Part shown: one piece after another, positions 1-64,000 of the stretch
How positions within the stretch are numbered: position 1 is the first letter of the stretch
Layout of the letters: every line of letters begins with the position of its first letter
The notes under the pieces: model-generated
The model's input: the letters and a program-made list of their open reading frames with translations, nothing else
Databases searched by the model: none
What the model was told of the DNA's origin: nothing
Assembly: GCA_903831305.1 (NCBI GenBank)
Contig: CAIKXE010000004.1
Location: 83,524 to 147,523 of the forward strand
Source of the DNA: an uncultured bacterium
GTDB lineage: Bacteria; Patescibacteriota; Minisyncoccia; Phycocordibacterales; GWA1-40-21
Length of the DNA: 64,000 bases
Direction: 5' to 3'
Position numbers and translations under genes: made by a program

Positions 1-7
1 GGAGAGG

Positions 8-1246
8 ATGAAAGGTTTAACAAAATACCACTCCGAATTTATTTCCTCAGAAGATTCAGAGGTCGTTGATTTATGGTTGGCAAACAGCTTTTCTCCAACA
101 ATGGGTTTAAACGGGGTGGTTGTTTATCGTGGTAATGGTGTTGATTTCAAATATGTTTTACACAATAAGGTTGCTGACTATCTAGATGAGTCTAAGGTTA
201 ATGATCTTCAGCCAAGGTGGGTAACCCCACAACTAGGAGTCGCTCTAGATTATGCTCATGATGACACTGGTGTTGGTGCTCAAGTCAGGGTTTATGAGTT
301 AACTGATGATATTTATCGCTATAATTTTAGTAACCGTAATGAAGAAGGGTCTTTGGGAGGAGATAAGGTTGAAGATCATAAATCGTATACCGACGAAGAG
401 GCGGCTAAACTGAAGCTGGAAAAGATGACCAATTTGCAATTGGCGGAAAACTTACTTAATCTTTATGTAGGCAACTCTATGAAGGAATTATCTGGTATTG
501 AGCCAAAAGAAAAAGAGTCTGGTATTATTAAAGACACGGGGGAAAGGGTGAGCTTTATAGAAAGTGAATATGTCCTAAGAAATAAGGATTTGAAAAATAA
601 TTTAGTATCGGTATATACTGAAATTACTGAGGGAAAACATAAAGGTAAGTGGAGAAGAATTTATCAACGACCGGGCTCAAACAATGAGCACCTACCTTTG
701 AAACAATATTTTTCTCATGATGATTTAAATCAGATTAGTTTAAAAACCGTTGCTAATCTTATTGCCAAAGGTAATGATTTTGGTTTTTTACAATTGGTGA
801 AAAATAACCCAGCCGTACTTGCTCAAGCCTTAAAGATGATTGAAACTAGTGGGGTTGATGTTAAAAAAATTCGTAGAGAATATGAGTCGCGGTTTAATCC
901 ATCCGTGGAGGACAAAAAAATTAGATTGATAGAAAAGGCGATTAATGATTTTGTTTTAACCCTGGCTGTTGATAATATTTTAGATCGCCAAAAAGGTATT
1001 AGTCGTACAGAAGAGCAAGAAAAAGATCTTAGGAGTGAGGTGTTACTAAAAAAAGTTAAAAATGTATTTGACCCACTTCATTTTATTTCTAAATATCAAG
1101 ATGGGTTACATCAAAAAAACAGGGAGTCTGTCAGTCAACGATTGTCAAAAAAGAGGGAAGAAATAAAATTAACCACCGATGAAGTTGGAGTTTTATACCA
1201 AGATATTTTAAAAAGATTAGAAGTTGAGTTTACTCTTCCACATTAA
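8..1246 (+). CDS. hypothetical protein (412 aa), no recognisable motif
   Basis: Long ORF with host-like AT-rich codon usage; converges on PBP gene. Confidence 0.45.
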   Translation: MKGLTKYHSEFISSEDSEVVDLWLANSFSPTMGLNGVVVYRGNGVDFKYVLHNKVADYLDESKVNDLQPRWVTPQLGVALDYAHDDTGVGAQVRVYELTDDIYRYNFSNRNEEGSLGGDKVEDHKSYTDEEAAKLKLEKMTNLQLAENLLNLYVGNSMKELSGIEPKEKESGIIKDTGERVSFIESEYVLRNKDLKNNLVSVYTEITEGKHKGKWRRIYQRPGSNNEHLPLKQYFSHDDLNQISLKTVANLIAKGNDFGFLQLVKNNPAVLAQALKMIETSGVDVKKIRREYESRFNPSVEDKKIRLIEKAINDFVLTLAVDNILDRQKGISRTEEQEKDLRSEVLLKKVKNVFDPLHFISKYQDGLHQKNRESVSQRLSKKREEIKLTTDEVGVLYQDILKRLEVEFTLPH

Positions 1247-3725
1247 AACTTACTTCCGTTTCACTTCTATTATAAACATAATCAGTGGCGAGGATTTTTA
1301 GAGTATTTGTGGTACTGATGGCTTTTATGTTTGCTGGAGTAAAAGAAAAAAGGAAAGGAGAAACAGAGGAAGAGCCAATATAGGTACTGTTTAAATAAAA
1401 ATCTAATTTAGAAATCGGGAAAGTATTCTGACTCGTGGTTTGGATAATTATTTTTTGGTTTATGTTATAAGTTTGGTTTTCAACTGGGCTGACAATGATG
1501 ACCTTGGGGCTTCGGGCGGGGGTGTGAATATCATCTTTGGTGGCGGGCTTTATAGGTTGAGTTAGGCTCTGCGTTTTTAGCCATTGTTGTACTGGATATT
1601 CCCAGTGATCAAATTGCGGATCGTCACTAGGGTTTTCCGGTACCGCGCCCCAAGGGTCGGCTTTGTTTACCCAGTATAATATTTCGTGTACATCTGGAAT
1701 ATAGACTTCTACTTTGGTTTCATCCGGGGTAAATTCTGTGGCCAATTTGCCAGATATTTTATCAACCGTAAAAAAATCATAACCTTGCCAAACACCTCGG
1801 AAAACTGGTTTTATTTCCTTGCTCGTTGGGGTTGGAGCCGTAAAATATTCTTTAGAAAAAGAGGGTAGAGCTTCATCCATAAAAGCGCGCCACATGGGAG
1901 CAATAACCATGCCAGCCACCTTTTTATCAATAGAGGTATTGTCATTGTTTCCCGCCCAAGACCCTACTACCAAGTTTGGGGTATAACCAACAATCCAAAC
2001 GTCACGGAAGTCGTTTGTTGTACCAGTTTTAACCGCCACTTGTCGGTCGGAAAAATAAAGAGGGGACCGCGTGCCATAGGCGGGGGTTCTGGCTATGTTG
2101 TCTGACAGAATATCAGATATTTTATTAGCACTTTCCTCAGATAAAACTGCTTCCGGGTTATAAGTAGCTTGTTCTAGTATTTCACCGATTGAATTTTCTA
2201 CTTTCAGAATAGAGAGATAAGGGTTTCTTACGCCGGCATTGGCAAAGACCCCATAAGCACTAGTGAGTTCTAAGGGCGAGACTTCGCCACCTCCTAACAC
2301 CAATGTCAGACCATACTGATTAGCATCACCAAGGCTAGTAATACCCATGTTGCGAGCGGTGTCTAAAGAGTCCTTCACACCAGCGAGGTAGAGGGCTTTA
2401 ATGGATGGAATGTTTCGGCTTTGGGCTAGGGCATCGCGCAGAGTTATAGGCCCTAAATATTTGCTATCATAATTTTCCGGCATATAACAATCTTCAGGAT
2501 TGGTGTCACCTATTGGTTTGCCTTGAGCAGTACAGGTGGTTTGAAATTCGGTTGGTAGGTCAAAAAGAACGGTTTCCGGGGTATAACCCTTATTAAAGGC
2601 GGTGGCATAAACAAAGGGTTTAAAGGTAGAACCTGGTTGGCGGTGAGCAAGGGCGACATTAAAGTTTCCCTGTATTTCTTTGTCAAAGTAGTCACGAGAA
2701 CCCACCATCACTAGTATTTCACCGGTTTTGGGATCAATAGCTACTAAGGCCGCATTTTCCGCATTATAACTTATCTTATTTTCTAAAGCGTATTTTTTTA
2801 CCACCGCTTCGGCTTTGGCTTGCAAATCATAATTTAAGGTAGTTATTACTTTTAGGCCGTCCTCTCGAACTGCTTTTTCTCCATATTTATCCTCTAAATA
2901 TTGTCTGACATATTCCACAAAGTGGGCAGCTTTGATACCGTTTGATTGCTTTGGTTGAAAAATCACCACTTCAGCCTTAGCGGTTTTATACTCAACGTCG
3001 GTAATCATTTTGTTTTCTAATAGTCGGGACAAGACTAGATTTTTTCGGTTGTCTAACTTATCTTTATTGTTTCCATAGGGAGAATAATAGGTTGGGGCGT
3101 TTGGGATGGCGGCCAGATAGGCCGCTTCGGCTAGGGTAACTGAAGCTGCGTTTTTCTTAAAGAAGGTCTGAGCGGCTTCTTCTACTCCATAAATACTACC
3201 ACCATAAGGATTTTCGTTTAGGTAGACGGACAGTATTTCGTCCTTACTCATAATGTTCTCTAGTCTGATGGCAAGTACCCACTCTTTTATTTTTCTAGAA
3301 ATAGCATATTCAGAAGTTAGTAAAGAATTTTTTACAACTTGTTGAGTAATGGTAGAGCCCCCTCCGACCCCGCCCATAAGGTGGGCCAAAGTGGCGCGAA
3401 TGATGGCCTTGATCTCTATCCCACCATGGCTATAAAAACCGGTATCCTCAATGGCGATGGTGGCATTTTTAATATAAGGGGAGATTTTTTCAAAGGAGAC
3501 AACCTGTCTTTTAATGTCTTGATTGAGGTCAAAAAGTAGTATTTCTCCGGTTCGATCATAGATTTTAGTGCTTTGGGAGACCGTTCTTTCTTCAAAAGAA
3601 CGCAAGTCTGGCATTTTAAAGGTAGAAATCCAGAAAGTGATAATACCCAAGCCAATAAAGCCTAGGCTGGCCAAGTAAATAATAGCTTTTTTATAGTGTT
3701 TTTTGATATGTCTCATAATTATCAT
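1230..3725 (-). CDS. mrcA: class A penicillin-binding protein (transglycosylase + transpeptidase) with C-terminal extension
   Basis: N-terminal TM; GT51 region (RKIKEWVLAIRLE...ILSVYLNENPYGG...GVEEAAQTFF); transpeptidase region with STFKP. Confidence 0.85.
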   Translation of the reverse strand: MIIMRHIKKHYKKAIIYLASLGFIGLGIITFWISTFKMPDLRSFEERTVSQSTKIYDRTGEILLFDLNQDIKRQVVSFEKISPYIKNATIAIEDTGFYSHGGIEIKAIIRATLAHLMGGVGGGSTITQQVVKNSLLTSEYAISRKIKEWVLAIRLENIMSKDEILSVYLNENPYGGSIYGVEEAAQTFFKKNAASVTLAEAAYLAAIPNAPTYYSPYGNNKDKLDNRKNLVLSRLLENKMITDVEYKTAKAEVVIFQPKQSNGIKAAHFVEYVRQYLEDKYGEKAVREDGLKVITTLNYDLQAKAEAVVKKYALENKISYNAENAALVAIDPKTGEILVMVGSRDYFDKEIQGNFNVALAHRQPGSTFKPFVYATAFNKGYTPETVLFDLPTEFQTTCTAQGKPIGDTNPEDCYMPENYDSKYLGPITLRDALAQSRNIPSIKALYLAGVKDSLDTARNMGITSLGDANQYGLTLVLGGGEVSPLELTSAYGVFANAGVRNPYLSILKVENSIGEILEQATYNPEAVLSEESANKISDILSDNIARTPAYGTRSPLYFSDRQVAVKTGTTNDFRDVWIVGYTPNLVVGSWAGNNDNTSIDKKVAGMVIAPMWRAFMDEALPSFSKEYFTAPTPTSKEIKPVFRGVWQGYDFFTVDKISGKLATEFTPDETKVEVYIPDVHEILYWVNKADPWGAVPENPSDDPQFDHWEYPVQQWLKTQSLTQPIKPATKDDIHTPARSPKVIIVSPVENQTYNINQKIIIQTTSQNTFPISKLDFYLNSTYIGSSSVSPFLFSFTPANIKAISTTNTLKILATDYVYNRSETEVSFNVEE

Positions 3726-3778
3726 TATTGTAGCATAAATTTCGGGACAAAGTAAAAAAAATATGTTAGATTTTAATT

Positions 3779-4981
3779 ATGAAAATAGACACTAATATAA
3801 AAAAAATAGATGAATTTCTTACTCGCGCTGTTGAGCATATTTATCCTAACGAAGATTTTTTAAGAAAGAAGCTTTTGTCAGGAGAAAGGCAGACCGTTTA
3901 TTTAGGAATTGATCCAACTGGCCCAACTTTGCATATGGGGCACGCCGTAGTTTTAAAAAAACTTCGAGACCTCCAAAGACTTGGCCACAAAATTATTCTT
4001 TTGATTGGTGATTTTACTGCGACAATTGGTGATCCAGACAAGCTTTCCGTCCGTAAGCCGCTTACAAGAAAGGAAGTCTTAAATAATGCTAAATATTATA
4101 AAAAACAAGCCTCAAGGTTTTTGAATTTTGGTTGGGGTGGTGCTGAGTTAAAGTATAATTCCAAATGGTTGGCCAGTCTTTCTTTTGAGGATTTGTTAAA
4201 ACTTTCTTCCCACCTTACTTATTCTCAGGTCATTAAGCGCTCAATGTTTCAGGAGCGTATAAAGGAGGATCGGGACATATATCTTAATGAGTTTATGTAT
4301 CCGCTTATGCAGGGTTATGACTCTGTGGTCATGAATGTTGATGGTGAGATAGGAGGAAATGACCAAGTTTATAATATGTTGGTTGGACGTGATCTTATAA
4401 AAAAGATAAATAATAAAGAAAAGTTTGTTATCGGGACAAAGTTATTAGTTGATCCAACCGGAGTTAAGATGGGTAAGACCACTGGTAATATGATTACTAT
4501 GCAGGATAACGCCTCGGATATTTTTGGTAAGGTAATGAGCTGGCCGGATTCAATGCTTCTTCTGGGGTTTGAATTATGCACTGATGTCTCAATGGAGGAA
4601 ATAGAAAAGATCAAACAACAGATTTTAGCCGGGGTAAACCCACGAGATTTGAAAGTGCACTTGGCTAAGGAGATTGTCACTATTTACCATAGCCGAGCAG
4701 AGGCGGATAAAGCGGAGGCGGATTTTGTGAAGACTTTTAAAGAGGGCGGCCTGCCAGAAAAGATTGATGAGGTGTCAGCGGCTAACGGGGAATTACTTTC
4801 TGAACTTTCCGTTAAAGCCGGTTTGGTAAAATCCAAGGGGGAGTTTAGACGCCTGGTGCTTGAGGGGGCGGTGGCTAATCAGGAGACAGGAGATAAAATA
4901 AGCGACCCAAACTGGAAAGTTATTTCTACCGCCATATTTAAAATTGGGAAAAGGCGTTTTTTGAAGGTTGTGATTAAGTAA
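3779..4981 (+). CDS. tyrS: tyrosyl-tRNA synthetase
   Basis: HIGH motif (HMGH), KMSKS motif (KMGKT), C-terminal S4-like domain. Confidence 0.9.
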   Translation: MKIDTNIKKIDEFLTRAVEHIYPNEDFLRKKLLSGERQTVYLGIDPTGPTLHMGHAVVLKKLRDLQRLGHKIILLIGDFTATIGDPDKLSVRKPLTRKEVLNNAKYYKKQASRFLNFGWGGAELKYNSKWLASLSFEDLLKLSSHLTYSQVIKRSMFQERIKEDRDIYLNEFMYPLMQGYDSVVMNVDGEIGGNDQVYNMLVGRDLIKKINNKEKFVIGTKLLVDPTGVKMGKTTGNMITMQDNASDIFGKVMSWPDSMLLLGFELCTDVSMEEIEKIKQQILAGVNPRDLKVHLAKEIVTIYHSRAEADKAEADFVKTFKEGGLPEKIDEVSAANGELLSELSVKAGLVKSKGEFRRLVLEGAVANQETGDKISDPNWKVISTAIFKIGKRRFLKVVIK

Positions 4982-5175
4982 GTAAAAAAGAGAAGATTGT
5001 TTGATTTTAAAATGTCTGGCCGAAGTTCTGACGAGGTGAGGATTGGTATGGGACCCAATCCGCAAGACTCATTGAGAGATTCTGTCTTCAGAAGATCCAA
5101 TGAGTGGACTGCCTCTGTAAGAGGATCCGAGGACTTTTAAAATTAAATAATCTTCTCTTTTTGTTTTGCCAAAAT

Positions 5176-5245
5176 AAAAACCCCAGGAAAATCCTCTTCG
5201 TTTAACGTCAGAACTAATCACTACGAGGAAATTCCTGGGGTTTTT
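5176..5245. terminator. long imperfect hairpin plus U/A runs; bidirectional terminator between tyrS and convergent small ORF
   Basis: aaaaaccccaggaa...ttcctggggttttt with extended arms. Confidence 0.6.
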
Positions 5246-5256
5246 ATTTAATTAGA

Positions 5257-5433
5257 TTAAAAATTATCAACGTCATTATATTCGCTAAACTCTTCCGTAA
5301 AGGTATCCTCCACAATCGCCGGATCAATCACGGCATCATCGCCGATCGGGCCATCTTCTTCGGTGGACTCCTTACCCCCTTTCTTTTTGGTGATGACTTC
5401 ATCATCAACCACTACGCCTTTTTTCTTTGCCAT
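5257..5433 (-). CDS. small acidic hypothetical protein (58 aa)
   Basis: ATG...TAA ORF below the ORF-track cutoff; MAKKKGVVVDDEVITKKKGG...; no homolog recognised. Confidence 0.3.
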   Translation of the reverse strand: MAKKKGVVVDDEVITKKKGGKESTEEDGPIGDDAVIDPAIVEDTFTEEFSEYNDVDNF

Positions 5434-5609
5434 TTGTTCTGTTAAATTTTCTACTATGACTTGGATTTACCCAAGCTTTATAGAAACTTTTTATTAAACT
5501 TGTAATTTATTTTATCCCACTAAAAGTATCTTAATGAGAAGATTTTTATATTAATAGCAAATTTGAAAATGTTTGCAAGGGGTCAAGGGTATAACCCCTG
5601 TGGAAAACT

Positions 5610-6101
5610 CTATTGTCGGTGGCAGGCAAAGTAGGTGAGACCGGTGGCGATGGCATCATACTCATCGTCATATTTGATTTTTTCGGTTATTGTTATGAGC
5701 TTTTTTACCATCATTATGACTTGGCTCTTATCACTTTTACCATAACCAGTGACCGCTACTTTTATTTGTAGGGGGGTAAATTCTTTTATATCCAAATTAT
5801 TTTTAGCGGCCTCGTAAAGCATTACTCCCCGGGCTTCAGATACCCGCATGGCGGTTTTGGCGTTGGTTTTAAAAAAGAGGGTCTCAATCGCCAGGGCCTC
5901 TGGCGCATATTTTTTAATTAAAGTGGATATTTCTATACCAATCAGGTGCAGTCTCTCTTCGGCGGTCTCGGTGGCCAAAGTTTTAAAACATTCAGAAAAA
6001 AGAAGGACTTCTTTTCCGTTGTTTTTTTCGAGGATAGCAATACCCACTCGTTCATAACCAGGATCAATGGCAATAATTTTCATATTATGATTATAACACA
6101 A
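5610..6101 (-). CDS. ruvC: crossover junction endodeoxyribonuclease RuvC
   Basis: MKIIAIDPGYERVGIAIL N-terminus typical of RuvC. Confidence 0.88.
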   Translation of the reverse strand: MCYNHNMKIIAIDPGYERVGIAILEKNNGKEVLLFSECFKTLATETAEERLHLIGIEISTLIKKYAPEALAIETLFFKTNAKTAMRVSEARGVMLYEAAKNNLDIKEFTPLQIKVAVTGYGKSDKSQVIMMVKKLITITEKIKYDDEYDAIATGLTYFACHRQ

Positions 6102-6152
6102 CCGCCCCGGTCATCAGAATGACCACCCCGCCTTAACTAAGGCGGGGATTAG
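6096..6152. repeat. two-hairpin miniature repeat element, copy A
   Basis: CACAACCGCCCC-GGTCATCAGAATGACC-ACCCCGCCTTAACTAAGGCGGGG; related copies at 20581-20640 and inside polA. Confidence 0.6.
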
Positions 6153-6170
6153 TTGGAATAATAGTAGCTA

Positions 6171-6695
6171 TTATTCTGCATTCGTATAAATTTCCTGCAC
6201 CTCATCATTGTCTTCTAGCTCTTCAATCAGTTTGTCTAATTTGAAGCCATCTTCTTCGGAAATTTCTACCATGGTATTTGGCATATAGCCTTCAGGGGTT
6301 TTAGTAAAAGCCCAAGAGGCACTCCCTGGAGCAGCCAAGGCACAGCCATTGGCGGAAAGAATGTGTTTGATTTCGCCAGCCGCCTTATTCCTATTATCCG
6401 TCAAAGCTTCAATCATCAGAGCTACTCCGCCTGGGCCGTAAGCCTCATACATGATGGATTCCATCTGTGTGGCATTGTCACTCTTTTTTAAGGCGCGTTC
6501 AATATTTTCATTTGGCACATTGTATTCCCGCGCCTTCTTAACCGCGGCTTGCACACCAGCCGCTTTGATATCACCGTTAGCTTTTTTAATTTCCACACCA
6601 ATCACCTTGGCCATCTTGGTATAGATTTTACCCTTACGGGCATCAGTGACCATTTTCTTATTCTTGATTTTTGACCATTTATTATGTCCAGACAT
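6171..6695 (-). CDS. yebC: YebC/PmpR family DNA-binding regulator (short, 174 aa)
   Basis: MSGHNKWSKIKNKK...EAYGPGGVA signature; sits between ruvC and ruvB as in many bacteria. Confidence 0.75.
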   Translation of the reverse strand: MSGHNKWSKIKNKKMVTDARKGKIYTKMAKVIGVEIKKANGDIKAAGVQAAVKKAREYNVPNENIERALKKSDNATQMESIMYEAYGPGGVALMIEALTDNRNKAAGEIKHILSANGCALAAPGSASWAFTKTPEGYMPNTMVEISEEDGFKLDKLIEELEDNDEVQEIYTNAE

Positions 6696-6714
6696 ATTAT
6701 TTTAGAAAATATTT

Positions 6715-7776
6715 TTATAAAAGTTTATTCGGGTTCTTTAACTTGAGATGCTGCTTGGCGCGCTCGGTGATGGTCCGGCCACGGGAAGTCCTCTCAATAA
6801 AACCAAGTTGAAGCAGGTATGGTTCATACACATCTTCAATCGTCGCTTGTTCTTCTGACAGAGCGGCGGCTAGGGTGTTTAGCCCTACTGGCCCACCGTT
6901 AAACTTTTCTTCAATCACGGTGAGGAGGGCGCGGTCAGTGGCATTCAAGCCCACCTCATCAATCCCCAGGAGGTTAAGGGCCTCCATCACGGTTTCTTTA
7001 GATAATTTACTCTCTCGGACTTGAGCCAAATCCCGGCTTCTCTTTAACAAATAGTTGGCAGTGCGGGGAGTAAACCTACTTCTCTTAGCAATCTCAGTTT
7101 TGGCTTCGGTCTCAATATCCACTTTTAGTATTTTAGCGGAGCGATGAATAATTTCCTCTATTTCTTCATTAGTATAAAATTCTAGTTTAAAAACTCCACC
7201 GGAAAAACGCGAACGGAGCGGGGCCGAGAGTAGGGCAATACGAGTGGTGGCGGCAATTAAAGTAAAAGGGGGGAGATCAAGCTGAATTGTTCTAGCTGAT
7301 GGTCCCTTACCAATAATAATATCCAGAGAGCCGGACTCCATGGCCGGGTAGAGCACCTCTTCAATTGCTTTATTGAGTCGGTGAATCTCATCAATGAATA
7401 AAATATCACCGGGGGATAGGTTTGTCAGGATACTTGCTAGGTCACCCACCTTTTCTATGGCGGGACCGGAGGTCGCTTTGAGCTGAGCGCGAGTTTCTTT
7501 GGCAATTAAATGGGCCAGGGTGGTTTTACCGAGTCCGGGCGGACCATAAAAAAGTAAATGTTCTGGCGGGTGCTTCCTTTGAGCCGCGGCCGTTAGCAAA
7601 ATTTGCAGATTATCTTTGATGTTCTTCTGGCCGATATAGTCCTTCCAAATAGTGGGCCTAAGGGTCTGATCTAGGAAGTTTACATCCCCTTCACGGCTAG
7701 CCACTACGTCCGTATCCTGGCTTGTTTGTTCAGTCTTTTGACTTTTAGTAATAGAATCTTTGTTTTTGCTTGACAT
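6715..7776 (-). CDS. ruvB: Holliday junction branch migration helicase RuvB
   Basis: Walker A GPPGLGKTT, AAA+ lid, C-terminal winged helix. Confidence 0.92.
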   Translation of the reverse strand: MSSKNKDSITKSQKTEQTSQDTDVVASREGDVNFLDQTLRPTIWKDYIGQKNIKDNLQILLTAAAQRKHPPEHLLFYGPPGLGKTTLAHLIAKETRAQLKATSGPAIEKVGDLASILTNLSPGDILFIDEIHRLNKAIEEVLYPAMESGSLDIIIGKGPSARTIQLDLPPFTLIAATTRIALLSAPLRSRFSGGVFKLEFYTNEEIEEIIHRSAKILKVDIETEAKTEIAKRSRFTPRTANYLLKRSRDLAQVRESKLSKETVMEALNLLGIDEVGLNATDRALLTVIEEKFNGGPVGLNTLAAALSEEQATIEDVYEPYLLQLGFIERTSRGRTITERAKQHLKLKNPNKLL

Positions 7777-7847
7777 ATTTTTTGTTTTATGCTAAGCTAC
7801 TATAAGAAGCCTATGGTGCGTGTCGGAGGCTTTTTTTTGTACCTTTC

Positions 7848-8012
7848 CAGAGTATAAATCTCTAAGCAATTGGATCGTTTGCGCGGTTTACGAATTTTTC
7901 CGAGAGGACGGCCTGGTCTACACCTTCGGGTGCTCTGCGAGACCTATCCTTTAAGAACTGTTTAACTTTTGGTATCTAATATTGAAAGTATTGCTTAGAG
8001 ATTTATGTTCTG
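7848..8012. repeat. 17-nt perfect inverted repeat (ataaatctctaagcaat / attgcttagagatttat) enclosing a ~120-nt GC-richer core with a cUUCGg loop
   Basis: seen directly in sequence; see findings. Confidence 0.5.
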
Positions 8013-8102
8013 GATTCTCTATTTCTTTATACTAGAACTATTTTTAATATTTGCAACTGTGGAAAAGTTTTAAGACACAAGATTTTACTCTAGTGAAGCT
8101 GA

Positions 8103-9788
8103 TTAGTCACGACTTTCAATATCAATCACCCGCCCAAGCTCATCGAGTGAGCTTACTCCCTTCAAAATTCTGATCACGCCGTCTTGTTTCATATCTAAAA
8201 GATTTTGTGAGGCAGCCGCGGCCTTGATATCGCGATCCGAAGGGTTGTTAATAATAGCGTCCTCCACTTCCTTTTTCATCAAAATTACTTCTGTAATAGC
8301 AATACGCCCTTTATAGCCAGTTTTGTGACAGACTTCACAACCCACTGCTTGCCAGATCTTTTCAGTTTGAATATTAGCTAAATAAGTCTTGTCAGTAATA
8401 GTGGAGAGGGTGTGGTCAATAAATTCTTTTTCCTTGGCTGTTGGGGTGACCTGCGCTTTACAGTTGTTGCAGAGTTTTCTGATAAGTCTCTGGGCCATGG
8501 CCACGTTGATAGCGGAAGAAATAATTTTTGGGTTCACTCCGAGGTCAATCAGACGGGGGAAAGCACCCGCGGCGGTGTTGGTGTGCAAAGTAGAGAAGAC
8601 CAGGTGACCAGTCAAGGCGGAGTTGATAGCGATAGTAGCGGTTTCACCATCACGGATTTCTCCCACCATTATTACATCTGGATCCTGGCGCAAGGCGGAA
8701 CGCAAACCTGAAAGAAAAGTATAATCTTTTTCTTCTTCTACTTGGGTTTGGACAATACCTGGTAGGTGATATTCGATCGGATCTTCAATGGTAATTATCT
8801 TTACATCAGGAGAGCTGATCTTTTTCATAAAAGCATAGAGGGTCGTGGTTTTACCAGAGCCGGTGGGACCCGTGATGAGGAGCATGCCGTTTGGTCTCTT
8901 GATTTGTTCCAGTAAGGATTTTAAAGTGCGGTCTTCAATCCCAAGCTCTTCGATCGGCACAGCAATTGATTTTGGGTTTAAAAGTCTCATCACAATACTT
9001 TCATTATAGGCACCTGGTAAAACAGAGGAGCGGATTTCAATATCGTTATCTTGTATTTTGACACTAAAACGCCCATCCTGGGAGGTATTTTTTATGTTTA
9101 ATTTCATCCCGGACAATAATTTTATGCGGGACAAAAGTAATTCGTATGTATCAGTATCAAATTCAAAGACACTGATGAGCACGCCATCCAGTCTGAAGCG
9201 GATCCGGACATAAGCTTCTTCTGGCTCCACGTGAATATCAGAAGCGGAGAGGGCCAGGGCACCAGCGATCATTACTTCCATCATCTTGGAAATCTTATAA
9301 GCCTTTTTAAGGGACAAAATTTCCTTGATAATAGCTGTAACATCATCAACCTTTTTGATTTTATTCATATATTGAAGCACTTGGTCGGTAGAAATATCAA
9401 AAGTTCCGGCTGTGCTGTTTACTGCGTAAGATAAATCCTTATAGCGGTCCCAAGCCTTTGCTAGGCTAGCGGTGGTGGCCATGCTGGTCTGTATTTTATA
9501 ACCTTCATCAGCTAATTTTTTTAAAATAATGATTGCCTTATCATTCTTGGGTGAAAATACAGCGACTTGGATTTTTTTACCCACTTTTTCATAAACCGCT
9601 ATCTTTGCCTCACGAGCAAGCTCCTCCGGAATCAAACGAAGGGCGTCAGTATTTATCGGCACCGGCTTAAGATCAATAAAATTTAAACCATACCTAGTGG
9701 CTAGAATACGAATAACATCGTCTTCCTCTTTTTTATAGAGCTCTTCTAGACGCTTGGCTTGTTTATCTTCGTTAGCAAAGTCTGACAT
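8103..9788 (-). CDS. pilB: type IV pilus assembly ATPase PilB / GspE family
   Basis: Walker A GPTGSGKTT, Asp/His boxes, C-terminal Cys4 tetrad (CNNC...CEVC). Confidence 0.88.
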   Translation of the reverse strand: MSDFANEDKQAKRLEELYKKEEDDVIRILATRYGLNFIDLKPVPINTDALRLIPEELAREAKIAVYEKVGKKIQVAVFSPKNDKAIIILKKLADEGYKIQTSMATTASLAKAWDRYKDLSYAVNSTAGTFDISTDQVLQYMNKIKKVDDVTAIIKEILSLKKAYKISKMMEVMIAGALALSASDIHVEPEEAYVRIRFRLDGVLISVFEFDTDTYELLLSRIKLLSGMKLNIKNTSQDGRFSVKIQDNDIEIRSSVLPGAYNESIVMRLLNPKSIAVPIEELGIEDRTLKSLLEQIKRPNGMLLITGPTGSGKTTTLYAFMKKISSPDVKIITIEDPIEYHLPGIVQTQVEEEKDYTFLSGLRSALRQDPDVIMVGEIRDGETATIAINSALTGHLVFSTLHTNTAAGAFPRLIDLGVNPKIISSAINVAMAQRLIRKLCNNCKAQVTPTAKEKEFIDHTLSTITDKTYLANIQTEKIWQAVGCEVCHKTGYKGRIAITEVILMKKEVEDAIINNPSDRDIKAAAASQNLLDMKQDGVIRILKGVSSLDELGRVIDIESRD

Positions 9789-9841
9789 ACCAATATTATA
9801 ACATAAATGAATTTTAGATGTTAGGTTATAAGTATACTTTA

Positions 9842-9870
9842 TTGACAGATAATAGAGTGTGTGCTACTAT
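9842..9870 (+). promoter_or_regulatory. sigma70-like promoter TTGACA-17-TACTAT upstream of GC-rich lipoprotein ORF
   Basis: hexamers read directly; SD AGGAGG 7 nt before ATG at 9955. Confidence 0.5.
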
Positions 9871-9954
9871 CTTAGTTAGATATCTTGATAATCTTTCCCT
9901 GGTGTTACCTGTGTGGGTGCTCAGTGGAAGGAACAAAGAAGTTAGGAGGTTGAG

Positions 9955-10158
9955 ATGAAGAAGGTCTTTGTTTGTCTGGTGATGGTCGGGGTTTGTTTGG
10001 CGGCTGGAGGGTGCTTGATGCCGTATGACCCTTATGCCGGAGGGGTCTATGTGGAACCCGTCCCTCGGCCTTACTACGGTCCGGTGGTCGTCGTTCCGCC
10101 ACCTCCCGTCTACTACCATCACCGGCCACCACCTCCGCGTTACTACCGCCATCGGTAG
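9955..10158 (+). CDS. small Pro/Tyr-rich lipoprotein (67 aa) in GC-rich island
   Basis: signal peptide plus lipobox LAAGGC; strong SD; G/C-ending codons unlike neighbours. Confidence 0.5.
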   Translation: MKKVFVCLVMVGVCLAAGGCLMPYDPYAGGVYVEPVPRPYYGPVVVVPPPPVYYHHRPPPPRYYRHR

Positions 10159-10174
10159 GAATGCGGTAGGGCCA

Positions 10175-10213
10175 GGGCGCGCTTTGTGGAAGCTGATACC
10201 TTCCCCGAGCGCG
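10175..10213 (+). terminator. GC-rich hairpin plus T run
   Basis: agggcgcgc...gagcgcgctctttttgttt. Confidence 0.5.
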
Positions 10214-10250
10214 CTCTTTTTGTTTATAAAATTTATGCTAAAGTATAAAT

Positions 10251-10721
10251 ATGCTTTATTCAAGTAAAAGTGTGGCGGAAACAAACAAAATAGCAGCAGA
10301 TTTTCTACCAAAGATTATTGGCTCTCTCACAAATGATCAGAGTGGAGTGGCGGGAGCTACTGTCGTGGGGCTATTTGGCGACCTAGGTTCTGGTAAAACT
10401 ACTTTTACACAGTCTCTCGGTAAACATCTCGGGATAAAAGAAGTGATGACGAGTCCGACTTTTGTGATTGAAAAGATTTATTTATTAAAAAATCACTCCG
10501 AGGAATTTCCGGTGGCCTTTACTAGGTTGATCCATATTGATGCTTACCGCTTAGAAAAAGGGGAGGAATTACAAAGTCTCGGTTTTGCCGAATTATTAAA
10601 GGATCCTAAAAATTTGATTTTGATTGAATGGCCAGAGAGGGTAGTGGATATTTTGCCACCAAAGATGGTTAAAATTAATTTTAAGTTTGTTAGTGAGTTT
10701 GAGCGAGAGATTGAGTTTTAA
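10251..10721 (+). CDS. tsaE: tRNA threonylcarbamoyladenosine biosynthesis protein TsaE (YjeE)
   Basis: P-loop GDLGSGKTTF, SPTF motif, ~155 aa. Confidence 0.8.
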   Translation: MLYSSKSVAETNKIAADFLPKIIGSLTNDQSGVAGATVVGLFGDLGSGKTTFTQSLGKHLGIKEVMTSPTFVIEKIYLLKNHSEEFPVAFTRLIHIDAYRLEKGEELQSLGFAELLKDPKNLILIEWPERVVDILPPKMVKINFKFVSEFEREIEF

Positions 10722-10741
10722 ATATGCTATAATCTCCCTAA

Positions 10742-13210
10742 ATGGCCAAGATAAACCCTAAAGAAAAATCTCGGGCAGGTAAAAAACTAGTGTTGCTAGA
10801 TGTGCATGCTATCATCCACCGGGCGTATCACGCCTTGCCAGAATTTGTGTCTAGTAAAGGTGTGCCAACCGGCGCTTTATATGGCCTTTCTACCATGCTG
10901 CTAAAAATCATTGGGGATATCAAACCGGACTATATCATGGCTTGTTATGATTTGCCCAAGCCCACTTACCGTCATGAAGCTTACAAGGATTATAAAGCCG
11001 GCCGAGCCAAGACAGATGACGAACTAGTGGCCCAGCTGAAGAAGTCTCGGGAGATCTTTGAAGCTTTTGATATACCAATTTATGATAAAGAGGGTTTTGA
11101 GGCGGATGATATGATCGGCACCTTGGTGGAAAAAGTGTTGAAGTTGGACAAGGCCTCGCCTTGTCCGGAAATTGACGTGGTGATTGCTTCTGGCGATATG
11201 GATACTTTACAGCTAGTGGTGGATGACCGTGTGCGGGTCTATACTTTAAAAAAGGGGATTAAAGATACAATTATTTATAATGAAAAAGCGGTGGTGGAGC
11301 GTTTTGGTTTTTTGCCTAAACTTTTGCCAGATTATAAAGGCCTCCGGGGTGATCCGTCTGACAACATTATTGGTATTAAAGGAATCGGGGAGAAGACAGC
11401 CGGGATTTTAATTCAAAACTTTGGGGGTATAGAGGACATTTATAAAAAATTAAAAGCTAAAGGAGGAAAGGAAGAATTTAAAAAAGCGGGGATCACTGAC
11501 CGAATAGTAAAACTGCTAGAAGAGGGGGAAGAGGAAGCTGAGTTTTCTAAAATGCTTGGAACGATAAGGCGAGATGCGCCGATTGATTTTAAAATTCCGG
11601 AAAAGACTTGGTCGGAAAATCTGGCGGAAGAAAAGGTGCTTAAGTTGTGGAGTGAGTTGGAGTTTAGGACTTTGGGGACAAGATTAAAAGAATTGGTGGG
11701 TGGAAAGGCGGGGGAAAGTGTGGCCGAGAAAAAAGAAGCTATAGTAAAGCAGAATAATCAGTTATTCGCGGATAGTGACTTGTCTGAGACTGAGCTAAAA
11801 GAAGCTCAGATTGCCCTCTGGCTTGTCAATTCCAATATTACGGACCCGAAAATTGAAGATATTATTAACCTGTCTGGACAAAAGGATTTGAAGTCCGCCA
11901 AAGACTTTTTGTTGGCGGAAATTAAAAATAAAAAATTAGATTATGTTTTCACGGAGATTGAGAAACCCCTAATTCCGATTATTAAAGAGATGGAAGCTTG
12001 GGGAATTGTGGTAGATAAAGAGGCCCTTTTGAAATTGTCCGTGGAGAATCACAAGATTTTGGCTGATTTGGAAAAGAAAATTTGGGATTTGGCTGGTAGT
12101 GAATTTAATATAAATTCCCCTAAACAGATGGGAGAGATTTTATTTGATAAGATGGGTTTGCAAGTGAAGAATCAAAAGAAAACGGCTGGTGGTAAAGCTT
12201 CCACTAAGGAAAGCGAGCTGGAAAAAATGCGGGATTTAGACCCGATCATCCCTTTGATTCTAGAATATCGCGAATTGCAGAAAATGCTCTCCACTTATAT
12301 TGATAATATTCCAAACATGGTGGCGCCAGATGGACGCTTGCATGCTCGGTTTTTACAAACTGGAACCACCACTGGACGCATGTCATCGCAAGATCCAAAC
12401 CTACAAAACATTCCGAATAAAAGTGGCCTAGGAATGGAGGTGCGGAAGGCTTTTAAAGCGGGACCGGGCTGTAAGTTAGTAGCTTTTGATTATTCGCAGA
12501 TTGAAATCCGTATTGCTGCCTTTCTATCCGGCGATGAAAAACTTTTGGAGATTTTTAGAAAAGGGGAGGATGTTCACACCGCCGTGGCCTCGGAAGTATT
12601 TGGCGTACCACTCAACCAGGTGGACAAAGAAATGCGCCGAAAAGCTAAAGTAATTAACTTTGGTATTATGTATGGGATGGGTGTTTCCGCTCTTAAACAA
12701 AACCTGGGCACAGAACGAGCGGAAGCGCAAAAGTTTTATGATGATTATTTTGCTAAATTCAGTGGTCTGGCCAAATATTTGGATAAGGTAAAAGAGGAGA
12801 CTAAACAAACCGGGTTTACAGAAACACTGTTTGGTCGCCGTCGCTATTTTGAGGGTATCAAGTCTAAAATTCCTTTTATTAAGGCCATGGCCGAGCGTAT
12901 GGCTATAAATGCGCCAATTCAAGGGACAGAGGCGGATATTATAAAACTAGCGATGATTAAGGTGGGGGAATTTTTGAGCACAACCGCCCCTAACCCCTCC
13001 TTAACTAAGGAGGGGGAGGGAAAGAAAAATATCCACCTGTTGTTACAGGTTCATGATGAACTCGTTTATGAGATGCCGGTGGAAATGGTGGAAAAAATAG
13101 CCCCTAGAATAAAAGAAATCATGGAAAACGTGGTTAGTTTAGAAAAAACTAAAGGCGTGGTCTGCAAGGTGGATTATAAAGTGGGGGATAATTGGGGCGA
13201 GATGAAATAA
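10742..13210 (+). CDS. polA: DNA polymerase I (5' nuclease + polymerase; 3'-5' exo region reduced)
   Basis: 5'-nuclease N-terminus; motif A DYSQIEIR; motif B RRKAKVINFGIMYG; motif C QVHDE; carries in-frame repeat-derived insert. Confidence 0.92.
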   Translation: MAKINPKEKSRAGKKLVLLDVHAIIHRAYHALPEFVSSKGVPTGALYGLSTMLLKIIGDIKPDYIMACYDLPKPTYRHEAYKDYKAGRAKTDDELVAQLKKSREIFEAFDIPIYDKEGFEADDMIGTLVEKVLKLDKASPCPEIDVVIASGDMDTLQLVVDDRVRVYTLKKGIKDTIIYNEKAVVERFGFLPKLLPDYKGLRGDPSDNIIGIKGIGEKTAGILIQNFGGIEDIYKKLKAKGGKEEFKKAGITDRIVKLLEEGEEEAEFSKMLGTIRRDAPIDFKIPEKTWSENLAEEKVLKLWSELEFRTLGTRLKELVGGKAGESVAEKKEAIVKQNNQLFADSDLSETELKEAQIALWLVNSNITDPKIEDIINLSGQKDLKSAKDFLLAEIKNKKLDYVFTEIEKPLIPIIKEMEAWGIVVDKEALLKLSVENHKILADLEKKIWDLAGSEFNINSPKQMGEILFDKMGLQVKNQKKTAGGKASTKESELEKMRDLDPIIPLILEYRELQKMLSTYIDNIPNMVAPDGRLHARFLQTGTTTGRMSSQDPNLQNIPNKSGLGMEVRKAFKAGPGCKLVAFDYSQIEIRIAAFLSGDEKLLEIFRKGEDVHTAVASEVFGVPLNQVDKEMRRKAKVINFGIMYGMGVSALKQNLGTERAEAQKFYDDYFAKFSGLAKYLDKVKEETKQTGFTETLFGRRRYFEGIKSKIPFIKAMAERMAINAPIQGTEADIIKLAMIKVGEFLSTTAPNPSLTKEGEGKKNIHLLLQVHDELVYEMPVEMVEKIAPRIKEIMENVVSLEKTKGVVCKVDYKVGDNWGEMK
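12979..13025 (+). repeat. partial copy of the two-hairpin repeat element inserted in-frame in polA (encodes ~TAPNPSLTKEGEGKK)
   Basis: CACAACCGCCCC-TAA-CCCCTCCTTAACTAAGGAGGGGGAGGG shares 5' 12-mer and hairpin 2 with copies A/B. Confidence 0.55.
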
Positions 13211-13211
13211 T

Positions 13212-13973
13212 ATGTTTTATTTATTTTACGGAGCGGATACAGCCAAAGCCAGAAGCCAAGCCTATAAGGTGGTGGAGGCGGCCAAGAAAAAGCATGAGAC
13301 GGCGGAATTTTTTAAATTAGACAGTGAAAACTTTTCCGCAAGTAAGCTGGATGAGCTTTCCGCTAGCCAAGGACTTTTCTATTCTGCCTTTATTATTTTG
13401 GCTGATAAGTTATGTGATGATGAGGATACTTCAGAGATCTTATTAAAAAAATTAAAGGAACTAAAAGAGTCACCAAACTTTTTTATCTTTTTAGAGGGAG
13501 CGCTGAATAAAAAAGAGCTAGAAAAATTTGGAAAATATGCGGAGAAAGTGGAGGAATTTAACAAACCAGGGCGGAAGCTAAATAAAAAAGAGGCTTTGGC
13601 CGCTAAAGGCGAGAAAATAGACTTCTTTGAATTTGCTAATACGCTGGGAGAGAGAAATAAAAAGCTACTTTGGACTCTGTATCAGGATGCTTTGGCGGAG
13701 GAGGTGGCTTCTGAGGAGGTGCATGCCATGTTTTTTTGGCAGGTAAAGTCCATGCTCGCAGCGGTAAAGTCTAAAGATGCCACCGAGGCCGGGCTAAATC
13801 CTTATGTTTTTACCAAGTCTAAGGGTTATGCGCAAAATTATGGAACCACAGCCCTCGAAAGTGAGAAAAAATTGAAGGAGATGTCTACCAGGCTCTTTGA
13901 AATGTATCATGAGGCCCATCGGGGGAAGGCGGATTTTGCGGTGGCGCTAGAGAGATTTATTTTGGAGTTGTAA
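13212..13973 (+). CDS. DNA polymerase III delta subunit-like protein (HolA-like), uncertain
   Basis: N-terminal FYLFYGAD resembles HolA start; placed after polA; short for HolA. Confidence 0.3.
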   Translation: MFYLFYGADTAKARSQAYKVVEAAKKKHETAEFFKLDSENFSASKLDELSASQGLFYSAFIILADKLCDDEDTSEILLKKLKELKESPNFFIFLEGALNKKELEKFGKYAEKVEEFNKPGRKLNKKEALAAKGEKIDFFEFANTLGERNKKLLWTLYQDALAEEVASEEVHAMFFWQVKSMLAAVKSKDATEAGLNPYVFTKSKGYAQNYGTTALESEKKLKEMSTRLFEMYHEAHRGKADFAVALERFILEL

Positions 13974-14003
13974 ACCTATTTGATTTGAGCATATAAAGTT
14001 CTA

Positions 14004-14027
14004 GGGCCCCCGAGGTTGTCGGGGGCC
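14004..14027 (-). terminator. GC hairpin gggcccccga-caac-ctcgggggccc after Cys-rich ORF
   Basis: perfect 9-10 bp GC stem. Confidence 0.5.
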
Positions 14028-14043
14028 CTTGCTCATCTCTCGG

Positions 14044-14214
14044 TCACTCACCAAGGGGCGGGCACTTGCTTCTGTCGCAGATGCTGAAGGCACAGAGTCC
14101 TTCAGCCAATCCGCACATGATGCAGTAGCGCTCCTCTTCCTTTTTCTCACCGTTCTTGTACACGGTGATGTGCCCGTTTGCCCTGGCTTTTTTTCGGCCT
14201 TCTGCTTCGTCCAT
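14044..14214 (-). CDS. Cys-rich small protein (56 aa) in GC-rich island
   Basis: ATG preceded by AAGGGGG SD; 5 Cys (CxxC..CxxxxC..C); promoter-like TTGCAA-17-TATGGT at 14273-14301. Confidence 0.35.
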   Translation of the reverse strand: MDEAEGRKKARANGHITVYKNGEKKEEERYCIMCGLAEGLCAFSICDRSKCPPLGE

Positions 14215-14331
14215 TGGAACCCCCTTGTCCTTCCGGCTCTATTAGTGGCCGGTCTTTTACTGTTCTTTCTATACCATACTGTATTTCTGTCACTTTTGCA
14301 AGGAGTGAGGCTGGACAAACACTTGGCTGTT

Positions 14332-15060
14332 TTATATTTTTTTATAAAAAGTCTTAAATATTTGTTTTTGGAATTCCGCAATCCTCTTACTCTCTATAGT
14401 CATACAAGTCTCAGAATTGTAATCAATGAAGGCTACTTTGTCCCCATAAATTATTTCTGTGACATTGTGCTCAAAAGGACCAAAATCCGGCGGTAATACT
14501 TTGGTAAAGCGGTCCAAACTCGGTCTCTTGTTCTTAGCTGTTTGAACATTGGTGATCACCTCGCGTTGTAGCCTTTTTTTATCACGCATTTTTTGATAAA
14601 TTCTCGGTACATATTTATCTTTTTTTTCCTGACCATTTTTGTTTGAACTGTAACGGTAAAAGGTGTCACCTTTTTTTAGACTCCTGACCACATCATCAAA
14701 TATTCTTTTAGTACCATCCTTACCCTCTAGGAATCTGATCTTGGGTCTCTTCTCACTGCTGGCATAGGCATCTTCCAAGTCTGGCAATATCTCAAAGAAA
14801 TCAATTTTTAAATCATCAAACAAGGTTTCCAGCCGGTTGGGTGGCTCAGCACCAAAGACCACGCTTTTCAGTTTTTGGGTTTTGGTCACCAGTTTTTTAT
14901 CCAGGAGGGCGGGGAGAGCTTTATAAATGAGGGGGCGGTGGATAGAAGTTTTCTCGGATATCTCGGAAATATTTGAAGTCCCCATCTCAAGTAGCGCCAA
15001 ATAGATAGCGCTTTCATTCTTGGTCAGCCCTATTTTCTCCAAAATTTTGTTTTTGTCCAT
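14332..15060 (-). CDS. TrmB-family transcriptional regulator (paralog 0)
   Basis: N-terminal wHTH LTKNESAIYLALLEMG; full-length similarity to the three regulators in the ABC-transporter locus. Confidence 0.7.
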   Translation of the reverse strand: MDKNKILEKIGLTKNESAIYLALLEMGTSNISEISEKTSIHRPLIYKALPALLDKKLVTKTQKLKSVVFGAEPPNRLETLFDDLKIDFFEILPDLEDAYASSEKRPKIRFLEGKDGTKRIFDDVVRSLKKGDTFYRYSSNKNGQEKKDKYVPRIYQKMRDKKRLQREVITNVQTAKNKRPSLDRFTKVLPPDFGPFEHNVTEIIYGDKVAFIDYNSETCMTIESKRIAEFQKQIFKTFYKKI

Positions 15061-15372
15061 TTTTTATCTGTTTTAGTTATTAAAATTGTAACTCAATTTT
15101 ACAAATATATTATCATAATCATTAAGAAAGTTTAAGTTTTTCAAGGATTTATCCATATTATTGTATTGATTTGACGTGTTTGTAATATATTGTTACATCT
15201 TTTATGAGTAGAATAGGCCAGAGATTAACGGTTTGCGGGTAACGCCCGTATTTACATTACAGTACCGCCTCCAAAATAGGTGATGGCGAAGTAATTTTAA
15301 TATTATATTGTTCAGATAAGAGCTCCTTGAGATTTGAATCTAGGTTTAGAAAGGAAAAAAGGAGAAGGGCCA

Positions 15373-15599
15373 TGCGTTACGAAGGTGGTTTGACCTTGGA
15401 ACAGGCCAGGCGGGTGGAGGTGGGGGATGTGATCGTCCTGCACGACTACGGACCACTCAAAGTGATTGATGGGCACAAACTGCCCCCCTCAACGGTAAAT
15501 GGTGGGGATACCCCGCGGTCCATGGTGGTCAGGACGCAGGGTGGCCTCAGACGCCTCCTCATCGTCACGGCTCAGTCTGAAACCTTGTCCGTCTTCTGA
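15373..15599 (+). CDS. small hypothetical protein (~75 aa) in GC-rich island
   Basis: SD AAAGGAGAAGG then ATG; G/C-ending codons; terminator hairpin 15628-15652. Confidence 0.35.
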
Positions 15600-15627
15600 C
15601 TACTGACCTAGCATGTCACAAAACTGC

Positions 15628-15656
15628 CAGCCCGAGTAATCTCGGGCTTTCTCAAT
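15628..15656 (+). terminator. hairpin gcccgag-taat-ctcgggc plus T run
   Basis: read directly. Confidence 0.55.
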
Positions 15657-15672
15657 AAGTTTAAATATTTTG

Positions 15673-15745
15673 TCCGCCCAGTTGGAGTCGAACCAACGAC
15701 CTTCTCCTTAAAAGGGAGCTGCTCTACCAGCTGAGCTATGGGCGG
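15673..15745 (-). tRNA. tRNA-Lys (anticodon UUU)
   Basis: hand fold: 7-bp acceptor CCGCCCA/TGGGCGG, D arm GCTC/GAGC, loop CTTTTAA, T arm GTTGG-TTCGACT-CCAAC. Confidence 0.8.
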
Positions 15746-15803
15746 AATGCAAAAAATATAACAAAAAAAACAGCAAATGTCCAATTTAAAAGGTAAAAAG
15801 TAA

Positions 15804-16217
15804 TTACAGCATTGGAACATCTATGGCATAGAGCCCAGCACCGGAGAGGATGAGGGAAGCACAGATAGCGGTAAGGAGAAGATAAAAAACCATATCTCTT
15901 TTTAGAATTGATTCTTCCTCATATTCTATTAGTAGTTCACAAGTAGAAATAACCGCCAGGACTAGGGCTGCGACTTGGGTGTAAGCGCCACCGATGAGCA
16001 GGAACCCGCCGATAATCTCCACTAAGCCAAGAAGAGTAGTAAAAAAACCAGCTGGTTTGACACCTAAAATACTTAAGGAAGATATCCAACCCTTTTTTTC
16101 TTTACCTAGTTTTAAGAAACCAAGATTTAAGAAAACAAGACCAATAACAATCCTCAGAATCAGAGGGGCCAGTAATGAATAAGAAAATAGTTCGGGAAAA
16201 AGATTAAATGTTTGCAT
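15804..16217 (-). CDS. DoxX-family membrane protein
   Basis: 4 TM helices, DoxX-like LVFLNLGFLKL...GFLLIGG pattern. Confidence 0.65.
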   Translation of the reverse strand: MQTFNLFPELFSYSLLAPLILRIVIGLVFLNLGFLKLGKEKKGWISSLSILGVKPAGFFTTLLGLVEIIGGFLLIGGAYTQVAALVLAVISTCELLIEYEEESILKRDMVFYLLLTAICASLILSGAGLYAIDVPML

Positions 16218-16246
16218 ACGGGTATTATACCATGTAATATAAATTT

Positions 16247-16723
16247 ATGAAGCAAAAGGAAGTAATTGTCATCTTGGATAATATCAGAAGCACATATAAT
16301 GTGGGATCTATTTTCCGCACAGCAGATGCCCTAGGGGTAAAACAGCTTATTTTGGGTGGCACCACGCCAACACCGATAGACCGGTTTGGGCGTGAGCGAG
16401 CAGATATTGCTAAGGTGTCCTTGGGGGCGGAGAAAAGTGTGCCCTGGAAGCAGGAGAAAGCTATTTTGCCGGTTATCAAGAAGCTAAAAAAAGAGGGTTA
16501 TCAGATAATTGCCGTTGAACAGTCAGAAAAATCGGTGGATTATAAAAGGGTAAAAACCGCTGGTCGAGTAGCTTTTATTATGGGGGCGGAGGTGGAGGGG
16601 GTAGCAAAGGATATTTTAAAAATTGCTGACGTGATTGCGGAGATACCTATGTTGGGTAAAAAAGAATCATTAAATGTATCTGTTTCCTTTGGTGTCGCTT
16701 TATTTCGGATTTTGAATGTTTAA
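16247..16723 (+). CDS. SpoU/TrmH family RNA 2'-O-methyltransferase
   Basis: SPOUT motifs VILDNIRSTYNVGSIFRTADALG ... IMGAEVEGV. Confidence 0.75.
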   Translation: MKQKEVIVILDNIRSTYNVGSIFRTADALGVKQLILGGTTPTPIDRFGRERADIAKVSLGAEKSVPWKQEKAILPVIKKLKKEGYQIIAVEQSEKSVDYKRVKTAGRVAFIMGAEVEGVAKDILKIADVIAEIPMLGKKESLNVSVSFGVALFRILNV

Positions 16724-16732
16724 AACAGCACC

Positions 16733-16830
16733 TCCAGTTAATATGATTTTGGAGGCTTCACAGGCGGGTAGCCGAGAGAGAGCAAATTTTTGCAGAGAAT
16801 TTTATGCGCACTCCAAAATCATATTAACTG
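16733..16830. repeat. 20-nt perfect inverted repeat (CAGTTAATATGATTTTGGAG ... CTCCAAAATCATATTAACTG) with 57-nt spacer, between convergent genes
   Basis: read directly; bidirectional terminator or MITE-like element. Confidence 0.55.
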
Positions 16831-16852
16831 TAGGTTCTTGCAAATGGCTGAC

Positions 16853-17713
16853 TTATTTCTGACACCCTGGGCAGTAATGCGTTCCTCGGCCCGCATGTTT
16901 GGTTTTTATTATTGACAGGCCACACCTTTTACAAGCCTCACCTTTTCGGCCATAGACCATGAGGTGGGGGACAAAGCCACCCTTCTCTCCGTTACTTCGC
17001 ACATAATTTTTGGCGGAGGTCCCTTTTTTCTTGATAGAAAACTTTAGCACATTAATAATATTCTGATGTAAATCCCTTATTTCCTTGTTTGTCAGTGTTT
17101 TTGTTTTGCGCATTGGTAAAACACTGCTTAAAAAAGCACTTTCGTCTGCATAGATATTGCCAATACCGGCAAGCAAATGCTGATCTAAAAGTATTTGTTT
17201 TATAGTTCGGTTTGGGTACTTAGTAAATATTTTTTTAAGATTCGCTATGGTGAAAGTTTTAGAAAGAGGTTCTAGACCAATTTCTGTATCAATATACTTT
17301 TTTAGTTTATCGTCCAATATTTTGAACCAACCAAATTTTCTTAAGTCATTGAAGTAGAGATGACTTCTGTCTTTGAAGGTAAAGAACAGGCGGGTGTGCC
17401 GACCAGGGGTTTGGATATCAGCCGTGGGGTGGCCACCGGTGATTATTTTACCAGTTTGAGGCATAAAGATTAGTTGCCCGGTCATTTTGAGGTGAATAAT
17501 CAGGCTTAACTCGCCACTCAAATGGACTAAAAGCATTTTAGCTCGGCGATCTAGGCTAAGTATCTTTTTCCCCGTTACCATTTTAGTGAAGTTTTGAACG
17601 GAAGTGGGAGAGACAGTTTTTGGCCACAAAATAGTCACTTGGGAAATCACTTTTCCCTTAAGTGTTTTAGCCAGCTCTCTTTTGATAGTTTCAACTTCTG
17701 GTAATTCGGGCAT
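16853..17713 (-). CDS. mutM: formamidopyrimidine-DNA glycosylase
   Basis: N-terminal PELPEVE, H2TH, C-terminal zinc finger CxxC...CxxC. Confidence 0.88.
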   Translation of the reverse strand: MPELPEVETIKRELAKTLKGKVISQVTILWPKTVSPTSVQNFTKMVTGKKILSLDRRAKMLLVHLSGELSLIIHLKMTGQLIFMPQTGKIITGGHPTADIQTPGRHTRLFFTFKDRSHLYFNDLRKFGWFKILDDKLKKYIDTEIGLEPLSKTFTIANLKKIFTKYPNRTIKQILLDQHLLAGIGNIYADESAFLSSVLPMRKTKTLTNKEIRDLHQNIINVLKFSIKKKGTSAKNYVRSNGEKGGFVPHLMVYGRKGEACKRCGLSIIKTKHAGRGTHYCPGCQK

Positions 17714-17790
17714 AATCTAAGTGTATGTTTAAACGGTAAAAATGTAAAATATATACAGGACATAAAATTATTATCTGTTATAATAGGCCA

Positions 17791-18711
17791 GTGAAGAATA
17801 AGGAAAACATTGCCGGTATATTATGTTTGATAGCGATGTTTTTTGTTATAATCAATCTGTTTGCGGTGGCCTTTCCTCAATATGCAGCGATCTTTTTTGC
17901 TCAAGGTAAAACAGTGGAGGCTGTGGTGGCTAAATATGAGAAGGCCCCAAAGGAGGCCAAAGTAAAAATATTAATTGTGCCTGGACATGAAGCCGATTTT
18001 GGTGGGGCCTTGTATAATGGACTTATCGAGCGTGATATGAACGTGGCTTTAGCAGAAAAGATTTTAAGCGAGCTTAGCCTAAATGAAAAATTTCAGATTA
18101 TTTTAGCCCGTGACTATTATAAATGGAACCCGATTTTAGCTGATTATTTTACCAAGAATTTGGAGGCGATAAAAAAATGGAAGGATGATCAAAAAGGAGC
18201 AATGCTGTCTTTGGTTAAAAATGGCAAAATTCAATTGATTGATTCTGTTCCGCATAGTACTGCCCCAACTGCTCAAGCTTTACGCTTGTACGGTATAAAT
18301 AAGTGGGCCAATGAAAATAAAGTAGATATTGTTTTGCATGTGCACTTTAATGATAATTATCGGAAAAACGGGGTGCCTAAATATAGTGGTTTTTCCGTTT
18401 ATGTCCCCGAGGAACAGTATTCTAACGCGACCTCTAGTGTGGCTCTGGCGGGGGACCTCTTGGCTGAATTATTAAGGATTGGTCATGTGAGTACCTTAGA
18501 GCCGGAGTCGGCTGGGGTGGTGGAAGATCAGGACTTGATTGCTATCGGCAGTTATAATACCGCGGACGCTCTAAGCGTCCTGATTGAGTATGGCTATATT
18601 TATGAGAGCCAGTTTAAAACAAGGGATTTAAGAACTGTTTTTTATGATAAAGCCGCCAAGGCTACCACTCAAGGTGTTGTGAATTTCTTTGAAAGTCGCT
18701 CGTCTTTTTAG
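17791..18711 (+). CDS. N-acetylmuramoyl-L-alanine amidase-like (Amidase_3-like) protein with N-terminal TM
   Basis: ILIVPGHEADFGGA ... DIVLHVHFND resembles Amidase_3 metal-binding pattern. Confidence 0.45.
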   Translation: MKNKENIAGILCLIAMFFVIINLFAVAFPQYAAIFFAQGKTVEAVVAKYEKAPKEAKVKILIVPGHEADFGGALYNGLIERDMNVALAEKILSELSLNEKFQIILARDYYKWNPILADYFTKNLEAIKKWKDDQKGAMLSLVKNGKIQLIDSVPHSTAPTAQALRLYGINKWANENKVDIVLHVHFNDNYRKNGVPKYSGFSVYVPEEQYSNATSSVALAGDLLAELLRIGHVSTLEPESAGVVEDQDLIAIGSYNTADALSVLIEYGYIYESQFKTRDLRTVFYDKAAKATTQGVVNFFESRSSF

Positions 18712-19986
18712 CTAATTTAGTTTGTCTAGCTCCTCTTTGGCTACCACGGCATCACTCCAGGGCTCTTTGGCTGCATTTTTACGCATGATATATGGGTCCG
18801 TGCCCTTACCAGTGATAAGGATGATTACTTTTTTATTATCCTGAGGGAGTTTAGCTAGACGAATGGATTCAGCAATCGCGGCTCGGCGGTCCATAATAAT
18901 TTTCGTTTTGTCTCGATTTGTAAACTTGGCCATATCTTCAACTATTTCTAGCGGGTCATCATCATAAGGATCTTCATCTGTGAGGATTATCTCATCACAA
19001 TATTTTTCCGCTATCAGGGCCATCTCTTTTCTCTTCCATTTGTCACGGCCACCGCCACAGCTACCCAGGACGCAGATTTTTCTTTTATTAGGAAATGAAG
19101 AATATAGCGCCTGCAGGGAATCAGCGGTGTGGGCATAATCCACCAATACATCAATTCCTAAGTCGTTTGGTATCTTTTCGGCTCGGCCCTTTATCTCAGT
19201 CACTTTTTCTAGGCCGGCTTTTATGGAGTCCATACTGATACCTAAGGCCCGGGCATAGGCGGTAGCGGCGAGCATATTATAAACATTGAACTTACCGGGT
19301 AGCTTGCTTTGGACTTTTACTGTTTCACAGACAAAATCCACTCCATTATCATGACAGACTAAAGGCTCACCATCTTTAAGAGAGTAGGGGGCTTTCTTCT
19401 CAACATTTATAGCGAGGAAAAACTTACTCTCTGGATCATCTGTGTTAGCGGCAATGATTTTATTCCTTTTGGGGGATTTTTCTAAGGCCTCGGCAATACT
19501 TAGCTTGGCCTTTAAATATTTTTCATAAGAGCCGTGAGACTCAATATGTTCAGGAGCTATATTGGTAAAAATCAAGGCATCCAAATCAATAAATTTGTGG
19601 CGGTATTGTTTGGCCGCTTCAGAAGATATTTCAATGATGGCATAGTCACAGTGGGCGTTTACGGCCTGGCGCAGGAAGTGTTGGATGAAAAACCGGCCGG
19701 GCATCGTCATTTTAAACATATTTGGTTTGGACTCATTACGTATTTTGAAACGCAAGGTACCAGCGAGGGCGGTGACAAAACCCGCTTCCTCTAATATGGC
19801 ATTTACAAATTCTACAGTGGAGGTTTTACCTTTTGTGCCAGTGACAGCCACCACTTTTATTTTACGGGAAGGGAAGCGGTAAATCAGAGCCCCTAAAAGA
19901 GCTAGAGTATAATGATAAACTGGTTGAGCCAGAGTAAACACTTTTGTGGGTATTAGTTTTTTAATTTTTCTTAGAATCTTTTCCAT
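18712..19986 (-). CDS. Mur ligase family protein (MurE-like)
   Basis: VAVTGTKGKTST P-loop, DYAIIEISSE, central and C-terminal Mur ligase domains (DYAHTADSL, LGSCGGGRDKWKR). Confidence 0.7.
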   Translation of the reverse strand: MEKILRKIKKLIPTKVFTLAQPVYHYTLALLGALIYRFPSRKIKVVAVTGTKGKTSTVEFVNAILEEAGFVTALAGTLRFKIRNESKPNMFKMTMPGRFFIQHFLRQAVNAHCDYAIIEISSEAAKQYRHKFIDLDALIFTNIAPEHIESHGSYEKYLKAKLSIAEALEKSPKRNKIIAANTDDPESKFFLAINVEKKAPYSLKDGEPLVCHDNGVDFVCETVKVQSKLPGKFNVYNMLAATAYARALGISMDSIKAGLEKVTEIKGRAEKIPNDLGIDVLVDYAHTADSLQALYSSFPNKRKICVLGSCGGGRDKWKRKEMALIAEKYCDEIILTDEDPYDDDPLEIVEDMAKFTNRDKTKIIMDRRAAIAESIRLAKLPQDNKKVIILITGKGTDPYIMRKNAAKEPWSDAVVAKEELDKLN

Positions 19987-19997
19987 TGGTTTTAATT

Positions 19998-20567
19998 TTA
20001 TTGTTTTCCTAAGTGTTTGAGAGCCGCTTTGACTCGGTCACTCGTGGTAATAAGGCTCTTATCTATTTCCTGAAGGGCTTCACGTGATTCACGGTGAGAA
20101 TAGCCTAAGGATTTTAAGGCCTCTAGAGCGTCAATCTCTTCTTTGAGACCGAGACTTACTTCTTCATAGCTACCAAGTTTGCCCTTGAGCTCTAGCACTA
20201 TTTTATCAGCCATCTTTTTACCCAAGCCAGAAACTTTGGTCAGGTGAGCGGTCTCCCCGGTGGAAATAGCTTTACGCAATGAATCCACCGTGGCAACATT
20301 TAGTATCCCTAACGCCGTCTTAGGCCCGACGCCGGAGATAGTAATCAATAATTCAAAAAAGTCCAATTCTTTTTTATCCGCAAAACCATAAAGGTCCAGG
20401 GCATTCTCTCGGACAGCGAGGTACGTCCAGATCTTTTGGGTCAGATCCACTTTAGCTAGGTTTAATAATTCAGTGGTACCAAACACCTTATAACCAATGT
20501 TATTGGTTTCTACGATGACAAATTTGTCGGCTTTATAGATTATCTTTCCAGTTATTTGTGAGATCAT
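19998..20567 (-). CDS. ruvA: Holliday junction DNA helicase RuvA
   Basis: MISQITGKI..., HhH pairs (GVGPKTAL), C-terminal RuvB-binding domain. Confidence 0.9.
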   Translation of the reverse strand: MISQITGKIIYKADKFVIVETNNIGYKVFGTTELLNLAKVDLTQKIWTYLAVRENALDLYGFADKKELDFFELLITISGVGPKTALGILNVATVDSLRKAISTGETAHLTKVSGLGKKMADKIVLELKGKLGSYEEVSLGLKEEIDALEALKSLGYSHRESREALQEIDKSLITTSDRVKAALKHLGKQ

Positions 20568-20580
20568 AAATTAATTATAG

Positions 20581-20640
20581 CACACCACCCCGGTTATCAG
20601 AATAACCACCCCTCCTTGACTAAGGAGGGGAAAGGGGAGG
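20581..20640. repeat. two-hairpin miniature repeat element, copy B
   Basis: CACACCACCCC-GGTTATCAGAATAACC-ACCCCTCCTTGACTAAGGAGGGG-AAAGGGGAGG; compensatory changes relative to copy A. Confidence 0.6.
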
Positions 20641-20705
20641 TCATGTTGCTTTTTTGTCTTGTCTGTGTTATCTTTTCTTGGCAATAACTAATTAATAAAA
20701 AATCA

Positions 20706-20972
20706 ATGCCTATAACTTCATCTGCCAAAAAGGCCTTAAGGGCCTCAAAACACAAAGCCGTTTTTAATCTTCGAAGAAAAGACGCTATTTCTGATGTTGT
20801 CAAAAAGCTTAAGAAGCTCGTCTTGGCTAAAGATATTAAGAAAGCCGAGGCTCTACTCCCAACCGCTTTCCAGGCCATAGATAAAGCTTGCAAGACCAAG
20901 TTAATCCACAAGAATACCGCCTCCCGTAAGAAAAGCCGTCTAGCCAAAATGCTCGCTAAGGCATCTAAATAA
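20706..20972 (+). CDS. rpsT: 30S ribosomal protein S20
   Basis: MPITSSAKKALRASKHKAVFN... typical S20. Confidence 0.9.
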   Translation: MPITSSAKKALRASKHKAVFNLRRKDAISDVVKKLKKLVLAKDIKKAEALLPTAFQAIDKACKTKLIHKNTASRKKSRLAKMLAKASK

Positions 20973-20980
20973 TTAAAACA

Positions 20981-21008
20981 AAAACCACTCGGGAACGAGT
21001 GGTTTTTT
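20981..21008 (+). terminator. hairpin aaaaccactcg-ggaa-cgagtggtttt plus T run
   Basis: read directly. Confidence 0.65.
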
Positions 21009-21018
21009 GATTTAATTG

Positions 21019-21090
21019 TCCCCCTGGCAGGAATCGAACCTGCATTTCTCCCTTCGCAGGGGAGTGTCCTATCCATTGAACGACAAGAGG
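21019..21090 (-). tRNA. tRNA-Arg; anticodon reads GCG by hand fold (unusual)
   Basis: acceptor CCTCTTG/CAGGGGG (two GU), D arm GTTC/GGAC, anticodon stem CTCCC/GGGAG loop CTGCGAA, T arm GCAGG-TTCGATT-CCTGC. Confidence 0.6.
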
Positions 21091-21116
21091 AATTTAAAAA
21101 CTCTAACACAAATAGG

Positions 21117-21596
21117 CTAAAATCCCAAGTATTCCATGATTTTATGAGAAGCGGGTTCGGTGAGCTCTTTTTCTTCTAGAAAGTTTTTTAAATATGAGGA
21201 AACGTCATTTACGCTGTCTTCATGGACCGGGATAATGATAAAAGGTAGCACGGCTTTTTTCAAGTGTAGAATTAATTTGGGCTCACCCAGCCGTGTTTCT
21301 AACCAGAAGGCTTCAATAGTGAGGTAGGGATGCAAATCTTGGTTTATTATAATACCACGCTCGTTTATCTCATACTGTACATCTTGCGGTATCCGCAGAG
21401 TGTAAAAAATCAGGACCACCGCTGAGAGTAGTATCAATATACCAAACAAAGCATTGTCAAAAATAAAAGCCAAAACAACCACGCAGACTATGATGATGCC
21501 CACCGCCCAAAACCAATCCGCACTTCTTTGATAGTGATGATATTCGGGCGCTTGCCATTTGAGAGATGAATCTTCCACGGGATAATTATAACACAA
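21117..21596 (-). CDS. hypothetical membrane protein (2 TM)
   Basis: hydrophobic core helices; no motif recognised. Confidence 0.4.
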   Translation of the reverse strand: MCYNYPVEDSSLKWQAPEYHHYQRSADWFWAVGIIIVCVVVLAFIFDNALFGILILLSAVVLIFYTLRIPQDVQYEINERGIIINQDLHPYLTIEAFWLETRLGEPKLILHLKKAVLPFIIIPVHEDSVNDVSSYLKNFLEEKELTEPASHKIMEYLGF

Positions 21597-21663
21597 TTCT
21601 ATTTTTAAATAAAAGCAAAGATTGTCAGAGCTTTTATCTAAGTGTTAAATGAGGTAAGATTAG

Positions 21664-23055
21664 GTGATGGAAAAGAATTTTACATTTATCATCATGGGGG
21701 TGACGGGGGACTTGGCAAAATTAAAGCTTATTCCCGCTATTTATAAATTATTAAAGTTAAATACCGTGGCTGAGGCGGCACTTATCGGTGTAGCTCGGTC
21801 AGAAAATACTATCCAAGCTATTTTGGCGGAGGCAAAAAAGAATATTAGGGAAGTAGATGAAGTAGTTTGGCAGAAACTCTGTAATTCAGCGTATTATGAG
21901 CGTTTGGATTTTGCGGAATTAGATGATTTTGAAAATTTAAAAAATAAAATAGTTGCGGTAGAAGAGAAGCACGGCTTGTCACATAATCGCTTGTTTTATT
22001 TAGCAACCCTACCTGAACATTTTGAAGTAGCAACGGTGAATTTGGCTAAGGTGGGTCTGGTAAATAGTAAGGATGATAAATGGGAAAGGGTGCTCTATGA
22101 AAAGCCTTTTGGTGATAGTTTGCACTCAGCCAGGCAGATTAATAAAGAAATTGATAAGGTTTTCTTAGAAGAAAACGTGTATCGAGTGGACCATTATTTA
22201 GGCAAGGAATTAGTGGGGAATATTGCTCTTCTACGCTTTACCAACCGTGTTTTGGAACCACTGTGGAGTCGGGTGCATATTGACTCGGTGCAGATTATTT
22301 GTGATGAAAATTTTGGAATAAAAAACCGTGGAAATTATTATGATAAATATGGTGCGGTTAAGGATTTTTTACAGAATCATATTTTGCAAATGCTTTCTTT
22401 GGTAGCCATGGAGTCACCCAAGCTTATTTCTGGGGAATATTTGAGAAATGAGAAAGTAAGGGTTTTAAAGAAAACAAAAATAGTAGATATTTTACTCGGG
22501 CAATATGAGGGTTATGAAAATGAAAGGGGAATTACGCCAGGCTCAAAAACCGAGACGTTTTTTGCGGCAAAACTTTTGGTAAATAATCGCCGTTGGCGCG
22601 GGGTGCCTTTTTTTGTGCGAGCGGGTAAAAATCTGACTAAAAAGGAGACAGTTATTCATATCCGTTTTAAGGCGGTGGATTGCCTTTTGGCCAAGTCTTG
22701 CCCGGCGGATAATAACTATCTGACCATCCGGATTGATCCAAACGAAGGTTTTTCTCTTGAGCTAAATTCCAAGTCCTTACGTAAGGGTTTTGAAGTGGAG
22801 ACTGTAGATATGGATTATTCACATAATTCTGTCCATGGTGTAAATACCCCTGAGGCTTATGAGGTTCTCTTGGAACAGGCGGTTTTAGGTGAGCAGGCTT
22901 TATTTGTTCGTAATGATGAAGTGGAGTTAGCTTGGAAAATAGTAGACCGAATAGATTTTAAAAAATTGGAAGTTTATAAATATCCGGTTGGTAGTTCTGG
23001 TCCTTTGGAACTTACTGATTGGAACAAGAAAAATAATATAATATGGAAATCGTAA
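21664..23055 (+). CDS. zwf: glucose-6-phosphate 1-dehydrogenase
   Basis: N-terminal GVTGDLAKLKLIPAIY, RVDHYLGKE active-site motif. Confidence 0.88.
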   Translation: MMEKNFTFIIMGVTGDLAKLKLIPAIYKLLKLNTVAEAALIGVARSENTIQAILAEAKKNIREVDEVVWQKLCNSAYYERLDFAELDDFENLKNKIVAVEEKHGLSHNRLFYLATLPEHFEVATVNLAKVGLVNSKDDKWERVLYEKPFGDSLHSARQINKEIDKVFLEENVYRVDHYLGKELVGNIALLRFTNRVLEPLWSRVHIDSVQIICDENFGIKNRGNYYDKYGAVKDFLQNHILQMLSLVAMESPKLISGEYLRNEKVRVLKKTKIVDILLGQYEGYENERGITPGSKTETFFAAKLLVNNRRWRGVPFFVRAGKNLTKKETVIHIRFKAVDCLLAKSCPADNNYLTIRIDPNEGFSLELNSKSLRKGFEVETVDMDYSHNSVHGVNTPEAYEVLLEQAVLGEQALFVRNDEVELAWKIVDRIDFKKLEVYKYPVGSSGPLELTDWNKKNNIIWKS

Positions 23056-23969
23056 AACGGATTGGTTTTATTGGTTTGGGACGGATGGGGTCAAATATGG
23101 TCTACAATCTTTTAGATAAGAAATATGAAGTGGTAGTATTTAATCGGACGCAAGAAAAGATGGCTGAGCCAATCAAGGCGGGAGCGATAGGGTCCTCGTC
23201 TATTTCCGAATTAGTAAAGCTCATAACCCTAAATGAAACACCGGGCAAGCCTGAACGCAAAGTCATCTGGCTCATGGTCAATGCCGGGGAAGCGCTAGAC
23301 CAAGTCTTGGCCGAACTTACTCCGCTTTTGAAGGAGGGCGATATTGTGGTGGATGGTGGTAACTCATATTATCAGGACTCTCAAAAAAGGTATGCCGGTC
23401 TAAAAAAACTTGGTGTGAGCTTCTTGGACTGTGGTACTTCCGGGGGGATGGGGGGAGCGAGGAATGGCGCTTGCCTCATGATTGGCGGGGACCGGGAGAG
23501 CTTTGACTATGTTAAGAATGTTTTTCAGGATCTGGCTTTGCCGGACGGTTTTGCTTATCTTGGTCAGAGCGGGGCGGGGCATTATGTAAAGATGGTTCAC
23601 AACGGTATTGAGTACGGTATGATGTCAGCCTTGGGCGAGGGGTTTGAGACGATTAAAAATTCGGACTTAAATATTGATTTGAAGGAAGTCGCTAAAGTGT
23701 ATTCTCATGGCAGTATTGTGGAGAGTAAACTCATGGGTTGGCTTGCGGAGTCATTTAATGAGGAAGGTTATTTGGATGCTATTTCAGGTGAAGTGCCAAA
23801 GGGGGAGACTGAAGAAGAAATGAAGAAGCTAAACGAGGCTTCTCATATGCCGAGCCTGGCGAGCGCCATAAAAGTGCGGGAAGAGTCACGACTCAAGCCG
23901 TCATATGCTGGCAAGCTGATCTCTGCTATGCGTAACAAATTCGGTGGGCATAAGGTAAATAAGGCCTAG
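23043..23969 (+). CDS. gnd: 6-phosphogluconate dehydrogenase (decarboxylating), short form
   Basis: Rossmann IGFIGLGRMGSNM, overlaps zwf stop. Confidence 0.82.
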   Translation: MEIVKRIGFIGLGRMGSNMVYNLLDKKYEVVVFNRTQEKMAEPIKAGAIGSSSISELVKLITLNETPGKPERKVIWLMVNAGEALDQVLAELTPLLKEGDIVVDGGNSYYQDSQKRYAGLKKLGVSFLDCGTSGGMGGARNGACLMIGGDRESFDYVKNVFQDLALPDGFAYLGQSGAGHYVKMVHNGIEYGMMSALGEGFETIKNSDLNIDLKEVAKVYSHGSIVESKLMGWLAESFNEEGYLDAISGEVPKGETEEEMKKLNEASHMPSLASAIKVREESRLKPSYAGKLISAMRNKFGGHKVNKA

Positions 23970-23984
23970 CCTTGATCTATAATT

Positions 23985-24020
23985 GTAAACACCCCAGGGA
24001 CACAGGTTCCGTGGGGTGTT
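23985..24020 (-). terminator. hairpin acacccc...ggggtgt after GC-rich minus-strand ORF
   Basis: read directly. Confidence 0.45.
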
Positions 24021-24042
24021 TTGTGTAGGTGAGCGCGGTGGC

Positions 24043-24273
24043 TCAGGTGAGGAAGAGACCGAGGGTCTGCTGGTCTTCGGGTTCTTCGGCCACATACCAG
24101 GAACTGACGATGAGCACACTGTGAGTTTTGGGGTGCTTGCTAGGCCACTCTTTGAGTGCCCGTTTTTCCCGTTCGTTTTGGTTCAGACGTTGCTCTGAAA
24201 CAACGTCAATCTCCCCGGTGACCGGTTTGTCGCGTACACTCAAGGCGCTGATCATGACTCGGTACCTGTACAT
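24043..24273 (-). CDS. small hypothetical protein (76 aa; alternative upstream ATG at 24297) in GC-rich island
   Basis: SD AAGGAGG 7 nt before ATG MYRYRVMIS...; G/C-ending codons. Confidence 0.35.
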   Translation of the reverse strand: MYRYRVMISALSVRDKPVTGEIDVVSEQRLNQNEREKRALKEWPSKHPKTHSVLIVSSWYVAEEPEDQQTLGLFLT

Positions 24274-24595
24274 CCGCTCCTCCTTTGGCTTCTCCAACTC
24301 GTGGCTATTTGCCGCACATATCTTTTACCAATATATACCTTCAATTATTTTTGTAAAGATTATAAATATTTTTAGTCAAATCTTGTTTTTATACAATTTT
24401 AAAAAATTAGGCATTTAACGCCTCTTTTGCTCAGTAAAATATTACCCTGTCCGTCATGACAGAGAAAGACGATAGATATGCCAGTGTAGTCTTTTCCTTT
24501 ATCCATATTTGGATTATATCATAATTAATAAGGCTTGAAAAAATGCCAGAAATATGAGACTATTGTGCAGAAGCAGGGTTTTGCCCCTACTTGAC

Positions 24596-24682
24596 GGATG
24601 GGTGTCGGAGTGGTCTAACGAAACAGTCTTGAAAACTGTCGCCCGGGAAACTGGGCCGTGAGTTCGAATCTCACCCCATCCG
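24596..24682 (+). tRNA. tRNA-Ser (anticodon UGA)
   Basis: acceptor GGATGGG/CCCATCC, anticodon stem ACAGT/ACTGT loop CTTGAAA, long variable arm, T arm GTGAG-TTCGAAT-CTCAC. Confidence 0.85.
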
Positions 24683-24837
24683 CATTGTTAAAAAATTTAT
24701 GCTATAATAAATATCTTATTAGCGTAATTAATCCTAAACCAAAATAAATATTTTGGTCGGACAAGAAAAAAATGGCAAAAGGAAATAATCGACAGCAAAA
24801 AGAGAAGAAGAAACCAAAGAAGGCAAAATAATTAAAA

Positions 24838-24877
24838 ACAGCGGAGGGTTCAGACCTGAACCCTCCGCTGTTTTTTT
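24838..24877. terminator. perfect 15-bp hairpin cagcggagggttcag-acc-ctgaaccctccgctg plus T run (bidirectional)
   Basis: read directly. Confidence 0.7.
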
Positions 24878-24883
24878 ATTTGA

Positions 24884-25135
24884 TTATATTTGAGGTGGAG
24901 TCACAGTTGTCTGAGGAACAACTGATTTCTTTGTTTTATAATACATATAAGCTAGGTAGATTATCTCACCTACACCGAGGGTATTTATAACCAAGAGGAT
25001 AATAAAGATGACCAGCTGATTATTCCGCCCCGCCTTCCATAAAGCTAAGCCTTTCCAAATCAATGACCAAATCATAACAATGATAAACATTGTTATTTGT
25101 TGAGAGGTAAGCTCGCTCGGTAAACCACTAAACAT
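24884..25135 (-). CDS. small membrane protein (83 aa, 2 TM)
   Basis: two hydrophobic helices; no motif recognised. Confidence 0.4.
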   Translation of the reverse strand: MFSGLPSELTSQQITMFIIVMIWSLIWKGLALWKAGRNNQLVIFIILLVINTLGVGEIIYLAYMYYKTKKSVVPQTTVTPPQI

Positions 25136-25228
25136 ATTTTTAATTTATTAATATTTATAAAATCGACTATCATAGTATATACCTGGGGTGTGTTTTCTCA
25201 AAATCACTTTTTAGTGTAAGATAGGGAG

Positions 25229-25612
25229 ATGAAATATTTAGGTATTGATTTTGGGGAAAAACGGGTAGGAATAGCTATATCTGATGAAGATGGCAAGTTT
25301 GCTTTTCCGACGACGGTTTTGACTAATGATTCTGATTTAATGAAAAATATTGTAGATTTGTGTATGAAAAATAATGCAGAGGCAGTGGTGATGGGGGAAT
25401 CTCGTAATTTTCAGGGACAGATAAATAATATTATGTGGAAAATTGAGGGGTTTAAAAAGCAGTTAGAGACTATCGGTTTTAAGGTGGTATTTGAGCCAGA
25501 GTTTATGACTTCTATTCAGGCGAGCCAGATCACCGGGGAAAATAAGATGCTTGATGCTTCGGCGGCGGCCATAATTTTACAAGCGTATTTAAACAGACAA
25601 AATAATGGATAA
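25229..25612 (+). CDS. ruvX: putative pre-16S rRNA nuclease / Holliday junction resolvase-like YqgF (RuvX)
   Basis: MKYLGIDFGEKRVGIAISD start, RNase H-like. Confidence 0.85.
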   Translation: MKYLGIDFGEKRVGIAISDEDGKFAFPTTVLTNDSDLMKNIVDLCMKNNAEAVVMGESRNFQGQINNIMWKIEGFKKQLETIGFKVVFEPEFMTSIQASQITGENKMLDASAAAIILQAYLNRQNNG

Positions 25613-25943
25613 AATAATTTATGATGATTTTAAAAAAGTAGAAATCAAGATCGGTAAGATCCTGACAGTGGAGAGAATTGAAAAATCTGAGAAGTTATTA
25701 AAACTATCTGTGGATTTTGCAGAAGAAACGGGCCCTCGGCAGATTTTATCTGGTATTGCCAAGTATTTTCCCAATATTGAGGATTTGATCGGCAAGAAAT
25801 GCCCTTTTGTCACTAATCTGGAGCCTAAACCCATGATGGGAATGGAAAGTAACGGTATGATCTTGGCCGTGGGGGGCGGGGATGACCCTTTTTCTCTCTT
25901 TGAAGTAGCAGACGAAGGTCTTGTGGGTAAGATAATAAAATAA
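25605..25943 (+). CDS. tRNA-binding domain protein (CsaA/Trbp111-like, EMAP fold)
   Basis: DFKKVEIKIGKILTVE...KLLKLSVDFAEE...ILSGIAKYF typical of the MetRS C-terminal-like tRNA-binding domain. Confidence 0.7.
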   Translation: MDKIIYDDFKKVEIKIGKILTVERIEKSEKLLKLSVDFAEETGPRQILSGIAKYFPNIEDLIGKKCPFVTNLEPKPMMGMESNGMILAVGGGDDPFSLFEVADEGLVGKIIK

Positions 25944-25996
25944 ATTAAGCTACCCATCTTTCTTTCTTTGTAAATTAAGAAAAAAATATGTTATAA

Positions 25997-27076
25997 TTGA
26001 GACATAAAATTATGTCGCAACAAGTTCCTTATTCTAAATTATTTACTCCACCCCGTTTCCTAGAGATGGCTTCTGTCTCGGTGGAAATAAAGCCCCGAGG
26101 TATTACTTTTCTATCCACTAAAAATACGGAGAGAGGTCTATTACCAGATGTTTATGGAGTGATACCCTTACCAGAGAATGCTGTCGCTTTTGGGGAGATA
26201 ATAAAAAAGGAGCCCGTTATCAAGGCTTTGGTGGAAATCAAAAAGAGAACCAAAGTTGACTTTGTCCGCTATTCTATCCCTGAGGAAAAAAGTTATATTT
26301 TTATGGTTAATCTACCGCTTCTAAAGCCTAAGGAAATGCGTGATATTTTGGATTTTAAAATAGAGGAAAATGTCTCTCTTTCAGCCAAGGAAGCAGTGTT
26401 TGATTATGATATCGTTCCTGGATCCACCTATAAATCTAATTTAGACGTAGTAGTTTCCGTGGTCCCACTAGATATAGTGGAAGAAATGCAGTCCCTATGC
26501 CTTCAGGCCGGGTTAACTCCTATTTCCTTTAGCTCAGAGTCTAGTAACGTCGCTCGATCCGTCATAAAGAGCTCTAATGAACAAGTGATTATTGTCGTAT
26601 ATATTCGTGAGGCTAACATCATATTATCGCTCGTTGTTCATGGTGTGGTGTGTCAGACCTCGTCTGTAAATTTTGGCAGCTCTACTTTTACGGATTTGCT
26701 GGCCAAGTATTTTAAAGTGTCTTTAGCTGAGGCAGAGGAGATAAAAAAGGAGAAGCTGTATACTGACAATCCTGACAACATGGAAGTCTTTTCTTATTTG
26801 ATCAACACTATTTCTGCTATTAAAGATGAACTTTTCAAGTTTATTTCTTATTGCAACGAGCGTGAAGACGTGACCGGTCAAGTTGATCGGGTTATCTTGT
26901 GTGGGCAGGATGCTTTGATGATGGGTTTTGATAAATATCTATCCCTAAATTTGGATATACGTGTAGACGTGGCAAATGTCTGGGTAAATAACTTTGATTT
27001 GGATAAGTATGTGCCAGACATTAATCATGTGGCTTCGCAGAATTTATTAACCGTAAACGGTCTTAGTTTATTATAA
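25997..27076 (+). CDS. pilM: type IV pilus assembly protein PilM-like (actin-like ATPase fold)
   Basis: size, position ahead of PilN/O-like bitopic proteins. Confidence 0.6.
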   Translation: MRHKIMSQQVPYSKLFTPPRFLEMASVSVEIKPRGITFLSTKNTERGLLPDVYGVIPLPENAVAFGEIIKKEPVIKALVEIKKRTKVDFVRYSIPEEKSYIFMVNLPLLKPKEMRDILDFKIEENVSLSAKEAVFDYDIVPGSTYKSNLDVVVSVVPLDIVEEMQSLCLQAGLTPISFSSESSNVARSVIKSSNEQVIIVVYIREANIILSLVVHGVVCQTSSVNFGSSTFTDLLAKYFKVSLAEAEEIKKEKLYTDNPDNMEVFSYLINTISAIKDELFKFISYCNEREDVTGQVDRVILCGQDALMMGFDKYLSLNLDIRVDVANVWVNNFDLDKYVPDINHVASQNLLTVNGLSLL

Positions 27077-27077
27077 A

Positions 27078-27623
27078 ATGGCAAATCTTATTACCGAAAA
27101 ACAAAAGAAGATAATCAAGGTGGATTATTTGGTCCGTCTCCTGGCTCTTTCTTTGTTTGTGGCCAGTGTTTTGGGATCGTTTATTTTGGTTTACATTGTT
27201 CCGTATTATGTTTTTTTGAGTAAAAAGGAGGATCAGGTAGCCAAACAGTTTGAAGCTATGATCACGAGTGATAAAAAAGGGGGAGCGGGAGCCGGGGCGT
27301 CAGAGATTGTGCGGGAGACCCTGGATCAGATGAAGGCGCTAGAGCTTTATAAACCAGGTCAGCTGGACCCCTCAGATTACTTCACCAAAATTATTGAAAG
27401 CAAAAATACCAATATTGGTTTGAAAAAGCTTACCTTCAGCCCTAGTGGTAAAAGTGAAATTAAATTTTTAGTCAGTGGTATTTCCTTAGACCGAGAAAGC
27501 TTGGTGGATTTTATTGAGGCTTTGAAAATTAAAGGCGGTTTTGCCAGTGTAGAATCACCGGTTTCTGATTTTGCCAAGGATAAGAATATTTCTTTTACTT
27601 TAAATATTATTGCTAAAATATGA
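27078..27623 (+). CDS. pilN: PilN-like bitopic membrane protein
   Basis: single N-terminal TM after basic stretch, follows pilM with 1-nt gap. Confidence 0.5.
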   Translation: MANLITEKQKKIIKVDYLVRLLALSLFVASVLGSFILVYIVPYYVFLSKKEDQVAKQFEAMITSDKKGGAGAGASEIVRETLDQMKALELYKPGQLDPSDYFTKIIESKNTNIGLKKLTFSPSGKSEIKFLVSGISLDRESLVDFIEALKIKGGFASVESPVSDFAKDKNISFTLNIIAKI

Positions 27624-28189
27624 AATTAACTTTTTCCAAAAAAATATTAGTCCTGGCCCTCACCGTTTTTACTGGTATTTTGGTTTTGGATATTGTCCTG
27701 GGAAATTTACTTATTAACAGGATCTCTAGTATTAATGGCCGAGTGGACCAGTTAAACACTTCTTCACAAAAACGAGAAAAGGATCTAGTCTTGACGGACT
27801 TCATCGCTAATTCAGCCGCTGAACGTGATCAGCTGGCTAGCTACTTTGTGGGGGCTGGTAATGCGCAGACCGTAGATTTTACCAAATATTTAGAGACGCT
27901 GGCTAAGGAGGCAGGAGTAACGGAGAAAAAGACTTTGAACTATCAATCAGTGACTGGTCTGGAATCATCGGTTAATGTGTCAGCTATTGAGTATCATTTT
28001 AGTGTTTCTGGCCGGTGGACAAATATTTTTTCTTTCTTACAGTTGATTGAAAATTTACCTAAGGTACTGGTTTTAAATAATGTGTCGTTGTCAGTAGCTT
28101 CAGAGGCAGTTTCTCTTAATGAGATAAGGGCCGGGGTGAGAGTTTGGTCATTGGACCTAGATTTTTCTGTTGTTAATTTGAAAAATTAA
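27620..28189 (+). CDS. pilO: PilO-like bitopic membrane protein
   Basis: single TM, coiled-coil; overlaps pilN stop. Confidence 0.45.
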   Translation: MKLTFSKKILVLALTVFTGILVLDIVLGNLLINRISSINGRVDQLNTSSQKREKDLVLTDFIANSAAERDQLASYFVGAGNAQTVDFTKYLETLAKEAGVTEKKTLNYQSVTGLESSVNVSAIEYHFSVSGRWTNIFSFLQLIENLPKVLVLNNVSLSVASEAVSLNEIRAGVRVWSLDLDFSVVNLKN

Positions 28190-28192
28190 AAC

Positions 28193-28477
28193 ATGATGAG
28201 AAATACTAATTTAAAAAATATAATTCGGGATTGGAAGATTGTGGTCAGTACCTTTGCCGTTCTTTTGATTATTGTATCAGCCCTAGCCTGGAAAGTGTAT
28301 TTGAGCCGGGAGATAGGTGGGGGATTCTTCTCAAGAGCAGAGGTGCCTACCGACACACAGGAGGTGACCATGGATAGTAAGAGACTAAAAGCCGATCTAT
28401 TAATCATGGAAACTAAACAGGCGGATTTTGTTAAAGTAAAAGCCACGCGCTCCCGCCTAGTTGACCCCTCGCTCTAA
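28193..28477 (+). CDS. small bitopic membrane protein, possible PilP-like
   Basis: operon position only. Confidence 0.3.
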   Translation: MMRNTNLKNIIRDWKIVVSTFAVLLIIVSALAWKVYLSREIGGGFFSRAEVPTDTQEVTMDSKRLKADLLIMETKQADFVKVKATRSRLVDPSL

Positions 28478-28506
28478 AACTGTTATATTCAGCAGGTCTG
28501 ATCCAT

Positions 28507-28578
28507 GCCCTCGTAGTTCAATGGATAGAACAAAGCTCTTCTAAGGCTTTGATGTTGGTTCGATTCCAACCGAGGGCA
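28507..28578 (+). tRNA. tRNA-Arg (anticodon UCU)
   Basis: acceptor GCCCTCG/CGAGGGC, anticodon stem AAGCT/GGCTT loop CTTCTAA, T arm GTTGG-TTCGATT-CCAAC. Confidence 0.8.
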
Positions 28579-28719
28579 CAATAAAAAGTACTCTTTTTTA
28601 TTGTGCCCGAGAGCAGGCATGGGTATGCCTGCGTGTTGGAATCGAAGCCTGTTTGAGATTTTTTAGAATTTCCGAATGAATAAAAAATCCAAACACGGAT
28701 ACTGTTCTCGTAGAGAAAG

Positions 28720-28739
28720 ATATCCAACCGAGGGCACCA
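28720..28739 (+). repeat. direct repeat of the tRNA-Arg(UCU) 3' end (gatATCCAACCGAGGGCAcc)
   Basis: matches 28561-28579 (GATTCCAACCGAGGGCACA) 140 nt upstream. Confidence 0.5.
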
Positions 28740-28800
28740 GAATAAAAGTATCTATTGTCTACTTTTTGATAAGAACGGAAAAAAATGATATATTTATCCG

Positions 28801-29676
28801 GTGGATATTGTTCCCCAACTCATTGTAAATAGTCTCATTGCTGGATCACTCTATGCCTTGGTAGCTTTGGGTTTCAATTTTATTTATGGAGCAACCCGTT
28901 TTTTCAACTTGGCGCACGGGGCTATCGCCGTGGCGGGAGGCTATATAGTGTACTTCTTTACAAAAATGCTCGGCTGGTCAGCTATACCGTCCATCATTAT
29001 TGGTCTACTTGTTGCTGGGTTGTTAGGTTATTTATCTGAACGTTTTATCTACCGCCCCCTTCGAGCCCGTAAAAGCTCACACATGGTTCTTCTGGTAGCT
29101 TCCTTGGGTGTATTGACCGCCCTCCAAGCCATAATTGCTATGCTCTTTACTAGCCAGTTTCAGACCCTGGGCCAGATGGATAGTGTGAACCGAACTTTCA
29201 ATATCTTTGGTGGCGTGATCACGCAAATACAGCTGATTATGTTTATCTCTGTGGTGGTGGTGATGGTGGGCCTGGCCGTGATTTTGAAATTTACTTTTTT
29301 TGGCAAATCGGTTCGGGCTATCAGTGACGATGAAGAAGTGGCCAGGATGGTGGGGATAAACACTAATCAAGTAATCGGTATTGTTTTTTTTATTGGTTCA
29401 GCCTTGGCGGGTCTCTCCGGGATACTTTCGGGCTATGATACCGGACTGGAGCCCACTATGGGTATGAGCTTGCTTTTGAAAGGGGTTATTGCTTCTATTA
29501 TCGGCGGTATTGGCAATGTGTATGGGGGAGTGCTTGGGGCCTTCCTTCTAGGTTTTGTAGAAAATTTCGGCATCTGGAAAATTTCCGGTGAGTGGAAAGA
29601 TGCTATTGCCTTTGGTCTCCTCATCATTTTCCTCCTGCTCAGACCCAATGGTATTTTAGGTCAAAAGCGGTCATAG
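28801..29676 (+). CDS. livH: branched-chain amino acid ABC transporter permease (LivH-like)
   Basis: 8 TM, conserved permease loop; near AGGYIVYFF. Confidence 0.8.
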   Translation: MDIVPQLIVNSLIAGSLYALVALGFNFIYGATRFFNLAHGAIAVAGGYIVYFFTKMLGWSAIPSIIIGLLVAGLLGYLSERFIYRPLRARKSSHMVLLVASLGVLTALQAIIAMLFTSQFQTLGQMDSVNRTFNIFGGVITQIQLIMFISVVVVMVGLAVILKFTFFGKSVRAISDDEEVARMVGINTNQVIGIVFFIGSALAGLSGILSGYDTGLEPTMGMSLLLKGVIASIIGGIGNVYGGVLGAFLLGFVENFGIWKISGEWKDAIAFGLLIIFLLLRPNGILGQKRS

Positions 29677-29681
29677 TCTAG

Positions 29682-30494
29682 CTAATCTTTTAGTTGTTTA
29701 GAGTCCCAAGAGAGTTCAAAAATAGTTTTCATCATGTCATGTATGGCCTGATCCTCGATGATTACGCCAGTCTCATGATCCTTCTTGAAGTTAGTTATAG
29801 CTACTTTATTTGTTCCATATATTGTAATTTCTGAGGCGGAAGGAAATTTTCCCTTTTTTACAAATCGCATTTCTGGCCAAAACTTTTTATCCACATTACC
29901 ATAAAATATTTCTCTTGATTCTCTATCTTCTTTAGTATCTGGTAAAATAATGCGAGTGGTTATTCCGTTTTTGGTTTTTCTTTCTGTGTAGGATTTGAAT
30001 AAATCCTTATTGTCGGCATCAAGAAAGTTTGTAAACTCCTTACCGTTGGTGAAGTTTAACATTTCATATGGTTTCTGATTAGTGACCATATCGTCAAAGA
30101 TGTCAAAGAAGCCCTTTTTACCAGAATAATAAGTAATTTTTGCTTGGTCTTGGTTTGACGAGTAGATATTTTTTATATTTGGCAAGATTTCGGTTATCTC
30201 ACTAACAGATTCTTCTACTTGATGAAGTCTTGATTTAGTAAATTTTAAAACATTTTCCGGTTTTTCTATCTGGTAGTATATTTTATCCTTATTCATTATT
30301 TCATTGACGAGACCTTTTATGGATAGCGAGGTCAAAATATTATATGCGGTTGATCGCCGTATCCCTGCGTATTTGGCGATTCGGGAAGGGAAGGCTTCCC
30401 TCAGTTCCAGAACAGAAACGTATACCAGAGACTCTTTGTCAGTCAGGCCAGACTTCATTAGTTTTTTTATTAGCCCGATATTCTTTATTTCCAT
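29682..30494 (-). CDS. TrmB-family transcriptional regulator (paralog 1)
   Basis: wHTH LTDKESLVYVSVLELREAFPSRIAKYAGIRRSTAY; divergent to SBP gene. Confidence 0.7.
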   Translation of the reverse strand: MEIKNIGLIKKLMKSGLTDKESLVYVSVLELREAFPSRIAKYAGIRRSTAYNILTSLSIKGLVNEIMNKDKIYYQIEKPENVLKFTKSRLHQVEESVSEITEILPNIKNIYSSNQDQAKITYYSGKKGFFDIFDDMVTNQKPYEMLNFTNGKEFTNFLDADNKDLFKSYTERKTKNGITTRIILPDTKEDRESREIFYGNVDKKFWPEMRFVKKGKFPSASEITIYGTNKVAITNFKKDHETGVIIEDQAIHDMMKTIFELSWDSKQLKD

Positions 30495-30689
30495 AGTTTA
30501 ATAGTAACAGATGTGTGTAAACTGTCAATGTAAACCGACAGTCTCTGTATAATTCTACAATAGACTTCTATTTAGTCATATTTATAGTTTGGAGTGTCAA
30601 TCATTACACACATATTCTTAGTATGTGGTAGTCTTTTTGATAGAAGGTCTAGGTTATGACCTTCTATTTTAATCAATAATTTAAAAAAA

Positions 30690-31805
30690 ATGGAAAAAAT
30701 AAATAAGAAATGGTTAGTAAAAATTATTGTTTTGGTTTTAGTTATAATATTTGTCGGTTTAGCTTTTGGAATGACTAGGCCGGTTGCTAATAAATCAGTG
30801 AAAGTTGGGGTAATTTTACCCTTGACTGGGGCCGCCGCTGATTATGGGCAGGCCACAAAAAAGGGTATTATCTTGGCGGTGGCTAAGACTTTGAAGAATG
30901 ACAATATTAATCTGGAAGTTATATATGAAGATAGCCAGGCTGATCCAAAGTTAGCCGTTAGTGCTATGAAAAAATTGGTGAATATTGATAAAGTAAAATA
31001 TGTTATTGGCTTTACTAGCGGGGAAACTTTAGCTATTTGTTCTATCGCGGATACTAATAAGGTTATATTGCTTGGAACTGCCACCAGCCCTGATATCACG
31101 ACGAAGTGCGGGGATTATACTTTTAGGAACTCACCGTCTGATACTTATCAGGGTAAGGTTTTAGCAGACAAGGTTTTTGCTATGGGTTATAAAAATGTTG
31201 CTATTTTTTATATTAACAATGATTACGGAGTTGGTTTGAAAGATAAATTTATAAAGGATTTTGAGGGAACAATTACAAATGTGGAGTCACACAAGCCTAA
31301 TGATACGGACTTTAGAACTCAGCTGATGAAGATAAAAGCAAACAATCCCGAGGCAGTTGTTCTCATTTCCCATCTGGCCGAGGGATCAATAATCCTCAAA
31401 CAGCAGGTGGAGTTAGGGCTGGCCAAGCCTGTATTTTCTTCGGAGTCTTTGAAGGACTCCGCCGTATTCAAGCTTAGTAAGCTTTCATTAGAAAGATTAT
31501 ATATTAGCTTCATTAGCCAATACGAGGGTCCGGAATTTAAGGAGTACAAGGATAGTTATACAAAAGCTTATGGTTCGGAGTTTGGTATCTATTCAGATTA
31601 TCAGTATGATAATATTTTAACTATAGTTAATGCTCTAAAGATTTGTAAAGATGGAAGTGATATTGAGTGTGTAAAGAAAGAAATTTACAGAACTAATATA
31701 ATTGGTGCTACGGGCCGTATAAACTTTGACAGCAATGGTGATCGAGTTGATAAAGATTATTTTCTATATAAGGTACAGGATAATACTTTTGTTCCACTAG
31801 ATTAG
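30690..31805 (+). CDS. ABC transporter substrate-binding protein, Leu/Ile/Val-binding family (SBP-1)
   Basis: N-terminal TM anchor, VKVGVILPLTGAAADYGQ motif. Confidence 0.8.
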   Translation: MEKINKKWLVKIIVLVLVIIFVGLAFGMTRPVANKSVKVGVILPLTGAAADYGQATKKGIILAVAKTLKNDNINLEVIYEDSQADPKLAVSAMKKLVNIDKVKYVIGFTSGETLAICSIADTNKVILLGTATSPDITTKCGDYTFRNSPSDTYQGKVLADKVFAMGYKNVAIFYINNDYGVGLKDKFIKDFEGTITNVESHKPNDTDFRTQLMKIKANNPEAVVLISHLAEGSIILKQQVELGLAKPVFSSESLKDSAVFKLSKLSLERLYISFISQYEGPEFKEYKDSYTKAYGSEFGIYSDYQYDNILTIVNALKICKDGSDIECVKKEIYRTNIIGATGRINFDSNGDRVDKDYFLYKVQDNTFVPLD

Positions 31806-31815
31806 TCTTGCAACC

Positions 31816-32562
31816 TTAATCCTCCGTGGAGATATTCCACAAAATATTGAACAGGGCTAGGATGGTTTGGCTAAACTCGGGGCTCTCAATCACAAAGCCA
31901 AAATTTCCCCTTTCGGTAAAGATGATCGCTACCTTTTGCCCGATGACACAGATGGTATCTGGGATGAAGACCCCTTTAGGGGCATAGCGTATTTCCCGTA
32001 GCATTTCTGTGGCGCCACTGATAAGTGGTTCAGTGGGCTGATCCTCGCGCATACGGACATTTTTTACTTTGATCCTTTTGGCGATTCGGCGCCTGGCATA
32101 ATCCTTGAGGAAGTCATCACCGACGGTTTGCACCCGGGAAGCATTAGAGCTGACGTAATACATGGTTTTACTTCTGGTGGTCAGTGTTTCCTCAAAGATA
32201 TTTTGCATCCCTTTTTGCCCAAAATAATATTTCATCTTTGGTTTTTCTTGGTCCGGTGAGATCATAGCAGACAAAGCGGGGACTACTTGCTCAGCGTATT
32301 TTAAATTATTTTTAGCTTGGCGGATAAAGGCCGTAGGGGATTCTACTTTGTATTGCTTTTTCTTTTCTGTCAGCACCATGGTAATCAAGCCACGTCTGAT
32401 GAGCTCATCTAAGATAAGGTAACAAGTGGGCCTCTTTAGCCCGGATTTGGCCGCCACTTCCAGGACAGTAAAGGACACTAGCTCCAAGGCGGCCAGGTAT
32501 AGCCGGGCTTCCTTGTCACCGAGGCCTAATAGTTCTAATTGTTTCTCCTTTATCATTGCCAC
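31816..32562 (-). CDS. TrmB-family transcriptional regulator (paralog 2)
   Basis: wHTH GDKEARLYLAALELVSFTVLEVAAKSGLKRPTCY. Confidence 0.7.
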   Translation of the reverse strand: MAMIKEKQLELLGLGDKEARLYLAALELVSFTVLEVAAKSGLKRPTCYLILDELIRRGLITMVLTEKKKQYKVESPTAFIRQAKNNLKYAEQVVPALSAMISPDQEKPKMKYYFGQKGMQNIFEETLTTRSKTMYYVSSNASRVQTVGDDFLKDYARRRIAKRIKVKNVRMREDQPTEPLISGATEMLREIRYAPKGVFIPDTICVIGQKVAIIFTERGNFGFVIESPEFSQTILALFNILWNISTED

Positions 32563-32731
32563 CCTATTATAACAGAGCCAAGTATGTTGTCAAATTTATT
32601 GACATTTATCTACATACCTTAATATACGGCTATATGTAAGAATATTATGTAATATATAGTTTAAATTGTTTGACGTATTTTGGTCTTGTGATACAATAAT
32701 TCTGTTAGTTTATTAATTATCAATTAATCAT

Positions 32732-33856
32732 ATGAAAAAAATATACATATATTTAGGTTTAGTTGTTATTGTGCTTGCGGGGGCGGTTATGGTTTCTAGA
32801 AATCAAACCACACTTGGGCCGGTCAAGATCGGCGTTATCGGTCCAGTGACTGGTAGCTCCGCTGGGGTTTATTATGAGCCATTGAAAAAGGGGATTGATA
32901 TTGCTCTGGCGGGGATAAACAAGAGTGGTACTAAATTAGCGGTGGTGTATGAGGATGATCAGCTAGATGGTAAATTATCAGTTTCGGCCTATGCTAAATT
33001 AAAAGCAGAAGGTGTGCGGTACTTTATCCTAAACGGTAGTCCAGCGGCGGCCGCCGTCGCTCCACTGATCAAGGCTGATGGAAACGTGTCCATGGTGCCC
33101 TCAGCCCTCCTGACGGCTTACAAGGATGATAGCCCTCTGACTTGCCGTATTGCTCTGACCGCTGACAATTATGGTCCAGCTTTCACTGATTTGTTCTTAA
33201 ATAAATTAGATAAGAAGCAAATAGTCACCTTGGTTTCAAATACCGAGGGGGCGATGGCTATCTATAATGTATTCAAGGAAAAGTTTGAGGCCGCAGGCGG
33301 GCAGATAGTCCAGGCGGAAACCTTTGGCAAGGATGACATTGATTTCCGTACCCAGATTACTAAAATCAAAGCTAATAAAAAAGCCGAAGCGATTGTGGTT
33401 ATAAACTGGTCAAGCACTATTGTACCTATGCTTACTCAGATAAAAGAACTTGGCCTGACCTTACCGATCTTTGGTGACACGGGGACAATCAAGAATGCGG
33501 CTATCAAGGATTTGACTCTGGCTAACGGAATTACTTTCTTGGACTATTCTTTCACCACTGATGGTAACAATGTTTCAGGCATTGCTCAGAAATTTATCAG
33601 TGATTATGCTTCCTTAAATGGTGGAAGCAAGCCGAGTATCCAAGCCCTCCAAGGTCATGACTCTGTAAGTATCCTGGCTCATGCTCTTGCTCAGGCTGAT
33701 GCTAAGAACCCAACCAGTGTGGCAAACTATATTGTAAATAATATTAAGGATTATGAGCTGGCCGGTGGTAAATTCTCCTTCAACAGTACCTGTGAAGCTG
33801 ATAGAGATATTGCCGTCAGACAAGTGGTAAACGGGGAGATTGTAGATGTAAAATAA
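32732..33856 (+). CDS. ABC transporter substrate-binding protein, Leu/Ile/Val-binding family (SBP-2)
   Basis: VKIGVIGPVTGSSAGVYYE; paralog of SBP-1/3. Confidence 0.8.
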   Translation: MKKIYIYLGLVVIVLAGAVMVSRNQTTLGPVKIGVIGPVTGSSAGVYYEPLKKGIDIALAGINKSGTKLAVVYEDDQLDGKLSVSAYAKLKAEGVRYFILNGSPAAAAVAPLIKADGNVSMVPSALLTAYKDDSPLTCRIALTADNYGPAFTDLFLNKLDKKQIVTLVSNTEGAMAIYNVFKEKFEAAGGQIVQAETFGKDDIDFRTQITKIKANKKAEAIVVINWSSTIVPMLTQIKELGLTLPIFGDTGTIKNAAIKDLTLANGITFLDYSFTTDGNNVSGIAQKFISDYASLNGGSKPSIQALQGHDSVSILAHALAQADAKNPTSVANYIVNNIKDYELAGGKFSFNSTCEADRDIAVRQVVNGEIVDVK

Positions 33857-33878
33857 AGATTATTAATAATTAATCACC

Positions 33879-33908
33879 AAAATAGCCCTAAACCAGGGCT
33901 ATTTTGGT
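33879..33908 (+). terminator. hairpin aaaatagccct-aaacc-agggctatttt
   Basis: perfect 11-bp stem. Confidence 0.65.
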
Positions 33909-33922
33909 GTCAGAAAAAGTGC

Positions 33923-33951
33923 TTGACAAATAGTCCATACTATGCTAGTGT
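33923..33951 (+). promoter_or_regulatory. sigma70-like promoter TTGACA-17-TAGTGT for GC-rich two-gene island
   Basis: hexamers read directly; SD AGGGAG before ATG 34023. Confidence 0.45.
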
Positions 33952-34022
33952 TATAGGTAGATCGATCCACCGTAATTCGCGTCCCATATCGGGGTGCGAC
34001 GGGGATCAAGGGAGATATCGGG

Positions 34023-34394
34023 ATGAAGAAGATCATTGGTATGCTGGTGGCTGTCGCGGTCGTGGCGTTGTTTGCCACGGGGTGCGCGTCGCTCACTCGG
34101 GATCCGAACCGTGGGCGGGGCGTGGAGTATTCGGAGAAGATCCTCCGGCCGACGGGCGACGTCCCGAAGATCGGGACCGTGATCCACGTGATCGCGATTC
34201 TGAATCGGGAGGTGGAGTCTCAGGTCATCTGGACCGAGATGCCCACTGACTACGCCATGTTCCCGAAAGTTCGGGTCATGACGGTCAAGGGGTTTCGCGC
34301 CTGGTCGGAGGGTGTGGGTGACGAGAGAGACTCGTTGTGCATGGTCCAGTACGATAGTGAGACCAGCATACGCCTCATCCTCATGAAGGACTGA
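34023..34394 (+). CDS. lipoprotein (123 aa) in GC-rich island
   Basis: signal peptide plus lipobox LFATGC; GC3-rich codons. Confidence 0.5.
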   Translation: MKKIIGMLVAVAVVALFATGCASLTRDPNRGRGVEYSEKILRPTGDVPKIGTVIHVIAILNREVESQVIWTEMPTDYAMFPKVRVMTVKGFRAWSEGVGDERDSLCMVQYDSETSIRLILMKD

Positions 34395-34564
34395 CCACCC
34401 GAGTTTGTGGGTTAACTCTGACAACTCATATGGTCCTGAGGCGCCATTGTAAAAAGCCTCACTGTCTCACGATGTGTGTCGTGACTGATAAGTCCAAAAG
34501 GACGAAACAGAAAAGTTCTTTGAGAGGTAAGTAAGCGGGGTAAATCCCCAGAAAGAGAGAGACA

Positions 34565-35404
34565 ATGAATACGGAAACGAAGAATGGTCGGCCGGTGAAG
34601 GTTCATTTGGCCATGAGGGACGGTCCAGTTCCCAGGTCGATCAGGCAAGTTCTGCCGATCGTCGGGGATGAGGCCTCCCACACTTACGTGGAGGTCCAAG
34701 CCGAGGCAGACCTCGTCATCTTTGACGAGGTGCGGGAGATCGAACGGGGATACGACAAGGAGAAATCCTACGCGTTCCTGCAGATGCCCGGAGTGAAGGT
34801 TCCGCGTCTGCCGGATAACTGCGAGGTCATCAACCCCCTGCAGATCTTGCCGGGCTTGATCGGGTCCATCAGTAAGGCTCGTTTGAGACTTCCCCCGCCC
34901 GCCATGTCGGCCGTGGAAGAAGAGGAAGAGACGACTGTGTCTTTACTCCCCGACGCCCTGCGTATCCTCGTCATTGAGGATACGCCGCGGCACCAGGCGA
35001 GTGCTAAGCAAGGTCTGGCCGGACACCGACTCATGGTAGCCACGGGGTACGAGGAAGCGATGGAGGTTCTCGGCAACGAGAAGTTCGACGTCGTCCTCAC
35101 GGACCTGCAACTACCCATGTCCTCGCGCACGCTCGGTACCGAAGCGTTCAAGCTCGGTCAGCTGGTGCCTTATGGCCTCATGCTCATGATCGAGGCGGCG
35201 CACCAGGGGGCGAGACATGTGGCGGTCGTCACAGACATGAACCATCACGCGGACTGGCTATCGGCAGCATTCGATCACTTCCGCTACTCGGTGAAAATCG
35301 AGGGAGCGGTCGTGCAGATGATGCACGCGCCGATGAAGCGGGACGCGTCTGGTGAGTCCGTCAAGGACTGGGTCGCCGCCCTTGACCGGCTCCTGAAAGA
35401 GTAG
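34565..35404 (+). CDS. protein with C-terminal CheY-like receiver-type domain (279 aa), GC-rich island
   Basis: LRILVIEDT...DVVLTDLQLPM pattern resembles REC domain; no obvious output domain. Confidence 0.45.
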   Translation: MNTETKNGRPVKVHLAMRDGPVPRSIRQVLPIVGDEASHTYVEVQAEADLVIFDEVREIERGYDKEKSYAFLQMPGVKVPRLPDNCEVINPLQILPGLIGSISKARLRLPPPAMSAVEEEEETTVSLLPDALRILVIEDTPRHQASAKQGLAGHRLMVATGYEEAMEVLGNEKFDVVLTDLQLPMSSRTLGTEAFKLGQLVPYGLMLMIEAAHQGARHVAVVTDMNHHADWLSAAFDHFRYSVKIEGAVVQMMHAPMKRDASGESVKDWVAALDRLLKE

Positions 35405-35470
35405 CTCTTAACCTAAAGCGCGGATATAATCCGCCAAGTGACCTGACATGTTACAGACAACTGTCAACGG

Positions 35471-35505
35471 GCCCGGACTGCAACACGCAGTTCCGGGCCT
35501 TTAAA
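35471..35505 (+). terminator. hairpin ggcccggactgc...gcagttccgggcc plus T run
   Basis: read directly. Confidence 0.55.
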
Positions 35506-35582
35506 CTTGTCTGAATTTCAAAATAAGGTGTGGATTATAAATAAGCGGTCGCGTTCTTATATTCCACCCCTAAACAGGGTTT

Positions 35583-36482
35583 TTGTTTTGGAAAAATTTA
35601 AGGTATAATTTCTCCGTGGAATATTTAATACACCTTGCCATACTCTTTGCTATCTACGTGCCACTGGCGGTGTCACTAAATTTGGTGGTGGGGTATACTG
35701 GACTGCTCTCTGTCACTCACGCGGCCTTTTATGGTGTGGGGGCTTATGCCACTACTCTGCTTGTGGTAAATTTTGGTTGGGGCTTTATCCCGGCTTTGCT
35801 TGTGGCCATGATCCTCTCCGGCCTCCTGGCCACTCTCTTTGGCTTGATCCTCAGCCGTTTCCGAGATGATTATTATGCCTTGGTCTCTTTTGGTTTCAAC
35901 ATTATCGTTTACAGTATTTTATTAAACTGGGAGAGCTTGACCCGTGGCCCCCTAGGGATCCCTGGTATTCCTCGGCCAGAAATATTTGGTCTGACTTTTG
36001 ATTCAAATTTATCATTCTTGATTTTAGCCTTGGCTCTGGCTCTCACGGTCTACCTGGTTTCAGCGGGCATTGTAAAATCATCCCTTGGCCGAGTGCTCAA
36101 AGGGATAAGAGAAGATGAAAAGGTGCTCGCTATCTTTGGTTACAATACCGAGGTTTTCAAGCTGGTCATCTTTGGCCTGACCGCGATGATGGCGGGGCTC
36201 GCGGGTGGTCTCTTTGCTACTTATATTACTTTTATTGACCCTTCCACTTTTGGCCTGAATGAAAGTATTTTTATCCTGGCTATGATTATCCTGGGTGGTA
36301 TGGCTAATCTCCGGGGGTCCGTCATCGGCGCTCTGTTCCTAATCCTCCTGCCGGAAATTCTGCGTTTTGTGGGCTTCCCCTCAGACATCGCGGCCCAGAT
36401 GCGCCAAGTGGTGTATGGGGCTCTCTTGGTCTTGCTTATGTTATATCGTCCCCAAGGATTGCTAGGGGAGTATAAACTGTGA
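35583..36482 (+). CDS. livM: branched-chain amino acid ABC transporter permease (LivM-like)
   Basis: multi-TM permease; paralogous to LivH-like gene. Confidence 0.78.
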   Translation: MFWKNLRYNFSVEYLIHLAILFAIYVPLAVSLNLVVGYTGLLSVTHAAFYGVGAYATTLLVVNFGWGFIPALLVAMILSGLLATLFGLILSRFRDDYYALVSFGFNIIVYSILLNWESLTRGPLGIPGIPRPEIFGLTFDSNLSFLILALALALTVYLVSAGIVKSSLGRVLKGIREDEKVLAIFGYNTEVFKLVIFGLTAMMAGLAGGLFATYITFIDPSTFGLNESIFILAMIILGGMANLRGSVIGALFLILLPEILRFVGFPSDIAAQMRQVVYGALLVLLMLYRPQGLLGEYKL

Positions 36483-36526
36483 TATTCTTTAAATAGTAAT
36501 TTATTAATAATTCTTAAAAAAAACTC

Positions 36527-36697
36527 ATGAAAAAGTGGCTTTGGATTGCTCTGATTATCGTGGTGGTGGCTATTATCGGCGCGGGGATGAATAAGGGGAA
36601 GGATACTACAAATATCAAAGTAGGGGCTACCCTCTCTCTTACGGGCAGTTTAGCCTCAATTGGTAAATCAGAAATGATTGCTAGATTGGCAATTTAG
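36527..36697 (+). pseudogene. truncated substrate-binding protein remnant (56 codons: TM anchor + first beta-strand KVGATLSLTGSLASIG)
   Basis: aligns with N-termini of SBP-1/2/3 then stops. Confidence 0.5.
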
Positions 36698-36721
36698 TAA
36701 TTATGTTTGAATTTTATCAAG

Positions 36722-36752
36722 GCAAAAAATCCCTCCCAAACGGGGGATTTTT
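36722..36752 (+). terminator. hairpin aaaatccctccc-aaac-gggggatttt
   Basis: read directly. Confidence 0.55.
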
Positions 36753-36767
36753 TGCTATACTGTATAG

Positions 36768-37520
36768 GTGACTATATTGCGAACACAAAATATTCATAAA
36801 AACTTTGGTGGGGTGAAGGCGGTGGACGGAGTCTCTATTGCTTTCGAGCCGGGGAAAATCACGGGGTTGATAGGGCCGAATGGCTCCGGTAAGTCTACCC
36901 TGATAAACCTTTTGACCGGTATGACTGCCTTTGATAACGGCCTTATTTATATTGGGGAGCATACCCGGCTGGATCATATACACCCTTATGACTTGCCAGA
37001 CTTTGGCATCACCCGGACCTTTCAGGATATCCGCCTGTTTGAACAGATGCCGGTTTTAGATAATATCTTGATTGTGATTACTTCCCGGAATGTGCTCGGC
37101 GCCCTTTTTGAAAAGCATAAAAAGTATCATTTAGATATTGCGGAGAAGGTGCTCCGGCAAGTGGGCTTGTGGGAGAAGAGAGACTGTTTGGCTCATGATT
37201 TGTCATATGGGCAGAGAAAGCTTTTGGAGATTGCTCGGGTACTTGCCCTAAATGAAGATGGTGGTGAGGTGCTCCACACTATTTTATTTGACGAACCGTT
37301 TGCTGGCCTATTTCCGGAGATGATAAAGATCGTTTCAGAGACCCTGTGCCTCCTGCGGTCTCAAGGCAAGACGGTGGTACTGGTGGAGCATAATATGGAT
37401 ATTATCCGGGAATTATCTGATCACGTTATCGTTCTGGATAGTGGCCAGGTGATAGCCGAGGGGACACCGGCCCACGCCCTCTCTCAGGCGAGCGTCATCG
37501 AGGCGTATTTGGGAAAATAG
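36768..37520 (+). CDS. livG: branched-chain amino acid ABC transporter ATP-binding protein (LivG-like), GTG start
   Basis: Walker A GPNGSGKST, signature LSYGQRKLLEIA, Walker B ILFDEP. Confidence 0.85.
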   Translation: MTILRTQNIHKNFGGVKAVDGVSIAFEPGKITGLIGPNGSGKSTLINLLTGMTAFDNGLIYIGEHTRLDHIHPYDLPDFGITRTFQDIRLFEQMPVLDNILIVITSRNVLGALFEKHKKYHLDIAEKVLRQVGLWEKRDCLAHDLSYGQRKLLEIARVLALNEDGGEVLHTILFDEPFAGLFPEMIKIVSETLCLLRSQGKTVVLVEHNMDIIRELSDHVIVLDSGQVIAEGTPAHALSQASVIEAYLGK

Positions 37521-37521
37521 T

Positions 37522-38262
37522 TTATTTCTCCTCAGGGATCATCTCCCACATCACTTCAAATATTTGTTTTATGGCATCATGGATTTTTGAACTTTCAATT
37601 ATTATTCCCAGGCGGTCATCATAGTTTAAAATAGCCGTTTTATTTTTACCATACAAGAGTATCTCATTCTCCAGATTAAACTTTTTAGAATCCAAGGTCC
37701 GAGATTTGCGTAACTGCTCGCTATTTTTGAGAATATACGGTTTTAGCTCCTGGCTGTCTGGTAGGATAGCGCGGATCCAGATGTTTTTCTTTTGCCTTTC
37801 CGGAATATAATATTTTTCCTGAAAGGATTCACTACCAACTGAAGAGGAAGCGGAGAACCAGGATTGGATCTCTTGGTTTGGAGTAGAAAGTGTTTCTCGG
37901 TAGGCCTCCTTTATGCCATCTTCACCTTCAAAATACCGGACAGACGGTTTTTTATCAATCGCTGATCCCAGGGATAAAAGGCTGGCCATATTTTGTTCCA
38001 GTTCTTTTTTATTTTCATCCAGGATCGCTAGAATCACTTTAGGGCTCTGAGCATTATAATATTTCAAATTCCGCCTTTCTGATTGACTGACCAATCCCTT
38101 TTTTATCAAGTTTTCAAGCTCCATATAAGTAGTGGGCCTTTTTATGCCGGACTTTTGGGCAATGCGGGAAGCGGTGGTTTCTCCAAGCTCATAACTGGCT
38201 AGGTAAACTGAGGCCTCCTTAGGGGAGAGGCCAGCCTTAATCAAGGTGTCTAAATGGTTCAT
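37522..38262 (-). CDS. TrmB-family transcriptional regulator (paralog 3)
   Basis: wHTH LSPKEASVYLASYELGETTASRIAQKSGIKRPTTY. Confidence 0.7.
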   Translation of the reverse strand: MNHLDTLIKAGLSPKEASVYLASYELGETTASRIAQKSGIKRPTTYMELENLIKKGLVSQSERRNLKYYNAQSPKVILAILDENKKELEQNMASLLSLGSAIDKKPSVRYFEGEDGIKEAYRETLSTPNQEIQSWFSASSSVGSESFQEKYYIPERQKKNIWIRAILPDSQELKPYILKNSEQLRKSRTLDSKKFNLENEILLYGKNKTAILNYDDRLGIIIESSKIHDAIKQIFEVMWEMIPEEK

Positions 38263-38482
38263 AATTTATTTTAAATATTACTTTGTCAGTAAAATTGACA
38301 ACAGTGTAATAATAGTAATCTTCTATTAGTTTGTCAAGAATAATAAGGATATTTATTAACACGCTCATTTTCATAAAGTGTCAATTTGTATGACTATGTT
38401 GTTATATATTCTCTAGAGTGTATAATATATGGAGATATAAGGTTAATCCTTTTATTTTATTAGTAGTTAATTTTTAAAAAAT

Positions 38483-39607
38483 ATGGAACAAGCAAAAAAG
38501 AGTTGGTGGGTTGTGGGAGTTGTGATATTAATTGTTTTAATTATTATTGTGGTTATTTCTACTAAAAAACCCACAGAGACTGGGCCAATTAAGATTGGTT
38601 TTGTGGCCCCCCTTACTGGGGATGCTGGTGGTATAGGGCAGAGTATAAAGCAAGCGGCTGAGCTAGCGGTGTCTGAAATAAATATGGCCGGTGGTATCAA
38701 TGGGCAAATGGTTACCTTGTTATCAGAGGATGGTAAATGTGACGGTAAGGAGGCAGTAACGGCGGTGACCAAGCTTATCAATGTGGATAAAGTGGGGGTG
38801 ATAGTTGGTGGGGCTTGTTCCTCTGAAACGGTGGCTTCAGCTCCGATCGCGGAGAAGGCCAAGGTGGTGATGCTCTCACCTCTTTCTTCTAGTCCAGCTC
38901 TGACAACGGCAGGAGACTATATCTTCAGGGACTATCCGTCTGACTCCTTTCAGGGAGTAAAGGCGGCGGAATTTGCGGTGAACACCTTGAATGCTAAAAA
39001 GATTGCTATTCTGTCTTGTGTGGATGATTGGTGTCAGGGGGTGGCTCAGGTTTTCAAAGCTAAAGCTATTGCCTTGGGGGCGAGCCTGGTCAGTGAAGAA
39101 AAGTATGAGAAAAGTTCTACTGACCTAAAGACGCAGTTGACCAAGATAAAAGCGGCTAATCCAGACCTGGTATATTTTCTGGGTTATACAGATGGAACTG
39201 TTGTGGGTTTAAAGCAAGCCAAAGAACTAGGCTTGCAAGCTAAAATACTTGGTGGTGATGCGTGGAATGATCCTAAGATTGTGGCCAGTGTTGGTTTGGC
39301 TGCTGAGGGGATAGTCTATCTGGTCCCGACCTCGTTTAAGAATGCTTCATTTGAAACGGCGATGGTAAAAGTAAATGGTGGCAAGGAGATAACCATCGGT
39401 TCAAAGGAATCATATGATGCGGTGAAGATTCTGGCGCAGGTGATGCAGAAAGTCGGTACGGATAGTACCAAGGTAAAGAATGCTTTATACGAGGTCAAGA
39501 ATTATCAAGGAGTGTCTGGCAGTATTTCTTTCGATAAGAATGGAGATATTAGCAGTTCAAGTTATGATGTTAAAGTGATTAAGGGAGGTGTTGCAGTAAA
39601 CTACTAG
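38483..39607 (+). CDS. ABC transporter substrate-binding protein, Leu/Ile/Val-binding family (SBP-3)
   Basis: IKIGFVAPLTGDAGGIGQ; paralog of SBP-1/2. Confidence 0.8.
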   Translation: MEQAKKSWWVVGVVILIVLIIIVVISTKKPTETGPIKIGFVAPLTGDAGGIGQSIKQAAELAVSEINMAGGINGQMVTLLSEDGKCDGKEAVTAVTKLINVDKVGVIVGGACSSETVASAPIAEKAKVVMLSPLSSSPALTTAGDYIFRDYPSDSFQGVKAAEFAVNTLNAKKIAILSCVDDWCQGVAQVFKAKAIALGASLVSEEKYEKSSTDLKTQLTKIKAANPDLVYFLGYTDGTVVGLKQAKELGLQAKILGGDAWNDPKIVASVGLAAEGIVYLVPTSFKNASFETAMVKVNGGKEITIGSKESYDAVKILAQVMQKVGTDSTKVKNALYEVKNYQGVSGSISFDKNGDISSSSYDVKVIKGGVAVNY

Positions 39608-39633
39608 GATCTTAAGAAGAAATAAATAAAACA

Positions 39634-39663
39634 AAAACCCGCTTATTGTTGCGGGTTTTTGTT
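39634..39663 (+). terminator. hairpin aaaaacccgc-ttattgtt-gcgggttttt
   Basis: read directly. Confidence 0.65.
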
Positions 39664-39686
39664 TATAGGTTAATATATAAAGACAC

Positions 39687-40361
39687 ATGGAACCAGAAAA
39701 AATGGAGATAATTGAAAAACCGCAATTCACTAGAAAAGTATTTTGGGACAACCCTTATCTAACAGAATTGAAAGCTAAGATAACTAGCGTGGAGGATAAT
39801 AATATTACACTGAATCAAACTATCTTTTATGCTTTTTCTGGTGGTCAGGAAAGTGACGAAGGCACAATTGGAGGTAATCATGTTCTGCAAGCGAAAAAGG
39901 AAGGGAAAAATATTATTTACACCATAGAAAGTGGTAAGTGTTATAATGTGGGTGATGAGGTAACGATAAGTATTGATTGGGCGAGACGGTATGAGCTGAT
40001 GAAACTACATTTTGCTGCGGAAATTGTATTGGAATTGATGTACAAGAAATTTCCCGGCATCGAGAAACTGGGAGCTCACATTGCTTTTAATAAAGCGAGG
40101 ATAGATTTTAAATATGATGGAAGTCTGGCAGATATTTTGTCCGAAATAGAAAAGGTAGCCAATGAAATCATTAGCAATAAAGTAGTAGTTAAGAGTGATT
40201 TTAGTGATATTGAAAATGAACGAAGATACTGGGAGATTACAGGTTTTGCTCAGGTGCCCTGTGGAGGAACTCATATTAAAAATACCGGTGAGATTGGACG
40301 TGTTGAATTAAAACGAAAGACAGCTGGTAAAGGAAAAGAGAGAATTGAAATCAATCTTTAA
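39687..40361 (+). CDS. AlaX-like tRNA editing domain protein (Ala/Thr-tRNA synthetase second additional domain)
   Basis: conserved CGGTH motif (VPCGGTHIKNTGEIG) and H..H region characteristic of AlaRS-type editing domains. Confidence 0.55.
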   Translation: MEPEKMEIIEKPQFTRKVFWDNPYLTELKAKITSVEDNNITLNQTIFYAFSGGQESDEGTIGGNHVLQAKKEGKNIIYTIESGKCYNVGDEVTISIDWARRYELMKLHFAAEIVLELMYKKFPGIEKLGAHIAFNKARIDFKYDGSLADILSEIEKVANEIISNKVVVKSDFSDIENERRYWEITGFAQVPCGGTHIKNTGEIGRVELKRKTAGKGKERIEINL

Positions 40362-40402
40362 AAGATGATTTTAGCGGGGAAATACCGTATAATGAAGAGA
40401 CG

Positions 40403-41134
40403 ATGAAAAAAGAAGGGAAAGAACAACTCTTAAAACTAGAAAATATCAGTGTGAACTTTGGCGGGGTGCAAGCCTTGAAGGGTGTTTCTCTGTCATTTGA
40501 TGAGGGGGAGATAGTGGCCTTGATGGGTCCAAACGGGGCTGGCAAATCTACTGTGCTAAAGGCGATCTTTGGCCTAGTGGAGACGGCTGGTGGTAAGGTG
40601 CTGTGGCATGAGCAGGAGATTCGGCCTGTACCGCATGAGGTGGTCAAGCTCGGTATCTCTTTTGTGCCCCAGGGCCGGCGGGTATTTAAATATTTGACCG
40701 TGAAGGAAAATCTGGAGCTAGGCGGAGTCACAATAAAGAATAAGAATATTTTGAAGGAAAGGCTGGAAGAAGTGCTGGTCCTGTTCCCGGCTTTGCGGGA
40801 AAAGCTTTCCGCCAAGACCGGGGCGCTGTCCGGTGGACAACAGCAGATGGTGGCGATAGCCAGGGGACTCATCACTGATCCCAAGATATTGCTTTTAGAT
40901 GAGCCGTCACTTGGGCTATCACCTAAGATTGTGGGCGAAGTCTTTCAAAAAATTAAGGAAATAAATGAAAAGAGAAAGATGACTATAGTGGTGGTGGAGC
41001 ATAATATTAAGTCGCTCTTGCCCATCACCGACCGGGCCTATATTTTAGATAAAGGGGTGCTGGTTCATACTGGTGTGGGTACAGAAATCCTAAAAGATAA
41101 TATTTTAGAGAAGGTGTTTTTGGCCAAAATCTAA
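40403..41134 (+). CDS. livF: branched-chain amino acid ABC transporter ATP-binding protein (LivF-like)
   Basis: Walker A GPNGAGKST, signature LSGGQQQMVAIA, Walker B LLLDEPS. Confidence 0.85.
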   Translation: MKKEGKEQLLKLENISVNFGGVQALKGVSLSFDEGEIVALMGPNGAGKSTVLKAIFGLVETAGGKVLWHEQEIRPVPHEVVKLGISFVPQGRRVFKYLTVKENLELGGVTIKNKNILKERLEEVLVLFPALREKLSAKTGALSGGQQQMVAIARGLITDPKILLLDEPSLGLSPKIVGEVFQKIKEINEKRKMTIVVVEHNIKSLLPITDRAYILDKGVLVHTGVGTEILKDNILEKVFLAKI

Positions 41135-41143
41135 TTGCTATTT

Positions 41144-41219
41144 TGGTGGGCGGTATAGGACTTGAACCTATGACCCTTCGCGTGTAAAGCGAGCGCTCTA
41201 CCAACTGAGCTAACCGCCC
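41144..41219 (-). tRNA. tRNA-Val (anticodon UAC), CCA encoded
   Basis: acceptor GGGCGGT/ACCGCCC, anticodon loop TTTACAC, T arm TAGGTTCAAGTCCTA. Confidence 0.8.
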
Positions 41220-41287
41220 CCTAGGTAAAAGATTAGCTTAAAATCAGGGATAATGCAATTTTTTCTTTTTTATGTTAGAACTTATAT

Positions 41288-42025
41288 ATGGAAATACCTG
41301 TTTTATATGAAGACAAGAATATGCTGGCGGTGAATAAACCGTCTGGTCTTGTGATACACACAGATGGCCGGACCAAGGAGCCGGCTCTGACGGATTGGAT
41401 TAAAGATAAATGCCCCAAGTGTGAGGATGTGGGGGAACCACTGGAGATCGGCACCGGACAAATGATCAAGCGGTACGGGATAGTGCACCGGATTGACCGA
41501 GAGACTTCCGGGATAGTCCTTATTGCCAAGAATCAGGAAACTTATGAGTTTCTGAAAAATCAGTTTTTAAAACGCGAGATAGAAAAGTTTTATCACGCTA
41601 TTGTCCATGGTGATGTGTGTTATGATGAGGGAATAATTAATTTGGCGATTGGCCGAAATAAAAGTGACTTCCGCAAGCGCGCTACTGGCAAAGCAGTGCG
41701 CGGGGAGGTCAAGGAGGCTATCACTCACTATAAAACTCTGGCTCGGAAGGAGAAAATATCTTTTATTGAAGCTAATCCGCGGACCGGCCGGACACATCAG
41801 CTTCGAGTGCACTTTGCGGATATTGGGCACCCGATCGTGGGGGATAGGCTGTATTCTGTACCCCGCAAATCACCTTTAGAGATCACCCGTTTAGCCTTGC
41901 ATGCTTATGCTATAGAATTTGAAATCCCCCCTAATTCCGAGGAACGGGCAGGTGGTGGTAACTTGACCAAAATTATCGCTCCTTATCCTCCTGATTTTCA
42001 AAAAGCGGTGGATTTCTTTAAGTAA
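41288..42025 (+). CDS. RluA-family pseudouridine synthase
   Basis: HRIDRETSGIVLIAKN catalytic Asp motif; no S4 domain. Confidence 0.85.
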   Translation: MEIPVLYEDKNMLAVNKPSGLVIHTDGRTKEPALTDWIKDKCPKCEDVGEPLEIGTGQMIKRYGIVHRIDRETSGIVLIAKNQETYEFLKNQFLKREIEKFYHAIVHGDVCYDEGIINLAIGRNKSDFRKRATGKAVRGEVKEAITHYKTLARKEKISFIEANPRTGRTHQLRVHFADIGHPIVGDRLYSVPRKSPLEITRLALHAYAIEFEIPPNSEERAGGGNLTKIIAPYPPDFQKAVDFFK

Positions 42026-42203
42026 CTGGTTTTTCATCAGTCCTCTTTTTCACCACATCCTTTTCCGGGTACGAATTTTTTCTGCTAAAAAAATTCTCCG
42101 TTTTCGCCTCAGTCAGGCTCAAAAGCCCCTCCAAAGGAAGATGGTTCAACGAGGACCTTTTAAACGATTTGCGAAAAAGGAATATCTGTGCTAGATTACG
42201 GGG

Positions 42204-42593
42204 ATGAAAATTTCAACGGTAAACATTGAAGAAAGGAAGAAACTGGTCCTCAAGGCCGGTGATACGGTGCGTGTTCACCAGAAGATTGTGGAAGGTGACA
42301 AGTCCCGAATCCAGATTTTTGAAGGTTTAGTCATTGGCCGTAAGCATGGTGATGAAGCCGGTGGTACTATCACTGTCCGTAAGGTGATTGATGGGGTAGG
42401 GGTAGAGAGAATCTTCCCATTTTACTCTCCAAACATTGCTAAATTTGAAGTTGTCAGAAAGTCCAAGACCCGCCGTTCCAAGCTCTACAATATCCGAGAC
42501 AAAGCCGCCAAGGAAATCCGTCGTAAGATGAAAAACATCATCAATGCTAAGGAACCAGTAGAAGTAGCCGAGGCTCCAGCTGAAACTAAATAA
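42204..42593 (+). CDS. rplS: 50S ribosomal protein L19
   Basis: typical L19 sequence ([22 protein letters not shown]). Confidence 0.9.
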
Positions 42594-42602
42594 ATTAAAT
42601 TT

Positions 42603-42632
42603 AAAAACCCCGGTTATGATAACCGGGGTTTT
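42603..42632 (+). terminator. hairpin aaaaccccggttat-ga-ataaccggggtttt
   Basis: perfect palindrome; shares the CCCCGGTTAT 10-mer with repeat copy B. Confidence 0.7.
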
Positions 42633-42696
42633 TAGTTGTATATTAATTGGTAGACGCTACAGGTTTGAGGTATTTCTTTTAGCGTGATACATTTAT

Positions 42697-43377
42697 GTGA
42701 TGGGAAAGCGTGGCCCAAAACCAAAATATTTAGTTTCAACTGTTTGGCGATTTGGCCTCGCTTACGCGGTTGGTTTATTGGCCTCTGATGGATGCCTTTC
42801 TTGTGATGGCAGGCATATTGATTTAACTTCGATAGACATAGAGCAATTAGAAAATTTTAACAAGGCACTAGGATTAAATTTTGAAATCGGGTTCAAGGAT
42901 AGAAATTCTAAAAGTAATAATACTGCATACAGGGTTCAAATTTCAAGTGTTTTGTTCTATGAGTTTCTAGAAGGAATCGGTTTTACAAAAAAGAAGTCCC
43001 TGACAATAAAGGAGATAAATTTACCAGATAAGTATTTTGCAGATTTTCTTAGAGGACTATTTGATGGGGATGGGTGTAGCTATTCCTATTGGGACAAGAG
43101 ATGGAGGTCTAGTTTTATGTTTTATGTTGGATTTTGTTCTGGAAGCACTGCCTTTGTTAGTTGGTTACAAGAAAAAATTAAAAAACAAGTAAAGGTAAAA
43201 GGACATATTACTAAATCAAAAAGAAAAAACTTTTATTATCAGTTAAAGTATTCAAAATATGAAGCTGTAAAACTGGTCGGTTTTTTATATAAAAATGGTA
43301 ATGTTATTAAATTAAATAGAAAGTACTTGAAAATAATGAAAACTTTAGGTACTATGAGGAAGTTAGGTGAGATTTAG
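42697..43377 (+). CDS. free-standing double-motif LAGLIDADG homing endonuclease
   Basis: two LAGLIDADG motifs (LLASDGCLS and GLFDGDGCS) ~100 aa apart; ends 1 nt before tRNA-Leu. Confidence 0.75.
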   Translation: MMGKRGPKPKYLVSTVWRFGLAYAVGLLASDGCLSCDGRHIDLTSIDIEQLENFNKALGLNFEIGFKDRNSKSNNTAYRVQISSVLFYEFLEGIGFTKKKSLTIKEINLPDKYFADFLRGLFDGDGCSYSYWDKRWRSSFMFYVGFCSGSTAFVSWLQEKIKKQVKVKGHITKSKRKNFYYQLKYSKYEAVKLVGFLYKNGNVIKLNRKYLKIMKTLGTMRKLGEI

Positions 43378-43462
43378 GCCTGGGTGGCGAAACTGGCTAG
43401 ACGCACTACCTTGAGGTGGTAGCGGGAGCAATCCTATGGAGGTTCAAATCCTCTCCCAGGCA
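43378..43462 (+). tRNA. tRNA-Leu (anticodon GAG)
   Basis: acceptor GCCTGGG/CCCAGGC, anticodon stem CTACC/GGTAG loop TTGAGGT, long variable arm, T arm GAGGTTCAAATCCTC. Confidence 0.8.
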
Positions 43463-43466
43463 CAAT

Positions 43467-43997
43467 ATGTTATATACACGTAAAGGTGATAAAGGCAAAA
43501 CGCAAATCTTTGGCTGTAATCAAAAGCTGTCTAAAAGCTCGGTGATTGCCGAGGCTTTGGGGACACTGGATGAGGCTAATTCTTTTCTTGGTGTAATAAA
43601 ATCCAAGACAATAGATAAAAAGTTAGGCACTGTTATTAATAATGTTCAGGAAAATCTTTTTATTATTCAAGCTGAGGTGGCCGGGGCGGATAAAAGGATA
43701 ACTAGGACCAAGGTATTAGAGCTTGAAAAGATTATTAATCAGATTGAAAAGGAATTACCCCCTATCAAATCTTTTTTTATTTCTGGGGCATCAGAAACTT
43801 CAGCCCTATTTGATTTTGCGCGTACTCTTGCGCGGCGAGCGGAGAGGCGAGCGGTCCAGGTAGCCGAGGAAGGGGTGGCAAAGGTGGGTCCAGAGACCCT
43901 GGCTTACTTAAACCGCCTGTCCAGCTTATTATACGCTTTGGCTAGACAATCAGCCCATAAGAGTGGGTTTAGGGAAGCTATTCCTAAGTATAAATAA
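43467..43997 (+). CDS. PduO-type ATP:cob(I)alamin adenosyltransferase-like protein
   Basis: N-terminal MLYTRKGDKGKT and overall helical-bundle pattern typical of PduO/MMAB family. Confidence 0.55.
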   Translation: MLYTRKGDKGKTQIFGCNQKLSKSSVIAEALGTLDEANSFLGVIKSKTIDKKLGTVINNVQENLFIIQAEVAGADKRITRTKVLELEKIINQIEKELPPIKSFFISGASETSALFDFARTLARRAERRAVQVAEEGVAKVGPETLAYLNRLSSLLYALARQSAHKSGFREAIPKYK

Positions 43998-44060
43998 TAT
44001 ATTTTTTAACCACAGATTTGAGTATTTACATTAACTGATGATTTTTGTATACTTATAAAT

Positions 44061-44534
44061 ATGGATGATTTTAATTGTGATTTTTGTGGTAATAAATTTA
44101 AAAAGAAGAAATCTCAAGTAAAGTTGAGTTTTAAACACTATTGTTCCAGGGTCTGTTCAGAAGGGGGAAGAAAAAATGGTAAACTCGTCCTGTGCTATGT
44201 TTGTAAAATACCTATTTATAAAAAGTTAAAGGATTTAGGTTCTTCAAAGAGTGGTAAGTATTTTTGTGGTCACGTTTGTTGTAATATCTGGACCGGAAAG
44301 AAACAAAGAGCAGAAAACCACCCTAATTGGGTTAATGGAAAGGCCTCGTATAAAAATATTTTAAAAAGGTCAGATTTTTTAAAAGAATGTATTCTGTGCG
44401 GAAAGAATGATATCAGGGTACTTTGTGTCCATCATCTAGATAAAAATAGGAAGAATAATACAATCCAAAACCTGGTTTGGTTATGTCAAAACTGTCATTT
44501 CCTAGTTCATCGATATAATAAAGAAATAAAATGA
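44061..44534 (+). CDS. HNH endonuclease with N-terminal Cys-rich zinc-finger repeats (paralog 1)
   Basis: HHLDKNRKNN...NLVWLCQNCH HNH motif; four CxxC pairs. Confidence 0.7.
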   Translation: MDDFNCDFCGNKFKKKKSQVKLSFKHYCSRVCSEGGRKNGKLVLCYVCKIPIYKKLKDLGSSKSGKYFCGHVCCNIWTGKKQRAENHPNWVNGKASYKNILKRSDFLKECILCGKNDIRVLCVHHLDKNRKNNTIQNLVWLCQNCHFLVHRYNKEIK

Positions 44535-45037
44535 AAGCTTTTTGCAAAATTTGTAGAACTAAATTTTCCCCTAGACCATCCCATGTAAAAAGAGGCTGGG
44601 GGTTATTTTGCTCAAGAGGTTGTAAGAATGTGGGTACTCGCGTTAGACAGAAAGTGTATTGTTTTATCTGTAGTAAGGAATTGTTCAAGACAGCTACGCA
44701 GATCAATCATTCAAAAAGTGGAAAATATTTTTGTGATAAATCGTGCCAGACAATTTGGAGGAATAGCCAATTTACTGGTTTAAGGCATTCAAATTTTAAG
44801 TCAGGTAGTCATACTTATCAAAGTATTTTAAAACGTAATAAGGTTTTTCAAACTTGTGGGTTTTGTGGCGAAAAGGATATAAGGGTTTTAGTTACACACC
44901 ACGTCGACGAAAACCATAGTAACAATGATCTCAATAATTTGGCTTGGCTCTGTCATAATTGCCATACACTGGTACATTATGCTAATGTAGAGAAGCGAAG
45001 GTTTCTTGTTAAACACAATAAGAGCCAGAGCAAATAA
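44531..45037 (+). CDS. HNH endonuclease with N-terminal Cys-rich repeats (paralog 2, overlaps paralog 1 by 4 nt)
   Basis: HHVDENHSNNDLNNLAWLCHNCH; KSGKYFC shared with paralog 1. Confidence 0.7.
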   Translation: MKAFCKICRTKFSPRPSHVKRGWGLFCSRGCKNVGTRVRQKVYCFICSKELFKTATQINHSKSGKYFCDKSCQTIWRNSQFTGLRHSNFKSGSHTYQSILKRNKVFQTCGFCGEKDIRVLVTHHVDENHSNNDLNNLAWLCHNCHTLVHYANVEKRRFLVKHNKSQSK

Positions 45038-45038
45038 T

Positions 45039-45112
45039 GGTAGCTATAGCTCAACTGGTAGAGCGTCCGCCTGTGGCGCGGAAGGTTACCGGATCATACC
45101 CGGTTAGCTACC
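45039..45112 (+). tRNA. tRNA-His (anticodon GUG) with encoded G-1
   Basis: G-1 : C73 pair, acceptor GTAGCTA/TAGCTAC, anticodon stem TCCGC/GCGGA loop CTGTGGC. Confidence 0.75.
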
Positions 45113-45498
45113 CAATATTTATTTTTGTAAGTATCTTCTTATTTTACTTTGTGTTTTGAAGTCTATTTTGATATGATTTCTAGATGCAGCAGTTATATTA
45201 TGAGTCTCCCGATAAAAAGAACCACGTAAAGGAATTATTTAGTTCACCTTTTGTTGGTCTTTGGAATTTTTATCGATAATATTCAGTCGGTCGCTGCTGT
45301 CCTATTATTTATTTTTAGGGCGGGTATTGATTCTGTTTTTTCTTTTTATAATGCTTTTCCTGGCAAAGACAACTCTGGGATGATAGACAGGATTTAGAAG
45401 GAGAAGCTCTTTGGCTGAACGTTCCAAATCTTTAATTGCTATTAAGTGTAATTCTTTGTATAATCTAACTATTATTAATAGCCTTAAACACCATAAGA

Positions 45499-45822
45499 GT
45501 GTTTTTTAAAAAAATGAATTTAATGAGCATTAAAAAGATAGTTTACGTTATTTTAACTATCATCTTTGGTCAGCTGATCAGCCTCTTGGCTTATGAAATA
45601 TCTTTGGCCGAATACATAAAGGCTATGTTATACCAAAATATTACCGTCAGTAATTATTTGGGTATTTTTTATAACCCGGCTGACGTTCATACTTTTTGGA
45701 TTTTTATTGGCTTTGGTTCCGTGTTTGGTTTTTTTCTTGGTTTGCATTGGTGGCGTATGGTCTATGTGGAGCACAAATACTGGAGAAAACCAGTAAGCAC
45801 CCCAGACCCTTTTCAGAAATAG
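45499..45822 (+). CDS. small membrane protein (107 aa)
   Basis: 2-3 TM helices; no motif. Confidence 0.35.
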   Translation: MFFKKMNLMSIKKIVYVILTIIFGQLISLLAYEISLAEYIKAMLYQNITVSNYLGIFYNPADVHTFWIFIGFGSVFGFFLGLHWWRMVYVEHKYWRKPVSTPDPFQK

Positions 45823-45834
45823 TTTAATTTTATT

Positions 45835-47406
45835 GTGTTAATGCCTGGTGACGCTAACAAAAAAGCCTATATCATCGGTGGGGGGATTGCTGGTTTAGCC
45901 ACGGCAGTTTTTCTTATTACGGATGGGGGGATGAAAGGAGAAAATATTTTTATCTATGATCAAAATCCAGAAAGCGGGGGGAGTCTGGATGAGCAGGGTA
46001 ATCCACAGTCTGGGTATTTGTGTCGAGGTTACCGGCTTTTTGAAAGGACCATTTACTCCACTACTTTTGATCTATTATCTAAAATTCCTTCGCCAGACAA
46101 TAGCGGAAGGACCCTAGAGGATGACTTTTTTGAATTTAATAAAAAGGTAAAAGTTAATTCTAGAGCTAGACTAATCAAAGAGGGTAAGGTAATAGAGGCC
46201 CATCATCTTGGTTTGAATTGGGGGGATCGTTTTAAATTGATTAAATTATTGTTTTATTCGGAGAATTTTTATTATAATAAGAAAGTTGAGGATTATTTTT
46301 CTAGTGACTTTTTTAAGTCTAATTTTTGGTTGGAGTGGGCTACTACCTTCAGTTTTGAACCCTGGCATGGGCTAGTGGAGATGAAGCGGTATTTGGGGAG
46401 GTTTATTCATGATGCGCCATATTTTGATACTATGTCCTGTACTCTAAATTCCCCATACAGTGAGCATGATTTTATGATTTTACCAATACTTACTTGGTTA
46501 AGAAACATGGGGGTGAATCTTATTCAAAATAATACAGTAACTGACTTAGAGTTTTTAGCTATCAAGGGTCAGAAGGAAGTAATCAGTTTGCTGGCAAAGG
46601 ACAAAGTTGAAATTAAAAAAAATGATTTAGTCTTTTTGACCAGTGGTTCTATCACCGAAGATTCAAGTGTGGGTTCTATGAATAAAGCTCCAATACTTAA
46701 AGAACAGGAGATCTCTCTGTGGAATATGTGGCGAGATGTAGTTAAAGATTTTTCTGATCTCGGGAACCCTGATAGTTTTTGTCTGGCTAAAGGTAAAACC
46801 CAGTGGGAATCTTTTACTCTTACTTTTTCTAATTCAGTCTTTTTTGACTTAATGGAGAATTTAACCAAGAATAAAGTCGGCACCGGGGGACCGCATACTT
46901 TTAAGGGTTCAAATTGGTTATTATCAATTATTTTACCTCATCAGCCATTTTTTAGAAATCAATCAGTCGGGACTTTTGTCTGTTGGGGATACGGTCTGGT
47001 CTCTAATCAGGAGGGAAATTACGTAAAAAAGAAGATGACTGAATGTAGTGGTGAGGAAATATTGAAGGAAGTGTGTTTTCATCTAGGCTTTGTTGAACAG
47101 ATGCCAGAAATAATCAAATCGGCTATTTGTATCCCGGTTTTAATGCCTTATATTACCAGCCAGTTTTCATTACGGAAAAGGACTGACCGTCCAGAAGTGG
47201 TTCCAAGGGGTTCGGTTAATTTTGCTTGTATTGGCCAATATGTGGAAATTTCAGATGAGATTACTTTTACGGTGGAGCAATCCGTCCGTTCAGCCAAAAT
47301 CGCCGTCAAAAAATTATTAAAACTGAAAAATAAAATCCCGCCAATTTATCAGGGAAAATATAATCCCTGGTATGTTATTAGGGCTATTTTAACTGTTTTG
47401 AGATAG
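45835..47406 (+). CDS. oleate hydratase (MCRA family, FAD-dependent)
   Basis: AYIIGGGIAGLA FAD fold; SNFWLEWATTFSFEPWHGLVEMKRYLGRFIH matches conserved MCRA core. Confidence 0.75.
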   Translation: MLMPGDANKKAYIIGGGIAGLATAVFLITDGGMKGENIFIYDQNPESGGSLDEQGNPQSGYLCRGYRLFERTIYSTTFDLLSKIPSPDNSGRTLEDDFFEFNKKVKVNSRARLIKEGKVIEAHHLGLNWGDRFKLIKLLFYSENFYYNKKVEDYFSSDFFKSNFWLEWATTFSFEPWHGLVEMKRYLGRFIHDAPYFDTMSCTLNSPYSEHDFMILPILTWLRNMGVNLIQNNTVTDLEFLAIKGQKEVISLLAKDKVEIKKNDLVFLTSGSITEDSSVGSMNKAPILKEQEISLWNMWRDVVKDFSDLGNPDSFCLAKGKTQWESFTLTFSNSVFFDLMENLTKNKVGTGGPHTFKGSNWLLSIILPHQPFFRNQSVGTFVCWGYGLVSNQEGNYVKKKMTECSGEEILKEVCFHLGFVEQMPEIIKSAICIPVLMPYITSQFSLRKRTDRPEVVPRGSVNFACIGQYVEISDEITFTVEQSVRSAKIAVKKLLKLKNKIPPIYQGKYNPWYVIRAILTVLR

Positions 47407-47486
47407 GTATTGTCATCACCCTCGCTTTGTATCTTAAGACATATTTAATTTGCAATTATGGTCGGTAAAGGAGTATACTCTTACTT

Positions 47487-47978
47487 GTGCTAAAAGAATT
47501 TTATTTTATGAAAAAAAAGGTAATATATATTATAATTTTGGTTATTTTTTTTCTGCTTCTGGCAAGCATTTTTACTGGAATTGAAACTAAAAAAGTCCAA
47601 TTAGGAACTCCGCTATCTCTTTTTGGTAATGTAAAATCTCCGTTACTCCAAAAAGCTATTATTCCAGAAAAAGTTTCCGAGGTCACTGACGGCCGCCAGA
47701 CAAATTTTATTGTCGGTTCGGTTTCCTATCCGGTTTCTACTGCTGTCGGAGGAAATATTTATGAGGTGATGAACACCTTATCTTCTACTACCGCTTTCCG
47801 CTTTACGGCAAAATATTATCAAGGTTTAGGCTATTTTATAGAGGAAATCAATGGAATAAAGAATAAGGATGGTTATTATTGGACTCTATATGTAAACGAG
47901 GTATATTCAACCGTTGGAGTATCAGACTATATTTTAAAAGAGGGTGATCAGATAGAATGGAAGCTTGAGAAAAAATAA
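47487..47978 (+). CDS. DUF4430-domain secreted protein
   Basis: N-terminal TM/signal; C-terminal GYFIEEINGIKN..DGYYWTLYVN...LKEGDQIEW pattern of DUF4430. Confidence 0.55.
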   Translation: MLKEFYFMKKKVIYIIILVIFFLLLASIFTGIETKKVQLGTPLSLFGNVKSPLLQKAIIPEKVSEVTDGRQTNFIVGSVSYPVSTAVGGNIYEVMNTLSSTTAFRFTAKYYQGLGYFIEEINGIKNKDGYYWTLYVNEVYSTVGVSDYILKEGDQIEWKLEKK

Positions 47979-48528
47979 AATTATGTCCAAGAAAGTCTCC
48001 TTGATTGTTTTAGTATTCTTAATTGGGCTCGGTATATTGGGGCGTTTCTTTCCGCATTTACCAAACGTCACACCAGTAACCGCCATTGCCCTCTTTTCGG
48101 TCACTTATTTGGGTTTACGGTATTCATTTATAGCCTTCTTGGTTACGATGTTTATTTCGGATATTTTTATTGGTTTTTATCAGTGGCAAATAATGCTCTC
48201 GGTTTATAGTGGTTTTGCTCTAGCTAGCCTCGTTGGGTTATATTTCAAAAAGCACAAAACATTCCCTATTATTTTAGGCGGCACCGTGGTGTCTTCTTTG
48301 TTATTCTTTGTGATAACCAACTGGGCAGTTTGGCAATACAGCGGTATGTATAGTCATAATTGGGCTGGTTTGCTTGAGTCATATACCATGGCTCTGCCTT
48401 TTCTTAAAAATTCGTTAGTGGGTGATTTGTTCTATACTGGTGTTTTCTTTGGGGCTTTTGAATTAGTTAAGTATTTTGTTATAAATAGAAGTGCAAATAT
48501 GCTATATTATAGGGGTGGACAAAAATAA
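47965..48528 (+). CDS. integral membrane protein, possible ECF-type S component
   Basis: 5-6 TM; genomic pairing with DUF4430 gene. Confidence 0.35.
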   Translation: MRKNKIMSKKVSLIVLVFLIGLGILGRFFPHLPNVTPVTAIALFSVTYLGLRYSFIAFLVTMFISDIFIGFYQWQIMLSVYSGFALASLVGLYFKKHKTFPIILGGTVVSSLLFFVITNWAVWQYSGMYSHNWAGLLESYTMALPFLKNSLVGDLFYTGVFFGAFELVKYFVINRSANMLYYRGGQK

Positions 48529-48555
48529 AATATTATTTTTTAGGTAATAATCCTT

Positions 48556-49203
48556 ATGTTTGATTTTTTAGAAAAAATAATAATCCCATATTCAGAGACT
48601 ATACATTTGGCTATATTTGCTCCAGTTATTTCGTTTATTGAGGAAGTAATTCCACCTATCCCTTCACCGTCTATAATGCTCGCTACGGGTTATATGGCCC
48701 AGATTCAGGGGTATTTGTTTTATAGCCTAATCATTTTAGCTATTCTTGGAGCTCTGGGTAAAACCGGTGGGGCCGCGGTGGTTTATTATATTGCGGATAA
48801 GGTGGAGGATCTCTTGTCTAGTAAAATTGCCAAATTCATCGGGGTTACCCATGAGCAGATTGAGTCTTTGGGGAAGCGGCTGAGTAAGGATAAGCGTGAT
48901 TATGTTATTTTGACCGCTCTACGGGCTACTCCGTTGGTACCGAGCTCGCTACTTTCCGTGGGCTGTGGTTTACTCAAGGTAGATTTTAAGCTTTTTATGA
49001 TCTCCACTTTTTTTGGTTCTATTATTCGGGATTTTATCTATATTTATTTGGGGTATACCGGAACCCGGCTAGCTATCCACTCCTTTAAAAATAATGCTAA
49101 TACCATTGAATCCATCATCCAGTATCTGGCTGTTATCCTGATTATCTTATTTTTGGGATTTTTATATTATAGACGTTATCAGAATAATAAAGTAAAAAAG
49201 TAA
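48556..49203 (+). CDS. DedA/SNARE-associated (VTT domain) family membrane protein
   Basis: YVILTALRATPLVPSSLLSVGCGLLKV VTT motif. Confidence 0.7.
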   Translation: MFDFLEKIIIPYSETIHLAIFAPVISFIEEVIPPIPSPSIMLATGYMAQIQGYLFYSLIILAILGALGKTGGAAVVYYIADKVEDLLSSKIAKFIGVTHEQIESLGKRLSKDKRDYVILTALRATPLVPSSLLSVGCGLLKVDFKLFMISTFFGSIIRDFIYIYLGYTGTRLAIHSFKNNANTIESIIQYLAVILIILFLGFLYYRRYQNNKVKK

Positions 49204-49262
49204 AGTTATTTTTATTAATTTATTAGCCCCAGCACAAAAAATAATGTTGGAGTCAAAATAAA

Positions 49263-49646
49263 ATGAAAGCATTCGTAAAAAACATTGAGGAGGCAACATT
49301 AGGAAATGAGAATTTTAGAAAGGTTCTTTATACTAGCAAATATGGTCAGGTGGTGGTGATGTCACTCTTACCAAAAGAGGAGATCGGGCTCGAGGTGCAC
49401 GAGGTCACGGATCAGTTTTTTAGAGTAGAGAAGGGTGATGGCAAGGTAATAATAGATGGGGAGGAATCTTATATTCATGATGGTTTTGTGGTGGTGGTGC
49501 CTGCCGGGGCGCATCATAATGTGATAAATACTTCAGCTGATCATGATTTAAAGCTTTACACTATATATATGCCCCCACATCATAAGGATGGGGTGATTCA
49601 TAAGACAAAAGCTGACGCTGAAGCAGATACCGAGGATCATTTGTAA
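49263..49646 (+). CDS. cupin domain protein
   Basis: cupin motifs G(x)5HxH-like VHEV..., PAGAHH. Confidence 0.6.
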   Translation: MKAFVKNIEEATLGNENFRKVLYTSKYGQVVVMSLLPKEEIGLEVHEVTDQFFRVEKGDGKVIIDGEESYIHDGFVVVVPAGAHHNVINTSADHDLKLYTIYMPPHHKDGVIHKTKADAEADTEDHL

Positions 49647-49647
49647 A

Positions 49648-50202
49648 ATGAAAACAGAAAATATTGAGATTTTGAAAAACGGCGGAGTGGGGGTGATGCC
49701 GACGGATACAGTGTACGGTATCGTCTGCAGTGCTTTTTCTAAGCCGGCGCTAGAAAGGCTTTTTAAAGTCAAAGGCCGGGATGAAAACAAACCACCGATT
49801 ATTCTCATAGCCGATATTTCTGATTTGGATAGGTTTGGAATCAGCATTTCTCCTACTCAGGTTGAGTTTATGGGAAAATATTGGCCAGGGAAGGTAACGA
49901 TTATCTTTACTGTACCAGAAAACTTTTCTTATTTAGACAAGGGTTTGGGTCTGGCTATCCGGCTACCGGCCGATGAGAGTTTGAGAGAAATCTTAAGGCA
50001 GACCGGACCACTGGCTACTACTAGTGCTAATTTTCAGGGTCAAACCACAGCTAAAAATATTAATGAGGCGAAGAAGTGTTTTGCTGATAATGTGGATTTT
50101 TATGAAGATGGTGGTGAGCTAGAATCCCTACCTTCTACCTTAGTAAAAATAAGTGGTGACAAAGTAGAAATCCTACGCCAGGGAGCGGTTGTTATTTCTT
50201 AA
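49648..50202 (+). CDS. tsaC: L-threonylcarbamoyladenylate synthase TsaC/YrdC
   Basis: VMPTDTVYGIVCSAF ... Sua5/YrdC fold. Confidence 0.8.
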   Translation: MKTENIEILKNGGVGVMPTDTVYGIVCSAFSKPALERLFKVKGRDENKPPIILIADISDLDRFGISISPTQVEFMGKYWPGKVTIIFTVPENFSYLDKGLGLAIRLPADESLREILRQTGPLATTSANFQGQTTAKNINEAKKCFADNVDFYEDGGELESLPSTLVKISGDKVEILRQGAVVIS

Positions 50203-51130
50203 ATATCTTGTTATATTGTTGATAAACAATCTTATGAAAAAAGGTTTTACCCACACCCTAAATTTTAAAAGAAAGTTAGTATGTGGGTTTACATTACTCG
50301 AAATCCTCCTCGTCGTCGGCATCATCGCTGTCCTGGCCGGCATTGTTATTTTAGCTATTAATCCTACGAAACAGTTCTCCAATATCCGTAATACTCAAAG
50401 AAAGATGAATCTAGCGGAAATCAACAAAGCCTTATACCAATACTATATAGATAATAGCGGTTATCCTTCCACTCTCACCACCACCTTAACCGAAATATGT
50501 AACACCGGTACTGGTACTACTACCCACAGTGTAGTCTGTACTGGACTTATCGACCTCTCGGCTCTCGTCCCCACTTATTTAGTAGCTATCCCCGCTGATC
50601 CCCAAGCTACCTCTACCAATGCTTTATATAAGGTGATGAAGGGTACCAATAATAAACCCTATGTCAGTGCAGCTTCAGCTGAGCTTGGGGTAACGGTTGA
50701 GTTGGGGACGGCACCACCGGCTGTGGTTCCTTGTGGTGACCCTACTAGTGAGGCTTGTTGGTCGACGATTGCTAGTAGTAAAGCTTGGGGACCATCTGGT
50801 GTAACTACTGGTGCCCAAAGTAATACTGACGGATCGGCAAATACAGTAATCTTGGCCGGTTTAGCTGGTAGTTATCCGGCAGCGGAATATTGTGACGCTC
50901 TGTCAGAAGGAGGTTATACTGATTGGTATTTACCAGCTAAGGATCAGTTATTTTCTGGTCGTGTAGCTCTCGGTTTGTCTGGTTTCCCGAGTGGTGTTTA
51001 TTATTGGTCATCTACTGAGAATCAAAACTATCCAGGTGACGGCGCTTGGTTCCTGGATACCGACTACGGTGGCAGCATGGGCGACTACTACGATAAGATC
51101 AATCAGTTCTCCATTCGTTGTCTTCGCTAG
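50189..51130 (+). CDS. type IV pilin-like protein with C-terminal DUF1566 (Lcl-like) domain
   Basis: prepilin motif G-FTLLEILLVVGIIAVLAGI; C-terminal YTDWYLPAKDQL...YYWSSTE...RCLR. Confidence 0.65.
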   Translation: MLFLKYLVILLINNLMKKGFTHTLNFKRKLVCGFTLLEILLVVGIIAVLAGIVILAINPTKQFSNIRNTQRKMNLAEINKALYQYYIDNSGYPSTLTTTLTEICNTGTGTTTHSVVCTGLIDLSALVPTYLVAIPADPQATSTNALYKVMKGTNNKPYVSAASAELGVTVELGTAPPAVVPCGDPTSEACWSTIASSKAWGPSGVTTGAQSNTDGSANTVILAGLAGSYPAAEYCDALSEGGYTDWYLPAKDQLFSGRVALGLSGFPSGVYYWSSTENQNYPGDGAWFLDTDYGGSMGDYYDKINQFSIRCLR

Positions 51131-51211
51131 TTTTTTGGTATTAACGTAGGTACATAAAATAGAGTTATTTATTTAATGGCTAATTTTATTTGACCAAGGT
51201 ATAATATATAA

Positions 51212-51862
51212 ATGTTAAATTTATTTAAAAAAAAGCTATTGGAAAATACGACTACTAAAACAAATATTCCTAAGGCATTTATCATTATTGGGCGCTCAGG
51301 CTGTGGTAAGGGGACGCAAGCGGACTTGCTGATGGAGCATTTATGTAAAACTGGTGATAAAACTTGCCGTAGTTTACATATTGAGAGCGGGGCGCTGCTC
51401 AGAGCCTTTTCTCTTGGTGGTAATTTTACTCAGAAAAAGATCAAAACTGTTCTAAATAGTGGCACCTTGGTACCAGAATCCATCATTGTGTCCTTGTGGA
51501 CAAATTATATTATTGCTAATTTTACTGGTACGGAAAATATGGTTTTTGATGGTACACCTAGGAAGCTTCATGAGGCCCAGCTTTTGGATAATGCCCTGCA
51601 GTTTTATGGAGTAGAAAAACCTGTTGTCCTTCATTTGGATGTTAGCCGAGATTGGTCAGAAAAAAGGTTGCAAGGAAGGGCGAGGAAGGATGATACCGTG
51701 GAGGCGATCGCTCGAAGGCTGGCTTGGTTTGAGACTGAAGTGACAAAGACAATAGATTATTATAAAAACAATTCCTATTATAATTTTATAAATATTAATG
51801 GCGAACAGCCGATTACTGATGTTCAAAATGAAATACTTGCCAAATTAGGCTTAAATAGGTAG
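51212..51862 (+). CDS. adk: adenylate kinase-like nucleoside monophosphate kinase
   Basis: P-loop IIGRSGCGKGTQA; NMP-binding and LID-like regions. Confidence 0.6.
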   Translation: MLNLFKKKLLENTTTKTNIPKAFIIIGRSGCGKGTQADLLMEHLCKTGDKTCRSLHIESGALLRAFSLGGNFTQKKIKTVLNSGTLVPESIIVSLWTNYIIANFTGTENMVFDGTPRKLHEAQLLDNALQFYGVEKPVVLHLDVSRDWSEKRLQGRARKDDTVEAIARRLAWFETEVTKTIDYYKNNSYYNFININGEQPITDVQNEILAKLGLNR

Positions 51863-51865
51863 TAT

Positions 51866-52645
51866 TTGTTAATGGCCGTAACTGTTAAAAATAAAGAGGA
51901 AATAGAAGCTTTGCGAGAAGGGGGTAAGAGATTAGCCTTTATTTTGGCTGAAGTGGCTCGGGCGGTAAAGCCTGGTGTTTCTACTTTGGATCTAGATAAT
52001 TTAGCTCGGAAGCTGGTAGAAGAGGGGGGTGATAAAAGTGCTTTTCTAAATTATAAACCGGCCGGTATGAAGAGGCCTTATCCGGCGACTATTTGTGTAT
52101 CAGTGAACGATGCGATTGTCCACGGTATTCCTAACGAGAATCCTCTGATTATAAAAGAAGGTGACATAGTTTCCTTGGATATGGGACTAAATCATAAGGG
52201 ACTTTTTACGGACGCGGCGGTGACAGTGGGGGTAGGAACAGTGGATCAGGCAGGTCAAAATTTGATTGACGCTACTCGCCTGGCTCTATATGAGGGAATA
52301 AATGTCATAAAACCAGGTAAACATATCAGAGATATTAGCTATGCGATTGAAAAATATGTCCGACCAAAGCATTTGGGGATTGTGGAGGAACTCTGCGGGC
52401 ACGGCGTGGGTTATAAAGTCCACGAGGATCCATTTATTCCAAATTTTTGTTTGGAAGAGAAAGGAGAAAAATTAAAAGAGGGCATGGTCCTGGCCCTGGA
52501 GCCAATGCTAAATGAGGGGAGTCGGCATATCAAGCTTGATGCGGATGGCTATACTTATAGGACACAGGATGGTAAGCGTAGCGCACATTTTGAACACACG
52601 GTCGTCGTCACCCATGATGGGGTGGAAATATTGACTCAGGAATAA
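51866..52645 (+). CDS. map: type I methionine aminopeptidase
   Basis: metal ligands in ...VHGIP..., D..D, H, E, E pattern. Confidence 0.88.
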   Translation: MLMAVTVKNKEEIEALREGGKRLAFILAEVARAVKPGVSTLDLDNLARKLVEEGGDKSAFLNYKPAGMKRPYPATICVSVNDAIVHGIPNENPLIIKEGDIVSLDMGLNHKGLFTDAAVTVGVGTVDQAGQNLIDATRLALYEGINVIKPGKHIRDISYAIEKYVRPKHLGIVEELCGHGVGYKVHEDPFIPNFCLEEKGEKLKEGMVLALEPMLNEGSRHIKLDADGYTYRTQDGKRSAHFEHTVVVTHDGVEILTQE

Positions 52646-52740
52646 TTATTGTCACCAAGTAAGCCATGGCTTACTTTACAATATAGGAGTTTTCAATATG
52701 TATCTGTGCTATTATAGTAAGCATAATTTTATTTAGTATT

Positions 52741-54681
52741 ATGAAAAGAAACCACGGTTTTACATTACTTGAAATCCTCCTCGTCGTCGGTCTCATCGCT
52801 ATCCTCGCTGGTATCGTGATTCTTGCCCTAAATCCCACCAAGATGTTCTCCCAAGTCCGTAATGCTCAGCGTAAGGCTAATCTGACAGAAATCAATAAAG
52901 CCGTCTACCAATATTATATTGATAACTCCCGTTATCCCGCCACCTTAACCTCCATCGCCACTGAGATCTGTAATACCGGGGCTACTTCTACTGGTCATAG
53001 TATAAGCTGTACTGGTTTGATTGACCTCTCAGCTCTCGTCCCTACTTATATGGTCGCCATCCCCACTGACCCCAGTGGGGCCATAAATACCGGTGGAGCC
53101 GGTTATAAAATAGCTAGTGACCCTATTGGTAAACCGTACCTTCAAGCCTCTCGCGCGGAACTCTCGGTCAGTATTTACATTGGTAATAGCACTGGAGTTC
53201 TAGGTACAAACTGGGATATGCCTGGAAGCTGGACTACACCTACTACAACCGGTAATCTCCGTTACTGGGTGGCCTCCTCGGCTGGCTCTTGGAATGATAC
53301 CGCTAACTGGTCTACTACCTCTGGTGGAGCGGGTGGCTCCTCGGTCCCCGGTTCTACCGAGGATGCCTACTTTGATGGTAGTGGAAATGGAGCTTGTACC
53401 ATAAATGCCACCGTCAATGTTAAAGGTCTAATCCTAGAAGGCTATTCCGGCACTATCACTCAAGGCTCCTATGCTGTGACGGTGGGGACTGATGGTTACT
53501 CTCAAGCCTCGGGGACCTTTACTGGTTCAGGTGCTGGCTCAGCGGTTACTGTAAATGGTATCTATAAATTGGCGGGAGGGGTGTTTACAGGGACAAGTGG
53601 GACGTTAACCGTGGCTGGTAATTTTACTAAAACGAATGGGACGTTTGCGCATAATAGCGGGACGACAAAAATGACTGGCTACGGGAGTACCTTTACTAGT
53701 GGTGGTACTACCTTTGGTAGTCTTACTTTTTATTCAACTGCCTATACCGCAAATCCATATGTCCTAGCCGACGATTTTGTTGTAGCAGGAGATTTAACAA
53801 TATCTTCAGCCGCATATGGATGGGTTACAGCCATATCTCCTCGCACAATTACCCTTCAAAGTAATTTTTATCAAACAACATCTTTTAATAGTGCACTTGG
53901 TGGTTTTGATACGAGTAATATAACTCTTATTATGACAGGAAGCGGAAAGACTTTTACTCTCTCATCCGGACAATTCAAAGCTAACTTAAGTTTACAAGGT
54001 GCAACTACATTAGCTTACTCAGCATATTTACCTAATTATTCTGGGACTCTCACTATTGATGCAAGTGTGGGTCTTGGCGCGGCATTAAATTGTGGTTCAT
54101 TAGTCATAAATTCCGGTAAGACCCTCACCACAAACAACTATGATGTTACCATTAGCGGCTCCTTAATTAATAGTGGCACGTTTACTTTGGGAACAAGTAA
54201 TGTAACATTAAGAAATGCATACAATTCAATAGTAACTCATACAACTGGTGGTATTGCCTTTAATAATCTGACACTTGGTGGAGCGAGTATAACTGGATCT
54301 CAAATATTAGCGGATAATTTTACAGTAGCTGGGACTTTGACGATCGGCGACGTCTCCTGGCTAAATACGGTTACTGCCACTTCTACTCGAACGATTACTC
54401 TTCAGGGTAATTTTGTTCAGACATTGCTTTCTAATAGTAACCTCGGCGGTTTTGATACAAGTAACATTACTCTTAATATGACAGGAAGCGGAAAGACTAT
54501 TAATTTTACTCAGGGTAAATTTAAGGCTAATTTAAATATTGCTAATTCTGCCTCAATTTCTTTGGTTAATAATTTAGTTGTTACTAGTGCCACGACTACT
54601 ATAAATGCCGGTGGTACATTAAACAAAATGGGCTATACCTTGACCGGGACTTTAGTAAATAATGGTACTCTAATACCTTAA
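52741..54681 (+). CDS. large type IV pilin-like protein (646 aa) with Thr/Gly/Ser-rich internally repeated C-terminal region
   Basis: prepilin motif G-FTLLEILLVVGLIAILAGI; N-terminal 140 aa paralogous to 50189 ORF; tandem ~180-aa repeats. Confidence 0.65.
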   Translation: MKRNHGFTLLEILLVVGLIAILAGIVILALNPTKMFSQVRNAQRKANLTEINKAVYQYYIDNSRYPATLTSIATEICNTGATSTGHSISCTGLIDLSALVPTYMVAIPTDPSGAINTGGAGYKIASDPIGKPYLQASRAELSVSIYIGNSTGVLGTNWDMPGSWTTPTTTGNLRYWVASSAGSWNDTANWSTTSGGAGGSSVPGSTEDAYFDGSGNGACTINATVNVKGLILEGYSGTITQGSYAVTVGTDGYSQASGTFTGSGAGSAVTVNGIYKLAGGVFTGTSGTLTVAGNFTKTNGTFAHNSGTTKMTGYGSTFTSGGTTFGSLTFYSTAYTANPYVLADDFVVAGDLTISSAAYGWVTAISPRTITLQSNFYQTTSFNSALGGFDTSNITLIMTGSGKTFTLSSGQFKANLSLQGATTLAYSAYLPNYSGTLTIDASVGLGAALNCGSLVINSGKTLTTNNYDVTISGSLINSGTFTLGTSNVTLRNAYNSIVTHTTGGIAFNNLTLGGASITGSQILADNFTVAGTLTIGDVSWLNTVTATSTRTITLQGNFVQTLLSNSNLGGFDTSNITLNMTGSGKTINFTQGKFKANLNIANSASISLVNNLVVTSATTTINAGGTLNKMGYTLTGTLVNNGTLIP

Positions 54682-54771
54682 TTTCGGACAAGGCCTCGCC
54701 TTGTCATAATTACTTTTGGTGAATTTTGATAATAAATTATTTTTTATTCTTTTTATGATATAATTATCTCA

Positions 54772-57591
54772 ATGGAAAATGGACTACAAAAAATAGAGCA
54801 AAAGTTTTCTTCTCCACAGGAGGAGCTAAATTATTTACGTGAGCAAGTGGCTCGGCAGGAAAAAGTCCTGATAGAGAAAGGGGAGAGTGTGCCTAGAGAA
54901 GACATCATCACCGATAAAATAATTGATTATAAAAATACTAGGCCCGAGGAGGCTTTACAGCCAGACTATCAGTTGAAAACGGCGGAGGTGGAGGCGATTG
55001 TTTTGGATCTGTCGCCGGAGGAGCACGATGCTAAGATGGAAGAGATGGTTACTATTTTACAGCACAAGGGCTTGATGAATGCTTTGTCTGTGGTGGAGAG
55101 TTTAAAGGACGCACATCTAGATGATGATTTCCACCGTTTTTTAATCCAATATATCAAGGCTGGTCTGCCACTTGGGGCGGTGAAGGAGAGTAGCCCATTT
55201 TTTAAGGCTCTTAAAATGACTTTATATGAAGTAGCTTTGCCACAAGCTGAGGAGGAAGAAAAAGGCAAGCAGAAAAATTTGAAAGAGCTTATTTCTAAAA
55301 TGGAACAGTTTTACGCTGGTATGCTTTCAGTCTCCGCAGAAAAGGCGGGCCCAGATTATCTGACGATAGAGCTTGCTAACGCTAACAAGAGTGCGGAGTT
55401 TATTTTTTATGTTTCTGTTTCGGATGCTAAAAAGGAGTTATTTGAAAAACAAATCATGTCTATTTTCCCTGAGGCTAGGATCCTGGAGAAAAAAGATGAT
55501 TATAATATTTTCAATGAGCAAGGGGTGTCAGTGGGCTCTTATGCCAAGCAGGAGAAAAACCATATCTTCCCATTAAAAACCTATGATAAGTTTGATTATG
55601 ACCCACTCAATGTTATTTTAAACAGTTTTTCAAAAATTGACCGTGATGGTGAAGGAGCCAGCATCCAGATAGTTTTTAAGCCAGTGGGGGAAAAATATGT
55701 GAGTTTTTATAAAACCGCTTTGAAGGACTTTTCCAAGGGGATGAAGCTTAAAGAAGCGATAGATATGGACCGCTTCTCCTTTTTTGGCGAGACCAAGAAA
55801 ATATTTAAAGAGATTACTGATAGCTTTGTGGAAGGAAAAAAAGAAAAAGAAAAGGAAAAAGGTTTGGCTGATCAAAAGACCTTGGATATGGATAAAAACG
55901 TGCTGGAAAACTTAAATGGCAAGATCAGCACACCCACGGTGGAGACAAATATCCGAATTATTGCATCATCCCGCACAGAGGCTGAAGCTCTGTCCATCCT
56001 ATCTGATCTGGAGTCCGCTTTTAATCAGTTTGAAAATACGGGTAGTAATAAACTGTCCTTTAAACGTCCGGAAGGTAAGGACCTCAGACAGTTTTTCCGT
56101 GAGTTTTCCTTCCGGGTTTTTATGGCTAGCCAAAAGATGCCCTTAAATATCAGGGAAATAACCAGTATGATGCATTTACCGGAGAATGAAATCTTGGGGA
56201 CCTCACAACTCAAGCAGAGTAAGGCCGGTAGTGCGCAAGCTCCGCTTGACCTACAGAAGAACGGTATTTCCCTTGGTAAAAATATTCACCGTAATGTGGA
56301 GACGGACATTTATATGTCACCGGAAGACCGTCTCCGTCACTTATATATCATTGGACAGACGGGTACTGGTAAAACTACTTTATTAAAGCAGATGATTAGA
56401 CAGGATATTTTAAATGGTGATGGTGTTTGTATGATTGATCCGCATGGTTCAGATATTCAGGATGTCTTATCATATGTGCCGAAAGAGCGCCTGGAGGACT
56501 TGGTTTACTTTGATCCATCCTACACCGCTCGGCCGATGGGCCTAAATATGCTGGAATATGATATTCGTTTCCCGGAGCAAAAGACTTTTGTGGTAAATGA
56601 AATGCTTTCCATCTTTAATAAACTCTTTGACATGAAGGTAGCTGGTGGCCCGATGTTTGAGCAGTATTTTAGAAATTCCGTGATGCTGGTATTGGAAGAT
56701 CCAGAGAGTGGTAATACTTTGCTTGACGTTTCTCGGGTTTTGTCCAACAAGCAGTTTAGGGATTTGAAGATTTCCAAATGTAAGAATCCGCTCGTTATAC
56801 AATTTTGGAAGGAGATAGCGGAGAAAGCCGGCGGAGAAGCCTCTTTGGCTAATATTGTGCCTTATATTGTCAGTAAGTTTGATGTCTTTTTGCAGAATGA
56901 TATTATGCGACCAATCATTGCTCAAGAAAAATCCTCTTTTAATTTCCGTGAGATAATGGATCAGAAGAAAATCCTTCTGGTGAACTTGTCCAAGGGACGC
57001 CTAGGGGATATCAATGCCAATTTGATTGGTCTGATCATTGTAGGTAAAATCCTGATGGCGGCTTTATCACGGGTGGATTCTCTTGGTAAGGACTTAGCAC
57101 CATTTTACTTATATATTGATGAATTCCAAAATATTACCACGGATTCTATCTCTACTATTTTCTCGGAGGCCAGAAAGTACAAATTATCACTTACTGTTGC
57201 CCATCAATTTATTGCTCAGCTGGAAGAGGATATTCGGGATTCCGTTTTTGGAAACGTGGGATCCATTGCTTCTTTCCGGGTTAGTTCGGAGGATGCTGAA
57301 TATTTGGAAAAGCAGTTTGCGCCGACTTTCTCCGCCAAGGATTTGATGAGTATAGATAATTTGAATTGTTATATGAAGATGCTTGCTTCTGGCCGGCCGG
57401 TCAAGCCATTTAATTTGTTTATCCCCTTTCCACCACGTGGGGATAATGCCTTGATTGACAAAGTAAAGGAACTTTCCTATCTTAAATATGGTCGGGATCG
57501 TGAATTAGTGGAGTCAGAAATAATGAAGAAGTATGAGAAAAAGCCACTTGAGGAGGCGCCGCCAGTCCCGGTTAGCCCATTTAAGATTTAA
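54772..57591 (+). CDS. large P-loop NTPase (939 aa): novel N-terminal ~480 aa + C-terminal TraD/VirD4/HerA-FtsK-like ATPase domain
   Basis: Walker A IIGQTGTGKTTLL, IDPHG, Walker B YLYIDEFQN, HQ sensor; no TM segments seen. Confidence 0.55.
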   Translation: MENGLQKIEQKFSSPQEELNYLREQVARQEKVLIEKGESVPREDIITDKIIDYKNTRPEEALQPDYQLKTAEVEAIVLDLSPEEHDAKMEEMVTILQHKGLMNALSVVESLKDAHLDDDFHRFLIQYIKAGLPLGAVKESSPFFKALKMTLYEVALPQAEEEEKGKQKNLKELISKMEQFYAGMLSVSAEKAGPDYLTIELANANKSAEFIFYVSVSDAKKELFEKQIMSIFPEARILEKKDDYNIFNEQGVSVGSYAKQEKNHIFPLKTYDKFDYDPLNVILNSFSKIDRDGEGASIQIVFKPVGEKYVSFYKTALKDFSKGMKLKEAIDMDRFSFFGETKKIFKEITDSFVEGKKEKEKEKGLADQKTLDMDKNVLENLNGKISTPTVETNIRIIASSRTEAEALSILSDLESAFNQFENTGSNKLSFKRPEGKDLRQFFREFSFRVFMASQKMPLNIREITSMMHLPENEILGTSQLKQSKAGSAQAPLDLQKNGISLGKNIHRNVETDIYMSPEDRLRHLYIIGQTGTGKTTLLKQMIRQDILNGDGVCMIDPHGSDIQDVLSYVPKERLEDLVYFDPSYTARPMGLNMLEYDIRFPEQKTFVVNEMLSIFNKLFDMKVAGGPMFEQYFRNSVMLVLEDPESGNTLLDVSRVLSNKQFRDLKISKCKNPLVIQFWKEIAEKAGGEASLANIVPYIVSKFDVFLQNDIMRPIIAQEKSSFNFREIMDQKKILLVNLSKGRLGDINANLIGLIIVGKILMAALSRVDSLGKDLAPFYLYIDEFQNITTDSISTIFSEARKYKLSLTVAHQFIAQLEEDIRDSVFGNVGSIASFRVSSEDAEYLEKQFAPTFSAKDLMSIDNLNCYMKMLASGRPVKPFNLFIPFPPRGDNALIDKVKELSYLKYGRDRELVESEIMKKYEKKPLEEAPPVPVSPFKI

Positions 57592-57674
57592 TAGTGCATC
57601 AGCAGGAAATATTTAATTTTAAAAGTCCTCCAGACATTTTAAAATTAAACATTTCTTGTTGATGAGAAAATAAC

Positions 57675-58271
57675 ATGCAAAACGAAAAAACCTTTGTCAT
57701 TATCAAGCCGGATGGAGTCCAACGTACTTTGATTGGGGAGATCATCAGACGTTACGAGCGGATGGGCTTAAAAATGGTTGCCTTAAAGATGCTCGTGCCG
57801 ACAGCAGAGATGGCTGAGAGACATTACACCTTGGATCCAGAGTGGCTCCGCAAGGTGGGGGAGAAGTCAATCGCTAGTTATAAAGCTAAAAATATTCCAG
57901 CTCCCTCTGATGATCCGATTACCTTGGGGAAAAAAGTTTTAACTCGTTTAGTTAAGTTTGTGACTTCTGGTCCGGTGGTGGCCATGGTCTGGCAAGGGGC
58001 GCACGCTGTGGGAATAGTCCGAAAGATGACTGGTGGCACAGAGCCCTTAAGCTCAGATATTGGTACAATCCGGGGTGACTTTGTGCTGGACTCTTATCAG
58101 ATTGCTGATGTCTCAGATCGAGCTATTCGTAATCTGGTCCACGCTTCCGGTTCGGTAGCGGAGGCCGAGAATGAAATAAAGCTTTGGTTCAAACCGGAGG
58201 AAATACTGAATTATAGGCTTATCCAGGACGCTATCCTTTACGATGTAAATTTAGATGGTATATTAGAGTAA
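57675..58271 (+). CDS. ndk: nucleoside diphosphate kinase (long form)
   Basis: TFVIIKPDGVQR, catalytic His in NLVHASG. Confidence 0.88.
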   Translation: MQNEKTFVIIKPDGVQRTLIGEIIRRYERMGLKMVALKMLVPTAEMAERHYTLDPEWLRKVGEKSIASYKAKNIPAPSDDPITLGKKVLTRLVKFVTSGPVVAMVWQGAHAVGIVRKMTGGTEPLSSDIGTIRGDFVLDSYQIADVSDRAIRNLVHASGSVAEAENEIKLWFKPEEILNYRLIQDAILYDVNLDGILE

Positions 58272-58546
58272 AAGCTATTGCATTTGACTAGGTGGAGTTT
58301 ATAATAAGAGCAGGAGTTATTTAAGGTATTTTCTAGCTTAAATAATTTTTAAGGGAGTTCTATATCGGTAGTGACCTTGGTCATCTATCTGCGGACACCC
58401 ACCTAGAATCATTTCTGGGGAATACCTCTGAGTAACTCCTATAAAGAACCCATCCTGAGGTTTACGAAGGGTGGATTTTTTATTTCTTGCACCGCGTAGC
58501 TAATTTAGCTTTGGAAATTAGTGAAGTGGTGTGGTATAATTACCAC

Positions 58547-59023
58547 ATGTTCAAGCAAAAACCATTTCCGTTCTCGCTGATTGTATTAGCTGTTTTGGTT
58601 TCTTTGCACTCTCTTGGCTCATATCTTTCCTGGTATTGGTTTTACCCGTGGTTTGATATGCCAGTCCATATTATAAGTGGGTTATGGATAGCTCTGGTTT
58701 TTTTATGGCTTGCCTCTATTTTTGGGGAGCTCAAATCCTTGAGAAATTATAAAATCAAGGCTTTCCTCATCGCTTTTATTACTGCCGCTTTTGTGGGTGT
58801 GGCCTGGGAACTGATTGAAAACTTTACCCAGATCACCTCTGTTCGGTCTCCGGATTATAGTTTTAATACTACAAAAGATATTTTGAGTGATTGTCTTGGT
58901 GGTTTATTAGCTTTTTGGTATTTTATTCAAATAAAAAAATGTACTTTTAAGAAAGAGGATTATTATTCTTTGCATCCCTTTTATGATAAGACCGGTATTG
59001 TTAATCATGAAGCCAATGTCTAA
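58547..59023 (+). CDS. hypothetical membrane protein (4 TM); ATG lies 8 nt after a TATAAT box (possible leaderless start); alternative start 58487
   Basis: hydropathy by eye; TATAAT at 58533-58538. Confidence 0.35.
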   Translation: MFKQKPFPFSLIVLAVLVSLHSLGSYLSWYWFYPWFDMPVHIISGLWIALVFLWLASIFGELKSLRNYKIKAFLIAFITAAFVGVAWELIENFTQITSVRSPDYSFNTTKDILSDCLGGLLAFWYFIQIKKCTFKKEDYYSLHPFYDKTGIVNHEANV

Positions 59024-60383
59024 ATTAACTTTTTATGGCGGGACGGGAACAGTGACAGGAGCAAATTTTTTACTGGAAATAGATGGTTGCAAAATATTAG
59101 TAGACTGTGGTTTGGTGCAGGGACATCAAGCAGCTGAAAACCTAAATCGTTCAGAGTTTCCTTATAATCCGGCGGAGGTTGATTACCTTTTAGTGACACA
59201 TGCTCATATTGATCATATCGGCCGTATTCCCAAATTAGTAAAGGACGGTTTTTCTGGTCAAATAATCAGCACGCCCGAGACGAGGGAGATCGCTGAATTT
59301 TTGTTGGCAGATATGGTCAAGATTTTAGACACGGAGGCCAGGCATGATGGCGTCTTGCCTATATACGGTGCTTCAGATATTGCTCCGGTCCTGGCTCTTT
59401 GGAATACCTTGCCTTATCATACGGCAAAAGAGTTAAAAGGCGGGGTAAGTATTTATTTGAAGGATGCCGGACATATTTTAGGCTCTACCATGATTGAGCT
59501 ATCTCATAATGATAAAAAGATTGTTTTTACTGGTGACCTAGGTAATTCACCATCTATCCTACTGCGTGATACAGAGGAGATTACGGATGCGGATTATATC
59601 TTGATGGAATCCGTCTACGGTGACCGCAATCATGAGCCTAAGGAAGAGAGAAGAAAGAAACTATCGTCCGTAGTGGCTGACGTGGTGGCTAATAAGAAGA
59701 CCTTGATTATTCCGGCTTTTTCTCTGGAGCGCACCCAGATGATTATCTATGAATTGAATGAACTATTTGAAAATGGTGAAGTAAAGGCCAAGGTACCCGT
59801 TTTCCTAGACTCACCACTCGCCATAAAGATTACTGGTGTGTATGAAAAGTATACGGAGGATTTTAATGATAAAGCTCGAGCGGATATAAAATCTGGTGAT
59901 GATATTTTTAACTTTCCTGGTTTGAAATTTATTGTTCAAGGTGGGGATTCCAAGATGATTGATCAGGTGCCTGGGCCAAAGATCATTATGGCCGGCTCGG
60001 GGATGTCTGTGGGTGGGCGAGTGATTCTCCATGAGAAGCATTATATTTCAAATCCAAATGCGGAGATTTTGTTTGTGGGTTATCAAGCAGTGGGAAGCCT
60101 TGGGCGCAAGCTTCAAGACGGGGCGCAGAAGGTAAATATTTACGGTGAGGAAAAAGTAGTTAAGGCTAAGATAGAATCTATCAGTGGATATTCCTCGCAT
60201 AAAGACTCTGATCACTTATTGGAGTTTGTAGCTAAGGCCACGGAAGGAGGAAAGTTAAAGCAGGTCTTTGTGGTGATGGGGGAGCCCAAGTCCTCAATGT
60301 TTTTGGTGCAAAAATTACGGGATAATCTAGGGGTGGAGGCCATATATCCAGAATATAAGCAGATAAATGAGATTGACTTTTAA
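59007..60383 (+). CDS. MBL-fold beta-CASP ribonuclease (RNase J-like)
   Basis: HxHxDH motif (THAHIDHIG), beta-CASP motifs, C-terminal His. Confidence 0.7.
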   Translation: MKPMSKLTFYGGTGTVTGANFLLEIDGCKILVDCGLVQGHQAAENLNRSEFPYNPAEVDYLLVTHAHIDHIGRIPKLVKDGFSGQIISTPETREIAEFLLADMVKILDTEARHDGVLPIYGASDIAPVLALWNTLPYHTAKELKGGVSIYLKDAGHILGSTMIELSHNDKKIVFTGDLGNSPSILLRDTEEITDADYILMESVYGDRNHEPKEERRKKLSSVVADVVANKKTLIIPAFSLERTQMIIYELNELFENGEVKAKVPVFLDSPLAIKITGVYEKYTEDFNDKARADIKSGDDIFNFPGLKFIVQGGDSKMIDQVPGPKIIMAGSGMSVGGRVILHEKHYISNPNAEILFVGYQAVGSLGRKLQDGAQKVNIYGEEKVVKAKIESISGYSSHKDSDHLLEFVAKATEGGKLKQVFVVMGEPKSSMFLVQKLRDNLGVEAIYPEYKQINEIDF

Positions 60384-60385
60384 TT

Positions 60386-60412
60386 AAAAAACCTCCGAGC
60401 GGAGGTTTTTTT
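60386..60412. terminator. hairpin aaaaaacctccg-agc-ggaggttttttt (bidirectional)
   Basis: read directly. Confidence 0.7.
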
Positions 60413-60415
60413 AGA

Positions 60416-60760
60416 CTATTTGACTTGAGCGACGACTCTTTTGAAAGTATCAAGGTTGTTCTCCGCGAGGTCAGCCAGGATCTTGCGGTCCACTTCAATA
60501 TTTTTCTTGTGCAAAGCGTCAATGAATTTGCTGTATGACAGGCCTTCAGGTCTCACGGCAGCGTTGATCTTTACATTCCATAAATTACGCATGTCACCCT
60601 TTTTATCTCGGCGGTGAGCAAAGGCGTAAGCCCCAGCATGCATCATAGCCTCGGTGGCGTTTGCCTCCTTGGTGGATCGGCCAAAACGGTAACCCTTAAC
60701 TTGCTTTAAGAGATTGCGTCTGGTCTTGGTTTTTAGTACTCCTCTTTTTACTCTGGTCAT
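60416..60760 (-). CDS. rplT: 50S ribosomal protein L20
   Basis: MTRVKRGV...typical L20. Confidence 0.92.
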   Translation of the reverse strand: MTRVKRGVLKTKTRRNLLKQVKGYRFGRSTKEANATEAMMHAGAYAFAHRRDKKGDMRNLWNVKINAAVRPEGLSYSKFIDALHKKNIEVDRKILADLAENNLDTFKRVVAQVK

Positions 60761-60796
60761 TTTGGTTTAGCGGTTAATTAATAATCTTTAAATATT

Positions 60797-60982
60797 TTAG
60801 GCTCCGTTTAGGAAACGAGCTTTAGCTTTGTTCTTAAAATTCACATTCAAGGTCCTCTTCTTAGCCTGCTGGCTACGGCGACTTTCCTTGGAATTGAAGT
60901 GATTTTGGCCAGCCTTACGACCGATGATTTTACCGGTTCTGGTCACTCTGAGTCTTTTACTAAATGATTTGTTTGTTTTCAT
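60797..60982 (-). CDS. rpmI: 50S ribosomal protein L35
   Basis: MKTNKSFSKRLRVT... typical L35. Confidence 0.9.
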   Translation of the reverse strand: MKTNKSFSKRLRVTRTGKIIGRKAGQNHFNSKESRRSQQAKKRTLNVNFKNKAKARFLNGA

Positions 60983-61015
60983 TTTTTTACTTTATAAACT
61001 TTATAACCTTTTACT

Positions 61016-61528
61016 TTATAACTTTTCAATCACCATGGTTAGTCCTTTCAACCCTTTTTTAGGACTCTCCGCCACTTTATATTTCTCAGTGATTAATTTC
61101 AAAATTCGATCTAACCTTTCATTTAAAAACTTGAAGTCCATATACTTGGCCCGGCCCGTGATGAATAAATCAATCTTTATTCGGTGACCTTCGGCCAGCC
61201 ACTCGGAAGCTTTTTTGGCTTTGAGCTGTAAATCATGCTCGTCCGTGGCTATCTTGACCTGTAAACTCTTGGTTTCAATGGTCTTGATCTTGGTTTTGGC
61301 TTCTTTATGCTTCTTCTTCTCGTCATACTGATACTTACCAAAGTCCGTAATCTTGCAAATTGGCGGAACAATATTGGGTGATATCTCTACCAAATCCAAG
61401 CCAAACTCCTGGGCCTTAGCCAAAGCGTTTTGCAAGGGGAGTACCCCGAAGTTTTCACCGGCCGGGCCGATTACTCGTAGTTCCGGAGACTTTATTTGAT
61501 GATTTATTCTGATTTTAATATTGCTCAA
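61016..61528 (-). CDS. infC: translation initiation factor IF-3 (TTG start)
   Basis: N- and C-domains; non-ATG start is typical for infC autoregulation. Confidence 0.9.
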   Translation of the reverse strand: MSNIKIRINHQIKSPELRVIGPAGENFGVLPLQNALAKAQEFGLDLVEISPNIVPPICKITDFGKYQYDEKKKHKEAKTKIKTIETKSLQVKIATDEHDLQLKAKKASEWLAEGHRIKIDLFITGRAKYMDFKFLNERLDRILKLITEKYKVAESPKKGLKGLTMVIEKL

Positions 61529-61597
61529 CTTATTTGTAACAGTTATTTGAGAGACTTAGTTATAGCATTTTTTCCTTTTTTGGGCAAGTATTTTGGG

Positions 61598-61624
61598 CGA
61601 GTCGGGTGGAGATGGGCGAAACTC
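61598..61624 (-). repeat. degenerate direct repeat of the tmRNA 3' end (GGTGGAGATGGGCGaaactcgaccc)
   Basis: shares TGGAGATGGGCG with 61795-61806; T-arm degenerated. Confidence 0.45.
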
Positions 61625-61794
61625 GACCCTTACAGGGTCAGTACCCGTGTTTGGATTTTTTATTCTCCTTCGAAAGACTCAGGATCTAAAAAATCTCAAA
61701 CAGGCTTCGCTTCCGCCCCGTAAGCAAAATCATTTGCTTACTCATCTCCACATAACAAAAATCGCCCATCAGAATGAGCGGGTTTTTGTACATG

Positions 61795-62208
61795 TGGAGA
61801 TGGGCGGAATCGAACCGCCGTGCATAAGAGTATCCTAATTGCTTCTACAAAGTCTAGTTAATTTATCTTCACTTGCGTGAATTTAAGTCTGTGATTTCAA
61901 AAAGAACAAAATGATCACAAACCGATCCTCTAATTTCTTTCCGTACCGAGAAAATTACGGAATATAATCTAATTTTATGTCACCCAGACCAGTTTATTAG
62001 ATATGGACTGATTGGATGCCGCTTAGGTTTGTTTTATGAAACGTAAGCGAAAGCAAAGTTGTTGGCCGCAAAATATGGGGACACAACAGACTTTACTCTT
62101 GAAACAATGCTATTAGCAGTTGTTTGTTTATTAACATTTTAGGTGTGTATAATAATGCACCACTTTGCGCAATCAAGGACAGATCAGATGTCTAGGCCGA
62201 TCATCCCC
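61795..62208 (-). ncRNA. ssrA: tmRNA (ssrA), ~414 nt
   Basis: 5' GGGGATG pairs with 3' CATCTCC-A; 3' T arm GGCGG-TTCGATT-CCGCC; smpB 0.4 kb away. Confidence 0.6.
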
Positions 62209-62301
62209 CTAAAACATTTTATCGGATAAAATGTTCGGGCGACCAATTTTAGGAAAAATTGGTTTAGCCCAAAAACATTATCTTTAAAATATCTAGTCAT
62301 A

Positions 62302-62574
62302 TTATAAAGTATGACCTATTTTATTTATATATTCATTTAGAATTTTTCTTTTCTCTCTAGCACCCCAGAGACTTTTTAAAAATCTTTCTTTGTTAAACGC
62401 AGCAGTTTTGCTTGGGGCTTCTTCTAAATGAATTCTTACTAAAGGACGTCTATTTTTCGTGGTAAGTACTTTTCCAGAATTATGTTCTTCTAGTCTTTGG
62501 TCTGGATTTTGTGTACATCCAACATATAGGCGATTATCTTTTTTGCTTAGTAAAATATAAACAAAATAGGGCAT
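62302..62574 (-). CDS. GIY-YIG nuclease family protein (90 aa, YhbQ-like)
   Basis: FVYIL...LYVGCT...R..EHN motif set. Confidence 0.75.
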   Translation of the reverse strand: MPYFVYILLSKKDNRLYVGCTQNPDQRLEEHNSGKVLTTKNRRPLVRIHLEEAPSKTAAFNKERFLKSLWGAREKRKILNEYINKIGHTL

Positions 62575-62579
62575 ACTTA

Positions 62580-63029
62580 TTATTCATTTTTCAAAGTGCG
62601 GCGTATATCACGATCTGTCTCGCGTTTCTTGATAGTCTCGCGTTTATCAAAGCTCTTTTTACCCTTGGCAATACCGAGTTCTAGCTTGAGCTTTCTACCT
62701 GTATTATACACCGCTATAGCCACAATTGTCAAGCCTTTCTTGTTTTCAATCTCAGTCAGCTGTTTGATCTCTTTTTTGGTCAATAAAATCTTTCGATTTC
62801 GGAGAGGGTCGTAATCAGCAGGAGTATTAGTGGCCTGATAGGCGGGGATATTGGCGCCAATGAGGAAGGCTTCTCCACCGCGGACCGTGACATAAGCGCC
62901 ATCGAGCTGACCCTTTTTCCCCCGCACACTCTTTACCTCCAAGCCTAAAAGCTCTAGCCCGGCGGTAAATTTGTCCGTGATTTCATAGTTAAAGTATGCT
63001 TTTTTATTTTGTAGTAAACTTTCACTCAT
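62580..63029 (-). CDS. smpB: SsrA-binding protein SmpB
   Basis: KAYFNYEI..., C-terminal basic tail; canonical SmpB. Confidence 0.92.
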   Translation of the reverse strand: MSESLLQNKKAYFNYEITDKFTAGLELLGLEVKSVRGKKGQLDGAYVTVRGGEAFLIGANIPAYQATNTPADYDPLRNRKILLTKKEIKQLTEIENKKGLTIVAIAVYNTGRKLKLELGIAKGKKSFDKRETIKKRETDRDIRRTLKNE

Positions 63030-63089
63030 GACAGTATCTTAGCATATAGGCTTGTTTGTTTATAGTGTTTTGTCTGTCTTTATGAAAAT

Positions 63090-63986
63090 GTGGTTGTGTG
63101 CTATATTGTGTTTATGGAAAACCTAATAATATTAAAAACTAAAACCAGTGCGGATTATGAACTCCTAGACTCTGGTGATGGGGAGAAATTAGAGCGTTTT
63201 GGTGAATATACCTTGCGTCGTCCAGATCCGCAGGCTCTCTGGAAAAAAGCTTTGGATGAAAAAGAGTGGAAGAAGGCCAGCGCCTCTTTCATCCGGGAGG
63301 GGGACAATGCCAAATGGCGTATTAAAGACAGCTTACCGAAGGAATGGGTGATAGGCATGCTTGATTTAAGGTTTTACATCAAGCCCACGGCTTTTAAGCA
63401 TACTGGTCTTTTTCCCGAGCACGAGGCTAATTGGCAGTGGATTATAGGGAAGATAAAAGAAGCCGAGCGACCAATAAAAGTTTTAAACCTTTTTGGTTAT
63501 ACGGGCGGGGCTACTTTAGCGGGGCTGACCGCTGGGGCCGAAGTGACGCATGTGGATAGTTCTAAAAGCGCCATCACTTGGGCCAAGCAGAATGCTGAGG
63601 CTTCAAAGCTGGACACAAAAAAGGTGCGCTTTATTGAAGATGATGCTCGCAAGTTTGTCCTGCGGGAAATAAAGCGGGGAAATAAGTATGACGCTATTAT
63701 TATGGATCCGCCCGCTTTTGGTCATGGGGCTAATAATGAATTATGGAAGATTGAAGATGATTTTATCAAATTATTGGATTCTTGTTTGGAAATTTTATCT
63801 GATAAACCGCTGTTTGTTTTGGTGAATGGTTATTCCGCTGGTTATTCCGCCGTCGCTTATGCTAATAGTCTTTCACCGCTCGTCAAAAAGTATGGTGGAG
63901 ATATAGAAAGCGGGGAGTTGACCATTGAAGAGTCAGCTGCCGGCCGCCTCCTTCCAGCCGGTATCTTTTCCCGCTGGTCAAAATAG
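63090..63986 (+). CDS. class I SAM-dependent rRNA methyltransferase (RlmI/RlmK-like catalytic domain)
   Basis: VLNLFGYTGGATLAG SAM motif I, IIMDPPAFG motif IV (DPPxF). Confidence 0.65.
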   Translation: MVVCYIVFMENLIILKTKTSADYELLDSGDGEKLERFGEYTLRRPDPQALWKKALDEKEWKKASASFIREGDNAKWRIKDSLPKEWVIGMLDLRFYIKPTAFKHTGLFPEHEANWQWIIGKIKEAERPIKVLNLFGYTGGATLAGLTAGAEVTHVDSSKSAITWAKQNAEASKLDTKKVRFIEDDARKFVLREIKRGNKYDAIIMDPPAFGHGANNELWKIEDDFIKLLDSCLEILSDKPLFVLVNGYSAGYSAVAYANSLSPLVKKYGGDIESGELTIEESAAGRLLPAGIFSRWSK

Positions 63987-64000
63987 ATTTTATGCTATAA

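Follow-up and report, generated by a model that had tools for sequence, protein, structure and literature searches.

An in-frame repeat insertion in polA, its likely membership of a triplex-type repeat class and the association of its family with DUF559 endonuclease genes

The short repeat at 12977-13025 of the window (the whole 64-kb stretch of DNA analysed) is likely to be an inserted and translated short form of a triplex-type repeat, from a family that brackets DUF559 genes. This judgement is on the explanation as a whole, of which we infer the mobilising step. That a dispersed repeat has inserted in frame in polA of this Paceibacteria (CPR) bacterium, as a real and heritable change, is close to certain.

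A short form of a dispersed repeat is translated within polA

One repeat is present in three copies in the window, at 6095-6152, 12977-13020 (inside polA) and 20578-20647. The features discussed below are:

10742-13210, + strand: polA (DNA polymerase I, 822 aa), host gene of the insertion; an ORF whose homologs carry PF02739, PF01367 and PF00476
12977-13025, + strand: in-frame polA copy of the repeat, a short form without hairpin 1, encoding S746-K762 (STTAPNPSLTKEGEGKK)
12982-12990, + strand: C-box AACCGCCCC of the polA copy, whose complement GGGGCGGTT is the third-strand block of the triplex motif
12994-13015, + strand: hairpin 2 of the polA copy, CCCCTCCTT-AACT-AAGGAGGGG, with a 9-bp stem
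6095-6152, + strand: full-length copy with C-box, hairpin 1 (GGTCAT-CAGA-ATGACC) and hairpin 2, lying between yebC (stop) and ruvC (start); 80.7 bits
20578-20647, + strand: full-length copy with a right box (GGGGAGGT), between ruvA and rpsT; 75.3 bits on the + strand and 28.9 bits on the - strand

The bit scores are those of covariance model R1, trained on 22 Paceibacteria-type copies. It matched the 44 bases of the polA copy (12977-13020) at 46.6 bits and E = 1e-11 and detected no further copies in the 64 kb, the next-best match having E = 0.07. The hairpin pattern CCCCKCCTTRACTAAGGMGGGG has three exact matches (6126-6147, 12994-13015 and 20609-20630), with zero expected from 100 shuffles. 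Within polA, CACAACCGCCCC-TAA-CCCCTCCTTAACTAAGGAGGGGGAGGG was found on the + strand at 12979-13020, and the reading frame is open across the gene. The preliminary description, of a palindromic mini-repeat that sits in frame in polA, leaves the ORF intact and shares its second hairpin with the intergenic copies, was thus borne out. Its 12-nt left box, described as common to both intergenic copies, is identical in the copy at 6097 but the copy at 20581 reads CACACCACCCC.

Chance resemblance between a low-complexity loop and the intergenic repeats would be another source of such a match, and the insert does encode a short peptide with much Pro, Gly and Lys. Against this, the polA copy has a covariance-model E value of 1e-11, no match is expected from shuffles, and some relatives carry a full two-hairpin element at the same polA spot. 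Chance similarity is already refuted and retains practically no probability.

The polA copy has a predicted fold of -24.2 kcal/mol (z = -4.2), and the insert is the repeat translated in its sole open sense frame. The same insertion is present in the independent assemblies L001 (JGI) and L008 (NCBI) and is therefore no assembly artefact. Klentaq aligned to the window PolA at E = 8e-87. The segment from PIQG to QVHDE has 49 residues in the window PolA compared to 39 in empty orthologs, a net gain of 10 (14 against Taq) and not the approximately 15 added residues first proposed. The insert does occupy a loop, as proposed, but its site is immediately N-terminal of motif C, about 100 residues past motif B. 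In the AlphaFold model it forms a low-confidence loop (pLDDT <50 for residues 748-760) with a long helix (711-746) on one side and the motif C strand (765-770) on the other. With this predicted position, on the surface in a flexible loop that directly precedes motif C, the polymerase probably tolerates the insert. The copy may have persisted by landing in the one sense frame that is open, within such a loop.

The polA site turns over between related genomes

In 88 of the 115 homologs readable by the scan, including the closest relative (87% identity), the PIQG-QVHDE segment has a length of 39 aa; the closest ortholog, L002, lacks the copy. A segment of 46-78 aa occurs in 12 close relatives in addition to the window PolA, and the extra residues are the translated repeat (e.g. 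NRPGYQNNHPSLTKEG in P0031). The insert is thus lineage-specific, orthologs with an ancestral 39-residue segment being found beside insert-bearing ones. Nothing that would count against the preliminary description was seen, neither relatives lacking the repeat family with the same insert nor a motif confined to polA. The alleles of about 12 relatives comprise short, long, nested and decayed versions of the repeat, and at the DNA level the same Leu codon precedes every one of them. The insert replaces two to three ancestral codons, with no target-site duplication or clean empty/filled junction definable.

In bootstrapped neighbour-joining trees, the window PolA and P0024 formed a pair at 100%, yet their elements are of different subtypes, differing in left box, hairpin 1 and loop. 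The empty P0001 was sister to this pair (100%), and filled and empty alleles also grouped as P0030 with P0042 (97%) and P0032 with P0040 (94%), the first of each being filled. Quartet sites split 30/13/3; in the quartet analysis for a recombination tract around the insert, the 'filled together' signal was limited to the insert and one flanking residue. Presence and absence of the repeat conflict with well-supported polA clades, indicating that the site turns over. In this group the polA site behaves as a hot spot that is filled, probably converted, and emptied again.

A single ancient insertion followed by decay or deletion alone, with no re-insertion or conversion, would account for the codon boundary common to all alleles and for the clear decay products: left box plus TAA in P0005 and P0007, left box in P0008 and right part in P0004. 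However, the empty alleles keep ancestral xKENLLDKV codons that are missing from the filled ones, and so cannot derive from filled alleles by deletion. The sister relationships of filled and empty alleles (94-100% bootstrap) and the different subtypes of the window PolA and P0024 also argue against a single event, which we regard as improbable. Turnover that includes re-insertion or conversion is preferred.

The intergenic copies are unlikely to be a regulatory site

Presence or absence varies among syntenic relatives at all three window sites. The yebC-ruvC spacer is just 17 nt in L001 and holds a copy in L123; at the ruvA-rpsT site the left box alone is kept in L001 and nothing in L004. The window copy at this second site has left and right boxes that pair in the predicted fold.

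All three window copies lie in or beside repair genes (polA, ruvC and ruvA), and the TGnTATAAT boxes that both intergenic copies abut end 6 nt short of the start codons of ruvC and ruvA. This favours a regulatory role in a DNA-repair regulon, as an operator or as a promoter module. Such a role is countered by L001, where ruvC and ruvA lack the element and polA has it, and by L004, with no copy upstream of ruvA. The -10 box is native, because L001 has it too. Elsewhere, copies adjoin unrelated genes (e.g. in the rpsJ-rplC spacer) and their orientation relative to neighbouring genes is near random. A regulatory site is thus largely refuted and very unlikely. An SOS/LexA-type operator for ruvA, ruvC and polA was rejected because relatives lack the intergenic copies. 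Shine-Dalgarno sequestration (AAGGAGG with CCUCCUU) was unsupported: in most cases the hairpin lies at least about 50 nt from starts, or else downstream of a gene, and its orientation shows no bias.

The repeat has the architecture of intrastrand-triplex motifs

The repeat consists of a C-rich 9-mer (the C-box, AACC[A/G]CCCC), an optional small hairpin with a covarying stem (hairpin 1) and a conserved 9-bp hairpin (hairpin 2, CCCCTCCTT..AAGGAGGGG). Its ends are AACCNCCCC / GGGGNGGTT and its full form is 58-70 bp long. The G-rich strand reads as three 9-nt blocks, CCCCTCCTT / AAGGAGGGG / GGGG[T/C]GGTT (pyrimidine, purine and G/T), which judging by their sequence could form C-G·G and T-A·T triads; CCCCTCCTTAGTTAAGGAGGGGTTAGGGGCGGTT is the CPR-variant sequence and a candidate triplex former. 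Triads are possible at 8/9 positions in the polA copy and both intergenic window copies, at 9/9 in polA alleles C, D and E, and at 9/9 in E. coli TMECO by the same rule. The hairpin 2 stem is paired at 97.5% over 22 copies, with double changes. Pairing across the repeat family is 92%, with nine pairs showing double changes, a level reached by 0 of 500 shuffles. The C-box covaries with the hairpin arms, a G:C pair going with G in 10/10 cases. At the second variable position, T:A goes with T in 5/6.

The BoxC/PIT/TMECO repeats of enterobacteria, on record since the 1990s, have no known function or mode of spread and only a statistical link to genome instability (PMC4666352). As intrastrand-triplex motifs they were treated by Holder et al. 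(2015, NAR 43:10126), who cite earlier work of Hoyne/Maher (2000); the motifs are defined with loops of 1-6 nt (ITxF), and a triplex was not demonstrable in duplex DNA or in vivo (PMC4666352). Our repeat resembles them in its three consecutive 9-nt blocks (C-rich, complementary G-rich and second G-rich) with C-G·G and T-A·T/A triads, and in its dozens of dispersed copies, single or in inverted doublets. Its stems are likewise more conserved than its loops, its loci hypervariable between close relatives and its function not known. The polA copy has all three blocks, a stem within 6-15 nt and at most one mismatch, and its loops of 4 nt (AACT) and 3 nt (TAA) lie within the 1-6 nt range; the 17-nt second loop of the intergenic window copies, which holds hairpin 1, lies beyond it.

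The blocks themselves differ, being CCCCTCCTT/AAGGAGGGG/GGGGTGGTT compared to CCCTCNCCC/GGGNGAGGG/GGGNGAGGG in TMECO. As the TMECO consensus CCCTCNCCC N3-6 GGGNGAGGG N3 GGGNGAGGG is not matched, the repeat is a variant of the triplex class and not a TMECO. Unlike TMECO, it often has an extra covarying hairpin within its second loop, occurs in frame in a gene and is associated with DUF559 genes; TMECO was reported in 262 proteobacterial genomes, always intergenic and never tied to a mobility gene (PMC4666352). The novelty first claimed for CPR genomes is therefore reduced to that of a sequence variant of a widespread class, but we found no paper reporting the BoxC/PIT/TMECO class in CPR genomes or inside genes. 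The triplex-repeat class would thus extend to reduced CPR genomes and many phyla as a distinct sequence variant, able to live as a translated loop inside an essential enzyme.

The conserved structure could instead be that of an RNA, either a cis element or a small RNA, with the DNA features secondary. Hairpin 1 has covarying stems and conserved loops (CAGA, UUCG and CUGCG) on the C-box strand, loops such as UUCG hinting at selection on RNA rather than DNA. The folds are strong (z -4.2 to -5.7), and the two boxes of DUF559 units could pair across the mRNA. By contrast, copies show no strand bias relative to flanking genes, and no Rfam family was matched at the repeat, even at E <= 1 in six repeat-rich loci, or at the gathering threshold in the window. 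Stem sequence is conserved beyond pairing whilst loops vary, which points to sequence-specific DNA recognition, and the mirror-type covariation fits a purine-motif triplex, said to be unable to form in RNA (PMC4666352). A structured RNA is thus a rather unlikely basis for the repeat, and a triplex-type DNA element is favoured.

Inverted repeat copies bracket DUF559 endonuclease genes

The repeat hairpin was found at more than 115 genome loci, which share the C-box, variable hairpin and hairpin 2 and span many phyla (CPR, Nitrospirota, Bacteroidota and others). Among about 150 copies, in-frame genic ones occurred only in polA, a DUF5107/TPR gene (L041) and a CxxCxxCC gene (L113). Both full copies and doublets are palindromes, with ends that recur in the units bearing a gene. 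Solo and doublet copies are far commoner than such units. In the units, inverted copies typically bracket a gene for a ~110-125 aa DUF559 (Vsr-like PD-(D/E)xK) endonuclease; the flanked genes matched PF04480 DUF559 at E = 1e-26 to 1e-33. A DUF559 gene was directly flanked by the repeat at 13/119 repeat loci.

The association was also found from the protein side. Of 80 DUF559 loci collected solely by similarity of their proteins, 67 had a covariance-model match at E <= 0.01 and 54 had a hairpin within 200 nt, compared to 4 hairpins in 121 kb of far flank. The same model detects the polA copy and the DUF559 flanks. No DUF559 gene is present within the 64-kb window; the relative MAG GCA_964485905.1 combines a DUF559 unit (L026) with solo copies and a polA insert (L121). 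It is thus very likely that the repeat both belongs to the triplex-repeat class and brackets DUF559 genes, the latter association being apparently new.

In REP/REPIN-RAYT systems, short GC-rich hairpin repeats form singlets, inverted doublets and tandem clusters, and a small nuclease-type gene, usually present once, lies between inverted copies (PMC3116915, PMC3337134). Our repeat occurs in the same arrangements, with inverted copies around a small nuclease-type gene. Unlike RAYT, the flanked gene encodes a PD-(D/E)xK DUF559 protein and no HUH Y1 transposase, and the stem is conserved across phyla whereas REPs are lineage-specific. The conserved GTAG or CGTC tag described at one end of REP palindromes (PMC3733652) is absent from the repeat ends. 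One member of the Vsr/DUF559 clade of PD-(D/E)xK nucleases is the homing endonuclease of a group I intron (PMC3424549). The polA insert resembles Vsr-like homing elements in being sporadic at one site of a conserved gene, with DUF559 in the same protein clade, but it has no ORF and is unspliced, and other copies lie at unrelated sites. MITEs combine terminal inverted repeats and a target-site duplication with a related autonomous IS. In our repeat, copies are palindromic with common unit ends, and the empty/filled sites have no definable target-site duplication. DUF559 is not a known transposase.

The preliminary description had drawn a parallel with Rickettsia palindromic elements, which are ~100-150 bp long, restricted to Rickettsia and found within ORFs in nearly half of their copies (Ogata et al. 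2000, summarised in PMC10969869). The outcome is alike: a short palindromic repeat with no encoded transposase is translated in frame in an essential gene, at a fold-compatible position that leaves the host protein intact and is predicted to be on its surface. However, the polA copy is 44 bp and the full form 58-70 bp, almost every copy lies between genes and the family is spread across phyla. The likeness is an analogy of outcome only.

Copies may spread, or be overwritten, by breakage and repair or gene conversion at structure-prone DNA, and the conserved palindromic stem is a possible target on which the DUF559 nuclease would act in trans. We put DUF559 forward only tentatively as the mobilising enzyme. 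Were DUF559 proteins the partner enzymes of BoxC/PIT-type repeats as well, the result would be a REP/RAYT-like system, present from enterobacteria to CPR, in which a PD-(D/E)xK nuclease recognises the conserved CCCCTCC..GGAGGGG stem or its triplex. Nuclease breaks and repair would then account for repeat spread, unstable loci and the repeated filling, overwriting and emptying of the same polA codon, a homing-like behaviour of a 44-130 bp element without an ORF. For annotation, 'hypothetical' peptides such as PSLTKEG in conserved proteins can be repeat-derived.

A possible counterpart in E. coli and other window features

At its 3' end, E. coli ycjD continues into a hairpin resembling BoxC, with TMECO no. 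9 ~170 nt downstream. Model R1 gave no match on this ycjD-BoxC region (E = 0.9). Some O157:H7 strains have ~14 TMECO copies, and another O157:H7 strain, 86-24, lacks ycjD at its K-12 locus between fabI and sapF, an indirect comparison as its genome is different from those of the ~14-copy strains. Across complete E. coli genomes ycjD is present in 62% and TMECO counts, taken separately, range from 1 to 32. The ycjD-TMECO link in E. coli is thus loose. That DUF559 proteins (YcjD and relatives) are the missing partner enzyme of BoxC/PIT-type triplex repeats is a speculative proposal, which we regard as less likely than not. DUF559 bracketing makes the old BoxC puzzle testable in E. coli via ycjD. 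A literature search by repeat sequence string returned nothing relevant.

Within the window, a candidate fourth copy at 42587-42622 was rejected as an ordinary intrinsic terminator, and weak covariance-model matches at 88-126 and 32773-32793 were attributed to chance. A GC-rich patch at 9900-10230, suspected of encoding an RNA, proved to be a small Pro/Tyr-rich ORF.

A dispersed repeat lies in frame within polA

The sequence quoted in the preliminary description was confirmed at 12979-13020, within the polA ORF. The conserved hairpin of the repeat (hairpin 2), written as the pattern CCCCKCCTTRACTAAGGMGGGG, has exactly three matches in the 64 kb, at 6126, 12994 and 20609, with 0 expected (100 shuffles). 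A covariance model built on 22 Paceibacteria-type copies scored the three sites at 80.7, 46.6 and 75.3 bits and gave no further copy in the 64 kb with E below 0.07, weak matches being due to chance.

6095-6152: repeat copy, outside polA
10742-13210, + strand: polA, ORF of 822 codons
12977-13020: repeat copy within polA
20578-20647: repeat copy, outside polA

The polA copy consists of the left box (C-box) and hairpin 2, with a TAA trinucleotide in place of the small hairpin 1 (GGTYAT-CAGA-ATRACC) present in both other window copies. It folds at -24.2 kcal/mol (z = -4.2).

The names carried by PolA homologs suggest that the organism is a CPR bacterium of the Paceibacteria/Parcubacteria type. Both PIQGT and QVHDE were located in 115 of 120 PolA homologs, and the segment running from the first motif to the second was compared in these. 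It spans 39 residues in 88 of the 115 (..YLxKENLLDKVxLLLQVHDE), a group that takes in P0001, the closest relative at 87% identity, and almost every homolog under about 70%. The window PolA has 49 residues here and 12 further close relatives have 46-78. In P0031 the segment NRPGYQNNHPSLTKEG is the full two-hairpin element, translated in the same frame as in the window. With empty 39-residue orthologs beside filled ones, the core of the earlier reading, an in-frame insertion of a dispersed repeat in polA, stands. DNA was compared for eight orthologs, and all polA alleles start directly after the same Leu codon.

Table. Alleles at the polA site and the loci carrying them
Empty: L002
A: box-TA(A/G)-hairpin 2; window, L001, L008
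B: nested or duplicated form with hairpin 1; L003, L004
C: AACCACCCC, different hairpin 1, hairpin 2 with GAAA loop; L120, L121
D: subtype with compensating changes, CTCCTCC..GGAGGAG; L122
E: L123

Some shorter variants look like decay products: P0005 and P0007 retain box plus TAA, P0008 the box and P0004 the right part. Shortly downstream of polA, some relatives carry a gene for a reverse transcriptase (RVT_1) or a PF05635 four-helix protein (L121 8463-9515; L003 10264-10608), which may represent a diversity-generating or other retroelement.

In an alignment with Klentaq, the window PolA has 14 extra residues between the PVQGTAAD..KLAMVKL helix and the QVHDE strand. In the AlphaFold model (mean pLDDT 80), residues 748-760 fall below 50 and sit between helix 711-746 and strand 765-770. 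Taken together, alignment and model place the insert in a predicted flexible loop immediately before motif C, where the polymerase is predicted to tolerate it. Its original placement between motifs B and C was correct but loose, since it directly precedes motif C.

The repeat turns over at orthologous sites

A bootstrapped neighbour-joining tree of PolA, with the loop masked, joined the window protein and P0024 at 100% although their subtypes differ (A and C), with the empty P0001 as their sister (100%). Filled and empty proteins also paired as P0030 with P0042 (97%) and P0032 with P0040 (94%). The empty alleles retain ancestral codons missing from filled ones and thus are not deletion derivatives. 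Sister pairs, subtype differences and ancestral codons together require that copies were gained repeatedly, that other copies overwrote them or that alleles were exchanged over short tracts; by quartet analysis, any exchange tract is limited to about the insert itself.

The intergenic copies behave in the same way. In the syntenic relative L001 the yebC-ruvC spacer is 17 nt and only the left box lies upstream of ruvA, whilst in L123, which is more distant, the yebC-ruvC spacer again contains a copy. A conserved repair-gene operator had been considered because the three window copies all touch polA, ruvC or ruvA and the C-box abuts TGnTATAAT, but this variation among syntenic relatives led us to reject it. 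The TGnTATAAT boxes before ruvC and ruvA (6075-6100 and 20560-20590, minus strand; GTGTTATAATCATAATATG, GTGCTATAATTAATTTATG) end 6 nt from the ATG, with the C-box directly adjoining their TGn, and look like extended -10 promoters of leaderless mRNAs.

The repeat family spans several phyla

A 22-nt hairpin pattern, scanned in one genome per species, was found at at least 115 loci. The matches listed include Paceibacteria, other Patescibacteria, Nitrospirota, Bacteroidota (Pontibacter, Hymenobacter), Acidobacteriota, several Proteobacteria, a mussel symbiont and others, and all share one architecture: (C)AACC[A/G/T]CCCC, 2-30 nt, then the hairpin. The 2-30 nt stretch often forms a GC hairpin whose loop is UUCG, CUGCG or CAGA, and some copies have a complementary box, GGGGTGGTT, on the far side. 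Base pairing is intact in 92% of cells, and both sides have changed in nine pairs, which none of 500 shuffles equalled. No Rfam family matches the repeat.

Across all repeat loci the 5' arm of hairpin 2 is mirrored in the C-box, and the two covary: G accompanies a G:C pair in 10/10 cases and C a C:G pair in 2/2, and at the second variable position T accompanies a T:A pair in 5/6. This is what a triple helix would require. The covariation fits triad conservation; it could also reflect subfamily ancestry.

Copies in frame were also found in two other proteins.

L041 420-3665, - strand: in a Bacteroidales protein (..LPSLTKEGLG..), separating its DUF5107 and TPR parts
L113 4132-4800, - strand: two or three units, about 60 added residues inside a Chlorobiota CxxCxxCC (PF03692) domain

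The short form has only one sense and one antisense frame free of stops, which fits the rarity of genic copies. The parallel drawn earlier with Rickettsia palindromic elements holds by analogy for the outcome, an in-frame genic copy, but not for frequency, genic copies being rare in this family. The repeat unit also forms head-to-tail arrays, with periods of 41 and about 37 nt (L091 2168-2722 and L039 696-800), which might be taken for CRISPR arrays. Arrays flank a DUF559 gene on both sides in a Roizmanbacteria MAG and also occur in an Abditibacteriales MAG.

Inverted copies bracket DUF559 genes

The gene enclosed by two inverted copies a few hundred bases apart encodes a protein of about 115 residues, assigned to DUF559 by Pfam (PF04480, E = 1e-26 to 1e-33), a Vsr-like PD-(D/E)xK nuclease family. 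A DUF559 gene adjoins the repeat in 13 of the 119 repeat loci listed, mostly within a few tens of bases, in Paceibacteria, Nomurabacteria, Roizmanbacteria, Nitrospirota and Bacteroidota. Reciprocally, we took 80 DUF559 loci from metagenomes, chosen by protein similarity alone. The CCCCTCC..GGAGGGG hairpin lay within 200 nt of the gene in 54 (far flanks: 4 hairpins in 121 kb), and 67 had a covariance-model match at E <= 0.01, typically on the minus strand immediately upstream and on the plus strand immediately downstream. Units are usually ordered as [hairpin-GGGGTGGT]-gene-[ACCACCCC-hairpin], and doublets of this layout lacking the gene are common. One related MAG, GCA_964485905.1, combines a DUF559 unit with solo copies and a filled polA (L026, L027, L035, L055, L121).

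In E. coli K-12 the ORF of ycjD, the DUF559 member, terminates within a BoxC-like hairpin (L204 4030-4840). Beyond it come a remnant duplicated from the ycjD 3' end, situated between ycjD and BoxC no. 9, and TMECO no. 9. Of 5,426 complete E. coli genomes, 3,378 carry ycjD; beside sapF, O157:H7 strain 86-24 and JJ2434 (L205, L206) have an efflux operon in its place. TMECO copies number 18 per genome (median), with only 1-3 in ST131 and ATCC 25922.

In a survey of predicted invertible segments, 'DUF559 domain-containing protein' was 14-fold enriched among targeted genes (PMC9881135), consistent with inverted repeats around such genes, and a homing endonuclease belongs to the Vsr/DUF559 clade (PMC3424549). 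Judging by the literature that could be searched, the association of repeat and DUF559 is new.

The repeat is a variant of the BoxC/PIT/TMECO class

Inspection of E. coli ycjD led to BoxC and so to Holder et al. 2015 (PMC4666352), who described the BoxC/PIT/TMECO pattern CCCTCNCCC-N3-6-GGGNGAGGG-N3-GGGNGAGGG, counting 23 copies in K-12 and 3,610 across 262 proteobacterial genomes. These form an intrastrand purine-motif triplex in vitro, occupy loci that vary unusually between strains and were reported as always intergenic, with no mobility-related gene found nearby or linked to them (PMC4666352). On its G-rich strand the window-type repeat reads CCCCTCCTT-AGTT-AAGGAGGGG-(TTA or hairpin)-GGGG[T/C]GGTT. 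When a single rule (C-G*G, T-A*T/A) is applied, the window copies give 8/9 triads, and polA alleles C, D and E 9/9, as does TMECO. The E. coli copy gave no match with the covariance model of the window-type repeat. On these triad counts the repeat is, at the sequence level, a variant of the class and not itself a TMECO. The class is known yet unexplained; what appears new is the variant in CPR and across phyla, its in-frame presence in polA and turnover there, and its association with DUF559.

The repeat would spread, or be overwritten, by break-and-repair or gene conversion at structure-prone DNA, and the DUF559 nuclease would be the likely agent. The stem sequence is conserved across phyla whilst the loops vary, the pattern expected of a palindromic protein recognition site. 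Against such a role stand the absence of a DUF559 gene from the 64-kb window, the loose correlation in E. coli, the failure to find a target-site duplication and the lack of orientation bias relative to neighbouring genes. There is also room for a role at the RNA level, which the UUCG-type loops would suit.

Other features of the window

A patch of 55-63% GC was considered as an RNA but rejected; it is explained by a small ORF and has no Rfam match. The bidirectional intrinsic terminator at 42600-42640 (AAAAACCCCGGTTATGATAACCGGGGTTTTT) is of textbook form and lies outside the repeat family. Two pairs of diverged direct repeats (74-75% identity) are probably paralogous gene segments.

9955-10158, + strand: 67-codon Pro/Tyr-rich ORF, signal peptide and Cys (lipoprotein-like), AGGAGG ribosome-binding site, terminator
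50285-50584 and 52756-53055: diverged direct repeats, 300 nt
53823-53989 and 54369-54535: diverged direct repeats, 167 nt

Follow-up and report, generated by a model that had tools for sequence, protein, structure and literature searches.

Within the 64-kb window, by which we mean the whole stretch of DNA that was analysed, a short segment of the minus strand stands out by its GC content (58%, as compared with ~41% for the window). An earlier note on this DNA had read in this segment a small transcription unit for a 56-residue, Cys-rich peptide, here called ORF56, and had suggested that the product might be a metal-binding protein or the precursor of a ribosomally synthesised peptide (RiPP). 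The question that the locus raises is whether this is a genuine gene and, if so, what kind of product it encodes.

The comparisons were made with four species-level variants in total, the window copy included. A diverged relative (P0002; 56 aa, 71% identity; loci L004–L006) was found by protein search. A third variant, in L122 and also catalogued as P0124, was recovered from metagenome contigs with a DNA pattern for the Cys scaffold alone, which gave one true homolog among 40 matches, the other 39 being unrelated Cys-rich or low-complexity sequences. The fourth (P0125; L135 and L136) was found with a three-sequence profile. In a set of ~15 billion proteins the family is represented by four singleton clusters, none of them annotated beyond 'hypothetical protein'. 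A first scan of the genome collection with the peptide gave no match, and no ORF56 paralogs were present in the 64-kb window. Several candidates were set aside: the HMMER match P0003 is a 1874-aa repeat protein lacking the Cys pattern and was judged spurious, the other 56-aa call in the window (36527–36697) is an unrelated signal-peptide fragment, and a second 56-aa call in L135 is likewise unrelated. One assembly of this same species carries no gene call for ORF56.

Architecture and coding frame of the cassette

The cassette occupies positions 14003–14301 on the minus strand and, as judged from the four species-level variants, is a monocistronic unit with the same layout in each. The promoter, leader hairpin, Shine-Dalgarno (SD) sequence, ORF and GC-rich hairpin proposed in the earlier note were all found in place. 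A -35 hexamer, TTGCAA (14296–14301), and a -10 hexamer, TATGGT (14273–14278), were read directly on the minus strand with a 17-nt spacer between them. Three of the four species have TTGCAA as the -35 hexamer and L122 has TTGCAC, the distance to the -10 hexamer being 17 nt throughout; the homologous -10 position in the other species is occupied by TATGGT, TATAAT or TATCTT, one species having the perfect TATAAT. The spacer differs in sequence between the four species, its 17-nt length being fixed. The resulting pattern, TTGCA[A/C]-17-TAT(GGT/AAT/CTT), agrees with what is expected of a sigma-70-type promoter, namely conserved hexamers 16–18 nt apart and a variable spacer. The window promoter fell under the threshold of a consensus promoter scan and was not listed there, because only 8 of its 12 positions match the sigma-70 consensus. 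We regard the putative sigma-70-type promoter of ORF56 as validated by its conservation in the four species, the evidence being phylogenetic. It would drive a transcript of ~270 nt.

The predicted 5' untranslated leader spans ~52 nt (14215–14266, minus strand), with the transcript start placed ~7 nt after the -10 hexamer, and from the -10 hexamer to the ATG the four species have 53–58 nt. A ~50-nt core of the leader shows 0 substitutions and one 1-nt indel when the window is compared with L004, at a divergence at which synonymous sites are saturated. That the two leaders are near-identical simply as a result of very close genomes was ruled out by the dS values of the TrmB gene and holA (0.9–1.6). 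The leader contains a stem-loop, CCGGC(C)/(G)GCCGG (14233–14252, minus strand), with a UAAUA-containing loop; written out, it is CCGGCC-ACUAAUAGA-GCCGG (14252–14233), with a free energy of -8.5 kcal/mol (RNAfold), and it ends 6 nt before the SD sequence. Each of the four species has a hairpin at this position; its stem occurs in three versions, CCGGC/GCCGG, CUG..CUGC/GCAG.CAG and CUGGU.GGU/GCCACCAG, and its loop contains AAUA throughout. Read on the plus strand, together with a T-run, this element scores as terminator-like. The SD sequence, AAGGGGG (14220–14226, minus strand, read directly), lies 5 nt before the ATG; the other species carry AAGGAGG or ACGGAGG (general form A[A/C]GG[A/G]GG), at 5 nt from the ATG in all cases.

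At the 3' end, a GC-rich stem-loop of 11 bp with a 5-nt loop (14003–14029, minus strand; -25 kcal/mol) is formed by fully complementary arms at 14003–14013 and 14019–14029. It is present in all four species: L004 differs in the loop alone, and in L135 and L122 the outer GGCC/GGCC pairs are retained and the inner-stem pairs covary. This is the GC-rich hairpin expected of an intrinsic terminator. The U-tract that follows it is weak and interrupted (UAGAACUUUAUAU), the tail in L135 reads CAACUUUUAU, L122 has no U-run, and a terminator scan did not list the hairpin. Given its position between the stop codons of ORF56 and of the convergent holA gene, the hairpin is likely a terminator common to both, most likely ending the two transcripts and stabilising the 3' end. 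When the window is compared with L004, conservation sets in precisely with the -35 hexamer and is lost shortly past the 3' hairpin, both flanking spacers being scrambled.

Since both hairpins are kept as structures with differing stem sequences, we take them to be structural elements, beyond mere sequence conservation. They resemble ordinary bacterial 5' stem-loop mRNA stabilisers and intrinsic terminators in the placement of one hairpin near the transcript start and of a GC-rich one after the stop codon, and in their conservation as structures rather than as sequences. They differ from them in two respects: the 3' hairpin is followed by only a weak, interrupted U-tract, unlike that of intrinsic terminators, and the leader loop retains the AAUA motif, which could instead be a binding site. 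The most likely role of the leader stem-loop would be to shield the 5' end or to tune translation initiation.

ORF56 itself (MDEAEGRKKARANGHITVYKNGEKKEEERYCIMCGLAEGLCAFSICDRSKCPPLGE; 14044–14214 with the stop codon, minus strand) had been quoted exactly in the earlier note, five Cys included, and those Cys are invariant in the four species. Every frame is open across this GC-rich stretch in the window, so that openness of ORF56 alone proves little. We therefore looked to the pattern of substitution, for which only four sequences were available, two of them mutually close. In ORF56, the window and L004 differ with a dS of 1.37 and an omega of 0.136, and the omega values were 0.21 for the window versus L122 and 0.15 for L004 versus L122. 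The start, stop and length are conserved, at 55–56 aa across the four variants. The dS of ORF56 in the three pairwise comparisons (1.4–1.75, saturated) is, in our judgement, equal to that of the neighbouring TrmB and holA genes (0.9–1.6), for which the individual values were dS 0.89 and omega 0.013 (TrmB, window versus L004) and dS 1.63 and omega 0.027 (holA, window versus L005). When 43 random substitutions were introduced in a permutation analysis, the observed amino-acid identity was retained in 5 of 100,000 trials (p=5e-5) and all five Cys in 1.7% of trials (p=0.017).

The frame quoted in the earlier note has the lowest omega of the six. The overlapping 126-aa frame shows an omega of ~1 and an internal stop in L004, and the antisense 155-aa frame, the sole other stop-free frame, has an omega of 1.18, bearing out the earlier view of both ORFs as artefacts. 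The third antisense frame has an omega of 0.24 and is broken by four stops. Since ORF56 is the only frame of six to join openness with a low omega, and shows both frame-specific purifying selection and a conserved start, stop and length, we conclude from these comparisons that it is a genuine protein-coding gene.

Genomic context, composition and distribution

The gene convergent with the cassette is holA-like (DNA polymerase III delta, C-terminal domain; 13212–13973, plus strand; Pfam DNA_pol3_delta_C, E=1.4e-4). It is adjacent to ORF56 in the window, L004/L005, L122 and L135/L136, and is the sole constant neighbour; because it is convergent, this constancy implies no operon. On the other side, immediately upstream of the cassette and outside the unit, lies a TrmB-domain HTH regulator on the same strand (14332–15060, minus strand; Pfam TrmB, E=6.4e-14), as the earlier note had described. 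The functional tie to this paralog that might be read from their adjacency was not supported. Two of the four carriers (L122 and L135) have no TrmB gene ahead of the cassette, and four TrmB ortholog loci in other genomes, at 84–89% identity and in different neighbourhoods, have no cassette downstream (three by DNA search, one by gene table). The conserved linkage expected of a TrmB-regulated operon is thus absent from these loci, and on the same two grounds the adjacency is incidental.

The cassette sits in a variable segment whose far boundary is a tRNA-Lys(UUU) gene (15672–15745, minus strand; ARAGORN). Loci of relatives show an ancestral polA-holA-tRNA-Lys-DoxX arrangement, in which the gap between holA and tRNA-Lys is empty in L043 and is occupied by a 407-aa protein in L010 and by a 406-aa membrane protein in L011. 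ORF56, TrmB and a 75-aa orphan fill it in the window, and in L135 ORF56 is the sole gene; the L122 copy of ORF56 has two genes upstream, one of 122 aa and a small GIY-YIG-like one. A search around this islet for att-like repeats found none that were convincing, and no integrase was found there.

The GC3 comparison called for in the earlier note marked ORF56 as compositionally odd: its GC3 is 0.667 in the window and 0.64–0.67 in the four lineages, as compared with 0.414 +/- 0.062 (maximum 0.55) for 45 long ORFs and 0.46–0.53 for ribosomal-protein genes. Since synonymous sites are saturated between the lineages, this GC-rich composition is being maintained rather than passively carried over.

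The distribution of ORF56 is narrow. Neither the peptide nor the cassette DNA was detected in 80 PolA-anchored loci of related Patescibacteria (Paceibacteria/Taylorbacteria-type MAGs, with PolA 56–82% identical to that of the window); a weak match in L009 was antisense noise within a 129-aa gene. PolA identity to the window is 87% or more in the carriers, and relatives at 82% or less lack the cassette. On this evidence ORF56 is confined to about one genus-level clade of uncultivated Patescibacteria. A literature search on small cysteine-rich proteins of Patescibacteria found no papers.

The context also admits a reading in which the cassette came in by horizontal transfer, as accessory or selfish cargo of a variable islet linked to tRNA-Lys; ORF56 might then be a small protein of phage origin, such as an anti-defence factor or toxin, and its GC content would reflect a foreign source and not a function. 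Such an origin would agree with the different cargo that the holA-to-tRNA-Lys segment holds in different relatives, with the very narrow taxonomic range, and with the atypical GC3, which is shared by two other small orphan genes nearby and by a larger GC-rich island at 33.9–35.5 kb. We nevertheless consider it unlikely. Searches of PHROGs, PADLOC and the viral contig collection gave nothing for ORF56, and its surroundings show neither att-like repeats nor an integrase. The same holA-side position in four lineages with saturated synonymous divergence argues for long vertical inheritance of the cassette, and GC3 did not move towards the level of the genome during that time. As to a toxin, the peptide looks charged and soluble from its sequence, unlike the membrane-active toxins of type I systems: it is highly charged with no hydrophobic segment, and the antisense ORF is unconstrained.

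Folding of the ORF56 transcript

The GC spike and the stability of the predicted fold in the window stretch (z=-5.1; none of 200 shuffles as good) raised a structured non-coding RNA as the main reading of the locus; it was rejected, since Rfam was empty at the locus and the coding signal is frame-specific. In detail, no Rfam 15 model reached the gathering threshold, and what appeared at E<=10 was of chance level. There remains the reading in which the folded transcript acts as a structured regulatory or dual-function RNA, the ORF being secondary or incidental. When the ORFs of the four species are folded together, the consensus does better than column-shuffled controls (z=-3.9; SCI 0.59 versus 0.43 +/- 0.07), compensatory changes occur at four pairs within it, GC3 is held at ~0.65 despite saturated synonymous divergence, and the window and L004 share an unchanged leader core, all of which would suit an RNA function. 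Against this, the protein signal is strong and frame-specific (omega 0.14–0.21), so that the ORF is not incidental, and the strong SD sequence is conserved at ideal spacing. Moreover, no Rfam family is matched, and RNA structure within the ORF is conserved to a moderate degree only: a two-species pair-preservation test was not significant (P~0.10), and the L122 ORF is no more stable than shuffled versions of it (z=-0.6). These comparisons effectively exclude a pure non-coding RNA; we see a separate sRNA function of the transcript as a minority possibility, and the RNA-centred reading as a whole as quite unlikely. Selection on mRNA structure or stability, beside that on the protein, is nevertheless likely in view of the maintained GC3 and the consensus fold, and the presence of a GC-rich structured mRNA in all lineages suggests that such selection may act on RNA stability.

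Cys scaffold and likely product

As to the product of the gene, the four members share 28 invariant residues (N13-Y19, E26, E28-L36, E38, C41, A42, C46-R48, C51, P52 and G55), among them H15 and the five Cys C31, C34, C41, C46 and C51. The Cys scaffold, C31-x2-C34-G-x5-C41-x4-C46-D-R-x2-C51-P, is invariant as a whole. It follows a conserved NGHITVYK...ERY segment that is weakly predicted to form a beta-hairpin, and is preceded by a charged, variable N-terminus, of which the first 12 residues are the most variable part of the protein. The product would thus be a 56-residue, cytoplasmic protein in three parts, a variable charged N-terminus, a conserved segment and a Cys scaffold. ORF56 had no match in Pfam, NCBIfam, PHROGs or PADLOC, and Pfam at E<=10 gave no family for any of the four members. 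The AlphaFold2 models were of low confidence (pLDDT 59.7 with a two-sequence alignment and 53.9 with a four-sequence alignment) and unusable for a fold search; both suggested, at that low confidence, a beta-hairpin leading into the CxxC.

The homology search proposed in the earlier note thus yielded no family model, and the only resemblance came from PDB profiles. The best match was FwdF polyferredoxin (5t5i chain F), at a borderline E=0.043 and with a score inflated by the many repeats of the motif that this protein carries; weaker matches were to NuoI/NDUFS8 (E~7). In these matches, ...ERYCIMCGL-x-E-x-x-CA of ORF56 is aligned onto ...ERFCIYCGACERSCP, which places C31, C34, G35 and C41 on the C-x2-C-x2-C-x3-C-P motif (CxxCGxCxxxCP). 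The third Cys of the ferredoxin motif is replaced by A, Q, E or I in the ORF56 family, and the Pro after the fourth Cys by Ala.

The likeness to 4Fe-4S ferredoxins such as FwdF and NuoI/NDUFS8 extends to several features. A beta-strand appears to run into the ...E-R-[YF]-C-I-x-C-G... of ORF56, a further Cys stands seven residues after the second, C51-P52 lies distally, the size matches that of clostridial ferredoxins (~55 aa), and the top-ranked PDB profile matches are mostly of this type. Unlike these ferredoxins, ORF56 has one motif only, with no Cys in its N-terminal half; the third Cys is variable, Ala takes the place of Pro, and there is no Pfam match of the Fer4 type. With the complete C-x2-C-x2-C-x3-C-P motif and a significant family-profile match both absent, the borderline likeness appears to be one of resemblance, not of membership.

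Rubredoxins and zinc-ribbon proteins bind Fe or Zn through two CxxC(G) knuckles. ORF56 shares with them a Y-C-x-x-C-G half-site at the end of a predicted beta-hairpin, and differs in having C-x4-C-x4-C in place of a second CxxC knuckle and in matching no family model. C31xxC34 is its only knuckle, the remaining Cys being spaced x6, x4 and x4, and an odd count of Cys does not suit any canonical site. The suggestion of a small metal-binding protein in the earlier note thus retains part of its force: the invariance of H15 and of the five Cys, together with the borderline ferredoxin likeness, makes metal binding plausible, whereas no family model or usable structure model adds to it.

The alternative of a RiPP precursor, with a charged N-terminal leader, a C-terminal 26-residue Cys-rich core and a maturase (e.g. 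radical SAM) elsewhere in the genome, agrees with a small peptide that has its Cys clustered in the C-terminal half, as in SCIFF-type and other Cys-rich RiPP precursors, and with the autonomous promoter and predicted terminator, but is in our view very improbable: no radical SAM, YcaO, lanthionine synthetase, peptidase-transporter or similar gene was found in the 64-kb window, nor any maturase-type enzyme beside the three other copies (neighbours holA, tRNA-Lys, the 122-aa protein and the small GIY-YIG-like protein), so that, unlike SCIFF-type precursors, ORF56 has no adjacent radical SAM maturase in any of the four contexts and only holA as a constant neighbour, and it bears no similarity to NCBIfam models. 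RiPP leaders usually carry a conserved recognition motif, whereas the first 12 residues of ORF56 vary most; in addition, to our knowledge, patescibacterial genomes of ~1 Mb rarely carry RiPP pathways.

Taken together, we consider it reasonably probable that the cassette is an autonomous, monocistronic gene for a lineage-restricted, small Zn- or Fe-S-binding protein. We infer a single metal centre, Zn(II) or a small Fe-S cluster, for which the C31xxC34 knuckle would give two ligands and two of C41, C46 and C51 the rest; this ligand set and the fold are guesses, because the AlphaFold2 models are of low confidence. The protein may then have a small accessory role, in redox reactions, metal handling or the binding of proteins, within a single narrow clade of Paceibacteria type. 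A more far-reaching proposal is that ORF56 founds an undescribed mini-metalloprotein family, a one-motif ferredoxin-like relic with a non-canonical C-x2-C...C-x4-C-x4-C-P arrangement binding Fe-S or Zn, whose mRNA is in addition selected for a GC-rich fold, which would make it a dual-function RNA/protein gene. We give this proposal an outside chance.

ORF56 is of a familiar kind, a small Cys-rich protein gene, indicating no new system or mechanism and opening no long-standing question. Its interest lies in being a well-supported small protein gene, restricted to one lineage of uncultivated Patescibacteria and of a sort often missed by gene calling, whose promoter, leader hairpin, SD sequence, ORF and predicted terminator could all be validated from four metagenomic variants alone. 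The upkeep of a GC-rich structured mRNA in an AT-rich genome poses a small puzzle on selection at synonymous sites. Should ORF56 prove to bind zinc or an Fe-S cluster, it would represent a minimal metal-binding scaffold in a group with a very reduced redox metabolism.

The leader hairpin of ORF56 and the holA–tRNA-Lys(UUU) interval

Read on the plus strand, the hairpin in the leader of ORF56, the gene for the 56-aa Cys-rich protein (window 14233-14252), is followed by TCTTTTACTGTTCTTTCT and obtains a terminator-like score. The sense-strand (A)GAAA(U) ahead of this hairpin produces a short antisense U-run in all four carrier species. The terminator score and this U-run suggest that the hairpin might also block read-through coming from the convergent holA-like gene.

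The interval between holA and tRNA-Lys(UUU) (window 13974-15671) was found to be a variable hotspot on comparison of related loci (L010, L011, L043 and L135), being empty in some relatives and holding unrelated cargo in others. In L016 and L135, the orientation of tRNA-Lys(UUU) is inverted relative to holA. Neither att repeats nor an integrase was seen. In L135, from one of the carrier species, a gene for a 212-aa protein without a family match (1980-2618, minus strand) is inserted between holA and polA, whereas these two genes directly adjoin each other in the window.

Within the interval, a GC-rich orphan gene of 75 aa (window 15372-15599, plus strand; GC 0.59, GC3 0.70), whose product has no family match, lies divergent from the TrmB-domain regulator gene, at about 310 nt. 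TrmB orthologs in other genomes likewise have a short gene of 78-99 aa running divergently some 295 nt upstream, according to gene tables that include those of L089 and L090, and in L088 the small protein divergent from the TrmB ortholog is weakly similar to the 75-aa orphan (E=0.008).

Other small genes and RNA genes

Another GC-rich orphan gene, of 67 aa (window 9955-10158, plus strand; GC3 0.63), lies between a T2SSE ATPase gene and tsaE, beside a GC hairpin at about 10168-10215. Its product, for which no family match was found, carries a lipoprotein-like signal (MKKVFVCLVMVGVCLAAGGC) and a tail rich in Pro and Tyr. Just downstream of rplS, a LAGLIDADG-type homing-endonuclease-like ORF of 226 aa (window 42697-43377, plus strand) ends exactly where tRNA-Leu(GAG) starts (43378-43463). 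The genes for tmRNA (61792-62208, minus strand) and smpB (62580-63029, minus strand) are close together. The tmRNA, which was matched by Rfam (98 bits) and was absent from the ARAGORN output, carries extra sequence inserted in the part that aligns immediately past the tag-reading-frame segment of the Rfam model.

TrmB paralogs and the ABC transporter region

Three further TrmB-domain paralogs (window 29682-30494, 31816-32562 and 37522-38262, all minus strand) are interspersed among genes for Peripla_BP_6 substrate-binding proteins and for components of ABC transporters. Of these paralogs, tblastn detected two, which share approximately 26-28% identity with the TrmB of 14332-15060. A second 56-aa gene call (36527-36697, plus strand), comprising only a signal peptide and the beginning of a substrate-binding protein, probably marks a pseudogene or a duplicate that has been truncated. 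Among the branched-chain-type ABC transporter genes is inserted a strongly GC-rich island of 1.5 kb (33948-35500; GC 0.58-0.60), which encodes proteins of 123 aa and 279 aa (GC3 0.82 and 0.76, respectively) and looks foreign.

Follow-up and report, generated by a model that had tools for sequence, protein, structure and literature searches.

TrmBL2-like regulators and binding-protein genes in variable cassettes around a single LivHMGF transporter of Paceibacteria

A locus for an amino-acid-type (Liv) ABC importer in an uncultured, ultra-small member of the Paceibacteria (CPR) contains, among its translocator genes, three genes for solute-binding proteins (SBPs), each standing back to back with a gene for a TrmB-like regulator. 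Is this arrangement a peculiarity of one genome, and what might such regulators do beside binding-protein genes? The locus lies in a 64-kb stretch of DNA, here called the window, whose domains were called from Pfam and NCBIfam profiles (Table 1). The gene order proposed by a first-pass annotation, livH-[TrmB1/SBP1]-[TrmB2/SBP2]-GC-rich island-livM-SBP stub-livG-[TrmB3/SBP3]-AlaX-like-livF, was recovered with every open reading frame in its place. An assembly artefact was ruled out as its source, as three independent metagenome assemblies (L001, L002 and L004) carry the locus together with the island. A promoter-like sequence (TTGATA-17-TATATT, 28766-28794) precedes livH, and livM is 62-90% identical across 80 GTDB representative genomes. 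The AlaXM-like gene scores 164 bits against an NCBIfam AlaXM cut-off of 300, and is thus below it. Among the related loci compared, an AlaX-like gene occurs within the Liv locus only in the window lineage and in L009, where it has the same position and HxxxE motif.

Table 1. Features of the locus, with positions in the 64-kb window
Feature	Position	Strand	Remarks
TrmB4, orphan paralog	14332-15060	-	no adjoining SBP; palindrome TTGTAACTCAATTTTACAA at 15086-15104
livH-type permease, 291 aa	28801-29676	+	BPD_transp_2, E 2e-43; NCBIfam LivH/UrtB-like
TrmB1, TrmBL2-like wHTH regulator, 270 aa	29682-30494	-	Pfam TrmB, E 1e-12; 5 bp between convergent stops of trmB1 and livH
Palindrome TGTCAATGTAAACCGACA, putative TrmB1 operator	30523-30540		covers -35 box of trmB1 promoter
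SBP1, membrane-anchored cluster-B (HAAT) binding protein, 371 aa	30690-31805	+	Peripla_BP_6, E 3e-45
TrmB2, 246-248 aa	31816-32562	-	Pfam TrmB, E 9e-11; 10 bp between convergent stops of trmB2 and SBP1
Palindrome TTGTCAAATTTATTGACA, putative operator	32587-32605		covers -35 box of trmB2 promoter TTGACA-16-TATAAT (12/12 matches)
SBP2, divergent binding protein behind conserved TrmB2 control region, 374 aa	32732-33856	+	Peripla_BP_6, E 9e-41
Terminator-like hairpin after SBP2, bidirectional	33875-33909		16-bp stem; left island edge
Island gene L, small lipoprotein-like, 123 aa	34023-34394	+	lipobox LFATGC; GC 0.60, GC3 0.82
5' hairpin and type III hammerhead ribozyme motif	34438-34511	+	between L and R; core CUGAUAA (G8->A)
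Island gene R, tandem pseudo-receiver and receiver, 279 aa	34565-35404	+	GC 0.60, GC3 0.76
livM-type permease, 288-299 aa	35583-36482	+	BPD_transp_2, E 7e-47
SBP stub, 56 codons	36527-36697	+	aligns with signal anchor and IKVG..LTG motif
livG-type ATPase, 250 aa	36768-37520	+	ABC_tran and BCA_ABC_TP_C
TrmB3, 246 aa	37522-38262	-	Pfam TrmB, E 8e-13; convergent stops of trmB3 and livG abut
Perfect palindrome TTGTCAGTAAAATTGACAA, upstream of trmB3	38283-38301		centre 30 nt from trmB3 ATG
Second site GTGTCAATTTGTATGACTA, imperfect	38378-38396		abuts -35 box of SBP3 promoter
SBP3, most LivJ/K-like binding protein of the locus, 374 aa	38483-39607	+	Peripla_BP_6, E 9e-59
Terminator-like hairpin after SBP3	39629-39664		14-bp stem, then T run
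AlaXM-like trans-editing protein, 224 aa	39687-40361	+	HxxxE and CxxxH motifs; Pfam tRNA_SAD
livF-type ATPase, 243 aa	40403-41134	+	ABC_tran, E 7e-34

The first question can be answered from 83 non-redundant related loci, which hold 306 SBP genes and 125 TrmB-like genes, 103 of the latter (82%) being divergent from a neighbouring SBP gene. Such pairs had been taken as unusual in a bacterium; as an oddity this does not stand, since they are found in 45 of the 83 Paceibacteria loci. The view that modular cassettes surround a single LivHMGF set is borne out, and their number, far from fixed, is hypervariable, from none to more than nine in relatives (at least nine in L007). SBP genes range from 0 to 11 per locus, with layouts between a plain S-H-M-G-F operon and 11 SBP genes within 20 kb, and about 200 of the 306, more than half, have no adjacent TrmB gene. 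Where the whole stretch from H to F is available (41 loci), a simple uninterrupted HMGF order is seen in 10, and the others contain one to seven inserted SBP genes, located after M (59), after G (25) or after H (6). The arrangement is a real, lineage-wide variant of known parts, apparently undescribed so far.

The regulators of the three cassettes are minus-strand PF01978 genes, each divergent from one SBP gene, and they are paralogous as anticipated (26-31% identity on alignment), with the expected fourth paralog, TrmB4, near 14.3 kb. Orthologs of TrmB1 are 40-45% identical (L009, L093 and L036), those of TrmB2 76% (L018) and 67% (L007), and those of TrmB3 74% (L009) and 68% (L007). A profile of TrmB3 aligns with archaeal TrmBL2 from end to end (E 5e-12), and the AF2 model of this protein (pLDDT 91) has TrmBL2 as its best Foldseek match (E 7e-14), followed by the TrmB structures 3QPH and 2F5T. 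The modelled fold of the regulators is therefore TrmBL2-like; a search for the sugar-binding subdomain (PF11495) gave no hit in them. These proteins presumably bind DNA and would sense an effector through their C-terminal domain, and the sign of their regulation is likewise inferred.

A motif search in the three divergent spacers, suggested by the first-pass annotation, found candidate binding sites. TGTC-N9/10-GACA occurs three times in the 64-kb window, each time within the three TrmB/SBP spacers. TGTCAATGTAAACCGACA, the sole match to TGTC-N10-GACA within the 64 kb, lies at the minus-strand trmB1 promoter (TTGACA-16-TACTAT), is kept together with its spacer in L009, and is a clade-specific motif in cluster 30. 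TTGTCAAATTTATTGACA is conserved in L018, L007, L022 and L047. Across the related loci, TGTC-N9/10-GACA is present in 30 of 103 TrmB/SBP spacers, while shuffles predict 0.88, although the proximal half-site of this class equals the consensus -35 box TTGACA and the signal could therefore partly reflect back-to-back promoters. Its centre is 36-40 nt upstream of the trmB start codon, over the -35 box. At the equivalent position, other TrmB clades have conserved palindromes of their own (ATTCG..CGAAT, CTCTCC..GGAGAG, ATCAG..CTGAT and TGACTAA..TTAGTCA). Clade-specific palindromes thus mark the -35 box of the regulator's own promoter.

Does the neighbouring SBP gene also respond? In the window, 96-190 nt separate the main palindromes from the SBP start codons downstream, and the predicted SBP promoters also begin well beyond them; direct control of the SBP would therefore be an extrapolation, and autoregulation alone is the alternative. 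According to this alternative, which is possible though unlikely, the regulators act only on themselves or on distant targets and the SBP genes are expressed constitutively or by read-through from liv genes; adjacency would then have no regulatory meaning for the SBP. It is favoured by the separate SBP promoters of the window (for instance, TTGACG-16-TACAAT at 32670 for SBP2 and TTGTTA-16-TATAAT at 38399 for SBP3), 40-120 nt from the main palindrome, by the many SBPs that lack a TrmB gene, and by trmB 3' ends that abut upstream genes without terminators. Half of all trmB 3' ends are this close to the gene upstream, the stops being at most 30 bp apart at 45 of 89 junctions, and convergent read-through may be as important as operator binding. 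By contrast, the predominance of the divergent arrangement with an SBP gene argues against this alternative, and so do the many short spacers (64-120 bp), in which a single palindrome sits between both promoters. In addition, GTGTCAATTTGTATGACTA is placed at the SBP3 promoter, and the full control region is kept even where the SBP body has been swapped (see below).

Alternatively, the regulators could be generic nucleoid or silencing proteins that dampen newly acquired DNA, as archaeal TrmBL2 might suggest. TrmBL2, the closest relative with a solved structure, is abundant in chromatin and non-specific; it binds DNA, coding or not, with no defined operator and has no known effector. If so, TrmB-like and SBP genes would move together for no other reason than that exchange acts on the pair. 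The full-length TrmBL2 match in sequence and fold, the missing sugar-binding subdomain, the distant family members (30-41% identity) in unrelated contexts, and the re-assortment of partners described below are all consistent with this proposal. Nevertheless, a coating protein needs neither clade-specific palindromes at a fixed position over its own -35 box, kept together with their spacers between orthologs of only 43% identity, nor the restriction of these palindromes to cassette spacers in the 64-kb window. We regard silencing as quite unlikely.

The binding proteins are paralogous too, as had been claimed, and align end to end (30-38% identity to SBP1). Their N-termini consist of a hydrophobic segment, in which no lipobox cysteine was found, followed by VKVG/VKIG/IKIG...P(L/V)TG. 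Each had earlier been credited with a terminator of its own; this is true of SBP2 and SBP3, but not of SBP1, after which there is no hairpin and whose stop is near the convergent trmB2 stop. A comparison of the pockets with LivK, also proposed earlier, separates the three: SBP3 and SBP1 keep the alpha-amino-acid contacts and SBP2 does not. SBP3 (E 2e-40 to PDB 3TD9) retains S79, T102(S), Y150(W), Y202 and E226(D) of LivK as well as the C53-C78 pair. SBP1, closest to the solved structures 3TD9, 4GNR and 4N0Q, has S, S, Y, H and E at the pocket positions; SBP2, whose PDB match (E 7e-13) is poorer than those of the other two, has two LivK-like residues of five. Pocket diversity is wide: four or five of the five LivK contacts are retained in only 67 of 304 SBPs of the related loci, and clustering at 40% identity or more divides the SBPs into 101 groups. 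Their ligands, like the docking of all SBPs on this LivHM, are inferred. Amino-acid SBPs are expressed in metatranscriptomes of Paceibacteria enrichments (PMC10936435).

The GC-rich island between SBP2 and livM had been described as foreign. It is indeed GC-rich (60% against 41% for the window; GC3 0.76-0.82 against 0.34-0.53 in neighbouring genes), but a foreign origin was rejected, since both of its protein families are specific to Paceibacteria and GC-rich in every host genome examined. Gene L, which matches nothing in Pfam or NCBIfam, has a homolog in L018 and an analogous 118-aa ORF in L095. Gene R has 86 homologs, all taxon-named ones from Paceibacteria, with invariant D139, D180, T223 and K267; its Response_reg score (25.8 bits) is below the cut-off, and its AF2 model (pLDDT 91) best matches the RcsC linker and receiver, ShkA and PleD. 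The hammerhead motif between them scores 32.9 bits (E 7e-4) against Rfam RF00008, under the gathering score of 48.5. With a custom model (R1), eight further copies were found in other genomes, and their alignment (A9) has 98.9% paired cells and compensatory changes at 17 of 19 pairs, a result that none of 500 shuffles attains.

Some anchored Peripla_BP_6 proteins might, instead of taking part in transport, act as receptors on the cell surface, in host contact or signalling, and might be tied to the receiver protein R. The many SBP families, mostly without the LivK amino-acid contacts, and the recurrence of R in Liv/SBP loci (the window, L007, L036, L050, L092 and L095) speak for this. However, SBP genes sit between permease and ATPase genes in most genomes, a Pfam domain search of the locus yielded no histidine kinase or output domain, and look-ups starting from R led to a Liv locus for only one of four copies, which makes receptors decidedly improbable.

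How did the cassettes arise? The proposal of modular duplication and diversification survives with respect to the modular units but not to recent or local copying: within-genome paralogs average 22-23% identity (maxima of 49% for TrmB and 41% for SBP), a level at which the duplications are not recent. Repeated gene pairs in one orientation along a single locus may look like a recent tandem duplication in the window genome, but this is hardly credible, as the paralogs are 24-38% identical, each cassette is closer to orthologs elsewhere than to its home paralogs, and flanking direct repeats, looked for at the cassettes, were not found. Orthologous cassettes are common to different genomes, and copy number varies because old families are gained, lost and re-assorted. 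The cassettes tend to act as units: the distance matrices of TrmB and SBP are correlated (r = 0.66, Mantel p = 0.001) and, for instance, TrmB3 and SBP3 are co-inherited in L009 and L007 (SBP3 identity 66-67%). Yet the partner of the nearest TrmB is among the three nearest SBPs in only 46 of 88 cassettes; partners are thus re-assorted in about half of cases, which weakens a strict logic in which sensor matches ligand.

Two events in the window illustrate such turnover. The SBPs paired with TrmB2 orthologs share 72% identity among themselves but only 24-27% with SBP2, while conservation with L018 spans the TrmB2-SBP2 spacer and reaches ~50 nt into the SBP2 coding sequence. In these alignments, an unrelated SBP body stands behind a retained operator, SBP promoter and stretch of ~17 SBP codons. 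The 56-codon reading frame had been read as the scar of a further SBP copy, and its matches to SBP N-termini agree. The best ones (L016|10953, 50% over 52 aa; L018|10927, 44% over 48 aa) directly follow livM in the closest relatives, and the stub is what is left of this post-livM SBP; a terminator-like hairpin (36730-36746) lies behind it.

Taken together, we consider it fairly probable that one translocator is served by several SBPs and by self-contained cassettes with TrmBL2-like regulators that are inserted, lost and re-assorted across Paceibacteria. A single HAAT-family LivH-LivM-LivG-LivF translocator, expressed from its own promoters, would be fed by membrane-anchored SBPs with different pockets, and each accessory SBP gene would form a unit with its divergent winged-helix regulator. 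A regulator dimer, presumably bound to the palindrome that overlaps its own -35 box in the shared control region, would regulate itself and set expression of the neighbouring SBP. Cassettes of old and diverse families would enter at the flanks or behind livM, livG or livH, and be lost or re-assorted; in the window, the post-livM SBP was cut to the stub and the SBP body following the TrmB2 control region was exchanged, with the junction in the signal-anchor coding region. Such turnover could retune solute capture in a genome-reduced cell, and the range of cassette numbers in relatives suggests how reduced CPR cells retune scavenging.

In comparison with known systems, the hammerhead resembles RF00008 type III elements between cistrons in its stems I-III, loops and strong covariation, and the CUGAUGA...GAAA core is present in eight of nine credible copies, the window copy being the one that differs. 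Unlike those elements, all island-type copies score under the Rfam threshold, have an additional conserved 5' hairpin (loop CCAUUGUAAA) and are tied to the Paceibacteria-specific gene pair. The regulators share length class and domain architecture with TrmBL2 (Pyrococcus furiosus PF0496, T. kodakarensis TK0471), but, unlike it, go with one particular neighbour gene and have clade-specific palindromes at the promoters of their own genes. Archaeal TrmB, the trehalose/maltose operon repressor of Thermococcus litoralis and Pyrococcus furiosus, is likewise a PF01978 winged-helix regulator adjoining an ABC SBP gene, and its repression of an SBP-dependent ABC operon works through a palindromic site at the malE promoter (PMC4158304), a promoter site of the kind seen here. 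By contrast, the present proteins belong to CPR bacteria, have 246-270 aa and no C-terminal sugar-binding subdomain, partner SBPs of the amino-acid/HAAT rather than the sugar type, and belong to paralogous cassettes that can be numerous in one locus, every one with a putative operator type of its own.

As in divergent regulator/target pairs, such as those of LysR type, there is a short shared control region, one regulator per target and a putative operator over the regulator's own promoter; the protein family differs, and the cassettes are set in antisense orientation within a transporter operon, where convergent stops frequently abut. Finally, the translocator resembles E. coli LivJ/LivK-LivHMGF and the HAAT family (TC 3.A.1.4) in its two BPD_transp_2 permeases, its two ATPases (LivG with the BCA_ABC_TP_C tail), its cluster-B Peripla_BP_6 SBPs and more than one SBP per translocator, as predicted docking would have it, and SBP3 keeps the LivK ligand contacts and disulfide pair. 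In contrast to the periplasmic E. coli type, Paceibacteria SBPs are N-terminally membrane-anchored, their genes stand between core genes, with up to seven within one operon, and accessory SBPs, whose pockets are mostly not LivJ/K-like, can bring their own regulator.

The Liv locus of the window, bounded by a tRNA-Arg and a tRNA-Val, was found by ORF listing and domain scans to agree base for base with the gene map of the first-pass annotation (see table). Its permeases, LivH and LivM, match PF02653 (BPD_transp_2) in Pfam with E-values of 2e-43 and 7e-47 and are LivH/LivM/UrtB/UrtC-like in NCBIfam, every score there being under the equivalog cut-off. The two ABC ATPases are both ABC_tran proteins, and the LivG-specific C-terminal motif BCA_ABC_TP_C occurs only in the livG product. 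The three full binding proteins, SBP1-SBP3, match Peripla_BP_6 (cluster B) with E-values from 9e-41 to 9e-59. By the sequences of its permeases, ATPases and binding proteins alike, the importer is assigned to the HAAT family (LivHMGF type). The window also encodes tmRNA, SmpB, L19, PolA and pilM genes, and independent metagenome assemblies contain the same locus together with its island, the 60%-GC stretch between SBP2 and livM. Homologs of TrmB3 and the taxon-named relatives of LivM come mostly from Candidatus Paceibacterota/Parcubacteria (Taylor-, Wolfe-, Kaiser-, Harrison- and Nomurabacteria), which makes the host a CPR bacterium. At one edge of the locus, the 3′ end of tRNA-Arg(TCT), TCCAACCGAGGGCAC, recurs 158 nt further on, some 60 nt before livH, in what looks like an att-type footprint of integration or excision at the tRNA. 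Beyond the other edge, a LAGLIDADG-like ORF (226 aa) between rplS (L19) and tRNA-Leu is kept at the same position in L001, L003 and L005 (L numbers denote DNA records of other genomes with related loci or gene homologs).

Coordinates of the features discussed, in the window and in records of other genomes
Feature	Record	Position	Strand	Basis or remark
TrmB4 (fourth TrmB)	window	14332-15060
tRNA-Arg	window	28507-28579		one boundary of the Liv locus
tRNA-Arg 3′ end	window	28565-28579
Repeat of tRNA-Arg 3′ end	window	28723-28737
livH	window	28801-29676	+	ORF listing, domain scan
TrmB1	window	29682-30494	-	ORF listing, domain scan
SBP1	window	30690-31805	+	ORF listing, domain scan
TrmB2	window	31816-32562	-	ORF listing, domain scan
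GGCTATAAATA / TATAAAGGC-type box	window	32640-32655		cluster-28/30 cassette spacer
GGCTATAAATA / TATAAAGGC-type box	L018	4550-4570		cluster-28/30 cassette spacer
GGCTATAAATA / TATAAAGGC-type box	L007	upstream regions		cluster-28/30 cassette spacers
SBP2	window	32732-33856	+	ORF listing, domain scan
60%-GC island	window	~33.95-35.5 kb
Hammerhead motif	window	34438-34511	+	between L and R
Hammerhead motif	L018	6375-6448
Hammerhead motif	L095	7907-7979
Hammerhead motif	L102	335-402; 1290-1362
Hammerhead motif	L100	4838-4910	-
Hammerhead motif	L104	260-332	-
Hammerhead motif	L109	932-1004	-
R	window	34565-35404
R	L007	1086-1967; 18527-19069
R	L009	3752-4612
R	L036	19919-20719
R	L050	6605-7402
R	L092	13368-14168
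R	L095	8001-8861
R	L097	8001-8819
R	L098	8001-8870
livM	window	35583-36482	+	ORF listing, domain scan
56-codon ORF	window	36527-36697	+
livG	window	36768-37520	+	ABC_tran plus BCA_ABC_TP_C
TrmB3	window	37522-38262	-	ORF listing, domain scan
SBP3	window	38483-39607	+	ORF listing, domain scan
AlaXM-like gene	window	39687-40361	+
AlaXM-like ortholog	L009	7248-7925
livF	window	40403-41134	+	ABC_tran
tRNA-Val	window	41144-41219		other boundary of the Liv locus
LAGLIDADG-like ORF	window	42697-43377

CPR bacteria (Patescibacteria) account for a large part of bacterial diversity and lack most biosynthetic pathways, and their imports and the regulation of these are poorly understood. A LivM scan of GTDB representative genomes gave 80 loci (62-90% identity), which, together with L007, L009 and the window, formed a set of 83 that was annotated by phmmer/jackhmmer against the window proteins. 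Between them, they contain 306 full SBP genes and 125 TrmB genes, and in 103 cases a TrmB and an SBP gene form a divergent TrmB|SBP pair, here called a cassette. The first-pass annotation had seen modular regulator/SBP cassettes around one translocator, and this core of its interpretation stands. By contrast, the pairing is not a rarity of this bacterium, since at least one TrmB is present in 45 of the 83 loci. Neither is the arrangement widespread with an invariant copy number, as each ±10-kb view contains from 0 to 11 SBP genes. For instance, L007 carries at least nine cassettes in 20 kb. Among the 41 loci with livH to livF wholly in view, HMGF is uninterrupted in just 10 and the remainder have 1-7 SBP genes within the operon, these inserted genes lying mostly after livM (59) or livG (25) and rarely after livH (6). 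At an identity of at least 40%, the SBPs form 101 clusters. The system is a lineage-wide, new arrangement built from known kinds of parts, and the papers examined on Parcubacteria and branched-chain transporters contained nothing on such cassette loci. Many of the GTDB representative MAGs with a Paceibacteria-type Liv locus (L016-L092) are titled 'uncultured Candidatus Saccharibacteria' or 'Gammaproteobacteria', which looks like mislabelling by submitters because their LivM proteins are 62-90% identical to those of named Paceibacteria.

The first-pass annotation had read the cassettes as modular duplication; those of the window are not products of recent local duplication. SBP2 and SBP3 are 30-38% identical to SBP1 in the alignment, the four TrmBs show 26-31% identity, and the closest relatives of each paralog lie in other genomes rather than at home: TrmB3/SBP3 reach 74%/67% identity in L009 and 68%/66% in L007, TrmB2 is 76% identical to its L018 ortholog, and TrmB1 finds 43-45% identity in several genomes. 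Across the 103 cassettes, paralogs within a genome have a mean identity of 22% (TrmB) and 23% (SBP). The cassettes lack the hallmarks of integron-like or transposon-borne ones: neither direct or inverted repeats nor att-like sites were found flanking them, and Pfam domain scans of the Liv locus detected no integrase or transposase.

Distances between TrmBs and between their SBPs are correlated (r = 0.66, Mantel p = 0.001), yet the partner of the nearest TrmB is within the three nearest SBPs in just 46 of 88 cases. The cassettes are units, yet not fixed ones. A clear case of re-assortment comes from the window: in L018 and L007, the SBPs paired with the TrmB2 orthologs share 72% identity, but SBP2 is only 24-27% identical to them. 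Common to the window and L018 are the trmB2 operator, a GGCTATA box, the SBP promoter and the 5′ UTR, and some 50 nt at the start of the SBP coding sequence; beyond these, similarity collapses. The body of SBP2 was therefore exchanged, while the control and signal-anchor module in front of it stayed intact. The 56-codon ORF, previously taken as the scar of another SBP copy, ends at about the same point, just past the LTG motif, and its best matches are the SBPs directly 3′ of livM in L016 and L018; it is indeed the stub of the common 'M-S-G' SBP.

The TrmB family is best known from the regulation of sugar metabolism in archaea, and the first-pass annotation had described it in that role. All four paralogs of the window match PF01978 (42-49 bits, cut-off 25.6), this N-terminal domain being the only one detected by Pfam, and Y46 in the recognition helix is invariant in the TrmB alignment A3. 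The latter residue corresponds to Y50 of Pfu TrmB (PMC4158304). Nevertheless, the 'sugar regulator' label does not hold. The sugar-contacting C-subdomain, PF11495, has no Pfam match in TrmB1-TrmB4, the paralogs have 246-270 aa against 338 aa in TrmB, and they reach 22-25 bits with the NCBIfam TrmB equivalogs, whose cut-offs are 500-650. A profile built from 42 family members aligns with the whole of TrmBL2 (E 5e-12; residues 9-243 paired with chain residues 12-261) and with TrmB over residues 9-149 only. Similarly, an AF2 model (pLDDT 91) has TrmBL2 as its first Foldseek match (E 7e-14), followed by TrmB, and the C-domain of the model can be superposed on the N-subdomain of the sugar-binding domain in TrmB (2F5T). 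By these profile and fold matches, the regulators have the TrmBL2 architecture of about 260 aa (wHTH, coiled coil and PLD-like C-domain) and lack the sugar-contacting subdomain. Mean identity is 19% in the C-domain versus 28% in the wHTH, a divergence compatible with the sensing of different effectors. More distant TrmB homologs (30-41% identity) sit in unrelated contexts, which rules them out as SBP partners.

Putative operators were found in the spacers, the control regions shared by divergent trmB and SBP genes. In the 64-kb window, TGTC-N9-GACA occurs twice and TGTC-N10-GACA once, all within the three TrmB|SBP spacers that had been singled out for a motif search and nowhere else; the pattern was derived from these same spacers, so that its presence there is circular; its absence elsewhere in the window is not, and nor are the tests below. 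It appears in 30 of 103 spacers of other cassettes, whereas shuffling gives an expectation of 0.88 and at most 4 in 200 rounds. Its centre falls on the -35 hexamer of near-consensus promoters, 36-40 nt before the trmB start. Clustering of the TrmBs by sequence shows that other clades have other conserved palindromes in the same place: ATTCGgcgaaaagCGAAT, CTCTCC-N4-GGAGAG, ATCAGaattgCTGAT, TGACTAAaaaTTAGTCA and TTTGTTCG...GTGACAAA. The site of the TrmB1 clade is kept, spacer included, between orthologs that are just 43% identical, and a similar palindrome lies just upstream of the distant family members in L010 and L014, which do not adjoin SBPs. Because operator type co-varies with regulator clade, there is good evidence that the TrmBs would bind these putative operators specifically and as dimers, and regulate themselves. 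Such clade-specific palindromes argue for specific sites over a sequence-independent, chromatin-like coating.

On weaker grounds than autoregulation, we infer that the TrmBs may also control the SBP promoters, given the divergent layout, the many spacers of only 64-120 bp with a single palindrome between both promoters, and a second, imperfect site that abuts the -35 box of SBP3. The support for the proposed mechanism is entirely comparative. At the other end of the regulator genes, the convergent gene upstream stops no more than 30 bp from the end of trmB in 45 of 89 junctions of related loci. In the window, the stop-to-stop gaps are 5, 10 and 1 bp (29676/29682, 31805/31816 and 37520/37522), and there is no terminator between the abutting stops, so that read-through from liv or SBP genes would run antisense through trmB. 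A permissive Rfam scan revealed no riboswitch, T-box or leader RNA upstream of the SBP, AlaX and liv genes, the leader matches at the SBP3 terminator being at chance level. Midway in many TrmB|SBP spacers, and in front of other genes as well, a GGCTATAAATA / TATAAAGGC-type box recurs, perhaps as a promoter-associated element characteristic of these genomes.

The solved structures nearest to the SBPs are amino-acid binders (3TD9, 4GNR, 4N0Q and LivJ/LivK). When each SBP was mapped onto the LivK contacts S79, T102, Y150, Y202 and E226, SBP3 (S, S, W, Y, D) kept all five, together with the C53-C78 pair; SBP1 (S, S, Y, H, E) keeps five if H202 is accepted, and SBP2 (S, L, G, W, T) keeps two in an alignment-dependent count. 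Since only 67 of 304 SBPs keep four or five of these contacts, the array probably captures a range of solutes, of which only some would be standard alpha-amino acids. Every SBP carries a hydrophobic anchor at its N terminus and lacks a lipobox, as would fit an envelope without a periplasm. The AlaXM-like protein encoded downstream of the SBP3 terminator matches NF040865 over its full length (164 bits, under the curated cut-off of 300) and keeps CxxxH (CGGTH), with HFAAE (HxxxE) in place of the canonical HxxxH zinc motif. HxxxE is also present in the one ortholog seen, that of L009. Among the 83 loci, this gene lies between SBP3 and livF only in the window lineage and L009, and co-location is the only evidence for a functional link.

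The island has sharp edges, promoter-like and terminator-like elements of its own, and two genes, L (small and lipoprotein-like) and R (279 aa). R is a tandem pseudo-receiver/receiver in which D139, D180, T223 and K267 do not vary among 47 sequences; its fold is nearest to the RcsC linker and receiver, ShkA and PleD, and its Pfam Response_reg score of 25.8 is under the cut-off of 30.2. With an Asp pocket, a phospho-acceptor Asp, Thr and Lys on a CheY-like fold, it has the features of a response-regulator receiver domain. The first-pass annotation had called the island foreign. In fact, every taxon-named one of the 86 R homologs is from Paceibacteria, and R is GC-rich in all nine genomes examined (GC 0.48-0.60, GC3 0.55-0.76), so that a recent import from outside the phylum is ruled out. 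In eight of the nine, its GC3 is far above that of its neighbours (0.25-0.50), even where these are housekeeping genes (L097 and L098); in L096, a 52%-GC genome, R matches its neighbours in composition. Recent transfer cannot explain all copies either, since these are just 38-60% identical to the window protein. One idea is that GC-richness would throttle this regulator through rare codons. The idea of the island as a phage element found no support, the one hammerhead/hairpin pattern used having no match in a viral collection. An obligate link between R and Liv is ruled out, as only one of four R copies lay in a Liv locus in look-ups from R.

A sub-threshold type III hammerhead motif (RF00008) was detected between L and R in a permissive Rfam scan, and a second lies 3′ of the L homolog in L018, with scores of 32.9 and 35.4 bits versus a gathering score of 48.5. 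These copies differ in six stem base pairs, all compensatory. R1, a covariance model built from both, matched L095 (where a small ORF and R likewise flank the motif), L102 (on both sides of an R homolog), L100, L104, L109 and, weakly, L062; a match in L107 was judged a false positive from its alignment. In the model-fitted alignment of 10 sequences, 98.9% of cells are paired and 17 of 19 pairs are compensatory, which no shuffle reaches, so that the predicted stems are strongly supported by covariation. An extra conserved 5′ hairpin has the loop CCAUUGUAAA. The canonical CUGAUGA core is present in eight of nine credible copies, and the window copy, CUGAUAA, may be impaired by this G8->A change in the catalytic core. 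The motif would represent a putative hammerhead ribozyme module in CPR genomes that is missed at standard Rfam thresholds; of the papers listed in a literature search, none linked hammerhead ribozymes with CPR, Patescibacteria or Parcubacteria.

Altogether, the locus offers a concrete, lineage-wide architecture in which one importer is served by a variable set of binding proteins, each able to bring its own regulator. A fuller reading can be proposed only tentatively, its parts being taken jointly. Paceibacteria might keep a hypervariable 'binding-protein array' around one ABC translocator, drawn from dozens of ancient cassettes in which a TrmBL2-like regulator and its SBP have a private operator. 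Genomes might exchange these cassettes, with recombination at the signal-anchor region swapping SBP bodies behind an existing control module, and the TrmBL2-like C-domain might be a new small-molecule sensor. If true, the array would serve organisms unable to make their own building blocks as a dedicated means of retuning what nutrients they capture from hosts. The locus itself yields parts open to direct testing: some 35 clades of TrmB, for several of which operators are predicted, and about 100 SBP families with divergent pockets.

These cassettes extend the range of the TrmB family to amino-acid-type transporters in bacteria; in the literature searched, TrmB was not linked with CPR, Patescibacteria or Parcubacteria. 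Archetypal TrmB represses an SBP-dependent ABC operon through a palindrome at the malE promoter (PMC4158304). The logic shared with archaeal TrmB is, then, that of a regulator of SBP-dependent ABC genes acting via a promoter palindrome, whereas the systems described here differ in their HAAT-type SBP partners, their CPR bacterial hosts and their multi-cassette layout.
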